64,000 nucleotides of DNA from Marsupella aquatica. Lineage: Eukaryota > Plantae > Marchantiophyta. This document shows, in pieces, positions 1-64,000 of the stretch (within the stretch, counting starts at the first letter, position 1; the number at the start of each line of letters is the position of its first letter). The stretch is taken from the NCBI GenBank assembly GCA_973895155.1, contig OZ316892.1, positions 11,782,238 to 11,846,237 on the forward strand, read 5' to 3'. The position numbers were made by a program, and so were the translations under genes. The notes under the pieces are model-generated. The model searched no databases. It was not told the DNA's origin and saw only the letters and a list, made by a program, of their open reading frames with translations.

Positions 1-1133
1 TGCGTGGAGATCAGGTGCCTGCCTTGCTCGATCAATGCAGGAGCAGTCAATCACACGAGTTTTGATCGCCCCCACAAAGCGAGCGGACGAGAGGAGGATG
101 TCGATGGCGACGACGTTTTACCGCGCAAAGCGAGAAATTTCGCACGACATTTCTGTCGAGGAAGAAATATGCGGAAAACGAATTCAAATCAAAACCCAAC
201 GGGCCCAGATTTACCGGGGCATTCAGGATAGCGTGTTCGGTACTTTTAGGTACAGGCACTGTGTTTTACCCAAGGTTGCCGGTCGTCATTCCCGCCCTCT
301 AGCAGGCACTGTTTTTTACTCAAGGTTGCCGTTCATCGTTCCCCTCCCTCTAGACATAGAGCAGGTGAGAAATTTGATGAACTAAATAAGACGTGTCTAT
401 ATGGAGCTTCTATAAGTGTATTCGGTGGATTACTGTAGGGACTCTTGGGTTCTTCCCAAAAATACACTTTTTGTGATAATTATGTTAAGAGCATCCCCAC
501 CCGTCCCAGGAATGGCCAAGCATAATGCCCTCTGTAAAGCAGTGTTTTGATCCCCGCCCTACCCCGTTACTTTCGAACCCTGGCTCCCGGCCCGCCAGAA
601 GCACACTCCCTCATGCCAGAACTGGCAGGTTTGGGCATATGCTACCATTGCCTGCCCTTGCTTTGCTAAACATTGCTAATGGCATAGATTGTCCCATCAA
701 GAGACACATGGAGGGCGGCAACAACCAGGAATTGGAATCCCCTTGTTTTTCAACTGCAGATATTATTTGCAAAAGAGCAATGAAGGTGGGTCTTCATTCC
801 AGGCGCTCTCTACCAAAGATGAGATGTCCGCCACTCCAACAATGCTCGTACCTGGTTGGGGATAGCTTGACTCATTGGAATTCTCAAAGTGCACAACCCA
901 GGCACTAGACAACAAGTGCAATTCCGTCCATAGGTACATACATGCATTCATCCATTGTTGCAGCATGTAAAGTGCCGTGTACAATTTCATAGAATAGTTT
1001 CAAGCACTTATCCTATTGAATCTTGCAATATGAGGGCCCATGGTACAAGGAGTCCAATGTGTGTGATCTGACAACACATGTAGGGAAGTGCATAAGTGAT
1101 TTCCTTTTAGTTATATTATTATAGCTTTTAATT

Positions 1134-1337
1134 ATTTTGCCACTAAAGATGTTCTAATTCACAATAGTGCCACTATTTTTCTGTATTTGTAAAAATGTCA
1201 TGGTTTTGTACACGGATTGACAAGTTTACCAGGGTAACTAGGGGAACTATATACAAAAACAGTGACATTATTGTAAATACAAAAAAATAGCGGTAATATT
1301 GTAAATTCAAACATCTTTAGTGACAATGTACTTAAAA
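1134..1337. mobile_element. MITE-like hairpin element, copy 1
   Basis: Long imperfect inverted repeat (cactaaagatgtt...aacatctttagtg); a second copy lies in reverse orientation at 45804-45996. Confidence 0.7.
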
Positions 1338-2189
1338 ACTGTATATTATAATAAGGTAGTACAATGTGTTGCAAATGTGGGGAAGTGTATAAATGATTTC
1401 TCATGCACTTATAACATAGTTCATACGCGCAGATTACTGCTCAGGGCATCTGGGATTTTCCGGGGAGCCTGCACTTACACCCTAATCCCCAAACCCTAAA
1501 TTGGCCTCTACTGTAGCCGTGTTGGAGGTGAGAAAACTGATAAACTGCGCTATTCTTGGCTGAAGGAAGTCTCAAAGTTTCTGAATTCACAACACTTAGC
1601 TCCCAAGTTATGTTTATGCTGATCATTAACTGTTGGCAGTGAACTGTGTGAGAGCCATGGCAGTTGGCAAGGTGTACAATCTAGGTAACAAATAAACAAA
1701 AAGCTCGTGAAAAAATCATGACCAAGCATTATGGCCAAAAACAATCAACTGTAATGTGAGGCTTTGAGACCTCCTAGTAGTGTGAGTGTACTACATAAGG
1801 TGTGTGTCGGGGTCCGGGGGGGTAGGTAGTACTGTAGTGGTGGGGTCTTTGAGTCAAAAATACATAGAGATGATGAGATGGGTGCAGGATAATGCTCTGA
1901 TCAATTTTGTGACCGAATGCTGTTTTGTTACTGACCTTGTAAGCAGGCTGGTAAGACAAACAAATGGAAACTACACCACATTGTGTCACGCAAAGACCCA
2001 ATGGATGTCTCACTCTCCCTCTGTATTTTCTACTGCCCATCTCTTTGCATATTTTGTGCAAAATCACCAGCCACGGGTACCCTACCCTGGAGACAATGAA
2101 TCAGTGCAAGTATTTTTTTGAGGCAATTGGCACCCAACAAGTAGGGATTTCATCAAAAGTAATGAGGTGGAAAGTGACACTTGTCCTAA

Positions 2190-2716
2190 CGAGGCAAGAG
2201 TTAGGCAGACAGTAGGAGGCGGCGTTGCCCTTGAAAGCGGGCTTGAAAAGCATTACGGTACGTGCTCACCAAAAGATATGGACTCTCTTTGATTCTTGAA
2301 AATTTGTGTGTTGTTGTCTCCATTTGATCACGATTGTGTTATTCCCCTAGTGTATTTCCATTGTTCTATGAAGAGACTCACCAAGGTCACTTGCGCTAAG
2401 ACTTGTTGAGAAAAACTTGTATAGTTTGGTTGTCCATGTGAGTAGAGGGAGTGGTGACAACACAACCAATAGCCAGGAGGAGTATGAATGTTACAATGCA
2501 TGGGACCTGATCAACAACAAAGACCAGAGTCGGTAGACTTGATAAAAACATACATTTTGGGGAGCAGAAACAAATATATACATATATACTTGTCCTTAGT
2601 ACAAACCAAATCTGGATAGTGTCTTTGCACGCCCCGGTAATACAATATGTAGAAACAATTTTAGTCAATAAAAAGATGGGGGTCTGTCATGCAAATCGTT
2701 TGATAAGCAAGTGACA
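2190..2716 (+). mobile_element. Diverged 3' end of the ~4 kb TG..CA element family (partial third copy)
   Basis: Shares motifs with 10000-10505 (gtggtgaca, accagagtcggtagacttgataaaaacataca, terminal gcaagtgaca). The 5' boundary was not found. Confidence 0.65.
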
Positions 2717-5700
2717 ATTCTGAAGTAGAAAACTTTCAACTTTTAAGTCCAATTAGATCGTGGACCCCCAAAGTTAGGGTTCACTTGAGCTGAAAAATTA
2801 CTGCTTGTAAAATGTATAAGGGCGTAGCCAAGGGCACTAGAAAATCCCAGTGGAAACTGCACCAAAGGAAGGACAAAAGTGAGTTAGAAAAGGAAAGATT
2901 CATGAGACAGAGGAAGATGTTCGAGACCCGGTTTGAGACCAGGCAAAACTGTAGAAGGTCTTACTTTGAATATCCTTACTCTCAGTTGCTGCAGGTCAGA
3001 TATACATTCATGAATCTCAGGCAACTGCAATAACATCATTCATTCCCACTGCCCCACAAGAAAGTGAAATCATTTGTGCGCCATAAAATCTGCCCAAGAG
3101 AGAAATTCCTCCATAAACAGCCCTCCAAAAAGGACTTTTAAAGTACACTCTAGATATTGTAGGAATGGCTTGTACCTCGGCTTTTACGAGATGAACCAAA
3201 CCTCGAGGAGCCCTGGAGCAATCACCTTAGAGCCTTCTCTATATTCTCTACTTAATTGTATAGGATTTCTAATTGAGGTTTGCCTATCTCCAGCTCAAAA
3301 TATACTTAGTCTAACAAGAAATTTCCCATGAGATGAAATTGACCAAACTTGTGACCCTAGCATTGCAAAGATAGCCAATTGGAGAAATTGAGGATTGTTG
3401 AGAGCAAGGGAAAGAATGAAGAGCAGGACTCTAGAGGGCGAACCAAAGCAAAATATAATGTTCAAAATGCAATCAAAGAGGACATTTCTGTAACTGGTCT
3501 CATGAATTTAGAGTTCTAAAATCCCTGGAGAAGGAAACTGAGTTATTGTCCGCCCTTGTGAATGAATGGGACAAGTTATTCACTGCGACAAGTTTAGCTC
3601 TACATATATCCACAAGGACAAATGCTAGAAACCTAAGGTAATTGATTTGTGTGAGGACATAGATGGCATTAAAAATCTCTAAGACCACCTGAACTTAGAA
3701 TCTTTAACAGATACTGAAATCTGATCAGTCGTGCGAATCAACAGCAGACTGTACTACAAAAAGTCCCAAGTGGTCTCGAGAGTATTGTCTTTTGTGCAAA
3801 AACATCAAAACTCTCCAGTAAAGTACCAGCATCAAAGGTTCAAGTCAAAAGAACAAAGTCACAATTTTCAATCTATAGGAATCTATAGTTACAGTTCCAT
3901 CAGGACAAAATCACCAGAGAATGAGATGTAGTTTGAATTATTTTTATATTAGTTCGAAAGATGACAAACTTGTCCCAATAAAATTTCATGAAATCTCATC
4001 AATAGGGATGCACATTGTCCCATCTATGGAGTTTTGCAGAACCTAACTAGTTTTGTCCTTCATTGTGGAATTAATTCTCCATCAAGAGATCACATTACTT
4101 TGTTGGACTAATATTTGTCTACATTATATCTACTGTAAATAGAAATTGCTCTATTAATATAGACATGGGTGCAAAATGGAAAACTTCTTATAGCCAATAG
4201 TTTAGACTCACATCTATAGTTTAGGGACGAGATAGTGACCATAACTACCACCATATGTATACACCTCTTGGACCTCTAATGGATAGTAAGATTCTTGTCG
4301 GTGCATTGGTGTAATATTGCATCTCAAGGCTTCCTACACGATAACACGTTATCAGCATGTAGCTCTCCATGAGCAATTTTCTTTCGGAGAAAGGCCAGAT
4401 TTACATTGAATGCTTATAGATTTTGAGCCGATTATAATTCTCACCATGATTTTGAATTGAAAATGAAAACCGCACAATAGGAGTTTTCCTTTTTTTTAAA
4501 GGGAAATCTGTGAAACTCCAGAGAAAGGGAAGAGTCAGCCACAATAGTTGGGAAGAGTCAGCCCACAACACTTGAACCCAAGACCTATCAGTCTCTACTC
4601 AAGTGAGCTACCACAAAGTCATGTCTCTCTGGGCACAATAGGAGATACTTAATTGAAGGATTTGAGAAATTCATTGATCGAACGATTGAAGGATCAAAGA
4701 AATTTGACGGTTAAGGATTTGAGGCATCGAAACTCAGGTCCGGAGCACTTATTATATTTTCTCATTTGGGATGGAATTTTTTTGAGGAATTCCAAATGTG
4801 ACATTTTACGTGCTAGGGATCATCTCGTCTAGTCTACAAAGACTTTAGGTAATTTGTGATGTTTTGGATAGAATGCTAGGGTTGTTAACATTCACCAAAG
4901 AGCCAGTCGATCAGAAGCGCAACAAAAGAGAAGAAGTTACTTGCGCTCATATTCTCAGATCAATGGAGAGAGGAGAAAGAGCAAAATTGAATAGATTTCA
5001 AATTAAATCTAGAAGATTCAATATGCTACAAAAGAAATGTGAAGTAGATACAAGTCAGGGTTTCTTTCGTAGTACCAATGGCATTCAGGCAGAGTAGATC
5101 GATGTTAGGAAAAAATTGCAACTAAGAACTGAAAGGATATCCGATGTGGGGTGGTACAAAATAAATCCCCAATTGTAAATCAATGAGCCCAGAGACTGAA
5201 AAGCGTACATAAGAATACAAAGAGGAAAGAAAGAGAAGGTTGAGTCCTATGGAGCTCCTATGGATTTAAGCAAAATTGCATAGTGTCGTCAACGAAGGAC
5301 GTGAGAATTGGATCAATAGAAAGCGCAACACTAGGGTGGATACATCCAGTTGAGAAGAGAACACAATGAGCAAATAAGGACTGAACAAATTACAAATGAA
5401 GAAAACTGATGGGAAGAAAGCGAATGCTCACAATTTGGACCATTTTTCAATCAGCAATTGGGCCCTGGCAATTTTCTTCATGAAAAGGAAGACGAAACCT
5501 TAAGATCCAACTCCATAATATAAATTGAGAGAAACACAAAAAGGAAAATTTTAGAAGAGAACAAACACCATAGCCCATTGATCGTGGCACGAAGAAGAAT
5601 TCCCCAAGACACGAGAGAAGTGAGTTTTGCAAAGAGAATGAGTACCATTTGAAAATTGGGAGTGGAATGAAGTGAAGTGGACACAAAGAGTAGATTGATT

Positions 5701-6106
5701 TCACAAAGACTGCATTTGACGCATTGAGAGAAGGGACCAGACGGGAAGTACTTTCAAAACAAAGCTTGAGGAGGCCAACACAAGGGACCAAAGAAGCCAA
5801 AGGGGAGTTCCTCCTCAATACTGCATGTTAACACAAAGGGATTTCTTCTCATAAAGAACGATATTTCTTCATAAGAGACATCACACTATTTCTTATGCCC
5901 AAAAAGCTTATAAATGCCTGACTTGCCCACCATGACATCTCATGCAATGCCAAAATTGATTTAAGGAACAAACATATCATGAAAAGGGAAGGAAAGACAT
6001 AGGAAGGAAAGACATAAGAACCAAAAACACTTATTGAAAATTTCTCCATGTAAGAATTGTCCAATTAATTTCATAAATTCAGGGGGAGATATTCTTCCCA
6101 AGGGTG

Positions 6107-9100
6107 TGTGACGGGGTCCCCCGTCACTCGAAATCATGAATAATGGGTTGCAGAGGGGTGTGCCTTGTTAATAGCCACTGTAAATAAGCCATTTTTAAAT
6201 TTTTTTAGTTATTTCCGCCATTGTAGGTTGATGATGCCCCGAGTGACTTTGTATTCTTCCTCTTGTAACAGTTCTAAGATTTGTGGCGACCTAAGCAGGC
6301 AAATATTTTGGGACCTTAAAAAGCTAGAGGGCCAACCCCATTGGAATTATCGTTTGCTTGAGCTATCGTTGCCACCCCCCTTGTAATTTGAAGAAAAGGG
6401 AGCTTTGGGGGGATTAAAATTCCCCATTAGGGAGCCCTGCAAGTGACCAGGTGGCGCCCGGGAAACCTAGCCCTTGCATAGGGAGGCGCGCCACGCGAGC
6501 GAGGGTGCCGCAAGCCAGGGGCTCCCGTGAGCCGGGCCCAAAGGACGCGTGAGTGAAGGAGGGGGGGTATTAAACCCTCCCGCGAGGAGGGAGCAGGACC
6601 GGGCGAGCCCTGCATAGGGCCGCGAGCTCACCAGCCGCAGCCGCAAGTAGACGCAACGGCGAGGGGGAGAAAGCGAGAGGCGAGCCGGGGCGCATGGCTT
6701 GTGCGCAGCCGGGAGGTACCGGGCGGCTTGCCGGAGCCGGGAGGAGCCCGCGAGTAAGAGCCCAGGTGAGCCGAGCCGGGGCGCGAGGCGCAGCCGGGTC
6801 GCAGCCGGGAGGAGAAGATCGCGGAGTGGGGAGGGGGGCAATTAAGTTCCCTTGGGAAGGGCCCGCATGAGGGGCTGTGAGTAGGGGGGAATTAAATTTC
6901 CCCGGCCTTGGAGGACTGGAGGCCACCGCGAGTATGCCCCGGAAGGGAGGCGCGAGGCGCTCCCGCGAGTAGTGGGGGGAGATTAAATCCCCCATTAAAG
7001 CGCAGCTGGGATGCTTCGGAGGGCAGGTCAGAGGGGGGCAGGTACGCGCGCGGCAGAAGGGGGGAGAAAATACTCCCCGATACACGGGTTAGTCAATACC
7101 CAGGAGAGGGCAGCGAATGGCACCTGGTGCTTAGGGGTATACTTAAGGGGCGCCTGCGCCCTTAGGAAAGCCACCACTTCTTGCTTTCCCCTTAACTTTT
7201 TTCTTGCTTCCCTTGAGATGCCGAAAGCTTCCCTCAAAACTGCTTCTTTGTAAACAGTACCCTGGTTCTTGGTTCTCCAATTTTTTTCCCCTTTCTCTCT
7301 AGCTCGGCATGGAATTGGGGGACTCACTGTCTCCGAGCATTAACGGTGGCTGCAGTGAATTATGGCTGGGAAATTGAGATTGGGTCATTGATTGATCGGG
7401 ATACGGGGGCTGTTTCAGGCCAGGGAATTGACATTGCTACGGGTGACGGGATTTGGTGATTGAGGATTTGATTTCGGGATGCACGAATGCTAGATGAACC
7501 GGAGTTCAGTGTGGCACGCATTCGGAGATACAAGGCTGCTTACCGTGACTACGTGGAGACTTTGATTTCAAGGGAGAGAGAAGAGAGAGAAGCTACGATG
7601 AGCACGGGATTGGCAGTAGGTTCCACGCCGGTGGGTAGGAGGATTTTTTGTTGAATTTATCCCAAGACCTCCGCCAAGGTGATGGAGGATTGTCGGAATA
7701 TTTTCCAAGCCACCGGGGTTACAAAATTCATGAAGGTGGAGATTACCATCCCCCCGGGGAAGAGCTGGGACATTGAGGCCGCGATGGAGTTACGAACGGA
7801 GGGAATCTACTTTGAATGTCTCAAACGTGTAGTGCCCCATGTAGAGTTGGCTAGGCTGCTGTTTCTGGAGAATCAGAAATTCTCATTCACACCTCGGCAC
7901 ATCAGGGGAGAACTCACGTTGAAGATGATGGCCACTTGGGTGATTAATCCCACCTCCACCACTGCCATCCCTCTTTCCGCTGTCAAGGATGTTGAGTATA
8001 AGGGATTCCTGGCCAAGGTTCATCAATGGGTCCTTGGCAACGTGCAATCAGGGGTGGTGAATGAAGAACATTTCGTGGTAGCTATGGACATCAAGAACCA
8101 CCCAGCCCATGTGTACGGATGGTGGTACTACGGGTTGAAGAAGCTGTTGGCCGCTGACCTCGGGAGTGTGAAACCAGGTGGGGCTGTACATTTGATGGGG
8201 TCATTTGTATTGGCCAGGGCAGAAGGGTTGATTGGTTCCCCGGGACAGGAAGACACGGAATCATCTCTCACCACGGAGATCCGGAGTATTGCCACTACCG
8301 TTATCGGGAAGCTCACGGAGGAATCATCGTCGGCTGGTGGGGATGAAGATAGAGGAGAAGAAAACCAGGATGAGGACTACACATTGGAGTGGCTTGAATC
8401 ACTCGTGGGAGATCCGAAAGAGCCCCTGGCCTACAACATTCCGGATGTTTACCTGGCAGAGCTACGGGATTTCAGAGAGGGAGTCCATGAGGGACTCAAG
8501 CTAGTCCACGCATTGAGAGATTCTCTCAAGCACACCACAGCCAGAGTAGAGACGTTAGAGCAGAGTACCCTGTCTCTGAAGGAGGTGATCAAGGCCAAGG
8601 AGGAGACCATTCATGAGAAGGTTAAGCTTCTCCAAGCAGCTCACGTAGAGATCTCCAACTTGAAGGGAGCCTTGTCCACCAAGGCCAAGGAAGCAGAAGA
8701 GGTGGGAGCATTGAGACAAGCATTGGCCAAAGAGAAGCAGAATTCTGGAGAAGTGGTGGAGTGGAGAAACCAGGTGGGAGCACTACGGAGTCAGGTGGCC
8801 GCCTTTGAGACACGAGCAAAGAGGAGTGAGGCCTTGAGTCTGGGGAAACGGAAGAGCCCCGGCACTCCTAGCTCCATACTTTCTCCGGATTTGATCTCCC
8901 AGGCTATTGAGATGGTGGTGAAGGAGGTTAGTGGGAAGTATGGGCCCTTGTTGGATGGAGCCAAGAAGAGTCAGGAGAAGAGCAAGGGCTTGGAGAAGAA
9001 GCTCCGGGAGGTACGGAAATCATTACGGGAGGCTCAGGTCAGAACAGGGATGCCACCCAGGTCTGTCACCCCCGGGACTCCCATGGCCACAGGGCAAGTT

Positions 9101-10505
9101 CTACCGTTGGAGTTGCGGTCCGGAGAAGAGGCTACCCTATGGAAGGACACCATTGGTGAGGGGTACATTAAAGCGTGGCAGGCCTTGGCCAATTTGAGAA
9201 AGCAGGGGAGCACTAGCACAAGGAGTACCCCGGTAAAGAAGAAGAGAAGTGAAGTGGCACTCACTCCAGTGGAGAGTGATGAGGAGGCCCACTCACGGGG
9301 CTCAAGCCAGGGCACCGTGAGTGAAGAGGAGGAGGATTAGAGTGGTCGTACGGACGTGGTTGTACGGCCCCTGGACTTTCCAACTTTTTTTTGTGAGGGG
9401 TCACTCACGGGCTTGTTGGAAAGAGTTCGCGGAGCTGATTCCAACAAGAGGCGGCGCTCCTCAAACGGAGCCAGGATGAGCAGGTTATGGCCCGGCGAAG
9501 TTGTGTTTACGGGATACGGAAACGGTCATAACTTGGTCGTCCAATGTCCGTTTAGAGAGCGGTTGAGTGATTCGTGATCAGGAGGAGGAGAGCTATCCAG
9601 GGGTGAACTCAGAAGTGCAAGTGGAGGGGCGCCTAGTTTCGGCCATTGTGGGGTTCCTTGCAATTTCACGGTTCACGGAGTAACGTTGGGGCACCGTCGA
9701 AGGCACCGTCGGCCCCATTGTTAGTTTAGGGTTTAGGGTTTTTAGACGCATGTGTGTGCCGCATGGTTTTAGTTTAGGGGTTTCTTAGTGAAGGGTTTAG
9801 CGGCGCTGCTAGGGTAAGCCGCCATCGTTGTGGCCCCGTGAGGGGTGCTTTGGTGTGTTTTTTGGTATTTAGGGGGAGAGCCCCAGAGTTGTAAGGGGGG
9901 AACTCAGCGTAGTACTTGGATGCTTTGGAGTAGCTTTTGTGAGTAGCACACCGATTAGGAGAAGTTCAAGCTAGAGTAGTGAGGTGGAGAACGTAGCACT
10001 TGTCCCCGGGAGGCAGGAGTTGGGCAGACGGTAGGAGGCCGGGTTGCCCTTGCATGTGTTACGAGAAACACCAAGAGATATGGATTTGGCTTGAGGTTCC
10101 AATATTTTGTGTGTCACTTGTGGTTGCTTGTGTTGTCTGTTTTCCTCCCCTAGTGCGTGTGGTCGGTGTCGTTGTGGAAACATTTGCCCTTGTCACTAGT
10201 GTTCAAATCTTATTGTAAATGTTGGTATGCTTGCCCAAGAGAGGAGGGGGGTGGTGACAGCACTCACCCGGTGGGCATGAGTTGTAGATGGTAGGACCAG
10301 TCCCTTGGACTTGATCAAAAACGGAGAGACCAGTCGGTAGACTTGATCAAAAAATACACTTCCGGGAGCGGAATCAAACATACTCATACTTAGGTGTGGA
10401 AATCCTCCAAATAGCGTCCCTCCACGACCCCGTAATACGATACCAACAGTTTAAGCAAGGAAAAGTACGGTTTGCACGTATTAATCGTTGGACAGGCAAG
10501 TGACA
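6107..10505 (+). mobile_element. 4.4 kb TG..CA element (probable giant solo LTR) carrying a coiled-coil ORF, copy 1
   Basis: Starts TGTGAC and ends GTGACA, with 5-bp TSD GGGTG (6102-6106 / 10506-10510). Homologous to 24862-28890 at both ends and across the ORF. No internal LTR pair, PBS, PPT or gag/pol seen. Confidence 0.85.
7487..9340 (+). pseudogene. TE-borne coiled-coil protein of unknown function, one premature stop
   Basis: In frame with the 553-aa ORF at 7679; ATG 7487 aligns with MLDQPEF of copy 2. TGA at 7652-7654 replaces CGA (IFRRIYPK became IFC*IYPK). Confidence 0.8.
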
Positions 10506-11927
10506 GGGTGCCTACTGCAAATTAAAATCTCTGTGCCTATTGCACATTAAAGCAAATGGGTGCCTACTGCACACTCACGCAGAAAGGAAAAATATTTGAT
10601 AACTTGAGGGGGAGATCTCATGAAAGGCTTGGCCCCAAGCAATAGAACCCATGGGATGTGCCTACTGAACAAGTGTATTTTTCGCACCAATCAGTATTTT
10701 ACAATGGAACCATATGAGTTGGAACCATATGGCCAATTCTCAAAAATGAGGAATCTTTGTACACGATTGGTCAGGATGTTCACACATTCACTCACTAATA
10801 TTGGATGACATATCATGACTACTAAATTTGGACATAAAACAGACCTTATCATGATATGGTATCATATGATCATATGAGGTACGGTATCAAGTTGTAAGGT
10901 ACCATAAGGTGAGATATGGCCTGGGAAGGCACGACGAGAGATGGTGTGCTATATCATAATAGGATATCTGTATGATATGGATATGGTATATGTTATGATG
11001 TGACCAAGTTATGCCAACACCCAATCTAGGATTGGACACTCCAAACGGTTCAAAGGCCAAGGATTACAACCCACCACGTATCATCTTCATCCTGAATTAA
11101 TACCTTGCTTTTTTTTCCTTAATCTATGAACATCAAGGAGTATTCATTGCCAGCATGGAACGAGATGCATGATGCAGTCAACTTTGCTAACACAAACCAA
11201 GGAGGATCTTCCACAAGCCCATAGTGTTGACAGGCATTAAGAGACTTTGTACAAATTTCATATACACTATGTATTTACCCACTTAACCTAAAATGGTTCC
11301 ATAACATGTGGTGGTGGCACTCTTTCCCTCAGAAAGAGGTAGGAGGATTTTAATGAGACCACACCAATGGCTACCACAGTAAATACTTAATCTATTAAGG
11401 TTAGATGTTAACCCTAGACTGTGGTTCCCTTATATCCTATAAACAACCAAGGGGGAGTATTATAACCCAAAGTTTAGATTAACATCTATAGTTTAGGGAA
11501 GAGATAGTTACCATAACTACCACCATCTGTATATACCTCTTGGACCTCTAATAGATAGTAGTATTTTTTCCGATGCATTGGTGTATTATTCCATCTCAAG
11601 GCTTCCTACATTATAACAATACTCTAGATCTATTTGAGACATTCTAGCTTATTATTCTTTTCAACATTCAGAACAATACATATCTAACTCTCGATCTAGC
11701 TTGCCAGCTTTTACAACTTATGTCTGATTGTGTTGATGGCTACATCACCCTGTTCAAGAGCCAGTTTCTATCAGTTAGAATTTTCTGGATAGGTGCTCGA
11801 GACAAAGGCATAAGAAAGCACATCAAGTGAGCATATAATTGTCTCATCAATTTGCTTTAACATAAGTCTACAAACTATTTGATTTCATTATGGTCTTCTA
11901 GTCAGACTAAATTTAGGACTAATTAAT

Positions 11928-12271
11928 TGTTGAGCATAGACGACATTTGTAACGGCAAGCCCATGAACCATCCAACGCACAATAGTCGACACAGAGAGAT
12001 ACATGGTTCACCTCCACATGAGGCTACGTCCACGGGAACACACAAGAGCTTTATTGCACTCTAGGCCGACCGGCCATACCAAGCATCCACAGCACAAGCT
12101 CTCCCTATCTCTCAACTAGCTCCGTAACAATGAGCCTAAGTTCCACCAGGGTCTGGCATCAGCCCTGGCTATATGCACAATAGCACTATCGCTAACATTA
12201 GCTAAGTCCTAACCCGAATTAGACTAACTGTGGTTAGCTCATGAGTCACAAGGCTAGAGCAATATCTAACA
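11928..12271 (-). repeat. Copia 3' LTR
   Basis: Direct repeat of 32462-32805 with 12 substitutions by my count, all transitions. PPT adjacent at 12272-12282. Confidence 0.97.
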
Positions 12272-12467
12272 AACTCCCCCTTGACTCTTGTCTTGGGGAC
12301 TGGACTAAATGCTACCATATGAAATCCTCAGCGGGAAGTTCTAGACAATCACCAAACCAGGTCTCCCCCTAAAAACCACAAGGGTTAACTAGAACTAAGC
12401 CGTAGCCAAAGAGGAATGAGTAATCCATATACAAATAGTCACACATTGCTAAATAACTCTACTTGTA

Positions 12468-14656
12468 CTACAACTGGAAAACCTGCAAAGTAGCACGGTG
12501 TCTTGAGAAACTCTCCAAAGGAATCACTTTGGTAAAGACATCAGCGGGATTGAGCTTTCCATCAATCTTGACTAGCTCAAAAGTTTTATCAGACACTGCT
12601 TGCCTGATAAAATGGTACATGATATCAATGTGCTTCACCCTGCTATCCATCACCTGGTTAGCAGCCAAGTGAAGAGCACTTTGACTATCACAGTTTAGAG
12701 TCAATTTTCCATGCTCTAAATCCATCTCCGCGATCAACTTATCCAACCAAATTGCTTCCTTTGCTGCTTTTGCTGCTGCAACATACTCTACTTTTGTAGT
12801 AGACTGAGAAGTGCACTTCTGCAAGGTAGATTTCCAACTGATACATCCTCCTCCAAGAGTGTATAAAAACCCAGTTATAGTCCTCCTTGTATCCAGACAG
12901 CCTCCATAGTCAGAATCTACATAGCCAACTAACGTTCTATCTGATCTGTTATCAAATAGTAATCCATAGTCCTGTGTACCCTTGAGATACCTGAGAATCC
13001 ATTTCACAACTTCCCAATGTATCTTCCCTCGATTTGACATGAATCTGCTAACCTTGCCCATCGCTAGGGCCAAGTCAGGCCTAGTACAAGTCATCAAATA
13101 CATCAGACTGCCTACTGCCTTCTCATAAGGAATCTTAGCCATTAGACCTTTCTCCACACCATCCGTAGGAGAGAAAGCCGATGATAACTTGAAATGTGAA
13201 GCTAAAGGAATACTCACTGGCTTACAGTTCTCCATGTTGAATCGTGCAAGTACTTTCCTCGCATACTGGCCTTGACTCAAGCACAACTATCCAGTATCAG
13301 AGTTCCTAAAAATCTTCATGCCTAAGATCCTCTTGGCCTTACCAAGATCCTTCATCCTGAATTCAGCACTCAATTTCGCCTTGAGACTGTCAACCTCAGA
13401 TTGATCTTTAGCCACAATCAGCATGTCATCCACATAAATAACCAGAATGATGAAACCAAACACATCATTCTTGACTGATTTTGTATACACACAAGGATCA
13501 TACACCATCCTTGTAAAACCTTGAGCAAGCATGAAAACATCAAACCGCTTGTTCCACTGTCTGGGAGACTACTTCAATCCATATAAGGACTTGAGAAATC
13601 TGCAAACTAAGTTCTCTTGGCCCTTCTTCATAAAGCCTAGTGTCTGTCTCATGAAGACCAACTCTTCCAAGTTGCCATAGAGAAAGGCAGTAACAACATC
13701 CATCTGATCCATCACCAGACCAAAAAACACAACAAGTTGACACAAGATCCGAATTGTGGAATACTTAGCCATCGGTGAAAAGACCTCAATGTTGTAATCC
13801 ACTCCTTTCTCCTGAGTGAATCCCTTGGCAACAAGCCTTGCCTTGTAGATCTTGTCTCCAGCCTCTGAAGGACTGTCCTTCAACTTGTAAATCCACTTGC
13901 TGTCCACCACTTGCTCACCTCTTGGAAGCTCCATCAGCTCCCATGTCTTGTTGTCACTCAAAGATTGCAACTCCCTCTGCATTGCTGCATTCCACTCATG
14001 CTTCTGCTCTGAAGCACAAGCCTCACTGTACGAAGAAGGCTCTTCTTCTTCCAAGATCATCTTCATCAAGTGCAATGTCAATATTATCTAGCTTAGATGA
14101 GTTTGCCCATTGACCATACCTGGTAGGAGCTCTAGTAGAACGACTGGAAGTTCCTCTAGGAGATGACTCAGGCTGATCTGTTGTTGCTGCTGGTTGAATT
14201 TGAGGTACCCCAGCAACAATTTGCTCCTCTTGTTCCATCACAAGAACCAGCTCCAAGCCCGGAGCTTCTCCATCTCTCCTGTCATGAACAACATCATGAC
14301 TAATCTCCCCCTCAACCCGGTCCGGGATGAGAGATTTCCCTTGTCAGTATGGGAGTCTTGAGAACTCTCCCCCTCCTTTGATGATCTGGATTCATTAAAG
14401 GACACATCTCTACTGACAATTAGTTTACAGGTTACTGGATCCCATAACCTATAACCCTTCACACCTTTCTGATAGCCAAGGAAAATGCACTTCTTCGACT
14501 TGGACTCCAGCTTGGTTCAAAGCTGGGAAGGTGTAAGCACATAAACATCACATCCAAAAATCCTCAAATGTGAGTAATCTGCTGGACGCCCGTACCTCAT
14601 TTCAAATGGCGTCTTGAATCCAATAGAACTAGATGAAGAACAATTTACCAAATAAG
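12468..14656 (-). pseudogene. Copia pol 3' part: integrase C-terminus, RT, RNase H (stops and frameshifts)
   Basis: KGYRLWDP..VSRDVSFNE; YKARLVAKGFTQ; QMDVVTAFLYG; YVDDMLI; GYVDSDYGG; CDSQSALHL; NPADVFTK. Split over several ORFs. Confidence 0.95.
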
Positions 14657-14660
14657 CTGC

Positions 14661-15372
14661 TGTCGTGATATATAGTATCGTAGCCATAGTGTATCGAAAA
14701 CATACAAGTCACCGGCAAGGCATATGTGCAAGCTGCTAGCAACCAACATGCATAGAAAAAGTCCAATCACATTCACAAGTGCCAAGAAAAAGCAAATGAA
14801 GTGGTATGTACGTAGTGGAGGTGTAAACCTCTGTATATAAAAGGCGTAAGAGAAACAATTGTACTGAAATCGAATCGAAAACCGGCAGGATGCCAAGATC
14901 GGTCGGGAGCATCTAACGAATCACTGTGTGAATCCCGTGTACGGAACCGACAAGCACTGTCTGAGCTCTGTCAATAGCGATTCAAGAAGAACTAAAAACC
15001 CACAAAGAAAGACATGCCCTAAGCAAGCAAAGTCCTGGCGTCACACTAACAAGCACATTTGCTTCAAGAACGGCCCAGACTTGCTACAAGAACATGTCGC
15101 TAACTCAGGTAGTACACTAGCCCTAACTACATACCTAGCGGGCAGGCGAGGGACATGCCGATGTGCATAAGAGGCACTGTCCCTCGGCATGACAGCTGTC
15201 GTGACATATAGTATCGTAGCCATAGTGTATCGAAAACATACAAGTCACCAGCAAGGCATATGTGCAAGCTGCTAGCAACCAACATGCATAGAAAAAGTCC
15301 AATCACATTCACAAGTGCCAAGAAAAAGCAAATGAAGTGGTATGTACGTAGTGGAGGTGTAAACCTCTGTAT
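14661..15372 (-). repeat. Composite 3' terminal repeat of the Gypsy: A(14661-14836) B(14837-15194) gc A(15197-15372)
   Basis: The two A copies are 176 bp each with 2 differences seen. B (358 bp) recurs at 24288-24645. G7 PPT at 15373-15379. Confidence 0.93.
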
Positions 15373-15411
15373 CCCCCCCAGACCACAGCCAAAAGGAGGG
15401 CTGAAGAAAAT

Positions 15412-18400
15412 TTAGGTAGCACATGGAGCACAAGAAGGGCAAAACCATAACCCTTCTGGCACCTGGGTAAGTTCAGGCCGAAGGCAGAAAAGATGGTACC
15501 CTCCATTGCAATTGTCACACAGCAGCATCTGGTCAGCATCATCAATTCGCAAACACACCTTGCAAGGGTAGTCCACAGGTGGAATCCAAGTAGAAGTCAC
15601 AATGGTGGGATCTAGGTTAGGCAGATGACAAGGGGTGCAATTCTTGGCATTGTCAGCAATTGTGCGCCCATCTGCCCCTTGTAACTCTAGCACTCCAGAC
15701 GGTCGAATAGCTTTAACCCTGAGAATAGTACGACTGGTAGAGGTGTCCAGGGTGTCGTTAGCTTGCCGCTGCCAGTACACAAAATCTCCCACATCAAACT
15801 TCCTGACCTTGGGCTGAAAAGTGCCCCCTCGTGTGTGTGCATAACGCAGTGTGTCCCTATGTTGTGCAATGGCCAAATTCTCCATGGCCATGGGCATAAC
15901 CCTCCTGAATAGGGCAGCCCTCTCAGAGATCACATCAGACCAAGTCACAGCTGAATCCAAGTCCACCACCTGAAGCATGTGAGCAGCAATAGCAGAAGGT
16001 GGAACTGGGTGACGACCAAACAACAAGAAGTAGGGAGAAAAGTTAGACAGTGATGCATGTCTGGACATCCTATACCCCATGGCAATGTAGGGTAAGGCCA
16101 GGTCCCAATCCTCCTTGTTTTTGGTGAGGCAGATCTTCCGAAGACCCTTCTTGCATGTCTGAACCATGCGTTCTACCAAGCCATCTGCCTGTGGGTGATC
16201 TCGTGATGTCCGATGATGATCAATGAGGGCCTGATCAAGCAGCTCCTGGAACTCTCCTCTAAACTCTGAGCCCTGATCAGTGAGACATTCTGCACAAGCT
16301 CCAAAACGACTGAGAACTTGTTGCAGGAATGCCTGGCTGGTGCTACGGGAGGTCTTATCCGGCAATGCCACAAGTTCTATCCACTTGGAGAAATGCTCTA
16401 TCATGATCATGATGTAGAGATTACCCCGAGACGTGAGGGGTAATTCTCCAGCCAAATCACATGACCAGCGATAAAACATGCCCTGAATGGGGAGTGGATG
16501 AAGTGTGGGTTGCCGAGATGTGAAAGAAGTCCTCACCCTATCACACTGTTCACACCGGGCAATAACATCTCGAACCTGGCCATGCATGCCTCTCCAATGA
16601 TAATGAGGGACCAAGAGGCTGTAAGTCCTCTTAACGCCAAAATGACCAAGCTCAGAATGTACCTTACGGATAAGGCCAACCCTCTCATGAATGGGTGGAA
16701 CCACCACTTCCCTGTCTGGCAAGCAGCGCACGAGATGATCTCCCTTCCACAAGTAGCGCTTGGACCTTTGCTGAATTTGGTCTCTCTGGGCAGCAGTAAT
16801 ATGTGTGGGGTACTCCCCATGCTGCAAAAATCTCAGAGTTTCGTTGTCCTCCCATATGTCCACCACAGGTTGGTCAACAACATAGCATGGCAGCAAAGCA
16901 AGATAGGTCGATGCATGAAATGTAGGCAGGATGGAAACCTGGTCAAAATCCTGTCGTGCATCTGAGGAATCATCAGAGGCAATCAAAGGGCTGCGGGACA
17001 TAGTGTCAGCATTTTGATGTGTCACACCAGGCCTATAAATTACCTCAAAATTATACTCCTGGAGTATGAGCGCCCAACGAGCAAGCTTGCCAGTAAGCTT
17101 GTCGTTGGTCATCAACCACTTCAAGGGCTGGTGGTCGGTGTAGAGAACAAACCTGGTCCCATAGAGGTAGGGCCTGTAATGTATGACAGCCCACACAACA
17201 GCAAGGCATTCACCCTCATAAGAAGAATAATGACTCTCTGCCTGATTGTTGCTCCTGGATGCATAGGCAATGACGTACTCTTTACCTTCCTCATCATGCT
17301 GGCCCAGAATGGCACCAATCCCAAGGGCACTCCAATCTGTGTGTAGCACAAAGACCTTGCTGAAATCAGGTCTTCTCAGCACCGGGTATTCTGAGAGCTT
17401 CTCCTTCAAAGTGACAAATGCTGCTTCAGCATCTGTACTCCATGTCCAAGTCACATTCTTTTTCAACAAAGAGTACAATGGATGTGCAATGGTACTGAAA
17501 TCTTTGATGTAGATCCGGTAGTAATTGCACAACCCAATAAAGCTCCTAAGAGTGTGAACATCAGTAGGAGTGGGCATTTCCAGGATGGATACCACTTTGG
17601 CCCAGTGAGCCATGGTTCCATTTGGAAGAATGCGGTGCCCAAGGTATACTACTGATCTGACAGCAAATTCACACTTCTTGGGGTGTATTTTCAGGTTCAC
17701 CTTCTTAAGCCTCATGAATAGCTCCTCAAGGTCAAGTAGATGTTGGTCAAATCCTTTGCTGTGGACCAACACATCATCAATGTAGCATTTCATAAACTCA
17801 GCACCTTGAAGAACCTGGTCCATGACTCTTTGAAAGAATATGGGCGCATTCTTCAAGCCAAATGGCATCACCAACCACTCCCATAGTTGGTTACTACCAT
17901 GGAAAGCTGTTTTCTTGCGATCCTTTGCAAGCAGCAAAATCTGGTTAAAGCCTTGCCTTAGATCCACAAGAGTGAAGATGTCTGAGTCTCCAATGCTGTC
18001 AAATAGCTCCTCTGGCCGTGGCATGGGGTACCTGTCCTGGGGTGTGACCAGGTTCAGTGGCCTGTAGTCCCCACACATGCGCTTCTCTGTCCACAATCCA
18101 CTGGAATCCTTCTTTGCTGGCATCACTGTAGCTGCTGCAAAATCTGATGTAGATGGCTGAATAAGACCAGCTTCATATAACTCTTGGCACCTCTCATCCA
18201 CTAGCTGCCACTCATGCTTACTCAAATAATGTCTCCGCCTGAAGATAGGTGTTTCATCAGCCAACTCAATGGAGAACTGCATGGTCTTGCACTTACCCAC
18301 GTCCTTCATAGAGAAAGCAAACACATTCTCATGCTTGAGGAGCAAATTCAGCAGCTGGTCCTTCTGTCTTTTACTCAGGTGGTTGCCCATGATAAATGTG

Positions 18401-19380
18401 TAGTTGGCAACACTAGGAATAGGACCTGATGTACTCGTACTTGAAGAGCCAGAAGTGCCAGCCTCTCCACTGTCCAAGCTGCTAGCATGCTGCTGATAAG
18501 GTGATGAGGCCTCTCCAAGGCCTGTTGTACCTGCTGATCCGAAGTGGTCCACACCATGAAACTCAGAAATAATGTTAGCCGCATTACAAGGGACCTCCTC
18601 CCCCCCAACACTTGGACTGAAGTGGTGAGTGTTGGACAGAGGTAAGTGCACCTGGTCTGGATGCCATGCAGCAGCACTATGGAGTGGTAAGGCTGGAGCT
18701 CCTAATGCTGGAGGAATGTACATCTGAAAAAGGATGCAAGTGACCAGAAGCCAAGTGAGAGCATTGAGATCCATTACCCTGCCAAGTAAAGCATTCCTGG
18801 CTAGCCTGGTGATTTTGGTGTGACCTGTAGTACCGGGTTGGAAGCCCATAGCCCGTTCTCTCTCCTCAGGACTAGGTTCATCCCATGTACCGGTAGAATG
18901 TCGATAAACCAGACCAGGACCATCACCCTGAAAAGCATGTGCACCTAGAAAGGACACAAATGTAGGCCAAGCAGCACGGGGTTGTCCAAAGGTATTGGCT
19001 GGATACCAAGGTGCTGGCTCTTGCCGTGTAACTGGTTGGCAAGAACTGTCAGGATCCAAAATCTGGTCCACTGTAAGGTTAGTGTCCTTGGATGTGTGGT
19101 GAAGAGCCATCTCCAGCAAGGAAGGTGGTGCAAGGTTAGTCCAAAAGTTACGAAGACGATGTGCATAAGAACCACAGTGCACTGCATCAATGAGAAGGGG
19201 TGGTCCCAAGTAGTGCTGGACCACACTGAAATCCTCTTTGACCTGTGGACGCTGGTCAAACTGAGATGGAGTATTTATTCTCAATGATATAACCAACAGC
19301 AGGATAAAGGGATTGAGCCCAGGTGAGAATCTGAACCAATGCTGTGAAAAGGCCAGAACGAGAATCATGCTGTCCAGCAC
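15412..19380 (-). CDS. Gypsy pol: DNMT C-terminal half, RT, RNase H, integrase, C-terminal PHD finger
   Basis: Uninterrupted 1322-codon frame. RT: RMCGDYRPLN, MPFGLKNAP, YIDD. RNase H: LHTDWS, YTDHQPL. Integrase: HSELGH..CEQC, CDLAG/TDQGSEF/GLVERM. PHD: CKVC..LLCDNCNGGYHLFCL..WFCPSC. Confidence 0.93.
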   Translation of the reverse strand: MLDSMILVLAFSQHWFRFSPGLNPFILLLVISLRINTPSQFDQRPQVKEDFSVVQHYLGPPLLIDAVHCGSYAHRLRNFWTNLAPPSLLEMALHHTSKDTNLTVDQILDPDSSCQPVTRQEPAPWYPANTFGQPRAAWPTFVSFLGAHAFQGDGPGLVYRHSTGTWDEPSPEERERAMGFQPGTTGHTKITRLARNALLGRVMDLNALTWLLVTCILFQMYIPPALGAPALPLHSAAAWHPDQVHLPLSNTHHFSPSVGGEEVPCNAANIISEFHGVDHFGSAGTTGLGEASSPYQQHASSLDSGEAGTSGSSSTSTSGPIPSVANYTFIMGNHLSKRQKDQLLNLLLKHENVFAFSMKDVGKCKTMQFSIELADETPIFRRRHYLSKHEWQLVDERCQELYEAGLIQPSTSDFAAATVMPAKKDSSGLWTEKRMCGDYRPLNLVTPQDRYPMPRPEELFDSIGDSDIFTLVDLRQGFNQILLLAKDRKKTAFHGSNQLWEWLVMPFGLKNAPIFFQRVMDQVLQGAEFMKCYIDDVLVHSKGFDQHLLDLEELFMRLKKVNLKIHPKKCEFAVRSVVYLGHRILPNGTMAHWAKVVSILEMPTPTDVHTLRSFIGLCNYYRIYIKDFSTIAHPLYSLLKKNVTWTWSTDAEAAFVTLKEKLSEYPVLRRPDFSKVFVLHTDWSALGIGAILGQHDEEGKEYVIAYASRSNNQAESHYSSYEGECLAVVWAVIHYRPYLYGTRFVLYTDHQPLKWLMTNDKLTGKLARWALILQEYNFEVIYRPGVTHQNADTMSRSPLIASDDSSDARQDFDQVSILPTFHASTYLALLPCYVVDQPVVDIWEDNETLRFLQHGEYPTHITAAQRDQIQQRSKRYLWKGDHLVRCLPDREVVVPPIHERVGLIRKVHSELGHFGVKRTYSLLVPHYHWRGMHGQVRDVIARCEQCDRVRTSFTSRQPTLHPLPIQGMFYRWSCDLAGELPLTSRGNLYIMIMIEHFSKWIELVALPDKTSRSTSQAFLQQVLSRFGACAECLTDQGSEFRGEFQELLDQALIDHHRTSRDHPQADGLVERMVQTCKKGLRKICLTKNKEDWDLALPYIAMGYRMSRHASLSNFSPYFLLFGRHPVPPSAIAAHMLQVVDLDSAVTWSDVISERAALFRRVMPMAMENLAIAQHRDTLRYAHTRGGTFQPKVRKFDVGDFVYWQRQANDTLDTSTSRTILRVKAIRPSGVLELQGADGRTIADNAKNCTPCHLPNLDPTIVTSTWIPPVDYPCKVCLRIDDADQMLLCDNCNGGYHLFCLRPELTQVPEGLWFCPSCAPCAT

Positions 19381-19891
19381 CGTGACCAGCAGCTGAAAAC
19401 CCTTGGCATTCCCAACCAGCTATGATCAAATCAAGGGAGCCAAGAAGGGTTAAGTGCCAGTGCTGGACAAGCTGGATATCTGGAGGGAAGAAAGAAAATG
19501 CAGACTTCCATGCACTATGTGGTAACTGCTGGGGAAATCGCTCTGAAAATTCCAGCAGACGGGATTCAGCCACTTGCCTTGCACCTGGATCAATATCCAC
19601 ATAGATGTACTGCTTCACCACCATGCTAGACTTTAGGAGAGCTTCCAGGCCTGTAGAAATGCCACCAAAAAGCTCAAGCAATGTAAGGCCATCTGAAGGA
19701 GGAGTCCATGTAACTGGTGCGCTCAAGATTGGGGCTATTGGTTGGCCATTGTGCTGCCCTAGATCCTCAAATTTGCGCAATGCAGCCACCAAAGGTCTAT
19801 GGGCTGCTTGGAGCCGTTGTACCACCTCTGGTTGATGATCCACGTGGCTGGAAAGTGCTACTATACGTGCAGCAGCATGTGCAATAGCCAC
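18740..19891 (-). pseudogene. C5 cytosine DNA methyltransferase domain (DNMT3/DRM-like motifs) inside pol
   Basis: Motif I LELFGGIS, II YVDID, IV AGWECQGFS, VI IIEN, VIII AHRLRNFWTNL, IX ERERAMGF, X RNALLGRVM. A 4-bp duplication (tatt) near 19272-19279 causes the frameshift. Confidence 0.88.
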
Positions 19892-19918
19892 CTCATCATC
19901 ATCCTCCTCAATCCAATC

Positions 19919-20950
19919 CTACAATGGGTGGTTGACATAGGTAGCTGTGTGCACTGCTTTCAACACACAGTGGTGAGCCATAGGTGTATGGGCACCATGC
20001 AAATCAAGTGGAATGTAGCCCAAGTGTGAGCCATCCGTATGCCAATCAACTCTGTAGTATGCATGCTCATGCCAATTGTCAATGGTAAAACCTGGTGGGA
20101 ACAAAGCCTCCTGGCCAATGAGCACATCATACGTAGTGGCATTGGTAACCAAACATCTGACTGGGAAATGCAATTCCTGATCTGTACCTCCATTAAAAGT
20201 GAGAGTGAGTAAAGTAGAACTCTCACCCAGCACATCCTCCACAGTGCCACTAGCAGTCCGAATGTGCCACCTGGATTGCTGTAAATGATCAGTCAACAGT
20301 CCCATCTTCTTGGCAAACTGAATGCCCACTATCACTGGTTGAGCACCTGTGTCTAGCATGACCACCTGAGGAGTGTGACCCTCCAACTTGACTGCTGAAT
20401 TCCTGTTGTCAACAATGGCAATGGTGGTGGAAACTAAAGTCCTGTCACTAGGCACCACTTTTGGCAAATGATGAGGTACCTTGTGAAGGGAGTTAGTGTC
20501 CACGGTCTTTCCACTCAACAACATAGCCAGGAAAGATGGAGCAACATGACCAGAATCAAGTGTAGCTCTGGTCACACAATCAGCAGCAATCGGTACTGGG
20601 GCAGCCAAACCAGTGGAAACATGTAAAGGAGAAGAAAAAGGTCCAGTATGTACATGAGATTGGACCTCCAAAACCGGTGTCACAGGGGCTGATGAAGAAT
20701 GCAGTGAGCCCTCTAGCGCTCTGATGACAGCTCTAGCATCCAGCTGTAAATCATGGCAACTGAAAAGTGGAGTTGTAAGAATCCTTTGTGCCATACCGGA
20801 GGTGAAATGCTCAAGCAGCTCAGGAGAAACAACTCCCTGTGAAATGTCAGCAGCACCTGGTGGTGGAATGGATGTAGCTGCAGCTCCCTCCCCCCTCGCC
20901 AACAAGGTGCGCTCTTCAGCAAGTGTGCGTGGCTGAAAAGATTGGGGCAT
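19919..20950 (-). pseudogene. Gypsy aspartic protease region
   Basis: VMLDTGAQ catalytic motif and YDVLIG. A single in-frame TAG (19919-19921) separates it from the DNMT frame. Confidence 0.85.
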
Positions 20951-22592
20951 GACAGCTGGCTCTAGTCAGAGGACCGGCAGCAAGACCAGCAGCCTGTACA
21001 ATGCGGCGTGTGGGAGCAATACAGGAGGCAGCACTGGCCTGCTGGTAAGCAAAATAGGAAGGGCAGAATGAATCTGAAAATTCTGCTGTAAGGCCAGGCT
21101 GTGGAGCAGAGGACAGCACACACTCACCCATATGAGCACCAAATGGTAAGCCATAGAAAGAGTGGGGTAGAGGTGCTGAACTGTCAGCGGTGCCTGGGCC
21201 AGGGATGGGTTGCACGTGACCAGCCGATTGAGAAGGACCAACAGAGGCAGTGGACTTGCCTTTGATGTTGGCAAGTTGGGCACGTAAGGACTCAACTTCA
21301 TGAGTCAAAGACTGGAGTTGAGTTGCCTGTGCGTTGTGAGCCTCCTTCTGAGCTGGTTGCTTCTGTGGCTGCTTGGGCAATTTGTTAGCATCGGGTGCTT
21401 TGCCACTGGAAGGAGGAGCAGTGGATGCAGTAGGAGCCCTCCTAGCTGGTGGGGGAGTGGAAACAGGAGTAGGATGAGTGGCCTGCTGTCATAGCTGCTT
21501 CCTCTCAGGGAATTTGGCAAAATAGACTGCCTCCAAGTGGCTCACTTTTCCGCAAAAATCACAAGATAGGTCCTCAGCAACAATATCACATTCATTAGCC
21601 TTGTGATTAGGGTTACCACAGTAGTTGCAAGATGACAGCATGAAAGCAGCATGTGCTGGCTTGGTCTTGGAACCATACTGTGGCACACGGGGAGGAGTGA
21701 CCAGTGTAGGGGCAGCAGCCTGGTACCTGGATCGCGGTGGACGTGCAATATTGGCCTCATAATGTGCATGGGCCAACTCAAGTTTCTCAGCAGTGTCATA
21801 GACATTGAGCAAGGTGTACCTGTCTCCAAACTCTGAGAATACTTGTTGCAACACTTGCGAATGGAGAGCTGGTGTGCCCTCCAATGCGCGAAGATAGCGA
21901 TGAGCAGCTTCCAGGTCAGTGATGCTCTGGGTGTCCTCCTTCAGCTTGAGAAGTCGGCGATACATCATCTTCAATGTTTCATCGCGCTGCCTCACAAAGG
22001 TGGCCAACTGCATGATTTTATCAGCACTCTTGATTGGGAATTCTAATTCAAGAACCTGAAAAAACTCAGCCACTGGATCAACAAAGGCAAGAGAATCAAT
22101 GGTGGGAGAAATGCCTGATGTAGCCTGTGCCAAGACAGTGGGAGTAACTGGCGCAGTGGTGGGAACTGGAGTAGGAGGGGAAGTGGCAGGAGCAACAGCA
22201 TGGGCTGCAATGGCATTCTGTAAGGCCAATTGTGAGGCTGCCGCAATTGCATTGGCATAGGTAGGGTTAGGCAACTGTGTGACAGCAAGCAGCCGTTGAG
22301 AATGCTGCTCATACACATCCAAAGCCTCATGGTGCACATACCTGGCTAGCTGCTTAAATGCAAATGCATTTGTGAAATTGTTGCCATACTTCAACTCCAA
22401 TTCGTAAACGACAGTGTAGAAAGTGGATTTGAACTCACGTAAAGAGACAGTGCCTGGCCGCCCGCTGAAGCGCTCAATGCGGCCAGATGAGTGGCTGGCA
22501 TCCATGCTGTATGTCGGTGAAGCAGGAACAACCACTGATGCAGAAGGGGTAAATGGCAATGAAGTGATAGCAGGCTTGGGAGTAGTGGTCAA
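20916..22592 (-). pseudogene. Gypsy gag with two CCHC-type knuckles; in-frame TGA at 21489-21491
   Basis: ERFSGRPG capsid-like start; CNYCGNPNHKANEC and CDFCGKVSHLEAVY. ORFs 21489..22592 and 20916..21380 share a frame. Confidence 0.8.
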
Positions 22593-23269
22593 GCGACCGC
22601 CAAATGGAGCAGAAGGATTGCGTGGTGTGGGTGCTGCTGCTGTCTGTGGACGTCGTCAAAATTGCCGAGACTCCAATGAAATTGGCACCAATGGTCGTGG
22701 ATCACTTCGTAAATGGTACCTGGGTGTCGGTGGCGATGTGCTGCTACCTCCTGGCACGTCGGCTGACATGCTGCATGCTCACCTGGGTGCCAATGGGAAA
22801 GAAACTGACAAGAAAAAGAAATGGCAGCCCCAAGGCTAGGAAATAAACAGTGCGAGGCAGAAATGTGTCGAATGTGTAAACACACAGAAAAACCATCGGC
22901 AAAGAAAAGACCCTTAAAAACTCCAATTGGACTGGTGTTGTGCTTGCTGGATTGACTGTCTGATGAATATGCCAGGCCCTCAGCTTTATGCAGATGACAC
23001 GTGGCGGCAGCAAAGAAATCCAGAAAAATGGGCCCTTAAAAATGTAAACCTGGGCCCCCCTTAAGTGTATACATCGGCCTTTTCAAATGTATAAACATGG
23101 GGCCCGGTTAAGTGTATACATCGGGCCCCGATGTGGACCCGGGAACTGGCAGCAGGTCGATCGTCGCACGGCGAAAAAGTGAGAAAGGCCGAAAAAGGGG
23201 AAAATAGCCGAGGCAAGCTCGCAGGTGGCCGGAAAGAGGAGAAAAGACGTCGCGAGGTAGGGCAAAAAA

Positions 23270-23700
23270 AACGGGGCCCTCTTAATGGCATGAGCCCTCC
23301 ATAGGGCTTCGTGCCCCACCTTATGTGCTCCCGAAAAGGGGCTATGAACTCCCCCCTCCTCTCCTTCAATGCAATTTGGGCCTCGTGCCCTGGCAAAAGA
23401 CTCCAGTGTGAGGAGTCAAGTGTACTCCTCCCCCTCCCTGCTTTAATTACTCCATAGGGCCTCGTGCCCTGGTGACAGTATGCCCGAAGGCAAGGGAGTC
23501 GAGTGTACTCCCCTCCCCTGCTTCAATGTTGCTTAGGGCCTTGTGCCCTCTCCTGGCACCCTCGCTCCCCCTCCTTCTTTACTGCAGCATAGGGCTTCGC
23601 GCCCTCTCCTGGCACACTCGCGCTGCCTTGTGCTCGGCTCCCCTTCCCCCCATGCTTTAATTCTCCATAGGGCTTTGTGCCCTCTGTCCTCTCGCTTGCT
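23270..23700. repeat. Degenerate tandem repeats in the Gypsy 5' leader
   Basis: Recurring (cc)atagggcttcgtgccc and ctcccctccc..cttcaat motifs, about 6-7 copies. Confidence 0.7.
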
Positions 23701-24287
23701 TATGGCAGGGCAAAAAGAAAGGGAGTCGAGGCAGGAAAAATGGGCGAGAAAATGCCGAAAAAGGGAAGAAACATCCCGGATTGAGGAGGGACTACGGCCG
23801 GTAAAGGGAGATACAGCCGAGGCAAGGGCATGGTGCCCTATGCACGGCCTGTGCAGGGCGTCGCGAGGCAACAAAACGGGCTCAACGGCAGCCGTGGCCG
23901 AAAAGTGGCAACAAACACAAAACGGCCCCAAAAGCAGTCGAGGCAACGGTTGATGCAATGTCGGCAGCAGCAGGTTGTGGCCGGAATGTGAAGGGCCAAC
24001 GGCCTACAAACCACGGGTTGCAGTCGGGAGGTGGTCGTGCGGCAAACGGCAGTGACAGTCGGAAGCAGCAAAGGAGTCGCGGATGCAACCGGAAAAGGAA
24101 CTCCTGACCCCTTCGGAAGCATGGATATGTGTATACACTTAAGTATACACATAACCACATAAACCCATAACTTTCATTCCGTCGCTCCAATGTTCGTCAA
24201 AGAAATTGCAATGGCTTCACCAAAAATTGTCAAAATCGCCACGAGCAATCTTCTTCCCGTCACCGCTAACTCGACAGTTCTTCTTGA

Positions 24288-24645
24288 ATAAAAGGCGTAA
24301 GAGAAACAATTGTACTGAAATTGAATCGAAAACCGGCAAGATACCAAGATCGGCCGGGAGCATCTAACGAATCACTGTGTGAATCCCGTGTATGGAACCG
24401 ACGAGCACTGTCTGAGCTCTGTCAACAGCGATTCAAGAAGAACTGAAAACCCACAAAGAAAGACATGCCCTAAGCAAGCAAAGTCCTGGCGTCACACTAA
24501 CAAGCACATTTGCTTCAAGAACGGCCCAGACTTGCTACAAGAACATGTCGCTAACTCAGGTAGTACACTAACCCTAACTACATACCTAGGGGGTAGGCGA
24601 GGGACATGCCGATGTGCATAAGAGGCACTGTCCCTCGGCATGACA
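24288..24645 (-). repeat. 5' terminal repeat of the Gypsy (segment B only)
   Basis: 358-bp direct repeat of 14837-15194 with about 11 substitutions; no A segment next to it. Confidence 0.93.
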
Positions 24646-24649
24646 CTGC

Positions 24650-24856
24650 AGTGTTGACAGCTTCAGCCCAAAACTCATGTGGTAAGCATGATTGACTCAA
24701 CATACTCCTCGAGCGGTCCAATAGTGTTCGGTTGAGTCTCTCAAAAATACCATTCTGCTAAGGAGTATAACTTGTTGTGAGATGGTAGGTAATCCCCTGC
24801 TCCTTATAATACGTTCCAAATTCCCCGGAACTATATTCACCGCCGTTATCCGATCA
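24650..24856 (-). pseudogene. Copia integrase core fragment between the two nested insertions
   Basis: L*SDNGGEY ... FWAEAVNTA. It rejoins AYLVN at 14656 once the Gypsy and one TSD copy are removed. Confidence 0.9.
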
Positions 24857-25972
24857 AAGATTGTCACTTGCCTCTCCAACGGTTAATACGTGCAAACCGC
24901 ACTTTTCTTCGCTTAAACCGTTGGTATCGTATTACGGGGTCGTGGAGGGACGCTATTTGGATTCTTTTCACACCAGGATGAGTATTTTGGTTTCCGCTCC
25001 CGGAAATGTAGGTTTTGATCAAGTCTACCGACTACCCTCACCCCACAGCTTTTGATCAAGTCCTGCCGACTACCCCACTACACCTTCACTCGGAGTCACC
25101 CAAAGAGTGCTGTCACCACCCCTACTCACAAGGCCGACTCAAACCAAGCAAGTTTCTTCAAATCATAGAACGGGAGAACACAATTCGGAAAGCGAAAAAG
25201 GGAGAAGGAACACACAACAAAAGCCCATCAAGTCAAATGTACAGATCCATATCTCTTGGGAAAAACGATACACATTGCATGAGTAACCCGGCCTCCTGCC
25301 GTCTACTCAACTCCTGCCTCTCCGGACAATGAGTATGGCTCCCCCTCACTACTCTGAACACGCTTTCAAACTCCTCAGGCTCCACTCTATCCCTCCTTGC
25401 TAACTTCACACTGAGTCCCCCTAACTACTTCGGGGCTATCCCCCTAAATACTGAAAAATCACACCAAAGCACCCCTCACAGGGTCACAACGGTGGCGGCT
25501 ACCCTAGCGGCGCCGCTAAAACCTTGCACTAAGAGAAATCCTTAAACTGAAGAGGAGCATGCGGCACACACATGCTGCTAAAACCCTAAACCCAAAACAA
25601 GGGGGCCGACGGTGCCTTCGACGGCGCCCCAACAGTACACGTGAACCCTGAAAGTGAGAGGCACCCCAAAATGGCCGAAACTAGGTGCCCTTCCAAGTGC
25701 ACACCTGAGCTCACCCCTGGATAGCTCTTCTTTTCCTGCTTCCGAATCACTAAGTCGCTCCCTCAACGGACTTCAGACGCCTGAGTTATGGCCGTTTCCG
25801 TACCGCAAAAACATAAGTTCTCCAGGCCATAACTTGCTCATCCTGGCTCCGTTTGAGGAGCGCCGCCTCTTGTTGGAATCAGCTCCGCGAGCTCATCCCA
25901 ACAAGCCCATGAGTGACCCCCCACTAAAATGTTGGAAATCTGGAGGCCGTACACCCACGTCCGTACGCCTAT

Positions 25973-27829
25973 CTAATCCTCCTCTTCTTCTTCGCTCTCG
26001 GTGCCCGGACTTGTGCCCCGTGAGTGGTCCTCCTCCTCATCACTCACGGGAGTGAGTGCCACCGTACTTTTCTTCTTCTTCGACGGAGTACTCTTAGTGC
26101 TGCTGCTCCCGCGCTTCCTCAAAGCAGCCAAGGCCTGCCACGCCTTGATGTACCCCTCACCAATTGTGTCCTTCCAGAGGGTAGCCTCTTCTCCGGACCG
26201 CAACTCCAACGGTAGAACTTGCCCCGTGGCCATGGGAGTCCCGGGGGTGACAGACCTGGGTGGCATCCCCGTACTGACCTGAGCCTCCCGTAACGATTTC
26301 CGTACCTCCCGGAGCTTCTTCTCCAAGCTCTTACTCTTCTCCTGACTCTTCTTGGCTCCATCCAACAAGGGTCCATACTTCCCACTAACCTCCTTCACCA
26401 CCATCTCGATAGCTTGGGAGATCACATCCGGGGAAAGTGTGGAGCCAGGTGTGCCGGGACTCTTCCGTTTCCCTAGACTCAGGGCCTCACTTCTCTTCGC
26501 TCGTGTCTCAAAGGCTGCCACCTGACTCCGTAGTGCTCCCACCTGGTTCCTCCACTCCATCACTTCTCCAGAATTTTGCTTCTCTTTGGCCAATGCTTGC
26601 CTCAACGCTCCTACTTCTTCTGCTTCCTTGGCCTTGGTGGACAAAGCTCCCTTCAAGTTGGTGATCTCTACGTGAGCTGCATTGATGTGCCTGACCTTCT
26701 CATGAATGGTCTGCTCCTTGGTCTTGATCACCTCCTTCAGTGACAGGATGCTCTGCTCTAACGTCTCTACTTTGACTGTGGCGTGCTTGAGAGACTCCCT
26801 CAATGCGTGGACTAGCTTGAGTCCCTCGTGGACTCCCTCTCTGAAATCCCGTAGCTCTGCCAAGTAAACATCCGGAATGTTGTATTCCAGAGGCTGTTTC
26901 GGATCTCCCACGAGTGATTCAAGCCACTCCAATGTGCAATCATCCTCCTGGTTCTCTTCTTCTCTATTATCCTCCCCACCAGCAGACAATGATTCCTCCG
27001 TGAGCTTCCCTAAAACGGTAGTGGCAATACTCCGGATCTCCGTGGTGAGAGATGATCCCGTGTCTTCATGCCCCGGAGAACCAATCAACCCTTCTGCCCT
27101 GGCCAATACAAATGACCCCATCAAATGTACAGCCCCACCTGGTTTCACACTCCCGGGCTCAGCGGCCAATAGCTTCTTCAATCCGTAGCACCACCATCCG
27201 TACACATGGGCTGGGTAGTTCTTGATGTCCATAGCTACCACGAAATGCTCCTCATTCAGCACTCCGGATTGCACGTTGCCAAGAACCCGTTGATGCACCT
27301 TGGCCAGGAAGCCCTTATACTCAACATCCTTGACAGCAGAAAGAGGGATGGCGGTGGTGGAGGTAGGATTGGTCACCCAAGTGGCCACCATTTTCAACGT
27401 GAGTTCTCCCCTGATATTCCGAGGTGTGAATGAGAATTTCTGATTCTCAAGAAACAATAGCTTAGCCAACTCCACATGGGGCACTACACGTTTGAGACAT
27501 TCAAAGTAGATTCCCTCCGTTCGGAACTCCATCCCGGCCTCAATGTCCCAGCTCTTCCCTGAAGGGATGGTAATCTCCACCTTCATGAATTCTGTAAGCC
27601 CGGTGGCTTGGAAAATGTTCCGACAATCCTCCATCACCTTGGTGGAGGTCTTGGGATAAATTCGACGAAAAATCTTCCTACCCACCGGTGAGGAACCCGC
27701 TGCCAATCCCGTGCTCATCATAACTTCTCTCTCTTCCCTTTCCCGTGTAATCCGAGTCTCCACGTAGTCACGGTAAGCAGCCTTGTATCTCCGAATGCGT
27801 GACGCACTAAACTCTGGTTGATCTAGCAT
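25973..27829 (-). CDS. TE-borne 618-aa protein: N-terminal globular region, acidic linker, long coiled coil, basic NLS-like tracts
   Basis: Intact ORF, highly similar to 7487-9340; GKRKSP and KKKKS motifs. No gag/pol motif recognised. Confidence 0.8.
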   Translation of the reverse strand: MLDQPEFSASRIRRYKAAYRDYVETRITREREEREVMMSTGLAAGSSPVGRKIFRRIYPKTSTKVMEDCRNIFQATGLTEFMKVEITIPSGKSWDIEAGMEFRTEGIYFECLKRVVPHVELAKLLFLENQKFSFTPRNIRGELTLKMVATWVTNPTSTTAIPLSAVKDVEYKGFLAKVHQRVLGNVQSGVLNEEHFVVAMDIKNYPAHVYGWWCYGLKKLLAAEPGSVKPGGAVHLMGSFVLARAEGLIGSPGHEDTGSSLTTEIRSIATTVLGKLTEESLSAGGEDNREEENQEDDCTLEWLESLVGDPKQPLEYNIPDVYLAELRDFREGVHEGLKLVHALRESLKHATVKVETLEQSILSLKEVIKTKEQTIHEKVRHINAAHVEITNLKGALSTKAKEAEEVGALRQALAKEKQNSGEVMEWRNQVGALRSQVAAFETRAKRSEALSLGKRKSPGTPGSTLSPDVISQAIEMVVKEVSGKYGPLLDGAKKSQEKSKSLEKKLREVRKSLREAQVSTGMPPRSVTPGTPMATGQVLPLELRSGEEATLWKDTIGEGYIKAWQALAALRKRGSSSTKSTPSKKKKSTVALTPVSDEEEDHSRGTSPGTESEEEEED

Positions 27830-28253
27830 CCATGCATCCCGAAATCAATTTCTCAATCACCAATCCCGTCACCCGTGGCAATGTCAATTCCCTGGCCCGA
27901 AACAGCCCCCGTAGCCCGATCACTTAAATTCTCTCAATTTCCCGTCACTACTCCGTGCGGCCGCCACTAATGCCTGGAAGAATGACGCCAGCAAGCCCCA
28001 CTAATCCACCATGAAAGAGAGAGCTTCAAAAATAATTAGAATCTGGAGAGAGCTTCCGGCAAGAGAGAGAAGAACCCCGTTTTTGCTTTCGGCAATGAGA
28101 GGGTCGTGCAAAAGGAAGAGGGAAAGAAAAAGGAAGGAAAAAAAAATAGAACCGAAAAAACTCCTGGCGCCTTCGCCATGCGCCCCGGCCCATTTCTCGG
28201 GCCTTACCCTTGCGTCCTCCTGCGCGCGGCCCTATGCAGGGCGCGCGGCCATT

Positions 28254-28530
28254 CCTCCCGGCTCGCGGGAGGCCCTTCAACTCCCCCCCGCTCGCGTGAT
28301 CCTCCCAGCTCGCGGGAGGCCCTTTAACTCCCCCCCGCTCGCGTGATCCTCCCAGCTCGCGGGAGGCCCTTTAACTCCCCCCCCCCGCTCGCTTGCGCTC
28401 CTTCAGCTCGCGGAGCCTCATTAATTGCCCGGGCACGCAGCCCTATGGGCTCGCGAGGCAGCCCCTTCAGCTCGCGGAGCCCCATTAATCGCCCGGGCAC
28501 GCAGCCCTATGGGCTCGCGAGGCAGCCCCT
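28254..28530. repeat. GC-rich tandem repeats (47 bp x3 and 64 bp x2) in the 4 kb element
   Basis: cctccc.gctcgcgggaggccc at 28254, 28301 and 28348; ttaat.gcccgggcacgcagccctatgggc at 28421 and 28485. Confidence 0.85.
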
Positions 28531-28895
28531 CTTTCTCTCGGACGGCCACTAATGGGACTCGCCCTCCTGAGGAGGGATTTATTTAAAAAAACCCCCCCCT
28601 CTCCTGACTTTGCAATGGGGGTCTCAACAATAGCTCTTGAAGCAAAACGGTAAGTCCTATGGGGCTGGTCCTGGCTAGTTTCAAGGTCCCAAAATATTTG
28701 CCCACTTAGGTCGCCGCAAATCTTAGAACTATTATGAGAGAAAGAATATAAAGTCACCTGGGGCATCATCAACCTATAATGACGGAATTAACTAAAAATT
28801 AAAAAATGGCTTATTTACATTGACTATTAACAAGGTATCGGCCTTTGCAACCAGTTATGTGTGACTTCCCGTGACGGGGTACCCGTCACAAAGAT

Positions 28896-30627
28896 ATCTC
28901 ATCTTATTACCAGTCTGATTCTCTACTTGGGCTTTCCACTCCTTAAAAGTGGCAAAAATATCAGACTTATTGTGTAAAAAGTATATCCACACATACCTTG
29001 AGTAATCGTCTATGAACATGACATAGTATAACCATCCAGAATGTGAGGGAGTAGGGGTTGGACCCCATACATCACTATGTACATACTCAAGTACCTCCTT
29101 GCTGGTGTGAGTTCCAACTCCGAAGGGTTTCCTGTGCTGCTTCCCTAGCACACAGTGCTCACAAAATTCCAACTTATATGATTGCAAATTAGAAAGTAAT
29201 CATTTCTTCTGAAGAATAACCAAACCTTTTTCACTCATGTGGCCCAAATGGAAGTGCCATAGCCGGGCCGTCTTCTCATGAGATAAGGTTACATTGGCTT
29301 CATCACAGACTACACTGCCCTCCAAAACGTATAGATTGCAATATCTCTTTCCCTTCAATACAACTTTAGTACCAGTTGAAACCTGAAGGACACCATTAGC
29401 AGAACTCCACTGATGGCCATTTGCTTCTAAAACTCCAAGTGAAATGATATTTTTCATCATGCTGGGAATATGTCTCACATTCCTCACCGTTCTCACAACA
29501 CCATCAAACATCTGAAATCTTACAGATCCAAGTCCCACAACTTGACATGGGATTCCATTTTCCATCAACACTGACCCGTTGGAAACCGTGTAAGAACTGA
29601 AACAATCTCTCCTAGAGCAAATGTGAAAAGTACATGCACTATCTAGAATCCAGTCATCACTACCTGGATTTGACACTACGTTGAGAGCATAACCTTGACA
29701 TCACAATATGTCATCATCATCGAGTAAATCTACCTCATGCAAGCTGGATGCCGCGTTAGCAGAGGCAGTAGGGACCTTTACTCGACAATCCCTTTTCATG
29801 TAGTCAGGCTTGCCGTAATTCCAACATGCAAGAGGCTTCCTCTCTTGCGATTTCCCTCTGGATTTAGATCTCCCTCATGATGTAGATCTAAACCTGTTCT
29901 GCCCATTCGTGCGCTGTGCTGCTCTTCCCCTGTTCACATTAAGCGCAGTGCGAGAAGAAGATGCTGTCTGTGATTGACCTAGCTTCTTCTGAGCATCATC
30001 AGACAGTAAAAAGCTCACCACCTCATTATATGAAATGGACTTCAGATCTCTATACAAGAGCACCTGTTTCAAGCCCTGATATGACGACGATAAGGAGCTT
30101 AGCAGAAGCAAGGCCTTATCCTCATCTTCAACTCCTTTTCCCAGGTTTGACAAATCCACCGCTAGATTGTCAAACTCATCCAGGTGATCCTGTATTTTGC
30201 TCCCTTCCTTGAGCTTGAGGTTCATCAAGAGAGACTTCTTGTACAGCCGGTCTGACGCATATTCTCGGTAGGACTTCTCTCATAGAGCCTTGAACAGACA
30301 CACGCAATCCGCATAATCATCCAGCTGCTTGATGATGTGCGGCTTGAGATATAGCATCACTACGTTGACAACAATCACCTGCTCTTGTCTCCATTGTCTC
30401 ACAGAAATCTCCTCCTCTCCATCATACTGCTCTCGCAAAGAGAGCAGATGAGCTAAGCCCATGGCCCGTAGAACACCCTTCACTTGCTTCTCCCAGAGCA
30501 AGTAATCAGTACGACCATCGTACTTCTCCACCTCAAACTTCACTCCTCCGAAACTAGCCATCTCCCTCTTCTTCCCTACTACTGACAGCTCTGGTAGTAG
30601 TACAGCTTCCTCCACTGTACGCCGCAC
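28896..30627 (-). pseudogene. Copia gag, protease and integrase N-terminus (broken)
   Basis: KFEVEKYDGRTDYLLW; degenerate zinc knuckle near 29790-29830; WILDSACTFHIC; HLGHMSEKGL..FCEHCVLGKQ; VHSDVWGP. Confidence 0.93.
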
Positions 30628-32447
30628 CAGTGATCGTACCGGTGTTACAAGTTCCTCCTCAAATGGTAGCAGCTCCTCCTCAGACTCACCGTCTGACCGT
30701 CGCGATTATGAAGCTTCACCGACGCCAATTCTTCCAGTATCCACTGAGTCACTCATATGAAACAATCACGAAAAAACGTCTTTTTTTCAAAACTTCTCAT
30801 AAAACTCAAAACTCAACACCGCCGCGTAGCCCACAAAGCTAGGAGTCCAATACTGAAATCCGAAATCAAAATCAAAATTCGACGGAAAAGTTATTCAAAT
30901 TTCGGTCGGGGTGGGTAAAACCTTGGGAAACTCCCCCGTTTTGACCACCTTGGAGAATAACCAAAATACCCAGTATAACCCATCGTCGGAATCGCGATGT
31001 GATCGGTGTGTCGCCTTGCCAACTTCAATGGCTACGTCCTCGCAAAAAAAGAACCAAAAAAGTTACCGTTCGGCGGACGGAATCTTTGTCGGACGGCCGA
31101 AAAACAGCTCTCTTTTTTTGGGAATATTTCCCGCACAGTACATCAGGTCTCACAGGGGGCCGTTCCCCCTGTCGGAGCGGTTAAAATGGCGGGTGACCTG
31201 TCCCGGGACAGCCACTAGCATCAAACCAAGGAAAAAACCAAAAATAGCCCTTAAAGGGGGCTTAAAGGCCCCTAAATGAAAATACATGTTAAAAAACGTG
31301 CATCCGCGTATGCGCGACGCGAGGCGGGCCAGGCAGGGTATAGGGAGGGCGTATGGTCGGGGCGAGGGTTTCCATGTACGCGTAAGGCCGGGCTCACGTA
31401 CAGGCGGCAGCAGCCGCATACAGGCAGCGCAGGGCCACGAGCCGGGAGGCCGTCGCCGGGGGCAGCAGCTACGAGGGAGGTTCGCGAGGCGGTGGCAGGG
31501 CAAGAAGGGGACGCGAGGAGGTGGGTCGGGCGGAGGGAGCCCCCCCTACGAGTGAGGGCAGGGAGGCTGCAGGGCGCGCGCCGGCCGGCGCTGCGGACCC
31601 CGCTTGGTGCGGTTGGGACCGGGGAGGAGAAATGTCGGGGTCTGGAAGGGGACCGGGGAAAAAAAAGAACTGGTACGCGGGGGGAGGCCGGTACGAGGTG
31701 TGTATACACCTCGTATACACACTAAAAAGGGCACAAAAAACCCCCTTTAAGACAAAAAATGACCCTTAATGAACAAATGCCGATTACTCACCTAATCAGT
31801 CGCTGTTTCTAATGAAGAAAGTGAACGCTGCCGACGGAAAAAGTTTCCGAATTTTACCGGCATAGTCTGCAGCTCCAGCAGAGTAAATAATTTCCGCCGT
31901 GTCTTCACTCCATGTCAAGTGCCAATCCTGGGCTCAAAATGATCGCCTCGCCGTGATCAATCCGTTGAGCCGTAGCACTTCGCGTTTCTTCCACTGAGTC
32001 GTAAGTCACGAAGGGAAACCCGGTTCAGATGTGAACAAGCTCCATAGCTTGTAAAAAAACCTGAACGTCCTTCACTCGTCACGACGCACTCGATAACAAC
32101 TCGGCAACAATCCAGCTACCGAAATGACCAGCTCGCTTCAACGTTCAACTTGAGGTATAATGTGCGATCCCTCTCGCACCACACAGCTCACACCATTGAA
32201 AAATGTGAACTCTGGTCTCTCCCCCAAAAACCCGTCGAACACGAATAAAACCTGAACGATACAAGCTTCGATTCCTCCGCACCACGGATACCGATCAACG
32301 AGTTCTAACCACCGTTAGAAAGCCCTCTCACTAACCTATCCGCTCAGCCACACACATTTGAGTTTCATGCGACGAAACTCCGAATGTACCATCGACAATG
32401 AACGCTGGAAAAACCTATCATGAAAAACCTCGTCACCTCCCAGGCAT

Positions 32448-32459
32448 GCTCTGATACCA
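32448..32459 (-). promoter_or_regulatory. Primer binding site (initiator tRNA-Met type)
   Basis: Minus-strand TGGTATCAGAGC, 2 nt inside the 5' LTR. Confidence 0.92.
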
Positions 32460-32461
32460 CT

Positions 32462-32805
32462 TGTTGAGCATAGACGACATTCGTAACGACAAGCCCATGA
32501 ACCATCCAACGCACAATAATCAACACAGAGAGATACGTGGTTCACCTCCACATGAGGCTATGTCCACGGGAACACACAAGAGCTTTATTGCACTCTAGGC
32601 CGACCGGCCATACCAAGCATCCACAGCACAAGCTCTCCCTATCTCTCAACTAGCTCCGTAACAATGAGCCTAAGTTTCACCAGGGTCTGGCATCAGCCCT
32701 GGCTATATGCACAACAGCACTACCGCTAACATTAGCTAAGTCCTAACCCGAATTAAACTAATTGTGGTTAGCTCATGAGTCACAAGACTAGAGCAATATC
32801 TAACA
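32462..32805 (-). repeat. Copia 5' LTR
   Basis: TG..CA termini, followed on the minus strand by the PBS; TSD TTAAT at 32806-32810. Confidence 0.97.
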
Positions 32806-34299
32806 TTAATGATATATAAGTGAGAGAATAATCAATGGACACATGACTCATTGGCTTGTTGTGTACAACTATATCTAAATTTTGAACTCTGCCCTTTGAC
32901 GAATGAAGTCAAAAGAAAATCTGAGCACTGCCACATATTAACAAGTTGGAGAACTAATAGAACAAAATGATATCTATCCAACCATTCTTCTACCCAAAAG
33001 TCTGAAAAACTAAATATGCTGGTATTGCTAAACAGAACTTAAAGGACTTCTAGCACATACTTTGTCTAATCTGCAATTGTGGAATATTTCCTGAAAGGCT
33101 GAAACTTAAGTACTGTAGCTCACTTATGGAGTGGAGAAGCTTTGGTTCTAAATGGTTGAAAATATTTTCTTAAAATGTGTTTGCTAGAATGTAGCTTTCT
33201 GTTGCTAGAGGAAACCACAGACTCTCAACTTGTATCATTGCAAATAGTATAAGCAAAACAATCAAGTTTGGTGATGCAAAGTACTCAATAGAGGTCACGA
33301 TAGTATCTTGGGCTGAAAAGAAGATAATGTCCTGCTTCCTTGGGCACTAAGAGTTGAGAAGTATTGGTACCCACTAAGTTAGCAGGTTGGAAATGCAGAA
33401 CTACATAAAAAATAGCTAGGGCCTTATCATGAATCCTCTGTCAAAACTACATTGTGGGAGGAGTTGTAAAAGTGGTAAAGAGAGCCTAACAGGGGTCACT
33501 GTATTTGTCAGCATGCAGCTCTATACAAGCATGCAGCTCTATACAACACTGTATCAACTCCCTGAAAACAAACTAAACCAACATTACATAAGTCAGATAA
33601 TTATTTGCAATTGAGAATGCTTACAACATTGTTAGCTTATGACAGCCTGGAATGCACCATAGCCACCATGGGTATAAATTGATCATTTCAATTCATTCGA
33701 CAAAACAAAAACCAATTCAAAGGTCCCCTAATTTCTACATATATGCCAATAATGCCCAAAATTACCTGCGCCATTGTTGGCTCAGGAATATCAAAATTAC
33801 CAATATCTAGAGAAGGGGCTCCAAAAGGTCAAGGAGTGTCAAGTTTGTCAGGCATTGAATGACATTATGGTACCCTAATGCTATGATAGACTTGTGATTG
33901 ACTGAACAACCCAAAGTACTTATTCTTAAATAGTTATGCAACTTGTTTTTCACTGATATTGCCATATCCCTTTTGGTGAAATGAATTATGTGTTCCAATC
34001 AAAATTTGGAAGACATTTTCATTTATGTCAAAATTACAATTGTAACTAAAGCGGTTACAAGTGAAACTTTCAGTCATTTCCTTCTTTGTATTAAAATTTT
34101 TTTGCATCCTGTTTTGACAGCATGGAGTCCCAATTTTTATGCAGAAAGCAGACAAATACAAATAGTCTTGTTTGTCTATGTACATGCTGATGTGGCACTC
34201 TCCCATACCAGGAATTTAGCACCCAACCCATTTCCAATAGCTCCCTTGTCGATGGGTAAAACCTCTCGTGTGCTTGTAATGTGATACTTCATTGAAGAG

Positions 34300-35260
34300 T
34301 CAGATCACGTACAATTTTATGAATTTCTCTGCCCTTCTTTTAAGGTCTACCTATGGCCTCAACCAAAGTATGATTTGAAATTTCTCCCTTATCTCTCAAT
34401 AAATCATTTGATGCTTGAGATTCTTTGAATTGTTTCTAAAAGATATTTCCAATGAGCCAAACATTGCCAGATTTAATCAAGTATTTAAGAGCTCACTTAT
34501 GAATTGTTCTACCATGCCTTGATAGTCTAGCTATGTCCTCAACAAAAAATTAAAATAACATCAAAATTTTCTTCTTTGTCTCTCCTAATTAGAATTCTTA
34601 ATTTTAAAAAATAGTACAAGATTTTCAATGACCTTATCATTGCTAGATTTCATCATGTTATAAAGAGCTCATAGATTTATGAATTGCTATGCAGATCCTT
34701 AAAATCTAGCAATGTTCTCAACAAAAGCCAATTTCAAATTTCTCCTTCATCTCTCAATGAAACCTTTTGTACATAAACAGTTAGAAAAGTTTAGTAATAG
34801 CTTTCTAGAGAGCCTAACACTAGTAGATTTTTTCAAGTACTAAGAAGATTATGAAATTTTCTATATTTCTTTACCTTTCCCAATCAGCCCCACATTAGAA
34901 GAGTTTATTAGGTATTACTGAGATCATAAGTTTACTAATATATCTAGCTTTCCAATGAGCCAAACATTGGCAGTTTAGTTAAACACTAAGGAGATAATGA
35001 GTTTATGATTTCTTTGGTTTTCCAAGGAACTTAACGTTGGACTTCATCAAGTATCATGAAGATCATCAATTTTTAATTTCATTAGCATTTCAATGAGTTT
35101 GTCATTCACAAATTTAGTCAAGTAATGCAAAGGTCATGAATTTCTTTAGCTTGTCAATGAATCTAACATTGCCAGATTTGGTCAAGTACTAAGGAGATTA
35201 TGAACTTTCCAATGAACATAACATTTATAGATTTTGTCAAGTAGTAAGGTGTCATGTATT
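34300..35260. repeat. Degenerate AT-rich minisatellite-like array
   Basis: Recurring ttccaatga.c.aacatt..cagattt..tcaagta.taa motif. Confidence 0.6.
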
Positions 35261-36949
35261 TAAGAAGATCAGGAAGTACTGGTAAGATCAATTTTTTCAT
35301 AGTATGGAGTCCAAGGGGTTCTAATGATCTTACATTTCTATAGGTTGGCTTTTTCAGAAACAAGCTAAATTTGTAAAAATACAAGCATTTTGATGTAAAA
35401 GCTGATACGTCATTGACAAAACATCCGATTCATTATTTTGTTTGACCCTGTTGGTTGTTATTTAAAGATTTGCTTTTTTCAACCGGGTCTCATTGTTTTC
35501 ATGAACAATTGTGTTTGTTTCTTATTGAAAAAATCATTGTTCCTGTTTGTGGCCAGATGTTTTGCTTGCATTGCTATGGACATTCGTGTTTGTTTCTTAT
35601 TGAGAACATCATCGTTCCTCTTTGTGACCAAATGTGCCATGTGGCTCCAAATGGTCCCATGGGGTTTGTAAAACATCAAATTGATTGTTTTATCTACCTT
35701 ATTGTTTGTTATTTGGAAATCTAATTTTTTTGATCTTTTTAGAGTTTATTGGGTCCCACTATTTTTCCTTGCCACATGTCAAACACAAATAATTCTATGG
35801 TTGTGTGGTATAGTAGTTCACCTGAGTTGAGACTCATAGATATAGAGTTGTGACTGTTCCCTTTAAAACTAAAATAAATATTCAAAATCATGTTTATTTA
35901 TTTATTATGATTTGGTGACAAAATGTGCCAATGTGGTTGCACGTGGTGCCAAATATTGTGGTTGCACGCCGTGCCAAAGATTCTAGAAAGAATTTTCCCA
36001 AGTAGGTCTGTAAAGAGAAATAAAGCAAAAATACTATCAGAGCAATAGTGTGATGCGCTTCAAATAGTTTGAAGGAAAATCAAATTCCCATAGACCATAC
36101 ATTTGACAAGTTTCTCACATAGAGTTTGATGGACTCAATAACACCTTTCTTTGGAATGCGTGTCGGAACTTCATTAATGTCCAAATATATTCATCATGAC
36201 AAACCTTATTCGGCCCTGCTTGTCACATTTTGGGAGGACAAAATAATGTACTGTTTTACTTTCTTACGAATATTATTGACTAAATTATATAAATTCTGGA
36301 AAAGTAGATCCACCAGGATTTGCTTGGGGGTTCTGACGGCTTAAGTCAACTATGGTGGACCAACAAGGAGTACCATCTGAGAATCAAATTTAAGATGAGA
36401 TGAAGATTCAAATAACGCGTTTCTCCTACATATTTTATGTACAAATCCTTGTAGGCCAAAAAATATTTGTCCTTCATAGGTCTTAGGGTGGATCATGGGA
36501 GCATCAATTTCGGATGAGGTCATTGGTAGGAGACTTAAATAACGCGTTCCTCCTACTCTCAGTACACATATAATATCTTTTTTTAAAGGTTTGTCAATCA
36601 GTCCTTAGGATAGGTAAGGCCTGATGGACCTGCTCACCCAGCTGTGCATGAGATAGTGGAGACAAACAACACTTTTTTTTTGGCATGAATGTACATATTT
36701 CTTTTTGTCCCAAAAAATGTTTTTGTCAGTCCAAAGTATGTGTCTCTCTTCTGTTGGACCAGCTGTGCATGAGTTTGGGCTAATGGTAGGTCAAAGGTGG
36801 TAGCAGCTGAGCATCAACCGTGTGCTAGAGGAGTAGAGGTCATCAAAACGTAGTTCATCTACGTCAGCTAGACGTCATAGTTAGAGGGTACTACGCAACA
36901 TTTACAATAGTTATGCTGTCCACCAGCAGCCAGATATGTATTGAGGATA

Positions 36950-37350
36950 ACACAGTGATTTAAACAAAATATCTGGGCTTATCATGGTATGAAGTGATGT
37001 ATTGAGTATTGCACTCAATGACTTACAACAAAATATAGGCTTATCATGACATGCATTGACATAGCCCTACAAAATATCTGGGCGATGTATTGAGAAATGC
37101 ACTCGAGGACTGCAAACAAAATACAGGTTTATCATGACATGAAGTGACATAACACTCATTGATTTAAACAAAAATTCTGGGCTTATCATGGTACCAAGTG
37201 ACATAATACATGGGGTGTTGTTACATTGCTGTGACATAGCACTCAGTGATTTAAAAACAAAACATCTGAGTTTGATCCTGGGTATGAAATGACATAATAC
37301 ACCACATGTTATCATACTTAAATGTGAAGTGCACTTTGTGATTTGAATAA
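36950..37350. repeat. Degenerate ~60 bp tandem array
   Basis: Recurring aaaatatctgggcttatcatggtatgaagtgacata / cactca.tgatttaaa. Confidence 0.65.
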
Positions 37351-38459
37351 AACATCTATGAATTGACATGATACCCAGTATATCATCATTTTGATGTTAA
37401 GTCAAGGAGGCTGTCATTAAGTGAACTAAGCTACTAGTTTGTGCAGACTTGAATGAGCACATGCTACCCATCCGGTGCTTCGGATGCAAAAGCTTCCCAG
37501 ACTCTATAGAATGTTACTCAGTTTCTTTCAGTACCAGAGCTTCAGTTAATTCAGTACCAGAGCGAGTCATGCGAAAGTTTCACCAGATCCTTTTGCAGCA
37601 AATCCTAATACATTGGGGCCGTTTTGAAGAAATTGCTGTCAATGGAGACGGATCACCTACTGAGGCTTGGCTTGGTTCAGCATTTGGTCAGTCCTCTCGT
37701 TATGCTGCAAGTGAGACACTCCTAGGCCTTCAAGAGATGCTTCTGGGAATGTGGACGACGAGAGAATGGCTAAGTAGAACTTTTGCAAGGATGACAGCTC
37801 CAATCATCAAATCAATGTGATGGGGTAGGATAAGTGCTTGATGTTACACAATATACTGTTTCCCAATCACCAAGCGTACCAATACACAGAGTCGCAAATC
37901 GGGTCAATCCTTAGCACCACGGAATCTCCAATGTCAAATTATGGCTGAGAAACTAGCTCGCACTGCAAATTGCCACAAGACTTCCCTTTGCTATTGCCTG
38001 AAACGTTGCTATTAACCCATGTATAATCAAAACCAATCTGGGCTCTTGCCAGCTTAGAAACTATCTCTGTGCCTGAAGATTTGCCCAAATATCTTCAGGT
38101 GAGGTGTAATTAGAATTCTAGAATTCGGAGGTCCTACTCGTGCGACTTCACAGTACAAACATTACTGTCCCCGCAACCAGAAAGACCCCCAGAAATCAGA
38201 AAAGAAAGAATTTTGTTTACTAAAGTTTGAAATGGGCCTCAATGACACACAGCTCTATTGGGACATTCCTGACTCGCTTGCCTCAGCCGCTTGTCGCATG
38301 CTCTTGTGCACACGAGATCAGGCCAGTATAACATCGTATGACTACACGTACAATCAGTCGAGTACAGGTTGTATGACGGAATAGCACATACGATCAATAA
38401 CCTCTAAAGGAAATGAAAATAAATAAATTTGAAAAACTACTCTGCCTGAGAGACGGTGA

Positions 38460-41400
38460 TCATTTGTCTGACTCCAAGACCTCTTGCTTTTGTTCTTGGG
38501 AGGAAAGGTGTGGGTGTTGGCGTCTCCAATCCATAAGATCTTCCGGACTTGGTTTCTGTGTGGCGCTTGTAGAAGTCTGATCTTCAGAAGAACTGGGTTG
38601 AGCTCCCTGAGGGGGTGCTATGAGCTGAGTATTGAGGGAAGAAGTCTCATTGCTGTTAAGATGAGATGCTCCAGGTCTTTGCGCAGGTGACATGGACCTG
38701 TTCCGAGGTACCACATTTATTCTGGGACCAGCACTGGCAGGTGACGGTGACCTAGTCGAGGTATTATACGTCATCGGGCTAGGCGATTTTTCCCTTGGAG
38801 GAGTTGATGATCCAACGTCCTTTTTCAGAGACATGACTGGCGACACATAGGGAGCCTTTCCTCGCACCCTGGACACATTGGCAGAGTTGTCAGCCACCTT
38901 GGGAATCACATCCACAGCAGAACATGTCACCGATAAAATAAAAATGGACCTAGCAGAGTAGGATCACAATTACCTATCCTTCCGCTTCTCCAGAAACCGG
39001 GCTAGCGATGCTTTCCTGGCTTGAGGTAGTTCTGTTCAGAAAATCACATACATTGGTCATTCGAGAGATGGGGAAATAAGACAAAAAAGGAAAAACTCAT
39101 GCTAGTGAATTTGAGCGATTACAAGAGTCCTCAAAACCGCATACCTGCATGCAGGGTTGGTCGTCCTGCCCCCTGCTTGGTGCCGGCTGCTGCTGAAATT
39201 GTCGCAACCAGTGGCGGAGACACAGGGGCCGCTTGTGATACAACAGCAACCGCTGGTGCTGGACCAGAGCGTGCAGGAGAATTTGATGATGATGCCATCC
39301 CTCCTGTAGAAGGGAGAACAGGGGCAGACAGAGGAGGGTTCATGGTACTTGTTGACCAGGAGCTCCCACTACCCGCAAGAAGCATGATTGCCTGCGCCTG
39401 CGCACAACAAATCGAATCCATCAACTCATCCGGCAATGTGGTGAAAAGCTGCGGTGCATCAATGTCGGCATACTTAAAACCAATTGAAAACTAGGAAAAC
39501 ATACAATACAAAGGTTCGCTATCGCCAAATTGGCAAAACTCAACAACCACTCAAATCCAGTAAGAGCTGATAAGTACTTTGTCAGCGGGTACGCCGTCAT
39601 AGACATTCACCACGCCTGAGTAGAAAATGGTCAGCTGAGCTGTGGGTGGCCTCCCAGGCAAGTGACTTTGGCCTGTAGATCTGTGAGTCATAAAACGAAA
39701 TAAATTCTCAATTTCTCGAGGATCAAGAGGTATCCAGAAACAGAACCCTCGTCTCATATAGAACCACACCGCCAGGAAAAAACAACATGATCTTCGTCTC
39801 CTTTCATTTTAAGGCACACAGCATTATATTCCCAACAAGTTTGCAAAGCACGAAATGCTAACGGAAGGTTACAGCATTCAATCAGAACTCCGAAGAGTTC
39901 CTGCCCATCGGTTCTATAATAAGTACAAACACTGCAGGGTGTATGGACTGTACAGTACCGAGACATTCCCAATGGGGCACCGCTTCCCTGTCCAGATTGA
40001 TTAGCTTGCAAGGGCCGTTGAGAGGGCTCTGTTATTTTAAGTAATTTGAGATAGTTGGGCAATGGGGAACCAAACCCCCCGGCTTGAGCGGGCTGCTCCT
40101 GGTTGGTTGGAGTCACGGCAGACGGATTTACAGCTCGCTCAGACGGGGACGCTCCTCCACCAACTTCTTCACTCAGAGGTGCCTGGGACTGCACGGTGTG
40201 CCATGGGGCTGACGAAACATTGCGAGCCCCCTGCATCGCAGACCGGACAGAGGAGGCAAGTTAGATGTTTCAAATCACAGGCACGAGGATTGCACTACAG
40301 TCTTGACAGCAAAACTCGTATCAATATGAGCTGATGCTGCACAACTGGGTGACCAGGCAAACTTTGACACGTAGCTTGTTGAGGAAAGACCTTCACTATA
40401 GTGAAAACAAGTAAGATAGTGCATCCCATTACAGTTCTGCAAGCTACATACATTGTGTCAACTGGGTAAAAAACTAGACTAGGCGGAACTTACGGAAGAG
40501 CTTGCGGGTCCACCTACATCATGCTGAAATGCTGACCCAGGCGGGGCTGAGAGAGAAGACGCGTCCGGCAGTGCGCTCTTACTGTAAGATCCTCCTCCTT
40601 TGCTTCCAAGCTTCTCCTCCTCCTTCCTGCTTTCCATCCGCAAATGGGATCTCGAAGTGGGTGGACCAGGCGTTTCTATAGCGTTTGAAGTGGGACGCAC
40701 CATTTCTGTACCATGTAGATTCAACTCCCTCAGCACCAGTTTACGGGAGAAGCAAACACTAGTATGACCAAGGGCACAACGCTCATGCGGATAAAGCTCT
40801 ATCAACGAGGAGAAGAAAATCCTTCCAAGAAACAGGATTGGTATGTGCGCTTCCTTGGCTTCATTCGTTCCTTTAACAGGTCCAAAAACATTTTCACAGT
40901 GGGTCTCTACATCGAATGCTCCGGAAAGGATTGGTAGAAGCAGCAGATCCGCGAAATGAAATCCGACGTGCCACAATTTAAACGAGTCATCACGAGTGCA
41001 AAGCCAACACTATCGGATCAAAGACACCCATCAACACAACAATGCTGATAGAATAAATTGCACTGGACAACCGTAGAACAGGAATCGACCCCTAAATGGC
41101 ACAGATTCTCCAACACTGAAACTACCAGACTCGTGACCCAAAAGGGAAATTGGCACCCAGCTTCTTCTACGTCTTTAAGAAGGCCATCCATCGCGACGTC
41201 CAAGCGAATAACAGAAATGGCGGTCGGAAATGAACGGCCTAATGAACGCAAGAAGCCAACATACCATACACCTTTCGGGAACGAATTTCGACATTGCAAA
41301 GCAGAAGATTTTGTCCGCAGTATGTTACGTAGTGTAAATTAACAAGACATCACAAATGGACACAGCTCGACAAAATCGATCCATCTGTTCGACAACCCGT

Positions 41401-41893
41401 TCTGAAATAGGAACACGTTAGCGGCCCTTAAGACAATGCTGTCCAGACCCATCTACTAATTGGGCGCCGGACAAAAAAAGCTCTCACCTCTTTCTTTGAT
41501 GATCTTCAGCATATAGCGTCGGCAGTCTTCTCCTGACAACTGCATGATTTCCGCGTCAGAAAGTTCCTCGACTCTTTTCTCGTCTGCAACAACGCTTCGC
41601 TCCGTCTCTTCCCCTTTTCCTACCTTGGAAGTCCACGGCGTGGCTTGAGCCAAAGAAAAGGTAAGACGACTACTCATATGGGAGCTATCCGTCCCAAGTC
41701 CGAGCCGTGGCAGTGAGGCATCATGTTCATCGTGCCCTGCAGATCCCCTTACAGAATCTGGTAGAGCCAGAAGAGAACCGGTGGTCTTCACTGACCTCTC
41801 TCTCTCCTTCTCCGCTTTCATCTCATTCTCTCTATCGCGAATACTTGTTTCCAAGCCCAGAAAATCAACCGCTACGACAGGTGCCCTCGCCAT
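38460..41893 (-). CDS. JAZ: JAZ/TIFY jasmonate-signalling repressor, 7 coding exons, about 570 aa
   Basis: Exons 41893-41488, 40705-40494, 40230-39959, 39680-39578, 39397-39145, 39031-38974, 38868-38460; all GT-AG and phase-compatible (1713 nt). N-terminal DFLGL; ZIM QLTIFYSGVVNVYD..ADKAQAIMLLA; Jas ELPQARKASLARFLEKRKDRVRGKAPY. Confidence 0.93.
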
Positions 41894-43372
41894 TGGGGCC
41901 GAGCTTAAGGAGCAGGACCTGCTGGCAAGTCAGGGTGCTCAGCTACCCAACGCACCGTACCTGGGGAAGCACTCAGCAACGGCGACAAGAGACAAACTGC
42001 AACTCTTTTTCTTGCATGATGTCCAACAGGATAGCCGAGGGCAAAGAGATCCGACTGCTCAGAGGGGTGCCATCACACACCAAACTCGAAAGTGCTGCCA
42101 GCCGATTCCTTGGAGCAGGCACTGAAAGGGCATGTGAAGACAGAATCAGTTAAAAGATACAAGACCAACAGCCTGATCCGCAAGCTCTCTCCTCCCTGGA
42201 ACCTGCCTTCTTCGCTCCTGAATTTCTGATGGACTGACCAACAGAATGGAAGTCTCGCAAGGCCGAAAGCGGAAGAAGGGCATGCAACAAAGGGAGGGTA
42301 AGCACTGACAGACCTGATAAAGCCTCCTGGGAGATGCGCAATTTCTCCAATCCGACCCCAAAGACTACAGCGAGAAGAAATACCGCGCTCAGGGGCCGAG
42401 GGTGGCACCGTAAAATGACATAATCGACCGCCGAACGAATAATTCCAGAGCTTCAGGGCCGAGACAACAGGAGAAACGAAGTGGGCACAGCATTGTGCCG
42501 ATATCAGCAAAGAGCCAAGGGTCGAGGCAATTTCGCCAATGAAAGATGACGCACAAAGCTCGGACAAGGCAGAGCCAGCCAATCAGGCAACCTAATGCAG
42601 CTTGCACGAGACGGGTGCTCTTTCCAACACCAACACAGTTGAAAGGCACAGAGGACACCACTACAGTAACAGCAGTAGTACGCGCATGGCAGCAAACGCG
42701 ACCGATAAATATCGCCAAAACTTTTCAGACGCACTCCGCCCGGATCGACGAACCGACGACAAACCGTGAGAAGAAACTCAAACCAGCAAAAGCTGACCGA
42801 CCCGGTTCACTACAGTATACTAAACACCGCCTCCATCCATCACCACTCGTTCCGATCACACACGGCACCGTGCTGCCTGGAATATCGGCGACACAAACAC
42901 CCACGAGATAAAAGCCTAGAGTAGCGTACGTGAGCCGCGGTCGGTCGAATGACCCAGCTCAAAAAGGCAATCCCACACGAGATCAATTTCGCATTTCCTC
43001 TCCAGCGCACGATGAAAGCACCTCCACAGCAGCGGAGCAGAGGAGCAGGGGAGCAGGAGGAGAGGCGACCGCTTCATCTCTCATCTAGGCTTCAGTCCGT
43101 TTCGATTCACCTCCGCATCAGATCTGTACAGTGAGCACCTTTGCATCGAGCAAGCAGCAGGTTGCAAAGCGCGACACACACACAGCACAAGAGAAAGGTG
43201 ATTTACACTCCAAGACTACAAGTCGTCAAGTCCAGAGCCGTCGTCGTGGTGTTGTAGTCCCTTCGTGTGGGGGGGCCGGCCGGAACCAACACGAGCAGAG
43301 AAACGGCGGGGGGGGTGGGGGTGGGGGGCCAGGGGGGCGAGGGGGCAAGGGGGGTAGGGGGGGGGAATAGAG

Positions 43373-43378
43373 CACGTG
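43373..43378. promoter_or_regulatory. G-box upstream of JAZ (candidate MYC site)
   Basis: CACGTG next to a G-rich tract, upstream of the probable 5' leader. JAZ genes are known MYC targets; function here is inferred. Confidence 0.45.
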
Positions 43379-43479
43379 TTCGTCGTGTCGAAGGGAAAAG
43401 GCGCTCCCTCGTTTTGCGGAACGATATGACTGGACTGTACGGTACTGGCTGCACAGTACGGGACTGACGGGTGTTTCGC

Positions 43480-46150
43480 TTGCCTCAAGTTACGGGACTT
43501 GCGAGCCACATTACTGCTGTCGGGAGTCAGCTTGTATGGCACTGTAGTACGACGTGAGGTCATGCGTAACTGTGCCCGAGGATGGACGGCGTAGTTAATT
43601 ACAGCGACTGGGTTCATTGACCTTGTAAACAGTGCCTTCTCTTGACTTGTGTGGGATTTCATGCTGCTATATCACTATATGGGATGCTTTTTACGTAAAG
43701 CTACTGTACATCTCACAAAAGCTATTTTTCAGGGCAGGTGTTGTATGTTTATTTAGGGAGTCTCAAAGCTACTTGAAATAGTGTTTTGAAATAGTGATAT
43801 GACATTCTACCATAAACTAATGGTTATAATTTTTTTCACAACGTTCTGAAATTATTATATAGTTTCTTTCACCAGCCTCTGCACTGACCAACTTCATCAC
43901 GAGGTTATGACATTTTAAAAAAATAAAAATTCAGTAGCCTCTACACTGACTAACTTTTTCACAAGGTTATGAGATTTTTATTTTTATTTTTCACTAGCCT
44001 CTACACTGACTAATGGAAATGGCATACAACCATAAGGCAAAAGTTATGGACTCTGAACTTTTTTGTCCATAAGTGTGTGAGTCCGTCACCCTTAACTAGG
44101 GAGTTAAGGTCCATCGAATTGTCAACTTTGAGACGCCCTATTAGAGATACAATTTATCCCTCGGTGTTCAACTTCCACCCAGAGTGTGTATTTTTCATGC
44201 ACAATGGTATCAAAGAAACATTGGACTCTCTTATTGAGACATAAATTTTCATAGGTGGAGATAACTGAGTGAGCAAGGGGCACAATAGGTCCACTCAAGA
44301 CCCTTGAAGCTTTTAGAGACTATTTGACCTTGTAAGTAGTGGCTTCATTTGTCATCATTACAAGACCAAAAAAGAAGCATGTTCCAGGATTACACAAAAT
44401 GATCACTTGACGGAGCATTCTCACTCGAAGTTAGCAGGATATCCTGTTCATGTTCCTTCAAGTTACTTGCGAGCCACATTACTAGTGTCAGCTACTACAG
44501 CATTGTAGTCAGGTGAGGGCATGTGTAACTGTGCAGATAATGGGCCACGTAGTTATTACAGACACTGGGCTCATTGACCCTCATTGACTTGTAAACAGTG
44601 TCTTGTCTTGACTTGTGGGATTACACAAAGCCATGGCTTAAGCTTGGGACTAACATTTTAGGGCCTCTTTGACCTTGTAAAGTAGTATTTTATTTGCAGA
44701 ATTGCTCAAAGTGATGGCTTAAGTTTGGGACTCTTTGTAAACCCACTTTGACCAAACAAATCCTGAGACTTGCAAAAATTAAAGAAAATGACAGCCTAAG
44801 AAACGTGAGCATTCTCACCCAAAGCTAGCAGGAGTACTCTACAGTTCAAGTATTGTTTGTGTTGGTTGAAGTTACGTGTGAGCCAAATTACTACTGTCAG
44901 CTACTACAGCACTGTAGTAAGGGTTTAATCACGTGTCACTTTGCAGTTTGTAAAAGAATGGAAGTCTAGTTATTACGGACACCTGGGATCATCAGCATTA
45001 AAAATCAATCAATCAATCAAATAACACAATATTGTGGGGTTTTCCCCTATTTTCTCCCCTTTATTTGGTCTCCATTTGGCGCATTTGTTTGGCAGTGTTT
45101 TATGTACTAATTACATAAAGCAGTCACTTACGTTTGGGACAAAAAATTACTTGTGCACATTTTAGTTAGGAAAGAACATAACTTATTTTGACCAGTAGCT
45201 TTTGATTACTTAAAGATAACTTTTACTGCAGTAACTGATGACCAACCCAACCACAATTACTCTACTTTAGGTGCTACTTGAAAGATATCTCGTGAAAGAA
45301 AACCCTCTTTGACCTTGTAAAGTAGAGTCTTGATTTGTGTAGTACACAAACTGACTGCTTACTGGAGCATTCTCACCAAAAGTTAGCAGGAGTATTATAC
45401 CGTCACAAGCCCAATGCCCATGCGTTGCATGAACACTGAGGGCAAGGCACAAAGGGACGGATGGGGACTTGAGGCACAAACGGCACAGAAAAAGTTTTGT
45501 GAAAGAGTACTATTTCTTCCCACCTGGATGATAATTTATAAACAGAAGATCACACAGAATGAGCTTGATTAGATGTTATAAGTTTTGATTCTGTTGTTTC
45601 TGATCCCTCAAGTTACTTGATAGCTACATTAGTAGTGTTAGATACTAAAGCACTGGAATAGGATGTGAGGTCATAACAATGCAACCATTTAGTTTCTGAA
45701 ACTCTTGGCTGGCTGTTACATACATGGGGCTCATTGATCTTGTAAAACAGTGTCTTGATTTGTGGAATTACACAAACTGAAACTTAAGTTTGGGACTAAC
45801 AACTTTTAAGTACATTATCACTAAAGATGTTTGAATTTACAATATTGCCACTGTTTTCTTGTTGTATTTACAAAAATGTCACAGTTTCCGTATATGGGTT
45901 ACCTTGGTAAACTTGTCATCCATATACAAAACCATGGCATTTTTATAAATACAGAAAAAAACAGTGTGATGAATTAGAACATCTTTAGTGGCAAAGTGAT
46001 GAACTGTTGGGACTAATTTTCAAACCCTCTTTGACCTTGTAACATAATCTCCTAAGATATGTAGTATTACACAATGATCCAAAGTTAGCAGGAATATTGT
46101 ACTGTCTGCTGTTTCAGTACGTTCAAGTTACTTGGGAGCTACATTACCCG
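43480..46150. repeat. Degenerate long-period repeat array upstream of JAZ
   Basis: caagttac..gagccacattact..tgtcagcta near 43485, 44459, 44868, 45608 and 46124; ctctttgaccttgtaa..aaagttagcagga near 44320, 44665, 45304 and 46025. Confidence 0.7.
45804..45996. mobile_element. MITE-like hairpin element, copy 2
   Basis: Reverse-complement homolog of 1134-1337; interrupts a unit of the repeat array. Confidence 0.7.
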
Positions 46151-49025
46151 GGTACTAATTAGGTTCAATGTTAGTAAAAATATTTTTAAGAACTGTTATC
46201 TAGCATGCATTGGGGCGGGAAACTATTTGCGACCCGGAAAAGGGTCGACAAGGATCTTTTTAATGTTTAACTTTTACTCATTTTCACTGGGGTCTATGAA
46301 ATCCCGGGTTGTCTTTGACAATACTGTTGACAATACTTTTGAGATGTTCAATCCGGCAACATGAAATTCTGGCCCAAAATAAGGCTTGCTTTAGGAAGGG
46401 GATGCAAGCTAGGACAATGCACTGACACTCTGCTGAATGCCAACAGTGATGAATTCCAATTGCTGAATTACCATAATCAAGACCTATTCCATTTTCTGTT
46501 TTGATCTCCCAACTGCTTCCAATATCTTTGATTGGCTTTGAATCACATTACAGTAATATTTTGGATTTATAGTCTGAACATTAAACAGCATTGTGGGTCA
46601 CATTGCCTCAAAAGTTGTTTGGAATAACAAACTTGTGCCTCACTTTTTTGTGTATTTATCAAAGTGACAAACTCTTAGTACAACAGTGCCAACTTCAATT
46701 GTCTTTGTGACACAAAACAAGGTGGCAGATTGATAACTAAAATAAAGCAATGGCATTTTGTAACTATGCACATTTCCTTGGAATGTATTCTCTATATAAT
46801 GTTCAGGCGTGAAAACCCCACGGGAAGGGGGAAACAAGCACCCAGTAAAAGAATAAGTAAGGACACAACTCCACCAAGGAGGGGGGTAAACTATTTCATC
46901 AATTATCAATCTTTTAGCCCTAAACTTTTGTGAATCTTAGTTGAGTAGCTAGGATGGGGCCTTTGCACCTCAGTCTATGCATCTCAGTTGGGCAGCCTCA
47001 CCGAGATAGATGTATGGACAAAAATGCAAAAAAATAACCAATTGGGGAAAAAGTTGGAAAAACAGTTGGGACAAATCCCATGTCCGTACCATACGGACGT
47101 AGCCCATCTCAACTGACCTCGCCGAGATGGGGTGTCAATACGGTATGGATGCCCCATATGAAAAAACATTCTCCTGCAATTTTGATGAAAAATTTCTTTT
47201 TCTGCATTTTTTTCATGACACAACTCAGTTGCCTCTCTAAGATGACATGGCAACTGATATCAGGGTCACTAATGTACTTGACTGATGTCCGATGAGATTA
47301 CTTTTCTCCCAAAGAGGCTAGAGAAACAATGGTAACAATAGGAGACCATCCCCGGCGAGACCAAGGGACCAAACCAGGGCAACCTAGGAGAGCCCAAGAC
47401 CAACAACAACCCCGCAAGCAGAAAGCGGGGCACCAGCCAATTTTCAAGCACTCTATAGCGTTCCCTAAATTCATCCTCAAATAGTGCCAGAGATAATATG
47501 GCTACAGACATGAGTCAGCCAAGTTCTATGTTACGCATGGTTCCACTCCTTGGCTCGTAGTAAACACCTCTGATTCTGCCCAACAGGAGACCGCCTGCCT
47601 AAAGCTAGTAGGTGGTCTGCCACCTCCAAGAGGACTAGACCCAAGTCAAATTAAGGTCTTGCTGCCACCAAGCTTAAACATGTGTTTGTTGCGGCCCAAC
47701 CACAGTTGCCACAAAACCTGATAGAGAACAGATGACTTGGCAGCGTTCACACATTCCTTCCCCCATAAAAGCGTAAATTAAAAAGAACCACCACTCCCCT
47801 CCCAGTTGGCAACCGAAGCTCCTGAAGACAAATCTCACACAATTGCTACCACATTGAGATTCTGTGAAGAGGAAGCCAATAATGATACAGTACACCTCAA
47901 AAAAGTTGTGGCTCTTGCATGCCAAAAAATTAGACCCCCATGGCTCCATCCATACTCTACTTTATTTGCTCTTAGACATATTCATGGACCAGGTTCTATT
48001 AAAGCAATCATTTCTGCTATTTTGGGTCTCATAAACGGATATCCAGACAAATTGCTATTCTGAAGTCCTCATGGGGTTCAACTCTATCCACCATCTCCAC
48101 TGATTGGCACCAGGGACCATGTCAACTTTGCAAGAGTTCACCCCCCTTATAATCTCAAACAAGCCTTGGCCTTCTCCCATTGTTCCATCATATATCCACG
48201 CATATTATGCCACCTGCGGTAGATCCTCCCAACAATTTTCCTTGGCCAACCAACTGTTCCTGATTGTTCTCATCCCTAGTCTCTCCAAAATTGCAGCAAC
48301 TCCAGAAATGTACTCATTGGGTAGGGGGTTGAAATCAACAATGCAATGAAGGGTGCCAATGATACTCCAGCATACGGCAATCCCCACTCACCCAGGTTCC
48401 AATGACAGATGAGCCCCTATGAGCTCCAGGCCTTCCACAGTCGATGTGTACAGCAATTTATCACATGATCCCCGACATGATCATAGTGAACAGAGTAATA
48501 AATTGTCTCTGAAAGTGTAATGATTCATTCTTTGAAATCTAATAAGCTTTACTCCAGATTTTGGAACTTAAAGCCCAGATGGACCGAGACATTTAGCATA
48601 TAGCCCCAATGGACAAGACAAACCTGCATGGACTGGGCACAAACCTGAAAATGTGTTTGGGTACTGTTCATACCCATTATGTCATATGACCCGTGACAGT
48701 AAGTTCCAGTTGAATTTCCCGGTCAACGAGTCCGTTCAGCCGGTCACTCCATCCAGTCTCATTTCTGGCTTATTTCTGGCATCGGTGACAAGCCAGAGTT
48801 AGCTTTACGCCTGCTCTGGAAGGTGAGAGCAGTGTTTGCATGGAATCTTTCGCTTTTTCAATGAAATTTGACTCGATTTTGGAACCTATAGCTAATCCTT
48901 GTGTTGTACAATGTTGCTATGAAGCATCGCCTTGTTGTGTGGTAGACAAAGTGGTCCCTGAGAAGAAAGAAAGGGCTGAGCTTGTGCTTTCTTCAAACGT
49001 CCAAGGTTGGCAATCCCAGAACCGA

Positions 49026-49151
49026 TAAAGCTTTGGAATAAGCATGTGTAATGAGATGAAATAATCCAGCTTTGTAAGATCCCATACCTAGAGCTAAAAT
49101 CATATATCCTAGTTGTGACATTGTGGAATAGGCCAAACCCTTTTTCAAATC
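49026..49151 (-). pseudogene. ndhF: Plastid ndhF fragment (NUPT)
   Basis: Translates [42 protein letters not shown]. Confidence 0.9.
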
Positions 49152-49543
49152 TCACCTTTTAGAAAAGGGCAAGCGAATACAGTAGGAATAGCTATGCGTA
49201 GAGCTTTACCCAATGAATTGAAGGAGCATCTATAACATCTACCCAATGAATTGAAGGAGCATCTATAACATCTGCTGAAATAAAAAAAGTTAGGCATGAA
49301 TACTCTACAATAAGCGGTATTCAGGAATCGATTCATGATATTTTGATTAATCTAAAAGAAATTGTTATAAAAAGTGATTCTCGTGAGCCCCAAAAAGCAT
49401 ATATGTCTATATACGGACCGAAGAAAGTGATTGCTCAAGATATAAAAGTACCTCCCTCTGTTAAGATAATAGATGATACAAAATATGTTACAACTCTAAC
49501 TGAAGGTATTTCTCCAGATATTGAATTGAGTATTGAAAAAGAT
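49152..49543 (+). pseudogene. rpoA: Plastid rpoA fragment (NUPT), degenerate
   Basis: SPFRKGQANTVGIAMRRAL..HEYSTISGIQESIHDILINLKEIV..GPKKVIAQDI..IELSIEKD, with a ~33-bp tandem duplication at 49207-49272. Confidence 0.9.
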
Positions 49544-49627
49544 ACGCATTTTAAAGTTTTGATTCATATTTGTGGCGTTGATCATCCCTCTCGAAAATGA
49601 AGATTCAAAGTAGTTTATAATTTACTT
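49544..49627 (+). pseudogene. nad9: Mitochondrial nad9 fragment (NUMT)
   Basis: FKVLIHICGVDHPSRK*RFKVVYNLL resembles the nad9 DICGVD.PSRK.RFEVVYNLL motif. Confidence 0.8.
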
Positions 49628-49758
49628 AATTATTCCTATATTAATTTCCATTTTTTCTCAGAAATGTTTTTCAGAACCTTTGATTAATTATTGGTGGAAT
49701 AATTATCAATCTCAAATTTTTCTTATTTCTTTCCAAGAAGAAAAAGCTTTGGAAAAAC

Positions 49759-50979
49759 TTTACGCCCTGGGCGACACACATTGTGACACCTGAATTTTTC
49801 GCAAAATCAATGGAAGATGGAAATAAGATGCAAAGTTCACGAATTAATTGCATTTTGGTACCCAAATACCCAACTTTACCTTGCTGACAATACTTGTGAA
49901 GGACGCTTCTGAGAGGTGTCCCATGGAGACCAAACTTATGAAGGACGATACTCGGCGGAAGTTCGAAGACAGATTTTTGTTACCCATTTACCCTAGTTAT
50001 TTAGTGATCTTTTTCTACCTTAGTTTAGTACTCAATTTTATTACCTTTTTTCTAAGTTTTGAAAAGGCATGACTTTTCATTTCCCCTTTTTATGCTCCAC
50101 TTAGACCTATAAGATTATTGTTTTCCTTTTTGTTTTTCAGTGAAGCTTGTATTCAGTATTGCAAACTTTTGCAAGTTTTCCTCCTTCCTTTGTAATCATT
50201 GCTTTCGAGAATGATTTATGAATGAAGTAAAACACTTCCTTTGTGATGTAATGAATTTATTTCAGAAGATTCCTGTTGGTGCCTGAGTTTTTCATTACAG
50301 ATTTCCAAGATCAGATGAATTCAAATTATGATTGCTTGTGGGTCAAGAATCGCTAAGAATTCAATGATCAATGTGGATAAAAAGGAGCAAGATTCTGATT
50401 TCAGAATAGTTAGTACCGTTACCCTTACTTTGGCATACCCACTAGTGATAGATCAGAGTTGCATATCGCCAAAGTTCTATCCATGTTGACGGCATTTTAG
50501 TGAGTATCATTGTATCGGTCACCAGAAAGCTACTTTGGTGTTGGTGAGCATTTATCCTTTCTGTTTATATTTTCATGGTGATGGAGAAGAGCAATTGAGG
50601 TGAGATTTGTTGCAATCTTGTTAACACAATAAGACCAGAATCCTTTTTGAAGGAGTGGCAATGGCGATTCAATCCATTGGACCTTGGTTCTAAAAGCTTT
50701 TCCATAATCCATGACTTGGGAATTAATCTTTTCTGTTCATTTTGTTAGTTTATCCATTTGTTTCTCTTTTGTCTGAAGATTTGGTTGAGTGATACTCTTT
50801 AGTCTTCAAAACAATTACAATCATTCAATCCATTCCTTTTCTGTTCTTAAAGGGATCGAACCCTTGGTCTTTAAGTGAAAAGTGTCACTTTCGATTCTTC
50901 CGGCTATACCACACACATGCTACAATGGCCAGGACAAAGGGTCGTGACCTCGCGAGAGAGAGCTAACCCCAAAACCTGG
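49759..50979 (+). pseudogene. Short plastid-type 16S rRNA fragment split by a solo LTR (49759-49781 + 50919-50979)
   Basis: Rejoined sequence tacgccctgggcgacacacatgctacaatggccaggacaaagggtcg..gagctaaccccaaaa resembles the plastid 16S 3' domain. Confidence 0.8.
49782..50913. mobile_element. Solo LTR (Gypsy-like), 1.13 kb
   Basis: TGTGACACC...TACCACA with 5-bp TSD CACAT (49777-49781 / 50914-50918). Confidence 0.85.
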
Positions 50980-51530
50980 ACTTCAACTTTTGTCCACAAT
51001 CTTGCGTTATTGTCGTCAAGCCTACGATGGAAAGTTCTTGCTGGCTGTTGATGCCCCTTCCCAGCTACTGTCATTGGCGATTCTATTCTTGCATTGCACT
51101 ATAGCATTTTAGCTTGATCTGGCTAAATTCTTGCATTCTATCATCGTTGCTTTTGTGCTGCTGAAACCTTTTTTGGGGCTGGAACCTGCGTGTCCCCCTC
51201 ACCATGGTCATCCGGGTTGCTTACGCCCTTAAGGACGTTACCAATTCCTTTCTCTTAAAAATCAAAACTTTTATGATTTCAGACTTGATTGTACCTTTTC
51301 ATTACATAGGAGTCATAGCGCTTCTCATCTTACTCACATCGCTTTGACTTGCGCCAGAATGTCACTGAAATTCATACATCAATGACAGATCCATGTCAAC
51401 ATGATGTCTGTCATACTTCCCTAGACCATTGAACACCAACTCTAAATGCCTAAGCCACTCTCCTTACACTCAAAAACAATCATGAACCATAAATTCCAGG
51501 ATTTCTAAAAGTTCTCTCAACTACGGTTGT

Positions 51531-52132
51531 ATGGTTATGGATGGACCTTATATAAGTCTGAATGCTACCCTTTCCCTTATTGCTTGCAGGATTCTTACCT
51601 TGCAAGACTGTTACCTCCGTATGGACACTGGTAGTTCTGACCATGTGGTCGCCTATGATAGCGAGTACCAAACCATTGCTGATTTCCTTGAGGAATGGAA
51701 GCCATCCTCTATTCCCTTCAACCACATATAGTGGTTAATAGTTAGTGCACAGTTTGTGCACAAGTTGGAGCTACTGTGAGCACACTTTCTTTGGTTGCAA
51801 CTTGGGATCACCTTTGCGCGTCGTTTGTAGAGAGGCTGACCACTTCCCACATTGAGTCCCTAGCTGTTACCCGTAATGTCCTCCATGGAAAATGGATGAT
51901 TTTTGTGGATCATGACAAAGTTGACCAACATTGGGCAACTGTAGCATTATCAATGGTTAAGGGGGATTTGTTGTACAATGCCAAGGTCTCTACTGCACAT
52001 GTTAAGCCTGAGAAAAATGGACATCCAAAGGAAGAAATAGTGCCACTTGGCAAACATGTTATCTGCATTTGGTCTAAAAACTTTGCTGACACCATCAATG
52101 TCTTTGCTCTTCATGGGTGCTTGCGGGAATGA
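51531..52132 (+). pseudogene. DUF1917/UPF0696 (C11orf68-like) gene, broken and 3'-truncated
   Basis: FLEEWKPSS; GKWMIFV..VDQHWATVA..AKVST..HVICIWSKNFAD..V....LR pattern, recognised from memory of the family. Confidence 0.6.
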
Positions 52133-52743
52133 CTCCTTCAAATGACTTTATATACAACTCGGCTTTGCAAGAGTCAGGGTTGTTACCATCATAGCCCCTA
52201 CACCTGGCACTGAGTCTATCAGTGTTTCGTGCAACCCTCTTAAAACTCCATCCTGCTCTAGCCTCATAATCATCTAGAACTCTGTCAAAGTCACTCCATG
52301 TCAAGTATTGCTTCCCTTTTAGCAATCTTGACTCAAATAGTGTGGGTTCATGTCCATCAACAAACCCTGCACAATTTGAGGTTGTGTTGTTAAAACCATC
52401 ACGGGCTTTAATTGACCAATCCAAGGCAAACTTGAAGGGGACTATGATGAGGACCCACCTGAATGTATGGGATGAATCTGAATTGGTTCATCCTCCTCCA
52501 CCAACTCCCTCACATCAATTGCCGGATCCTTGCGCGGATTATCCGTGCGGGGCAAGTCCTCCACACCATGAATAGGATGAATGGTATGATCATGTGCGCG
52601 AAGGGATTGGGGTCCTTCATAGACATGAGTGATGGGAGGAGGGAGGTCAACTTCGGAGTCATAGTCAAGGTCTTTGGAATCAGAAGAATTGAGTTCAACA
52701 GTTTGGAGCCAAGACTCGTCATGGGGGTCCATGGAGTCCATCT
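52120..52743 (-). pseudogene. MuDR/FAR1-like transposase N-terminal DNA-binding region, truncated
   Basis: Acidic N-terminus followed by GKQYLTWSDFDRVLDDYEARAGWSFKRVARNTDRLSARC...CKAELYI; no DDE core. Confidence 0.55.
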
Positions 52744-55719
52744 TTCCTAAGTAAGATTTATGGAGGAAGAGGCAAAGAATTAGCATTCTAGGACTGATTC
52801 TTGTAATGCTAATTGGGCCAAGTAATAAAAATTGGTAACCTTAATTTATTGGCTAAGTCCTCAACACTGCATGTTTTACACATAGCGCCTCGGGGTATTT
52901 CATTGAGTATCCTTGGACAATAGGGATGTCTGAGCTATTCCATGGGATTCAATCTCATATTCAGTGAATTAAATGGGCAGTGTGCAGCGTGAAAATTATG
53001 TCTTCTAGCTTGTTGGTTATTTCCTCCAGATTAGGCGCCTCATTTCTTAGACTCAGATGCTTCCTTATTTCATCATTGGACCTTCATTCCATTCAATTAC
53101 ATGAAATGCCTTGAGAGTATTTCAAGCAAGCAAATTGAAGTTGTTCGATGACATGGATCCACATTTGCTCATTGAATGTGTTGTATTAAATTAACTGATT
53201 ACAATAAGTCACAAAAAAAAAGATTGACTGAAGCTCATACCGCAAGGGCACTCCAGCAACAGAACCTGAAATATCCAGGAAGGCATGGCCACAAACATTA
53301 GAGAAGCAACCGAGCCACGCAACCAGGGATTGCAGCAGAAAATGACATAGGATGGCAGGCAAAAAGCAAATGTTGGAAACCGCAGGGCCAGAGCTGTCTG
53401 CTATTAGCAGCAAGACTAAGAAAGGTGCAGACTGAGGCGAGGTGCAGACTGAAGGCGCAGAGACAAGGCACGGAAGGTGTTGCAGAGTGCACACCAAAGG
53501 ACAACAGACTGCAGGACATAGCAACAAACATAGCACAAAACTCCAAGCTTGATCATACCTTCTCACGGGAGCTGCACAACGAGGCCAGCTTTGGGCACGA
53601 GGATAAAGCTTTTTGGACATCCTTATACTATAGCAATCTGGCAGGAGTGTTTCCCCGTAAAATGTGCTGGATTTACTCGCGCTTCCCGCCACCAGTGGTA
53701 ACTGAGATGCAGGTAAACTGCCAATGGAAAAATAAAGACGTTTTACCATCCATTTGTAGCCCGTTTCACCCCTGACGAGGTGTAAAACAATCTGTCCCTA
53801 TGTCACAGTCCATGGGGATAGACATGGGAAACGTCCCGGTCCATCCGGGCTTTAAGTTCCCAAATTTTGACAAGACCAGTAAATTACCAAATAGAAATTA
53901 CCAAATAGTTATGATCTAAACAATCCCAACATCATTGTTTCTTATTCTTATGAGCTTATGATTTGATACAAAATGTCATCCTTATCAACTCGAATATATG
54001 TAGGCCCTTATCATGCAAAATAGTTTGAATTATTTTGATTAGTAAACTAAAAATACATATGATCTCTAAACCATTCATGTGACAACATGCATGTGGCATT
54101 CAAAAAAAATGTGAACTGTCCCTTACTTCCATCTTGCTCTCTGAAAGTCTTCCCCCAAAGATAAAAAAAACCTTCTCTTCATTGCACATGATGTTCCCTC
54201 GGTACGGAAGCATAGCATGCTATGATTGTCCTCCCTCTGAGTTATAAGCATTCCAAAATAAAAACATCTGAAAGCAATCAACAGATTCTTAGTTTGATTT
54301 TGTACTGCTAAGTTTGCAAATTGAACAAGTAGCATTGACCAACTTGCAAACATGGTCCTTCAAAACTATGGTTTGCTTTGGCTATATATCCATTCTATCT
54401 TTAAACACTTCCTCCCCTTCTCCAGTTTGATTTCCTCTAGTACTTCTGCATTTCCACTTCCTCTCCCTTTTTGCAGAATAATTTCCTTCCTTTCCCCTTC
54501 TATTGATCCACTTCCTTCCTATTCCCCTTCTACTTAGAGTTCCCCATGCTATTCGATGTATTGGCACTCAGCTTGTTGATGTCATCAGGACAAGGGTTGC
54601 CGTTGGTAACGTCTTTTGTGTTATCAATATTATCTTCACTAAAATAAATGTTGCTGAATAAATGATATTTGTGCCAACATACCTCCAATTGCAACCACAG
54701 GGAGAGTTCAACCCTAGCCATTAAAATAGTAGACTCCAAAGAAAATACAGAACACAACCTAATGGTGGAACCTGATATAACTTCTTCCAAAGTTGCCTAA
54801 ATGCATTTAAACCATTCTGCTGCTTCAGTGTTGATGCAAAAACCTCTTTGTCTTTGCCCTTGCCCTCATCTGAATTTCCACTCTTCGCAAGTATAGGAGT
54901 TCAGTCCAAAAGGGAGTCTCACACCTCTTGTTCCCCATTTGTTTTTGGTCAGCTGCTGCAGGAAATTTCAGTCCGCTTTTGAAACCCAACTTCTGGGGAA
55001 ACTTAACCCTGAGGGTGGCGTCCCGTTTGAGACAGGTCACAACACCTGCCAGCATCAGGTGTGTATCCTTGACAGGGATGTCAAAGATAACTCAAAGTCA
55101 ACAAAGTTTCAAATAGTGCTGAAGGGCAGCTACACATTTTGACCCATGACCTTGCCCACTACATTCCAGCTGCATTAGGGAGTCTCAAATACAATGAATT
55201 TTTGTGTGTGACCTTGTTGGGGAGTGTTGTGATCCGGGGCAGCGGGGAAAAAACTGGTCAGGCACCAAATGTGAGGCCCGACCAGTCATGTTGGGGACTG
55301 TGACCGAAACTGAGGGCCGACTGCTACAAGGAGAGGACCCAATTTCAGTGTGTTGATTGACTCACCTTGAGATTTTCACACACTCCCGCGATCTGAGAGC
55401 CCAAAAATATCACTGCCCAGCTATATCCAGTTTGGGTGCACCCAAGTGCATCGCGGGACACCCGTGAGGTGGGTTTCAATATTTGAGACACCCTATTAAA
55501 CCTCTGTGGAACAGAAAGCCTGAGATGCAATATTGAAAGGTGGGCCTGCTCTTGTGCTCGTATGCAACAGGACATTCAGACCCATGAATGCACTTTCTTC
55601 CACATTTTTGCTTGATTGCTCTCCCCTCTTCCTCAATGTGTCCATAGTGCCTATCTCCCTTGCTGTCATGGGATTGATTCGGCCAGTCCTCGCAGCTCAA
55701 CAAAGTGCACTCTCCCTAT

Positions 55720-55811
55720 TTTCTGGAGTCAAAACAAAAGAAAGTTGGTGAAAGCATTTCTACCATTTCTGGAGTCAAAACAAAAGAAAGTTGGTGAAAG
55801 CATTTCTACCA
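55720..55811. repeat. 46-bp tandem duplication
   Basis: tttctggagtcaaaacaaaagaaagttggtgaaagcatttctacca x2. Confidence 0.9.
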
Positions 55812-56177
55812 GGAACAATCATTCTGGAAAAGATTTCCAGAGACAATTTCAATCTTTGTTTCTAGATTAATTGTAGTTAGGTTAAATGACACATAAATAT
55901 AGCCCAACTATAGCCTCATCCGACAATAGTTTGCTTTTACCCAAAATCTTTGTCACACCCTATTATAAATATTTCACTCTTGTTATATCTTGGAGACTAC
56001 TAGAGATAGCTTTTATAAGTAAGAAAATGTTGTGGAGCTTGTGAAGGCTCCAGAGGAATAATATCTGAGTGTGCCCTTTCTGCACCGACCAAAAGGGAGT
56101 TCGAGATCCTCAATCTGGACCACGCACTGAATTGTCAATTTTGAACCTGGGCCAAGCAGATCAAAACTTCGAACTGT

Positions 56178-56380
56178 ACCAAGTGGATTAGTTTTCCTTC
56201 ACTGAAATAAACATGATACTAATATTTTATGGGTTACTTTTCATCTTACTTTGAAAGGACTAATATTTCTCATTCGGTCACCAAGTGGGTTAGTTTCCCT
56301 TCACTGAAATAAACATGATACTAATATTTTATGGGTTACTTTTCATCTTACTTTGAAAGGACTAATATTTCTCATTCGGT
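56178..56380. repeat. 102-bp tandem duplication
   Basis: accaagtgg..cttcactgaaataaacatg..ctcattcggtc x2, near-identical. Confidence 0.9.
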
Positions 56381-56827
56381 CTAAACATCCCGAAGGAGGG
56401 TGGTGCATTTGGATACTTGCTGCCATGTTTGATATATACATGCAAGTTCCCCAATGTCGCGTTTGGAACACCGATAAAATTAGACCTTGTACCAATTCTC
56501 CTCATTGCAGTCATCTGAGTCTGTGTCGATCTGCTTATAGCTCTATGGAGAATTTCCTCCATAATCCCAGTCCACAAACACATCCATGTTACCTACGTTG
56601 AGCGACAAGCAATGGACTAGCTTATTCGAAAATAACAGAGTGGAAGTGAGGGTGCACCATAGAGCTTTGATTCTGCCATGCACGCGCTAAACTCCCGCAA
56701 ATACCAAGGTAGCTTAGATCCATGATAATTAGTGCAATAGCAATGAAGAGCTGATACGCGACTGGTGTATTGTGTACTCCTCCCAAAGCAATGGGTTTGG
56801 TAGGAAAGATCATTGGAAAATCATCCG

Positions 56828-59800
56828 TTACATGACATCTATCTCCTGATTCAAATAATGGTACTTCCACGCTTCTTTGGACAAATAGTCAGGATCTAGA
56901 AACTTGGCGAGGAAACTCCACAGCTTATAGACATCTTCAAAACTAGTCATAAACCCCACAGCAGCTGTTACAACAGGAATTGTAAGAGGTTCTCCTTCTC
57001 CAAACTTTTCAAGGTCAAGTTTCCCTGGACGGGGAGAATCAATTGCCCCATCTTCATCAATTTCATCCACTCCATATAACCTTTCTTTTTCTGCCACAAA
57101 ATCCGAGGACATCTCTGGATCAACTATATTACAAAGTCTCCCAACACCGAGGGAGATGTTACACCTATCTGCAACTCGCTGAACTAAACCTGGTTGTACA
57201 AGTAATCCCCTCCAATCAAATACATTGAATGATACTCCTGCTCCTCTGTCATACTGCACCTTTGGGCCATATATCCGAATAAGAGGAATGCCTTGGTTCG
57301 AATGATGCCGGAGCTTGAGCAGAGAGTTCACCAACCAGTTGCTTAAGAACCGTACCCTGTAGCTCAATTTGGTGAGCCCCAATGAGTCTGCAAAATCCAG
57401 ACCCTTACAAGAAATTATGGGCTCCCCATGATCTTCCTGTAACTCAGCCTCTGGAATGTCTTCATACTCATACTCAGTATCAAATTCTTCACCCTCCTCG
57501 TAACCAGCTGGTTGCAGGTCATCCACCGAGTACCTGAACAACCACATGGGATGCAAACATTGAAAATAACATAAGATTGTTTTCAGCTGTTATTAAGAGT
57601 GACTGTTACAACCGCTTTCTTTAGTACTGTAAGGTAGTCGACTGTGCAGAAAAAGTTATTGAGACGGCACAATTGTGATCAAATGTGACGTCTCGCTGTC
57701 CTGTAAAAGCAATGAGATCATCATAATAACTTGGGAAAACCAGCCCACAATGCAGGAGACTAACTAATAGTCACCTGAAACATCTCACAAGGCCAGGAAA
57801 TGTTGAACTAACCTGGATTGGTCGAGTGATTCATTGTAATACTCTGACTGAAAGAAAGACTCTTCATCACTGTCGCCCATCTTTAGTCTGCCAGAATCTT
57901 CTGCTAATGCCGTGGCTAGACTTCTTGTTCCAAATATCTCCTTGGCATAAACCCCATCCTTAAAATTTACATCTCTTGACAAAGTTATGTTGCTGCGAAG
58001 ATCGGAACGACCATTTTCGAAGCCCTGATCTTTTTCATCACCGACACTCGCAATTTCAAAACTGTCATCACGTGTACCGCTTTCCTCTTTACTGGGACTC
58101 GTGGTCATTGAGGGGAGACTGTGAAACGAATTCTCCCTACCTAAACTTTGAAACTTCTGAACCAGTCCCTGAACTCCCATCTCTTGGAAATCACTTAACT
58201 GTTTTCCGGTGTGCTTCTCGAAACTGTCCTTCCTCTCAAAACTATGGAGCTTCTCCCTCAAAGGAATCGGGTTCCCAGGTTCTGTTGTCGAAGATTCATT
58301 CCGTTCCACGACATTGTTACTGAGTTCACCACTTAACGCAGAGTTGCTCGATTCTTCCCCGTTTTCGACGTCGGACCCTGCGTTACCATCATCCTGAAGC
58401 CGCCTGGTTAAAAGATTTGACTCGGGAATCTCCTCACTTCTGGGATCTTTAAGATCCGATCCTGAACGCTGTTGCGAATCTGCAACGGCACTCGAGTCCC
58501 ATGTCGTCCTCCCAGCATCTTCATCTTCATCAACAGCTTCAGCGTCGAGCTGGCCTGAGTCCTCCACGAAGTTGCTTTTTAGATTGACGGTGTCTTCATC
58601 AATCTCGTTCTCCCCTCCATTTCGGCAAACGTCAGGGAAGCCCATCTGATCGCCTCCACTTCGATTAACGTCATCAATTGCTTTGCTACAACCTGTGTCA
58701 CTCTCCGAACGCTCCTCCAGCTCCTGATCTTCCATATCCCCTTCCGGGATCGGTGAAATTCCTTTGCCAGCGAGACTCTCAAACTCGATTGGCTCGTAAT
58801 CTTGTTGGACCCCAATCGCTCTTCCCTGCGTGTGCCATTGGGAATTAGTAGGCCACTGACTATCCTCAACTTCACTCACGGGATCATCGTCCAGCTCTTC
58901 AATCTCATTTTCACTTTCACTGCTATCGTAAAGACCCGTGGTGGGCTCCCACCTGTGCCCGGTCCCGTTGCCTCCATTAGGCCGTTCTCCTTCGAATTCA
59001 GTTGCTGTAAACTCTGAAGAGTGTCGTGATTTCGCAGGTTGGGACACGAATTCGACCTGACTTGCACCTTCATCTCCTTCAATTCCGCCGTTAGATCCTG
59101 CTAAATGGGCGGAGTGTTTCTTTCTGCGCCGTGCCAGTTTACTCCTCCTACTCCAAGACTTCCAATGTCGATGTGTGGATTCCTTAATTTGGTTTTCTGT
59201 CAGCTCAGGTAGTGCTCCTGGGAAGAAGGGACCGGAGAACGAACTGAAGGAGTGTTCATTATCCTGTTCCAATCCCCACGAGCGTCGATGGAGCTGAAGC
59301 TCACCGTCGTCCTCGGACTCATTAATTTCAGGTCTGTCCACGGTGAAAGTGTTGAGAGAGACGATTCGGACCATTCCGACTGATCGAGCCAGCGAAGAAC
59401 TCCGGAGGCAGTGAATGGCCATGTTCTTGATGAACAGGCAGCCAAATCCAGTGGGGTCGGTGCCGAAAACTTTGTAGAACGAGCTGACGATGAAGTCAGG
59501 CCGGAAAAGCGATAGACCGAGAGAATCCATGTCTTTAGGACCCAACGAGGAGGCGTCGAGCAGTACGTGCCACCTGTTTTGCTGAGCTTCAGACATCCAT
59601 TGATAGGAATACTTTGCACCCGTCATTCGAGATTGAACAGGGAAGACGAAGAGGCCCCTCGCTGACTCGGTCTTCGTTTTCTTCCCCTGAAGCAGTTTCC
59701 TCAAATGAGAGGTACCAATCCTCAACGAAGGCCACTTGAAGCACGCACTCATAATTTGAGCTCCCTTGCGTTTTGCACAGTCGGCCATCCCGTTCACGGC

Positions 59801-60448
59801 ATCGCTCTCAAAGTCATACACTGTGAGCAGTTTCCGATTCACATGAAAAGGATAGGATTCCGCTAGAAGCTTGAACGCCGTTCCTCTACTGGCCGTAAAG
59901 ACCATGCTGTATTCCGTGTCATTTATGTTCAAGTAATCCATCACCCGCTTCCTAATGCAAAATTCAGCTGTCCGCTCGTGCGCCGTTCCATGGAGGGCGT
60001 GCGTGGCGAGATTTGCAGCAACATACGCCAAGCCGAACGACGAAGTTGCTTTGTTGACGATCTGTTGATAGTAAGAGAACAGGCCGAACCCACAGTAGTC
60101 CATACAAACATGTTGGTTCTCCTCTAGATGAAAGAATTCTCGATCTCGGAGGTCGTCAACCTCCAGAGTCTCGGAGTAGCCCGGGTAGCTGCATAGAAAG
60201 GAGTCGTAGGCCGCTTCTATGGATGGCAGAGATCCAGGATTCGTATAAACTTCGTCCTGGGCGCCTTTCGCGGTTGCCTTGAGGAACTCTCGCCGAACTT
60301 CGAAACGAACCAGAGATGTTCTGTTGACACTACTCTTATTACGACTCCTGCTGTTGCCATTTCCACTTGCCTCACCACTCGTGGACCTGTCCGGAGGCTC
60401 TGGATCAATGTCCTTCCCAGTTTTATGCTGCCTGAAGAGAGTTGGCAT
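56828..60448 (-). CDS. PLP-dependent transferase, Moco-sulfurase-like (aminotransferase class V, no MOSC domain), 2 exons, about 1113 aa
   Basis: Exons 60448-57813 and 57533-56828 (GT-AG, phase 2). CMDYCGFGLFS, FPVQSRMTGAKYSYQWM, HVLLDASSLGPKDMDSLGLSLFRPDF, SFYKVFG.DPTGFG, YGPKVQYDRG, FEDVYKLWSF, plus a long acidic insert. Start codon uncertain. Confidence 0.9.
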
Positions 60449-60735
60449 TCTCTTCGGCTTGGCCTTCCTGCCGCTAAAGCAGGTTATTTTCTTGAATGTC
60501 TCCAGTGATTACTATCTCTACACGCACCGGTCTAGGAAGTTCAGGGTCCTGATTCCGCCTATTACGCTGCCCAATTTCTGACTTCCATAGTTTCCCAGTT
60601 CCGTAGAGGTGTTCGAGCTCCGTATCTGACTATCCCCGTGCACACTACAGCGTCCCATTTCGCCTTTTGATCAAGCTCCATGTGTATGATTCCTTTCCCC
60701 ACTCCTCCGTACTGAAAAAGGTGGGGCATCATTAG

Positions 60736-61711
60736 CAGAGGGGTGCCATCACACACCAAACTCGAAAGTGTTGCCAGCCGATTCCTTGGAGCAGGCACTG
60801 AAAGGGCATGCGAAGACAGAATCAGTTCTCCCTATCGCAAGTACTTGTTCCCAAGCCCAGAAAATCAACCGCTACGAGGAGATTGGGGCCGAGCTAAAGG
60901 AGAAGGACCTGGTGGCAAGTCAGGGGAGCTACCCAAGGCACCGTAGCTGGGGAAGCACTCAGCAATGGCTACGAGAGGCAAACTGCAACTCTATTTCTTG
61001 CATGGTGTCCACCAGGATAGCCGAGGGCAAAGAGATCCGACTGCTCAGAGGGGTGCCATCACACACCAAACTCGAAAGTGTTGCCAGCCGATTTTGGAGC
61101 AGGCACTGAAAGGGCATGCGCAGACAGAATCAATTAATACCAAGACCAACAGCCTGATCCGCAAGCTCTCTCCTCCCTGGAACCTGCCTTCTTCGCTCCC
61201 GAATTTCTGATGGGCTGAGGGACAAGTTTAACAAGACGGTGGACCCACGGAATGGATGTCTTGCAAGGCCGAAAGTGGAAGAAGGGCATGCAACAAAGGG
61301 AGGGTAAGCACTGACAGACCTGGTAAAGCCTCCTGGGAGATGCGCAATTTCTTCAATCCGACACCAAAGACTACAGCGAGAAGAAATACCGCGCTCAGGG
61401 GCCGAGGGTGGCACCGTAAAATGACATAATCGACTGCCGAAAGAATAATTCCAGAGCTTCAGGGCCGAGACAACAGGAGAAACGACGAGGGCACAGCATT
61501 GTGCCGATATCAGCAAAGAGCCAAGGGTCGAGGCAATTTCGCCAAAGGAAGATGACGCACAAAGCTCGGACAAAGGCAGCGACAGCCAATCAGGCAAATT
61601 AATGCAGCTTGCACGAGACAGGTGCTCTTTCCAACACCAACACAGTTGAAAGGCACAGAGGACACCACTACAGTAGCAGCAGTAGTACGCGCATGGCAGC
61701 AAACGCGACCG
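60736..61711 (-). repeat. Local duplicate of the JAZ 5' leader and first codons
   Basis: 60828-61711 matches 41828-42703, and 60736-60827 matches 42060-42150; same orientation. The JAZ ATG context is disrupted in the copy. Confidence 0.92.
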
Positions 61712-62633
61712 GCATCATCAGCTGTGTCTCGAAAACAAAACCTACAAGGTGTGGACTGTGGAGGCCTGCAGAGCCCAACATCTAGCCCACCTCGTCGAGA
61801 ATCCGTTCTGACCGAACCAAACAAACAGAGAACAAATCATTCCAGGTATGTGGGGAGCTCACCACTACTGTAGGGAGAACCAAACATCGTCCTTGACTGT
61901 CCATGAATCAACCAGCAGTCCAGGACCTTGACTGACGACACCCTTCCTCCCTCAACACTCTTCGTCCTTAATAGCCACTGTTCTCGTTTCAACATCACCA
62001 GTGACAATCAATCATTGGTATCTCAGTGATCACTCTCGCTCTCGCTCTCGCTCTGCTGACCGAACAGGTAAGACGATCTTCACTCAAAAGGCAGCTTCTG
62101 CTTTAAAGAAAAATAATAGAAACGAAAGGTTCCAAAAAGGTCCAAAATGATGGTACTGCATTCACAGCGGTAGTTGAAAAGAAAACAAAAGAAAAAAAAA
62201 CTGTACTGTTGTGCAACTGTCCACTAAAAACAAAAGTACTCTTGTCCAACTGCAGTCCTTGAGTAAGCTTGTTTATATTATATTTTCAATTTTTGAAGGG
62301 ATAAGGCACAGAGCCAAAAGCTGCATTAAGCTTCATTAAGTACAGCCTTGTTTGGTTTGGGCTTTCACCAACAGCCTGGGAACGACTTCCTGACACAGTT
62401 GTGATGCTGGACTTTGAATTTCACTCTACGTAAGGAGAGTACATAGATCTGGCGAAGCCACGAGCGCGTTCAAAACGGGAGGTGTTTGTAAAAATCCATG
62501 CTTCTTCTCTTGAGTTCTTTTGCAGCTGTTGGGGACTCTCCGGTTCTTCGGTCTTCTTTGGTTTACCGTTTGTTTTCCTCCTTTGTTGGGTCCCCTGTCT
62601 GTGGTATCTCCTGCTTGTTTGTTCTTTGGGCGA

Positions 62634-62830
62634 CAAGGAGTAAGAGTTTGGCAAAAATCACCCAGCAACAAATCGCTGGCTAGTGGAGTTGCCATTCAGA
62701 CAGGATAGTTTTAACTACTGTAGCTCATGTAAGTACACAAGGAGTAAGAGTTTGGCAAAAATCGACAGCCACAAATGGCTGGCTAGTGGAGTTGCCATTC
62801 AGACAGGATAATTTTAACTAGCTCATGTAA
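62634..62830. repeat. ~100-bp tandem duplication
   Basis: caaggagtaagagtttggcaaaa..gctggctagtggagttgccattcagacaggata x2. Confidence 0.85.
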
Positions 62831-64000
62831 GGAGGGATTCATCCTTCGTCCACGTGTTGCCTATCTTTGACCCTCGTGATACATATTTTGTGCAGCTTCC
62901 AGGAAAGGTTAACATTGCACGTAGTTAAGCAGGTTGCTCGTATGTTCCGTGGCGGGTGGTGGGGCTTGAAAGGAAGTGGGTAGGGTCAATTGAATTGATG
63001 GATGTGATTTACCACTCATCACAACCTTGGTACCTTTCCTTTCCACGGGGATGAGCATAATCGATCTCAATCTTACACAGAGCGGAGAGCCGTGTCTCTC
63101 TTTACGGCATTCAAACCTAAGTTCCATGAATGAGAACGCCAAACTCCAGACACACAAGTAATCTCGATAGATGGGGTCGGCACACAGTATCGGACGGCTA
63201 ATTGGAGAGCTTCACTTGCTAAACAATAGAGGCTCTCATAACATTTCGTCGAGCACGAAACATGTGGCAAACTTTTGGCAAAAGTTCGAACAGTGGCAAT
63301 AAGTCGATCACTGCTTGGCCGTCATCTTCCACCCTGTACAAAGGTGTCGTGCCATCTTTTCATATCTACTGGAGAATCAAAACATTCAATCCGAGAATTT
63401 CTCCGGGAGCATAGCATTTATTCGCCAGTGGTATCTATCTTGAAGTGAAGCGCGTCACTCGAAACCCTTGTTCATCGTTGAGGGTCTGCAATCAACTCAC
63501 TCGTAAAGTCTATAGGGAAGTCAGGTTACCGGCATATAAACATTTGTGGAGGTGCAATCAACTCACTCGTAATTTCCATAGGAGGCACATAAACATTTAT
63601 GGAGACCAGACTTGCATTATCTTATACAAGGAGCCCTATGCGCGTGGGTTGCAGGGCATTTATGGGACAGGGTGGGGAATCATATTGTGTCCGGGGGTGC
63701 CTATTTCCTTCATCAATGGTTAGGGAAAACAGTCTAACAAATGCAACACTTGTGGATCTTTCCCACCCAAGAGTTTTTTTGTATTGGGACAAAGAACTAA
63801 AAAATGCGGGATCCCTTACTATAGTTGTAGATAAGCGTATGACTAACACCTAGAATCGAGAGGTACTTGGTTCAATCCCCCCTCCACACCCAAGGGTGAG
63901 GCTCAGTGTGTGTGTGGGGTGGGGTGGGGTGGGGTGGGGTGCAGTGTAGTGTAGTGTACTGATGGGAGTATTGGTTACTCTTCAGCCCCTTGCTCGGCTT

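Follow-up and report, generated by a model that had tools for sequence, protein, structure and literature searches.

A Gypsy-type retrotransposon with split direct repeats in Marsupella aquatica and a candidate integration route through end-joined circular cDNA

The window analyzed here comprises 64,000 nucleotides of contig OZ316892.1 from Marsupella aquatica and carries, on its minus strand, an element with the order B–internal–PPT–A–gc–B|A and TG..CA ends, whose coordinates were rechecked in the window. In the orientation of the element, a lone 5' B repeat of 358 bp beginning with TGTCA (24288–24645, minus strand) precedes the internal region, which is closed by a polypurine tract (PPT) of seven G (15373–15379, minus strand; a run of seven C on the plus strand). 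An A repeat of 176 bp follows directly after this tract (15197–15372, minus strand), at the position where reverse transcriptase (RT) would define the start of U3. Next come a GC spacer between B and A (15195–15196, plus-strand coordinates), the 3' B repeat of 358 bp, which would hold the remainder of U3 together with R and U5 (14837–15194, minus strand), and the terminal A repeat of 176 bp, ending with CGACA (14661–14836, minus strand). Comparison of the repeats revealed 2 mismatched sites between the A copies and 11 between the B copies, with no indels in either pair. R-U5 was more diverged than U3 (8/158 vs. 5/376, p = 0.025, post hoc), an effect that is weak in a sister family and tracks CpG content.

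The unit bounded by the primer-binding site (PBS) and the PPT ends with AT..AT, while TG..CA lies inside it, within the palindrome TGACA-GC-TGTCG on the plus strand (15190–15201; CGACA-GC-TGTCA in the orientation of the element). Judging from its sequence, the spacer in the sister family and the motif in distant loci, this palindrome is an intact internal att site, the predicted point of integrase cleavage, which would be passed on to progeny. At the B|A junction (14836–14837, minus strand) the two repeats meet as AT|AT, which, in the light of junction variation in relatives, would represent the right and left ends of the cDNA joined precisely. The element shows split direct repeats in a DIRS-like layout, and not two full direct LTRs with TG..CA ends bounded by PBS and PPT. 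A first-pass annotation had reported this repeat order with its lengths and coordinates, a B end meeting an A start with zero bases gained or lost, AT..AT ends of the RT-made LTR (A gc B) with an internal palindrome, and a clean 4-bp target-site duplication (TSD), all of which were confirmed.

The element is inserted in a high-copy Copia and is flanked by the 4-bp TSD CTGC (14657–14660 and 24646–24649), a length within the 4–6 bp of Ty3/Gypsy elements. Contigs from 4/4 sequencing runs join both flanks and skip 9989–9990 bases, 9989 being the element plus one CTGC, and across the insertion site the Copia integrase reading frame is offset by 4 bases, precisely those duplicated. Since these empty-site contigs join the flanks within Copia, the element boundaries are independently supported. 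No contig spanning the whole element was present among the contigs listed, and misassembly of the copy in the window is ruled out only by an indirect argument, namely that its relatives share the layout across many independent insertions. A loose end at 20956 was also considered as a nested insertion and rejected, as it corresponds to a paralog indel, the motif being present at that position in the window as well.

With regard to the coding region, all frames lie on the minus strand. Pfam profiles and alignments assigned to a 1335-aa frame (15412–19419) the C-terminal part of a DNA methylase, RT, RNase H, an HHCC-DDE integrase with an intact catalytic triad (D988, D1048, E1083) and a PHD finger. 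The N-terminal part of the C5 cytosine methyltransferase occupies a separate frame (19256–19918; PF00145, 2e-6; 46% over 72 aa against a Klebsormidium nitens protein), adjacent to an aspartyl protease frame (19919–20965; PF13975, PF13650). Two frames split by a stop, the first ending with a Cys/His motif (20916–22655), are likely gag by their position, with no Pfam match in this region. The PR-RT-RH-IN order with its HHCC-DDE integrase is that of Ty3/Gypsy, and Ty3 Gag-Pol was the best solved relative of this Pol (1.7e-90), which additionally carries, by Pfam profile search, a C5 methylase homologous to that of K. nitens, along with the PHD finger. Neither a tyrosine recombinase, in 25 frames of at least 100 aa within the element, nor a C-terminal chromodomain as in Tcn1/Tf1 was matched. 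Stops or frameshifts near 21489, 20916–20965, 19919 and 19256–19419 split the coding region; the copy is a recent insertion, but broken.

Directly after the 5' B, the PBS (24275–24287, minus strand) matches the complement of B positions 201–213 (24433–24445, minus strand) without error over 13 nt, a length reached in 0/300 shuffles. The complement measured 12 nt in 7 sister copies and 10 nt in 1, and was decayed in 7 (n = 15). This complementarity suggests that the element is likely self-primed, as Tcn1/Tf1 elements are, with 24433–24445 as the predicted transcript 5' end and self-primer; in the sister family, the corresponding site is found 32 nt downstream of a TATAAA box. In the accessible text on Tf1, Sushi and Tcn1, the PBS is likewise complementary to the predicted RNA 5' end, although these elements have ordinary LTRs and a chromodomain instead of a PHD finger and a methylase (PMC6317226).

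Layout and junction counts were taken from the sister family, which shares 70–80% Pol identity with the window's element. There, the PPT was followed by A in 53/80 loci and by B in 0/80, and the PBS was found after the B end in 17/17 cases and after the CA end in 0/17. The internal spacer was exactly 2 nt in 22/22 insertions and consisted of GC or its deamination products in 21 of them. The 11 complete two-LTR insertions had TG..CA termini and TSDs of varying sequence, which were exact 4-bp duplications in 8, differed by one transition in 2 and were unmatched in 1. The split-repeat layout is hence not a one-off, but family-wide in the sister family. Relatives in which PBS and PPT border conventional TG..CA LTRs, which in the first-pass annotation would have marked this copy as a single rearrangement, were not found in these counts. 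Likewise, in the window's own family no joint of the ordinary B+A LTR type occurred among the 15 joints examined, the best-supported of 86 contig joints. The same palindrome was observed after the PPT in 5/8 distant loci with 49–53% Pol identity; AT..AT ends are common to the window and the sister family, while distant loci do not all have AT after the PPT.

Selection against intact genomic att sites was not supported, their mutation rate being within the range of other CHG sites. A shorter first A in L002, L040 and L068 was considered as separate inheritance and rejected, since L009 carries a full-length first A at what is apparently the site of L002. Viral contigs yielded one irrelevant locus when searched by protein and 19 matches to the 16-nt att pattern, 0 of them with Pol homology.

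We also compared the B|A junctions of 22 independent sister insertions. Eleven were precise, 6 lacked 2 nt, 4 had other deletions (1 lacking 1 nt and 3 larger) and 1 had captured element-internal fragments directly after B. In each of the 6 minus-2 junctions, one of the two self-complementary AT dinucleotides was missing. One of the larger deletions, L055, left only about 29 bp of A at the junction yet had a perfect TSD, and in L011 and L058 B was followed by scrambled internal DNA, with no A within 2.5 kb. Because the junction sequence varies among insertions, it is likely made anew at each insertion, and the presence of both precise and minus-2 types in both A subtypes indicates that it was not inherited. 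The distance between A copies was 0.080 within one insertion vs. 0.113 between insertions (n = 17), and no alignment columns were fixed between the two A positions. Counting against the model favored below, 60 non-deamination variants in the A alignment occurred in one A copy only vs. 24 that were shared.

We consider it rather probable that the ends of the cDNA are joined into a circle which integrase opens at the palindromic CA^GC^TG of the 5' LTR and, as part of the same reading, that the inserted copies are circular permutations of the ordinary two-LTR cDNA of a Gypsy-type element with a DDE integrase. The RNA would begin inside the 5' B and prime itself, as the conserved and covarying complement suggests, and ordinary reverse transcription between the observed PBS and PPT would yield (A gc B)–internal–(A gc B). 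The outer ends would then be joined as B|A, probably by host end-joining, in keeping with the observed junction variation. Integrase is predicted to cut both strands at CA^GC^TG, and the resulting CA-3' ends, with 5' overhangs of 2 nt, would resemble normally processed LTR ends, and concerted strand transfer would produce the TG..CA termini and the 4-bp duplication that are observed. Only the product of the 5'-LTR site would retain a promoter, a 3' R and, for a further cycle, an intact att. The first-pass annotation had proposed such a route, with an end-to-end circle and an integrase cut in one LTR; the family-wide layout and junctions like fresh end-joins speak for it, the absence of its mirror product speaks against it, and we infer both the circle and its cleavage.

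This mirror product, B-A-gc-B..A, had been predicted along with or instead of the standard form, and was seen in 0/11 complete two-LTR sister insertions (two-sided p = 0.001 at 50:50; the denominator is 10 if L040, which has no TSD, is dropped). Further, no A was present upstream of the 17 independent 5' ends, and only the 5'-LTR att was used among the insertions examined. As both att sites match over more than 170 bp on each side with a 176-bp A, the circle model needs an extra rule; a symmetric two-LTR circle alone does not suffice. Copies of the form B..A had been expected from 1-LTR circles and were rejected as proof of them, given that the two members of each of the pairs L068/L069 and L076/L061 have common flanks and differ in whether the extra BA is present, a difference due to either recombination or assembly collapse.

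An unlikely alternative to end-joining by the host is that RT jumps between the cDNA ends, either blunt or with a 2-nt clamp, to give a nicked circle or overshoot molecule in which integrase then cuts att. The 6/22 junctions without exactly one AT dinucleotide would fit such a jump, as would the AT..AT ends of both the window and the sister family, and a jump on one strand could account for the use of only one att. The minus-2 junctions indeed weigh against our preferred model, since an RT template jump or slippage after insertion fits them equally well. Precise joins are nevertheless the most frequent type (11/22), long deletions and captured fragments resemble end-joining repair, and in some of the distant loci the PPT is followed by something other than AT. 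Still less probable is a reversed order of events, in which integrase cuts the 5'-LTR att of linear cDNA, holds and inserts both pieces, and the break between B and A is mended in the chromosome. The same product and junction scars would be expected, the asymmetry could come about because the 5' LTR is double-stranded early, and L011 and L058 would suit failed repair; however, TSDs match in 10/11 insertions, implying few mis-joins, and several Chlamydomonas families have, in the accessible part of their repeat library, an A of only 6–8 nt. From what is known of intasomes, integrase would be unlikely to retain a piece of 6–8 nt as an end in its own right. Joining before cutting is favored because the A of these families is too short to serve alone in this role.

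The remaining two explanations have far lower probability. Replication as in Ngaro/PAT, in which a long RNA would carry the two A copies along with the junction from one generation to the next and a circle would be inserted by a tyrosine recombinase, encoded by the element or supplied in trans, would match the repeat order, which is that of DIRS-type split repeats as a figure legend describes them (PMC5890265). It is largely refuted by the lack of a recombinase in the element, by TG..CA termini flanked by 4-bp duplications that vary in sequence, and by A copies that are concerted while the junction type differs among close relatives. Even less credible is a one-off rearrangement or misassembly of an ordinary element, for which B+A can be read as a 534-bp TG..CA LTR. 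For the sister family this is refuted by the PPT and PBS counts given above, and the joints examined in the window's own family, as well as the same layout in algae, as far as the accessible sources describe it, point in the same direction.

Among known systems, IS3-family elements are bacterial DNA transposons in which abutted ends with a short spacer are cut from a circle by a DDE enzyme, the transposase itself making the junction. The abutted ends, the short spacer and a circle cut by a DDE enzyme, as proposed here, constitute the likeness to our element. Integration at the 2-LTR circle junction is reportedly treated in the work of Panganiban and Temin from 1984. Foamy-virus integrase cuts the palindromic LTR–LTR junction to 2-nt 5' overhangs (PMC1180852, accessible text). 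Cleavage of a palindromic att on both strands by a DDE integrase to give processed ends, predicted here, would be shared with foamy virus and HIV-1 circle junctions, but there, according to the text available, the palindrome is the circle junction itself, an ordinary provirus results and the route is minor or disputed (PMC1180852, PMC4372172). In our element, att is located within U3 at a distance from the junction, and the route seems to be an obligatory one. PAT/Ngaro elements share the repeat order (one repeat, coding region, then second, first and second), yet use a tyrosine recombinase (PMC12440569), in contrast with the DDE integrase, TG..CA ends and TSD found here. Troyka is likewise an LTR lineage with unusual termini; identity with it was rejected, as Troyka has CG..CG ends, a 3-bp TSD and two ordinary LTRs and is confined to animals (PMC12440569), and the window's element has neither such termini nor such a TSD.

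The first-pass statement that the route was undescribed did not hold for the layout, which is already documented by de Mendoza 2018 (Fig. 4c legend; PMC5890265) and, with an A of 8 bp, by Craig 2023 (Fig. 6A legend and repeat library; PMC9940879), as far as these sources were accessible. The former states DIRS-like repeats, without mechanism, for KnitGypsy-Dnmt3 of K. nitens, and the likeness in layout is judged from that legend's description. In the Gypsy Pol of both elements, a C5 methylase precedes RT (PMC5890265, accessible part), and the window's Pol is 41% identical to KFL_009030040 over 1250 aligned residues; the present element, in contrast, resides in a land plant at high copy number. 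As far as found in the accessible account, the att palindrome, self-priming, the TSD and the mechanism are absent from it (PMC5890265). No published description of the mechanism was found in a search whose reach excluded Repbase Reports, theses, most subscription journals and figures. Thus, the layout was known beforehand, and the mechanism is missing from published accounts as far as these could be found.

It is more probable than not that in a large green-lineage Gypsy branch, from Chlamydomonas to land plants, the ends made by RT have been uncoupled from those used by integrase, with an obligatory end-joined circle. If so, in families with a short A the joining itself would build a usable att, such that circularization would license integration, and the branch would be a natural case of an abandoned idea, that of two-LTR circles as integration precursors. 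In the accessible text of two sources, such circles are seen as a dead end or, at best, as a backup (PMC1180852, PMC4372172), and a successful clade seemingly dependent on them would alter how LTR-element integration is described. It would also connect retrotransposon integrases with circle-cutting DDE transposases, show a way for split repeats to evolve where no tyrosine recombinase is involved, and allow the activity of these elements to be read directly from eccDNA. LTR finders requiring two full LTRs will miss or mis-split such families.

In the Chlamydomonas reinhardtii library, as far as accessible, at least 12 of 24 numbered Gypsy families have the last bases of the LTR plus gc after the PPT; entry ends in Supplemental Dataset S15 were read by eye for 150 of 158 occurrences (PMC9940879). 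Like the window's element, these families have a PHD finger in Pol and internal entries that end with PPT, last LTR bases and gc, and several start with TGG after the LTR, resembling tRNA primer sites. Their A is 6–8 or about 50 bp as opposed to 176 bp, the post-PPT piece being only 6–8 nt in families 2, 7, 8, 9, 10, 11 and 24 among the entries listed, and they are relatives here by layout alone, not by protein comparison. According to the Fig. 6 legend of Craig 2023, the right LTR of Gypsy-7a_cRei ends with 8 bp that are missing from the left LTR (PMC9940879). This relative by layout makes the question directly testable, as the accessible text reports it to be active in laboratory strains, the PacBio-based assembly of C. 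reinhardtii CC-4532 containing 86 of its new insertions (PMC9940879).

Sequence re-check bore out all of the coordinates that the first-pass annotation had assigned to the Gypsy element at 14661..24645 (minus strand). In element orientation, the order is B (358 bp), primer-binding site (PBS), internal region, polypurine tract (PPT), A (176 bp), gc, B and A. The element starts with TGTCA and ends with CGACA, and the clean 4-bp target-site duplication (TSD) claimed for it, CTGC, was present at both flanks. The insertion is young, since the copies of A and B differ at only 2/176 and 11/358 positions, respectively. It sits in a high-copy Copia element, within the integrase gene; an empty site with a single CTGC was found in contigs from all four runs, and the Copia reading frame is offset across the insertion by the four duplicated bases. 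This host Copia (11927-32760; direct repeats 11927-12226 and 32461-32760, 97%; RVT_2 match 13569-14087) contains at least one further nested insertion besides the Gypsy.

The Gypsy, whose family is high-copy in the sequencing runs examined, encodes protease, C5 DNA methylase, reverse transcriptase (RT), RNase H, an HHCC-DDE integrase and a PHD finger, in a coding region interrupted by stops and frameshifts. Named homologues occur in a liverwort (63%), Klebsormidium, Closterium and volvocine algae, and Pol is 41% identical to a K. nitens methylase-Gypsy protein over 1250 residues. In the integrase (core 16168-16275), a distance of 35 positions separates the second D of the triad from the E in 28/28 aligned relatives; the usual spacing is 36, and 35 may be a clade mark. 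The retrotransposon-borne cytosine methylase (18500-19918) belongs to a high-copy family of a host presumed to be a seed-free land plant; a 2019 opinion paper describes such methylase elements as missing from land plants such as tracheophytes (PMC6338049).

The split layout is a real, clade-wide feature. Among the best 80 of 418 related metagenomic stretches, mostly from a sister family at 70-80% identity, A directly followed the PPT in 53/80 loci and B in 0/80, while the PBS directly followed B in 17/17 (loci not merged by site). Ordinary TG..CA LTRs bounded by PBS and PPT, which would have marked the window's copy as a one-off, were thus not encountered, and a one-off or artefact is very hard to credit. 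The family to which the window's element belongs gave weaker evidence than the 80-locus count: of its 86 joints, the 15 with the best support included none of the ordinary-LTR type. At 49-53% identity, the palindrome follows the PPT in 5/8 loci, one of which (L067) carries a full A-B-A block.

After merging loci with identical flanks, A-NN-B was found in 22 insertions from these 80 stretches, with a 2-nt spacer in 22/22 (GC 4, AC 9, GT 6, AT 2, AA 1). Eleven two-ended insertions showed an exact 4-bp TSD in eight cases, one transition in two and none in one (L040, whose 5' B is truncated). At locus L037 (4165-4173 / 13220-13227), a B..A copy lacks the 4-bp TSD; its flanks are consistent with an 8-bp duplication carrying two transitions.

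With regard to the ends as RT would define them, the PPT of the window's element directly adjoins A, and the 13 nt that follow its 5' B are perfectly complementary to B 201-213, a fit reached in 0/300 shuffles. In the sister family, 12 nt are paired in 7/15 copies and 10 nt in one, the pairing being decayed in seven; the position sits 32 nt past a TATAAA box. Sister and window pairings differ at two positions, each changed on both sides. This complementarity and the paired changes point to self-priming of the Tf1 type, known for Tcn1 (PMC6317226). With such a PBS after B and the PPT abutting A, we infer that the LTR would be A-gc-B, placing the att palindrome inside U3.

The B|A junction (n=22) was precise in 11 insertions, lacked one AT in six and 1 nt in one, carried larger deletions in three, and in one had element-internal fragments after B. 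These types are intermixed among subfamilies, and the junction likely arises anew with each insertion. Copies of A are closer within an insertion (0.080) than to other copies (0.113; n=17) and no alignment column is fixed by A position, so that a single template for both copies is likely; 24 non-deamination variants are common to both copies and 60 occur in only one. A shared template is what LTR reverse transcription predicts. At L011:3986-5156 and L058, a precise B end is followed by inverted 650-bp and direct 420-bp pieces of the element's own interior, with no A within the next 2.5 kb. At L024:1790-1929, an inverted B piece is fused to the CA att end, the product either of autointegration or of integration within the repeat of a different copy.

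We consider it probable, though far from certain, that the cDNA ends are joined as B|A into a circle, which would then be cleaved at the att of the 5' LTR and inserted. The layout, termini, TSD, spacer, junction variation and asymmetry are direct observations; self-priming, end-joining, the circle and the internal cut are deductions. Integrase cleavage of palindromic circle junctions has been shown for foamy virus (PMC1180852) and proposed for HIV-1 (PMC4372172). A two-LTR circle holds two att sites, and cleavage at the 3' site would yield B|A-gc-B..A. This mirror form, named by the first-pass annotation as one of the products to expect besides or instead of the other, failed to appear in 11 complete insertions from the best 80 of 418 stretches (0/11; p=0.001), and A lay upstream of 0/17 independent 5' ends; its absence counts against the simplest two-LTR circle model. 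A alone was found at 12 further independent 3' ends, two being reduced alleles of full sites, and since most have no visible 5' end, mirror forms may be hidden among them as a minority.

A jump by RT from one cDNA end to the other is an unlikely source of the B|A junction, and cutting followed by repair is less likely still. On the latter, the algal families are informative: where A is only 6-8 nt, the right att arm exists only after joining, which favours joining first. In these short-A families the B|A arm occurs solely at the 5' site, which would explain the asymmetry there; this account does not extend to A = 176. A recombinase route is highly improbable, as none of 25 scanned frames of at least 100 aa within the element encodes a tyrosine recombinase.

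The first-pass annotation knew of no description of such a route. The layout itself had been noted: the Fig. 4c legend of de Mendoza 2018 mentions DIRS-like repeats with Gypsy domains in KnitGypsy-Dnmt3, itself giving no mechanism (PMC5890265), and our literature search found this name in that paper alone. Likewise, according to Craig 2023, the 8 bp that close the right LTR of the active Gypsy-7a_cRei are missing from the left one (PMC9940879). In the repeat library of that study, where entry ends were judged by eye, the internal entries of families 2, 3, 6, 7, 8, 9, 10 and 11 end with the LTR's final bases plus gc; families 5, 21 and 24 bear the same signature reversed, and the entry of family 18 terminates in CA-gc; of the rest, seven have an ordinary appearance and five are not judgeable. 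The mechanism is apparently undescribed, no account of it for an LTR retrotransposon being found in a literature search that left Repbase Reports and theses outside.

Elsewhere in the window, a different repeat is present as two copies in inverted orientation, at 7388-10505 and 24862-27927. Both contain a coiled-coil-like frame of 560-620 aa, and the one copy scanned had no convincing Pfam match. Long frames of 907 and 253 aa on the minus strand at 56828-60508 mark a probable host gene; the 907-aa frame has no Pfam match, and the product presumably resembles plant molybdenum-cofactor-sulfurase-like proteins. A segment of ~750 bp is duplicated ~19 kb apart, at 41941-42704 and 60736-61711, with 94-98% identity.

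Follow-up and report, generated by a model that had tools for sequence, protein, structure and literature searches.

A DNMT3-like cytosine methyltransferase domain in the Pol protein of a young Gypsy-type retrotransposon family from the liverwort Marsupella aquatica, and a putative palindrome-dependent integration cycle

Introduction

What does a transposon gain from methylating DNA? The 64,000-bp stretch of the Marsupella aquatica genome analyzed here (the window, to whose numbering all coordinates refer) contains a member of a retrotransposon family that provides material for asking this question, since a putative C5 cytosine methyltransferase is encoded between the protease and the reverse transcriptase of this element. 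Gypsy elements with a DNMT3 domain have been known as a kind since 2018 from Klebsormidium. According to the passage concerned of a review, land plants such as tracheophytes lack transposons that encode methylases (PMC6338049), and our literature search found no report of a Gypsy-DNMT3 element in bryophytes or other land plants. We consider whether the domain is a genuine methyltransferase, whether it is shared by the relatives of the element, and on which DNA it might act.

Architecture of the Element and the Breaks in the Studied Copy

The element occupies positions 14661-24645 on the minus strand, as do all stranded features described below, and has the domain order gag-PR-DNMT-RT-RH-INT-PHD. 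It is bordered by the same four bases on its 5' side (24646-24649) and its 3' side (14657-14660), a 4-bp target-site duplication, and empty-site joints spanning the element were seen in 4/4 runs. The aspartic protease (20102-20392; PF13975, E 2.4e-7) is encoded in a frame upstream of that of the N-terminal half of the methyltransferase. Downstream of the methyltransferase follow the reverse transcriptase with an intact YxDD motif (17620-18264; PF00078, E 3e-28), RNase H (17053-17442; PF17917, E 3.8e-38), a DDE integrase with zinc finger and intact D-D-35-E spacing (16000-16719; PF17921 and PF00665), and a PHD finger at the integrase C-terminus (15430-15564; PF00628, E 2.5e-11). The element thus possesses a Gypsy Pol with protease, reverse transcriptase, RNase H and DDE integrase. 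Pfam searches of the element frames revealed no chromodomain, the PHD finger being present instead, and no tyrosine recombinase was matched in its five long frames; the DDE integrase, the missing recombinase match and the 4-bp duplication rule out membership in the DIRS/PAT/Ngaro group. The gag region (20916-22505) has no Pfam match and shows 69% identity to the N-terminus of the open relative P0010.

According to the first-pass annotation, a single TAG and a 4-bp duplication interrupt an otherwise continuous frame. This holds for the interval from protease to PHD finger, which contains just two breaks: the premature TAG stop in the linker between protease and methyltransferase (19919-19921), about 240 bases ahead of motif I, and, where motif VI ends, a tandem duplication of four bases (19272-19279). 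Overlooked were two breaks in gag (a stop codon, 21489-21491, and a shift of frame around 20960) and the split terminal repeats discussed below. Nearly all of the read depth at the TAG carries another letter in 4/4 runs, and both the stop, which is specific to the studied copy or to a few copies, and the duplication are mostly missing from other copies, again in 4/4 runs. The studied copy is a recently broken member of a young, abundant retrotransposon family.

Identity of the Methyltransferase Domain

The DNMT3-like C5 cytosine methyltransferase domain (18736-19690), identified by Pfam, fold, profile and alignment, displays the motifs from I to X in the linear order originally proposed: I (19678-19649), II (19603-19589), III (19483-19472), IV with the Glu-Cys pair in GWECQGFS (19423-19394), V (19363-19346), VI (19288-19277), VIII (19188-19135), IX (18864-18841) and X (18798-18769). 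The PF00145 search that had been called for produced a DNA_methylase match even for the unrepaired N-terminal half (E 2.3e-6, with 27.7 bits where 22 are required); the C-terminal half is encoded in a frame that yields matches to reverse transcriptase, RNase H, integrase and PHD finger, and none to PF00145 on its own. When queried as a single sequence, the domain has DNMT3A as its best solved relative, and profile comparison ranks DNMT3A (E 5e-26) ahead of DRM-type enzymes (1e-15 to 1e-12) and HhaI (1e-9). A Foldseek search with the predicted model of the relative P0008, which has a moderate mean pLDDT of 59.8 but reaches about 80-90 in the catalytic core, returned DNMT3A/B/C in all listed top rows (best E 1.9e-13). 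A plant methyltransferase of the DRM type was rejected, as the motifs run unpermuted from I to X. The domain is non-rearranged, intronless and located inside Pol, and the open relatives P0003, P0010 and P0192 read through it.

Conservation across Relatives

Might the studied copy have captured a host gene on a single occasion, or carry the domain as a neutral passenger? The broken state of this copy speaks for such a view, as does the finding that the whole domain is open in only one of the 69 metagenome loci covering it. These related loci, however, are decayed in every domain, and not one of 45 is open from protease to reverse transcriptase. All 80 related loci that were kept carry the methyltransferase, which disposes of the concern that other copies might be without it, and they have the same domain order where neighboring regions are covered, save for local rearrangements and losses. 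The domain is, moreover, under purifying selection, with dN/dS values of the studied copy against related loci between 0.09 and 0.15 (N-terminal half 0.148, 80 loci; C-terminal half 0.089, 61/72 finite); the corresponding values are 0.055 for the reverse transcriptase, 0.067 for the integrase, 0.097 for the protease, 0.159 for gag and 0.31 for the linker, all of them rough because dS is close to saturation. At 50% identity, related domains with E below 1e-30 form 205 clusters. We therefore regard a one-off capture or passenger as having a negligible probability, and the DNMT3-like domain as almost certainly family-wide.

The nearest DNMT cluster in the Atlas has the taxon Streptophyta, and named relatives from Calypogeia and Sphagnum reside on chromosome-scale contigs, which bears out the earlier suggestion as far as the presence of such elements in land plants is concerned; persistence of the Klebsormidium lineage itself would be one possible origin. 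The Atlas also contains an RH-DNMT-INT order as a domain-arrangement type. Close alignment against the viral collection confirmed no relative; wide alignment, covering 4/64 parts of it, retrieved only distant C5 methylases (25-44% identity), and none of the 80 viral-collection loci kept from this search has a reverse transcriptase or an integrase.

The studied copy contains the catalytic residues of an active C5 methyltransferase, namely the motif IV cysteine, the motif VI glutamate, the Arg-x-Arg of motif VIII and the glycine loop of motif I, but departs from the usual pattern of such enzymes in the glutamate that replaces the proline preceding the catalytic cysteine. This replacement is peculiar neither to the studied copy nor to land plants: glutamate is the commonest state among 137 related proteins (Glu 85, Pro 41, Ser 5, Asp 4, other 2), a share that is probably inflated because these proteins were retrieved with a WEC query. 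Among related loci, as the first-pass annotation had asked, WEC is fixed: Glu-Cys is found in 80/80 loci fetched by two patterns, one of which contains the WEC motif, and in 55/55 of those matching the pattern without it. On both trees, which comprise DNMT-bearing relatives only, none of them named Klebsormidium, EC forms are scattered among PC forms; the DNMT tree was built without P0016, a spliced, partial model.

Is the Enzyme Active?

A weak or dead enzyme, in which glutamate in place of proline disables methyl transfer, might be retained as a DNA-binding or base-flipping module. Substitutions of this proline in M.EcoRII reportedly slow methyl transfer. Proline before the cysteine is presented as a general rule in the relevant part of bioRxiv 2020.03.09.983320, and the passages of PMC5890265 on the Klebsormidium domain report that KnitGypsy-Dnmt3 was inactive in yeast, a result that its authors deem inconclusive. 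Against a dead enzyme stands the retention of key residues across proteins just 32-45% identical to the query: the motif IV cysteine and the motif VI glutamate are present in 137/137 aligned family domains, the two motif VIII arginines in 132 and 130 of the 137, and the second glycine of the SAM-binding motif I in 119 of the 120 rows with a residue there. Dead methyltransferases are usually devoid of the catalytic cysteine, the motif VI glutamate, the motif VIII arginine and the SAM-motif glycine. The alternation of EC and PC forms among close branches likewise argues against inactivity. Loss of catalysis is hence, in our assessment, improbable, and these sequence features make it probable that the DNMT3-like domain is catalytically active.

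Split Repeats, Self-Priming and Termini

The termini of the element consist of split direct repeats in the layout A-coding-B-A-B. Repeat A1 (24288-24645; 358 bp) begins with TG, carries the predicted promoter and RNA start, and is 97% identical to A2 (14837-15194). Repeat comparison identified B1 (15197-15372; 176 bp, with CA at its end) and B2 (14661-14836), which forms the 3' end of the element, also with CA. A polypurine tract, a run of G (15373-15379), lies immediately 5' of B1, and a G run precedes B in 26/26 related loci shown. B1 and A2 meet in a palindromic junction (15191-15200) made up of CA, a 2-bp spacer (15195-15196) and TG, the predicted integrase site. Among related loci, the B-A-B 3' end is found in 15/26, the 2-bp spacer in 17/17 junctions, and an exact 4-bp target duplication in 7/10 loci with both ends.

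A self-priming site is predicted directly after A1 (24276-24287), at the same position as in related loci; its partner is the predicted RNA 5' end and self-primer (24433-24445), a 15-nt exact complement to the A1-boundary stretch that is paired in the folded RNA. The duplex comprises 15/15 pairs in the studied copy and 11-12 of 12 pairs in 20/32 related loci, a level (11 pairs) that shuffled sequences reach in 1/32, and two positions are changed on both sides between the family of the element and related loci. Since the 5' region of the RNA folds with an ordinary energy (z -0.24), only this specific duplex counts. A TATA box is located 33-35 nt upstream in 26/32 related loci; none is present at that place in the studied copy.

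The halves of the B1-A2 palindrome equal the exact element ends, suggesting that the integrase cuts this internal site, and contigs with unrelated flanks end exactly at 15194 and 15197 in 4/4 runs. Foamy virus integrase is described, in the passages of PMC1180852 concerned, as cutting a palindromic LTR-LTR junction. Integration via the internal palindrome is, in our view, a reasonably likely mode. A simple symmetric circle model must nevertheless be wrong or incomplete: after end joining the circle would contain two palindromes of equal standing, but the alternative product, with B before the 5' A, was found in 0/32 loci. The short A-coding-B forms (8/26 loci) were rejected as integrated one-repeat circles; they are explained by assembly collapse or B-B recombination, given that L069 and L071 share flanks with the full forms L053 and L075.

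Alternatively, the A2|B2 junction might be passed on within the RNA and the ends restored from a copy of the internal B-A junction, with no end-joined circle; split-repeat tyrosine-recombinase elements have been proposed to rebuild their ends in this way. Such a route would not require one of two equal sites to be chosen, in keeping with the 0/32 alternative permutations, and the absence of indels among the A2|B2 variants listed in the host family (variants of at least 1%) fits as well. On the other hand, the purine tract precedes B1 rather than A2, and the site of self-priming comes after A1, an arrangement predicting a B-spacer-A repeat. Among the A2|B2 junctions of related loci, 5/15 show differences of 1-2 bases. 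We consider an RNA-inherited junction possible but doubtful.

Proposed Replication Cycle and Target of Methylation

The envisioned cycle, with integrase cleavage of the internal palindrome, would proceed as follows. The RNA would begin within A1 and prime itself, like Tf1, at the site following A1; the plus strand would initiate at the purine tract ahead of B1, and the true repeat of the resulting linear DNA would be B-spacer-A. Joining of the linear ends would form the A2|B2 junction, and cleavage of the CA-spacer-TG palindrome by the DDE integrase would lead to insertion as A-coding-B-A-B, while histones at the target site would be recognized by the PHD finger. Release of the methyltransferase along with the other enzymes would fall to the protease, and the DNMT3-like enzyme may methylate newly made element DNA within the particle. 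Taken together, a Gypsy family with a long-conserved, likely active DNMT3-like domain that methylates its new DNA in the particle, combined with the inferred palindrome-cut cycle, is the reading we favor, if with modest confidence.

As to the substrate, the chances appear evenly balanced that the element's own cDNA is the main target of the predicted enzyme. CG depletion was discarded as a trace of self-methylation, because a Copia segment of the window has much the same value (0.24) as the coding region of the element (0.26). The active enzyme might instead mainly methylate host chromatin where the element inserts or close by, or other cellular DNA, delivered with the PHD-bearing integrase complex. 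A PHD finger occurs in most full-length relatives scanned (integrase 17/20, PHD match 16/20) and would place the complex on chromatin, and the element shows no special CG depletion; however, the domain resides inside Pol and would be made only with the particle proteins, most concentrated beside the cDNA. A predominantly chromosomal target is, accordingly, rather unlikely.

A far more speculative proposal, to which we attach little credence, treats the methyltransferase and the split repeats as one device, in which DNMT3 would mark the first-made integrase palindrome and the integrase would cut only the last-made copy. If true, methylation would form part of replication itself and settle where the circle opens, in a large, still spreading land-plant retrotransposon lineage.

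New aspects of the present work are the young family, the predicted self-priming site, the polypurine tract, and the palindromic internal junction whose halves are the element ends. Such a young and abundant family would add many de novo methyltransferase genes to a plant genome that has a silencing system of its own, offers a natural Glu-Cys catalytic loop within a large enzyme family, and presents a Gypsy integrase likely to act at an internal site.

Comparison with Known Systems

The first-pass annotation had cited the Klebsormidium elements as a precedent for the fusion. This precedent is stronger than supposed because, according to the relevant passages of PMC5890265, KnitGypsy-Dnmt3 of Klebsormidium nitens shares the A-coding-B-A-B layout, described there as DIRS-like repeats with Gypsy domains, in addition to an intronless, non-rearranged DNMT3-related domain in a Gypsy Pol that is under purifying selection. 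It differs in its algal host, while the element studied here has named relatives in a liverwort and a moss, and in abundance, the studied family being young and abundant whereas Klebsormidium has 33 DNMT genes in all. The same passages give no priming or integration mechanism. They also describe SymbioDIRS-Dnmt3 of Symbiodinium, which likewise combines DNMT3 in Pol with A-coding-B-A-B repeats and for which de novo CG methylation was shown in yeast; it is distinguished by a tyrosine recombinase, a DIRS-type reverse transcriptase and an independent capture, in contrast to the DDE integrase and 4-bp target duplication found here. The passages of PMC8557442 and PMC2774666 make no mention of split repeats in Gypsy elements.

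Tf1/Sushi elements and the plant Tcn1 chromoviruses, as portrayed in parts of PMC6317226 and PMC7175516, share the Gypsy domain order and self-priming rather than a tRNA primer (predicted in our element), but their LTRs are of the ordinary type and most of them carry a chromodomain; the studied element has a PHD finger, split repeats and a methyltransferase. In foamy virus 2-LTR circles (PMC1180852, in part), the integrase cleaves an internal palindromic LTR-LTR junction, as predicted here; that junction arises from the linear ends, whereas the studied element has a fixed internal palindrome with its linear ends predicted elsewhere. The DAM-LTR/EpiLTR elements (bioRxiv 10.64898/2026.05.21.726589) similarly contain methyltransferases in a Gypsy-like Pol, accompanied in some cases by a histone reader, but these enzymes act on adenine or are DNMT4-related cytosine methyltransferases combined with a chromodomain, and that preprint, in the portion concerned, separates them from 'streptophyte Gypsy-DNMT3'.

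Structure and state of the DNMT element

The methyltransferase-bearing Gypsy retrotransposon (DNMT element; 14661-24645, minus strand) has TG at its start and CA at its end, with a 4-bp duplication on both sides, and empty-site joints spanning it are present in four of four public runs. It has no ordinary LTR pair; its repeats are split, in the layout A1-coding region-B1-A2-B2. A protease frame on the minus strand (PF13975 in a Pfam scan of long frames) is accompanied by two more minus-strand frames that share a C5 methyltransferase: one encodes its first half, the other, of 1335 residues, its second half and then a reverse transcriptase (RT), an RNase H, an integrase and a PHD finger. The first-pass annotation had proposed a C5 methyltransferase with linearly ordered motifs and a catalytic GWECQGFS in a Gypsy polyprotein, and this description stands: motifs I to X run from 19678 to 18769 (minus strand), motif IV reads GWECQGFS, and the first half matches the PF00145 HMM over its curated cut-off (E 2.3e-6) without any repair. 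From protease to PHD finger there are only the two breaks it had claimed, the TAG stop at 19919-19921 and the 4-base duplication at 19272-19279. The gag carries two further breaks; the catalytic motifs of protease, RT, RNase H and integrase are all intact.

Contigs from the four public runs were aligned on the element and depth was read per variant. A letter other than the stop's at 19921 accounted for a depth of 118,327/119,393, 20,667/20,667, 2,936/2,973 and 99.5/99.5, and the four duplicated bases were missing at 7,045/18,359, 7,358/21,021, 1,207/1,207 and 18.5/18.5. Both breaks are largely absent from other copies and are specific to this copy or to a few. Near-identical internal contigs in run X3 reach a depth of 1,200-1,700 versus 12-19 for contigs entering single flanks, which points to many close copies, contig depth not being equal to copy count. 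A1 and A2 differ at 11/358 positions and B1 and B2 at 2/176; 12 of these 13 mismatches are transitions and nine lie in CG or CHG context. The insertion is therefore recent, and the element is likely methylated by its host.

The element lies within a three-level nest (11927-32805), in which the DNMT element interrupts a second repeat and this repeat in turn interrupts a Copia element (LTRs 11927-12271 and 32461-32805, 96.5% alike). A repeat at 24646-28890 and 14340-14660 has very deep coverage and an inverted second copy at 6107-10505; its 623-aa frame (25973-27844, minus strand) has no Pfam match above threshold. Degenerate tandem arrays of 40-70 base units occupy 34450-35251 and 43497-46146, and an inverted repeat at 1111-1351 is related to 45803-46003. 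A plant-like host gene (56831-60508, minus strand), probably with a single intron, matches Aminotran_5 (E 1.9e-6) and presumably resembles plant molybdenum-cofactor-sulfurase-like PLP proteins; the stretch upstream of it (60826-61711) recurs some 19 kb off, at 41826-42704, with about 90% identity.

Relatives and conservation of the methyltransferase

Two protein searches with the natural, unrepaired halves of the methyltransferase yielded 21 and 18 relatives. When all 1.84 billion representatives were scanned, 1337 proteins passed E 0.001 and 205 passed 1e-30; the best 150 were examined. In metagenomes, 563 of the 599 candidate stretches were confirmed, and 80 loci with proteins similar to those of Sphagnum were retained. 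The proposed occurrence of such elements in land plants is borne out by named relatives on megabase-scale contigs, one from Calypogeia fissa (74% over the N-half; 66.6-Mb contig) and two from Sphagnum magellanicum (18- and 32-Mb contigs). Among named proteins, that of the liverwort Calypogeia comes closest to the N-half, with tree support that is not firm, and the RT shares 85% identity with a Sphagnum-type protein. With the plant-like gene nearby, this makes a bryophyte the likely host, a fern or lycophyte being less likely.

A one-off capture, with the domain absent from other copies, is at odds with the 80 loci, in which the order gag-PR-DNMT-RT-RH-INT-PHD is kept wherever covered, save for local losses and rearrangements. 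One locus holds two family elements, apparently nested one inside the other (L004:541-10948), and in another an inverted 3' part is joined inside the DNMT (L064:7132-10398).

The catalytic Cys and the motif VI Glu are invariant in 137 aligned DNMT domains, and the motif VIII arginines occur in 132/137 and 130/137. The residue preceding the catalytic Cys is Glu in 85/137 and Pro in 41/137, a Glu share that is probably inflated by the WEC-motif query with which these proteins were found. Glu-Cys is fixed in all 80 related loci, including 55 that matched the search pattern without that motif; on both the DNMT and the RT trees, the Glu-Cys and Pro-Cys forms alternate. The DNMT domain is under purifying selection, with a dN/dS near that of protease and integrase and synonymous sites near saturation; decayed loci compared among themselves give 0.34-0.64 for all domains.

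Among the 106 proteins in which the domain could be placed, it lies between RNase H and integrase in 84, as in most distant relatives (P0040-P0199), and between protease and RT in 22. In both trees a well-supported branch has the PR-DNMT-RT layout on one side, with SH-aLRT values of 99 (RT-RNase H tree, 43 rows) and 98 (DNMT tree, 106 rows). Because the two layouts separate in both trees, the domain has either moved or been captured twice.

Enzyme class and possible target

By sequence, the nearest solved structure is DNMT3A, which is also ahead of DRM-type enzymes and HhaI in profile comparison, and the predicted model of a relative (P0008) matches the fold of DNMT3A/B/C. The element's own cDNA would be the favoured substrate, because the DNMT resides in Pol and the dinoflagellate DIRS enzymes are active. 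In yeast, neither the Klebsormidium domain nor human DNMT3B showed activity (PMC5890265). CG depletion was rejected as a sign of self-methylation: the coding region has 0.26 of the expected CG versus 0.24 in a Copia segment of the same window.

A proposed replication cycle

A G run directly precedes B1 in the DNMT element, and B in 26/26 related loci shown. The stretch directly after A1 is fully complementary to one within A1 (15/15 pairs); 11-12/12 pairs are found in 20/32 related loci versus 1/32 shuffles, and two positions of this predicted self-priming duplex are changed on both sides between this family and the related loci. A TATA box lies 33-35 nt upstream in 26/32 related loci, and repeat A (24288-24645; L011:5690-5981) carries telomere-like TAGGGT words in this family and related loci. 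From the G run before B1 and the primer complement after A1, a linear DNA with B-spacer-A as its repeat is predicted.

At the B1-A2 junction, CA and TG stand on either side of two bases and form a palindrome whose two sides coincide exactly with the element ends. Its spacer is 2 bp in 17/17 loci, GC in seven and mostly transitions from it in the rest, and exact 4-bp target duplications occur in 7/10 loci with both ends (two being the same insertion). In the simplest reading, the linear ends would be joined and the integrase would then open the B1-A2 palindrome, much as foamy virus integrase can cleave circle junctions (PMC1180852). The second product expected from two equal palindromes was found in 0/32 loci (about 27 distinct insertions), which speaks against the plain version with two equal sites: one of them may be blocked, or else the ends are restored in another way. 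Given the missing product, we speculate that the element's DNMT marks the first-made palindrome, so that the integrase cuts the last-made copy.

Comparison with known systems

In the largely open-access literature searched for Gypsy-DNMT3 in bryophytes and for split repeats in Gypsy, the relevant texts were a 2018 paper (de Mendoza et al.), a 2026 preprint and a review; the supplements of the paper and the preprint may bear on range and motif. The preprint speaks of "streptophyte Gypsy-DNMT3" and does not name land plants in its main text (bioRxiv 10.64898/2026.05.21.726589), and the review, where it treats methylase-bearing elements of this sort, describes them as absent from land plants (PMC6338049). 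The DNMT element is a real addition to Gypsy-DNMT3, whose range, as known from that literature, it widens to land plants, and to which it adds a testable replication model. The precedent claimed from Klebsormidium has been strengthened: KnitGypsy-Dnmt3, as described in the 2018 paper, has exactly the combination seen here, in which a Gypsy-type element with DIRS-type repeats bears a DNMT3-related domain within its Pol (PMC5890265), and the shared split-repeat layout is a stronger tie to it than the first-pass annotation had.
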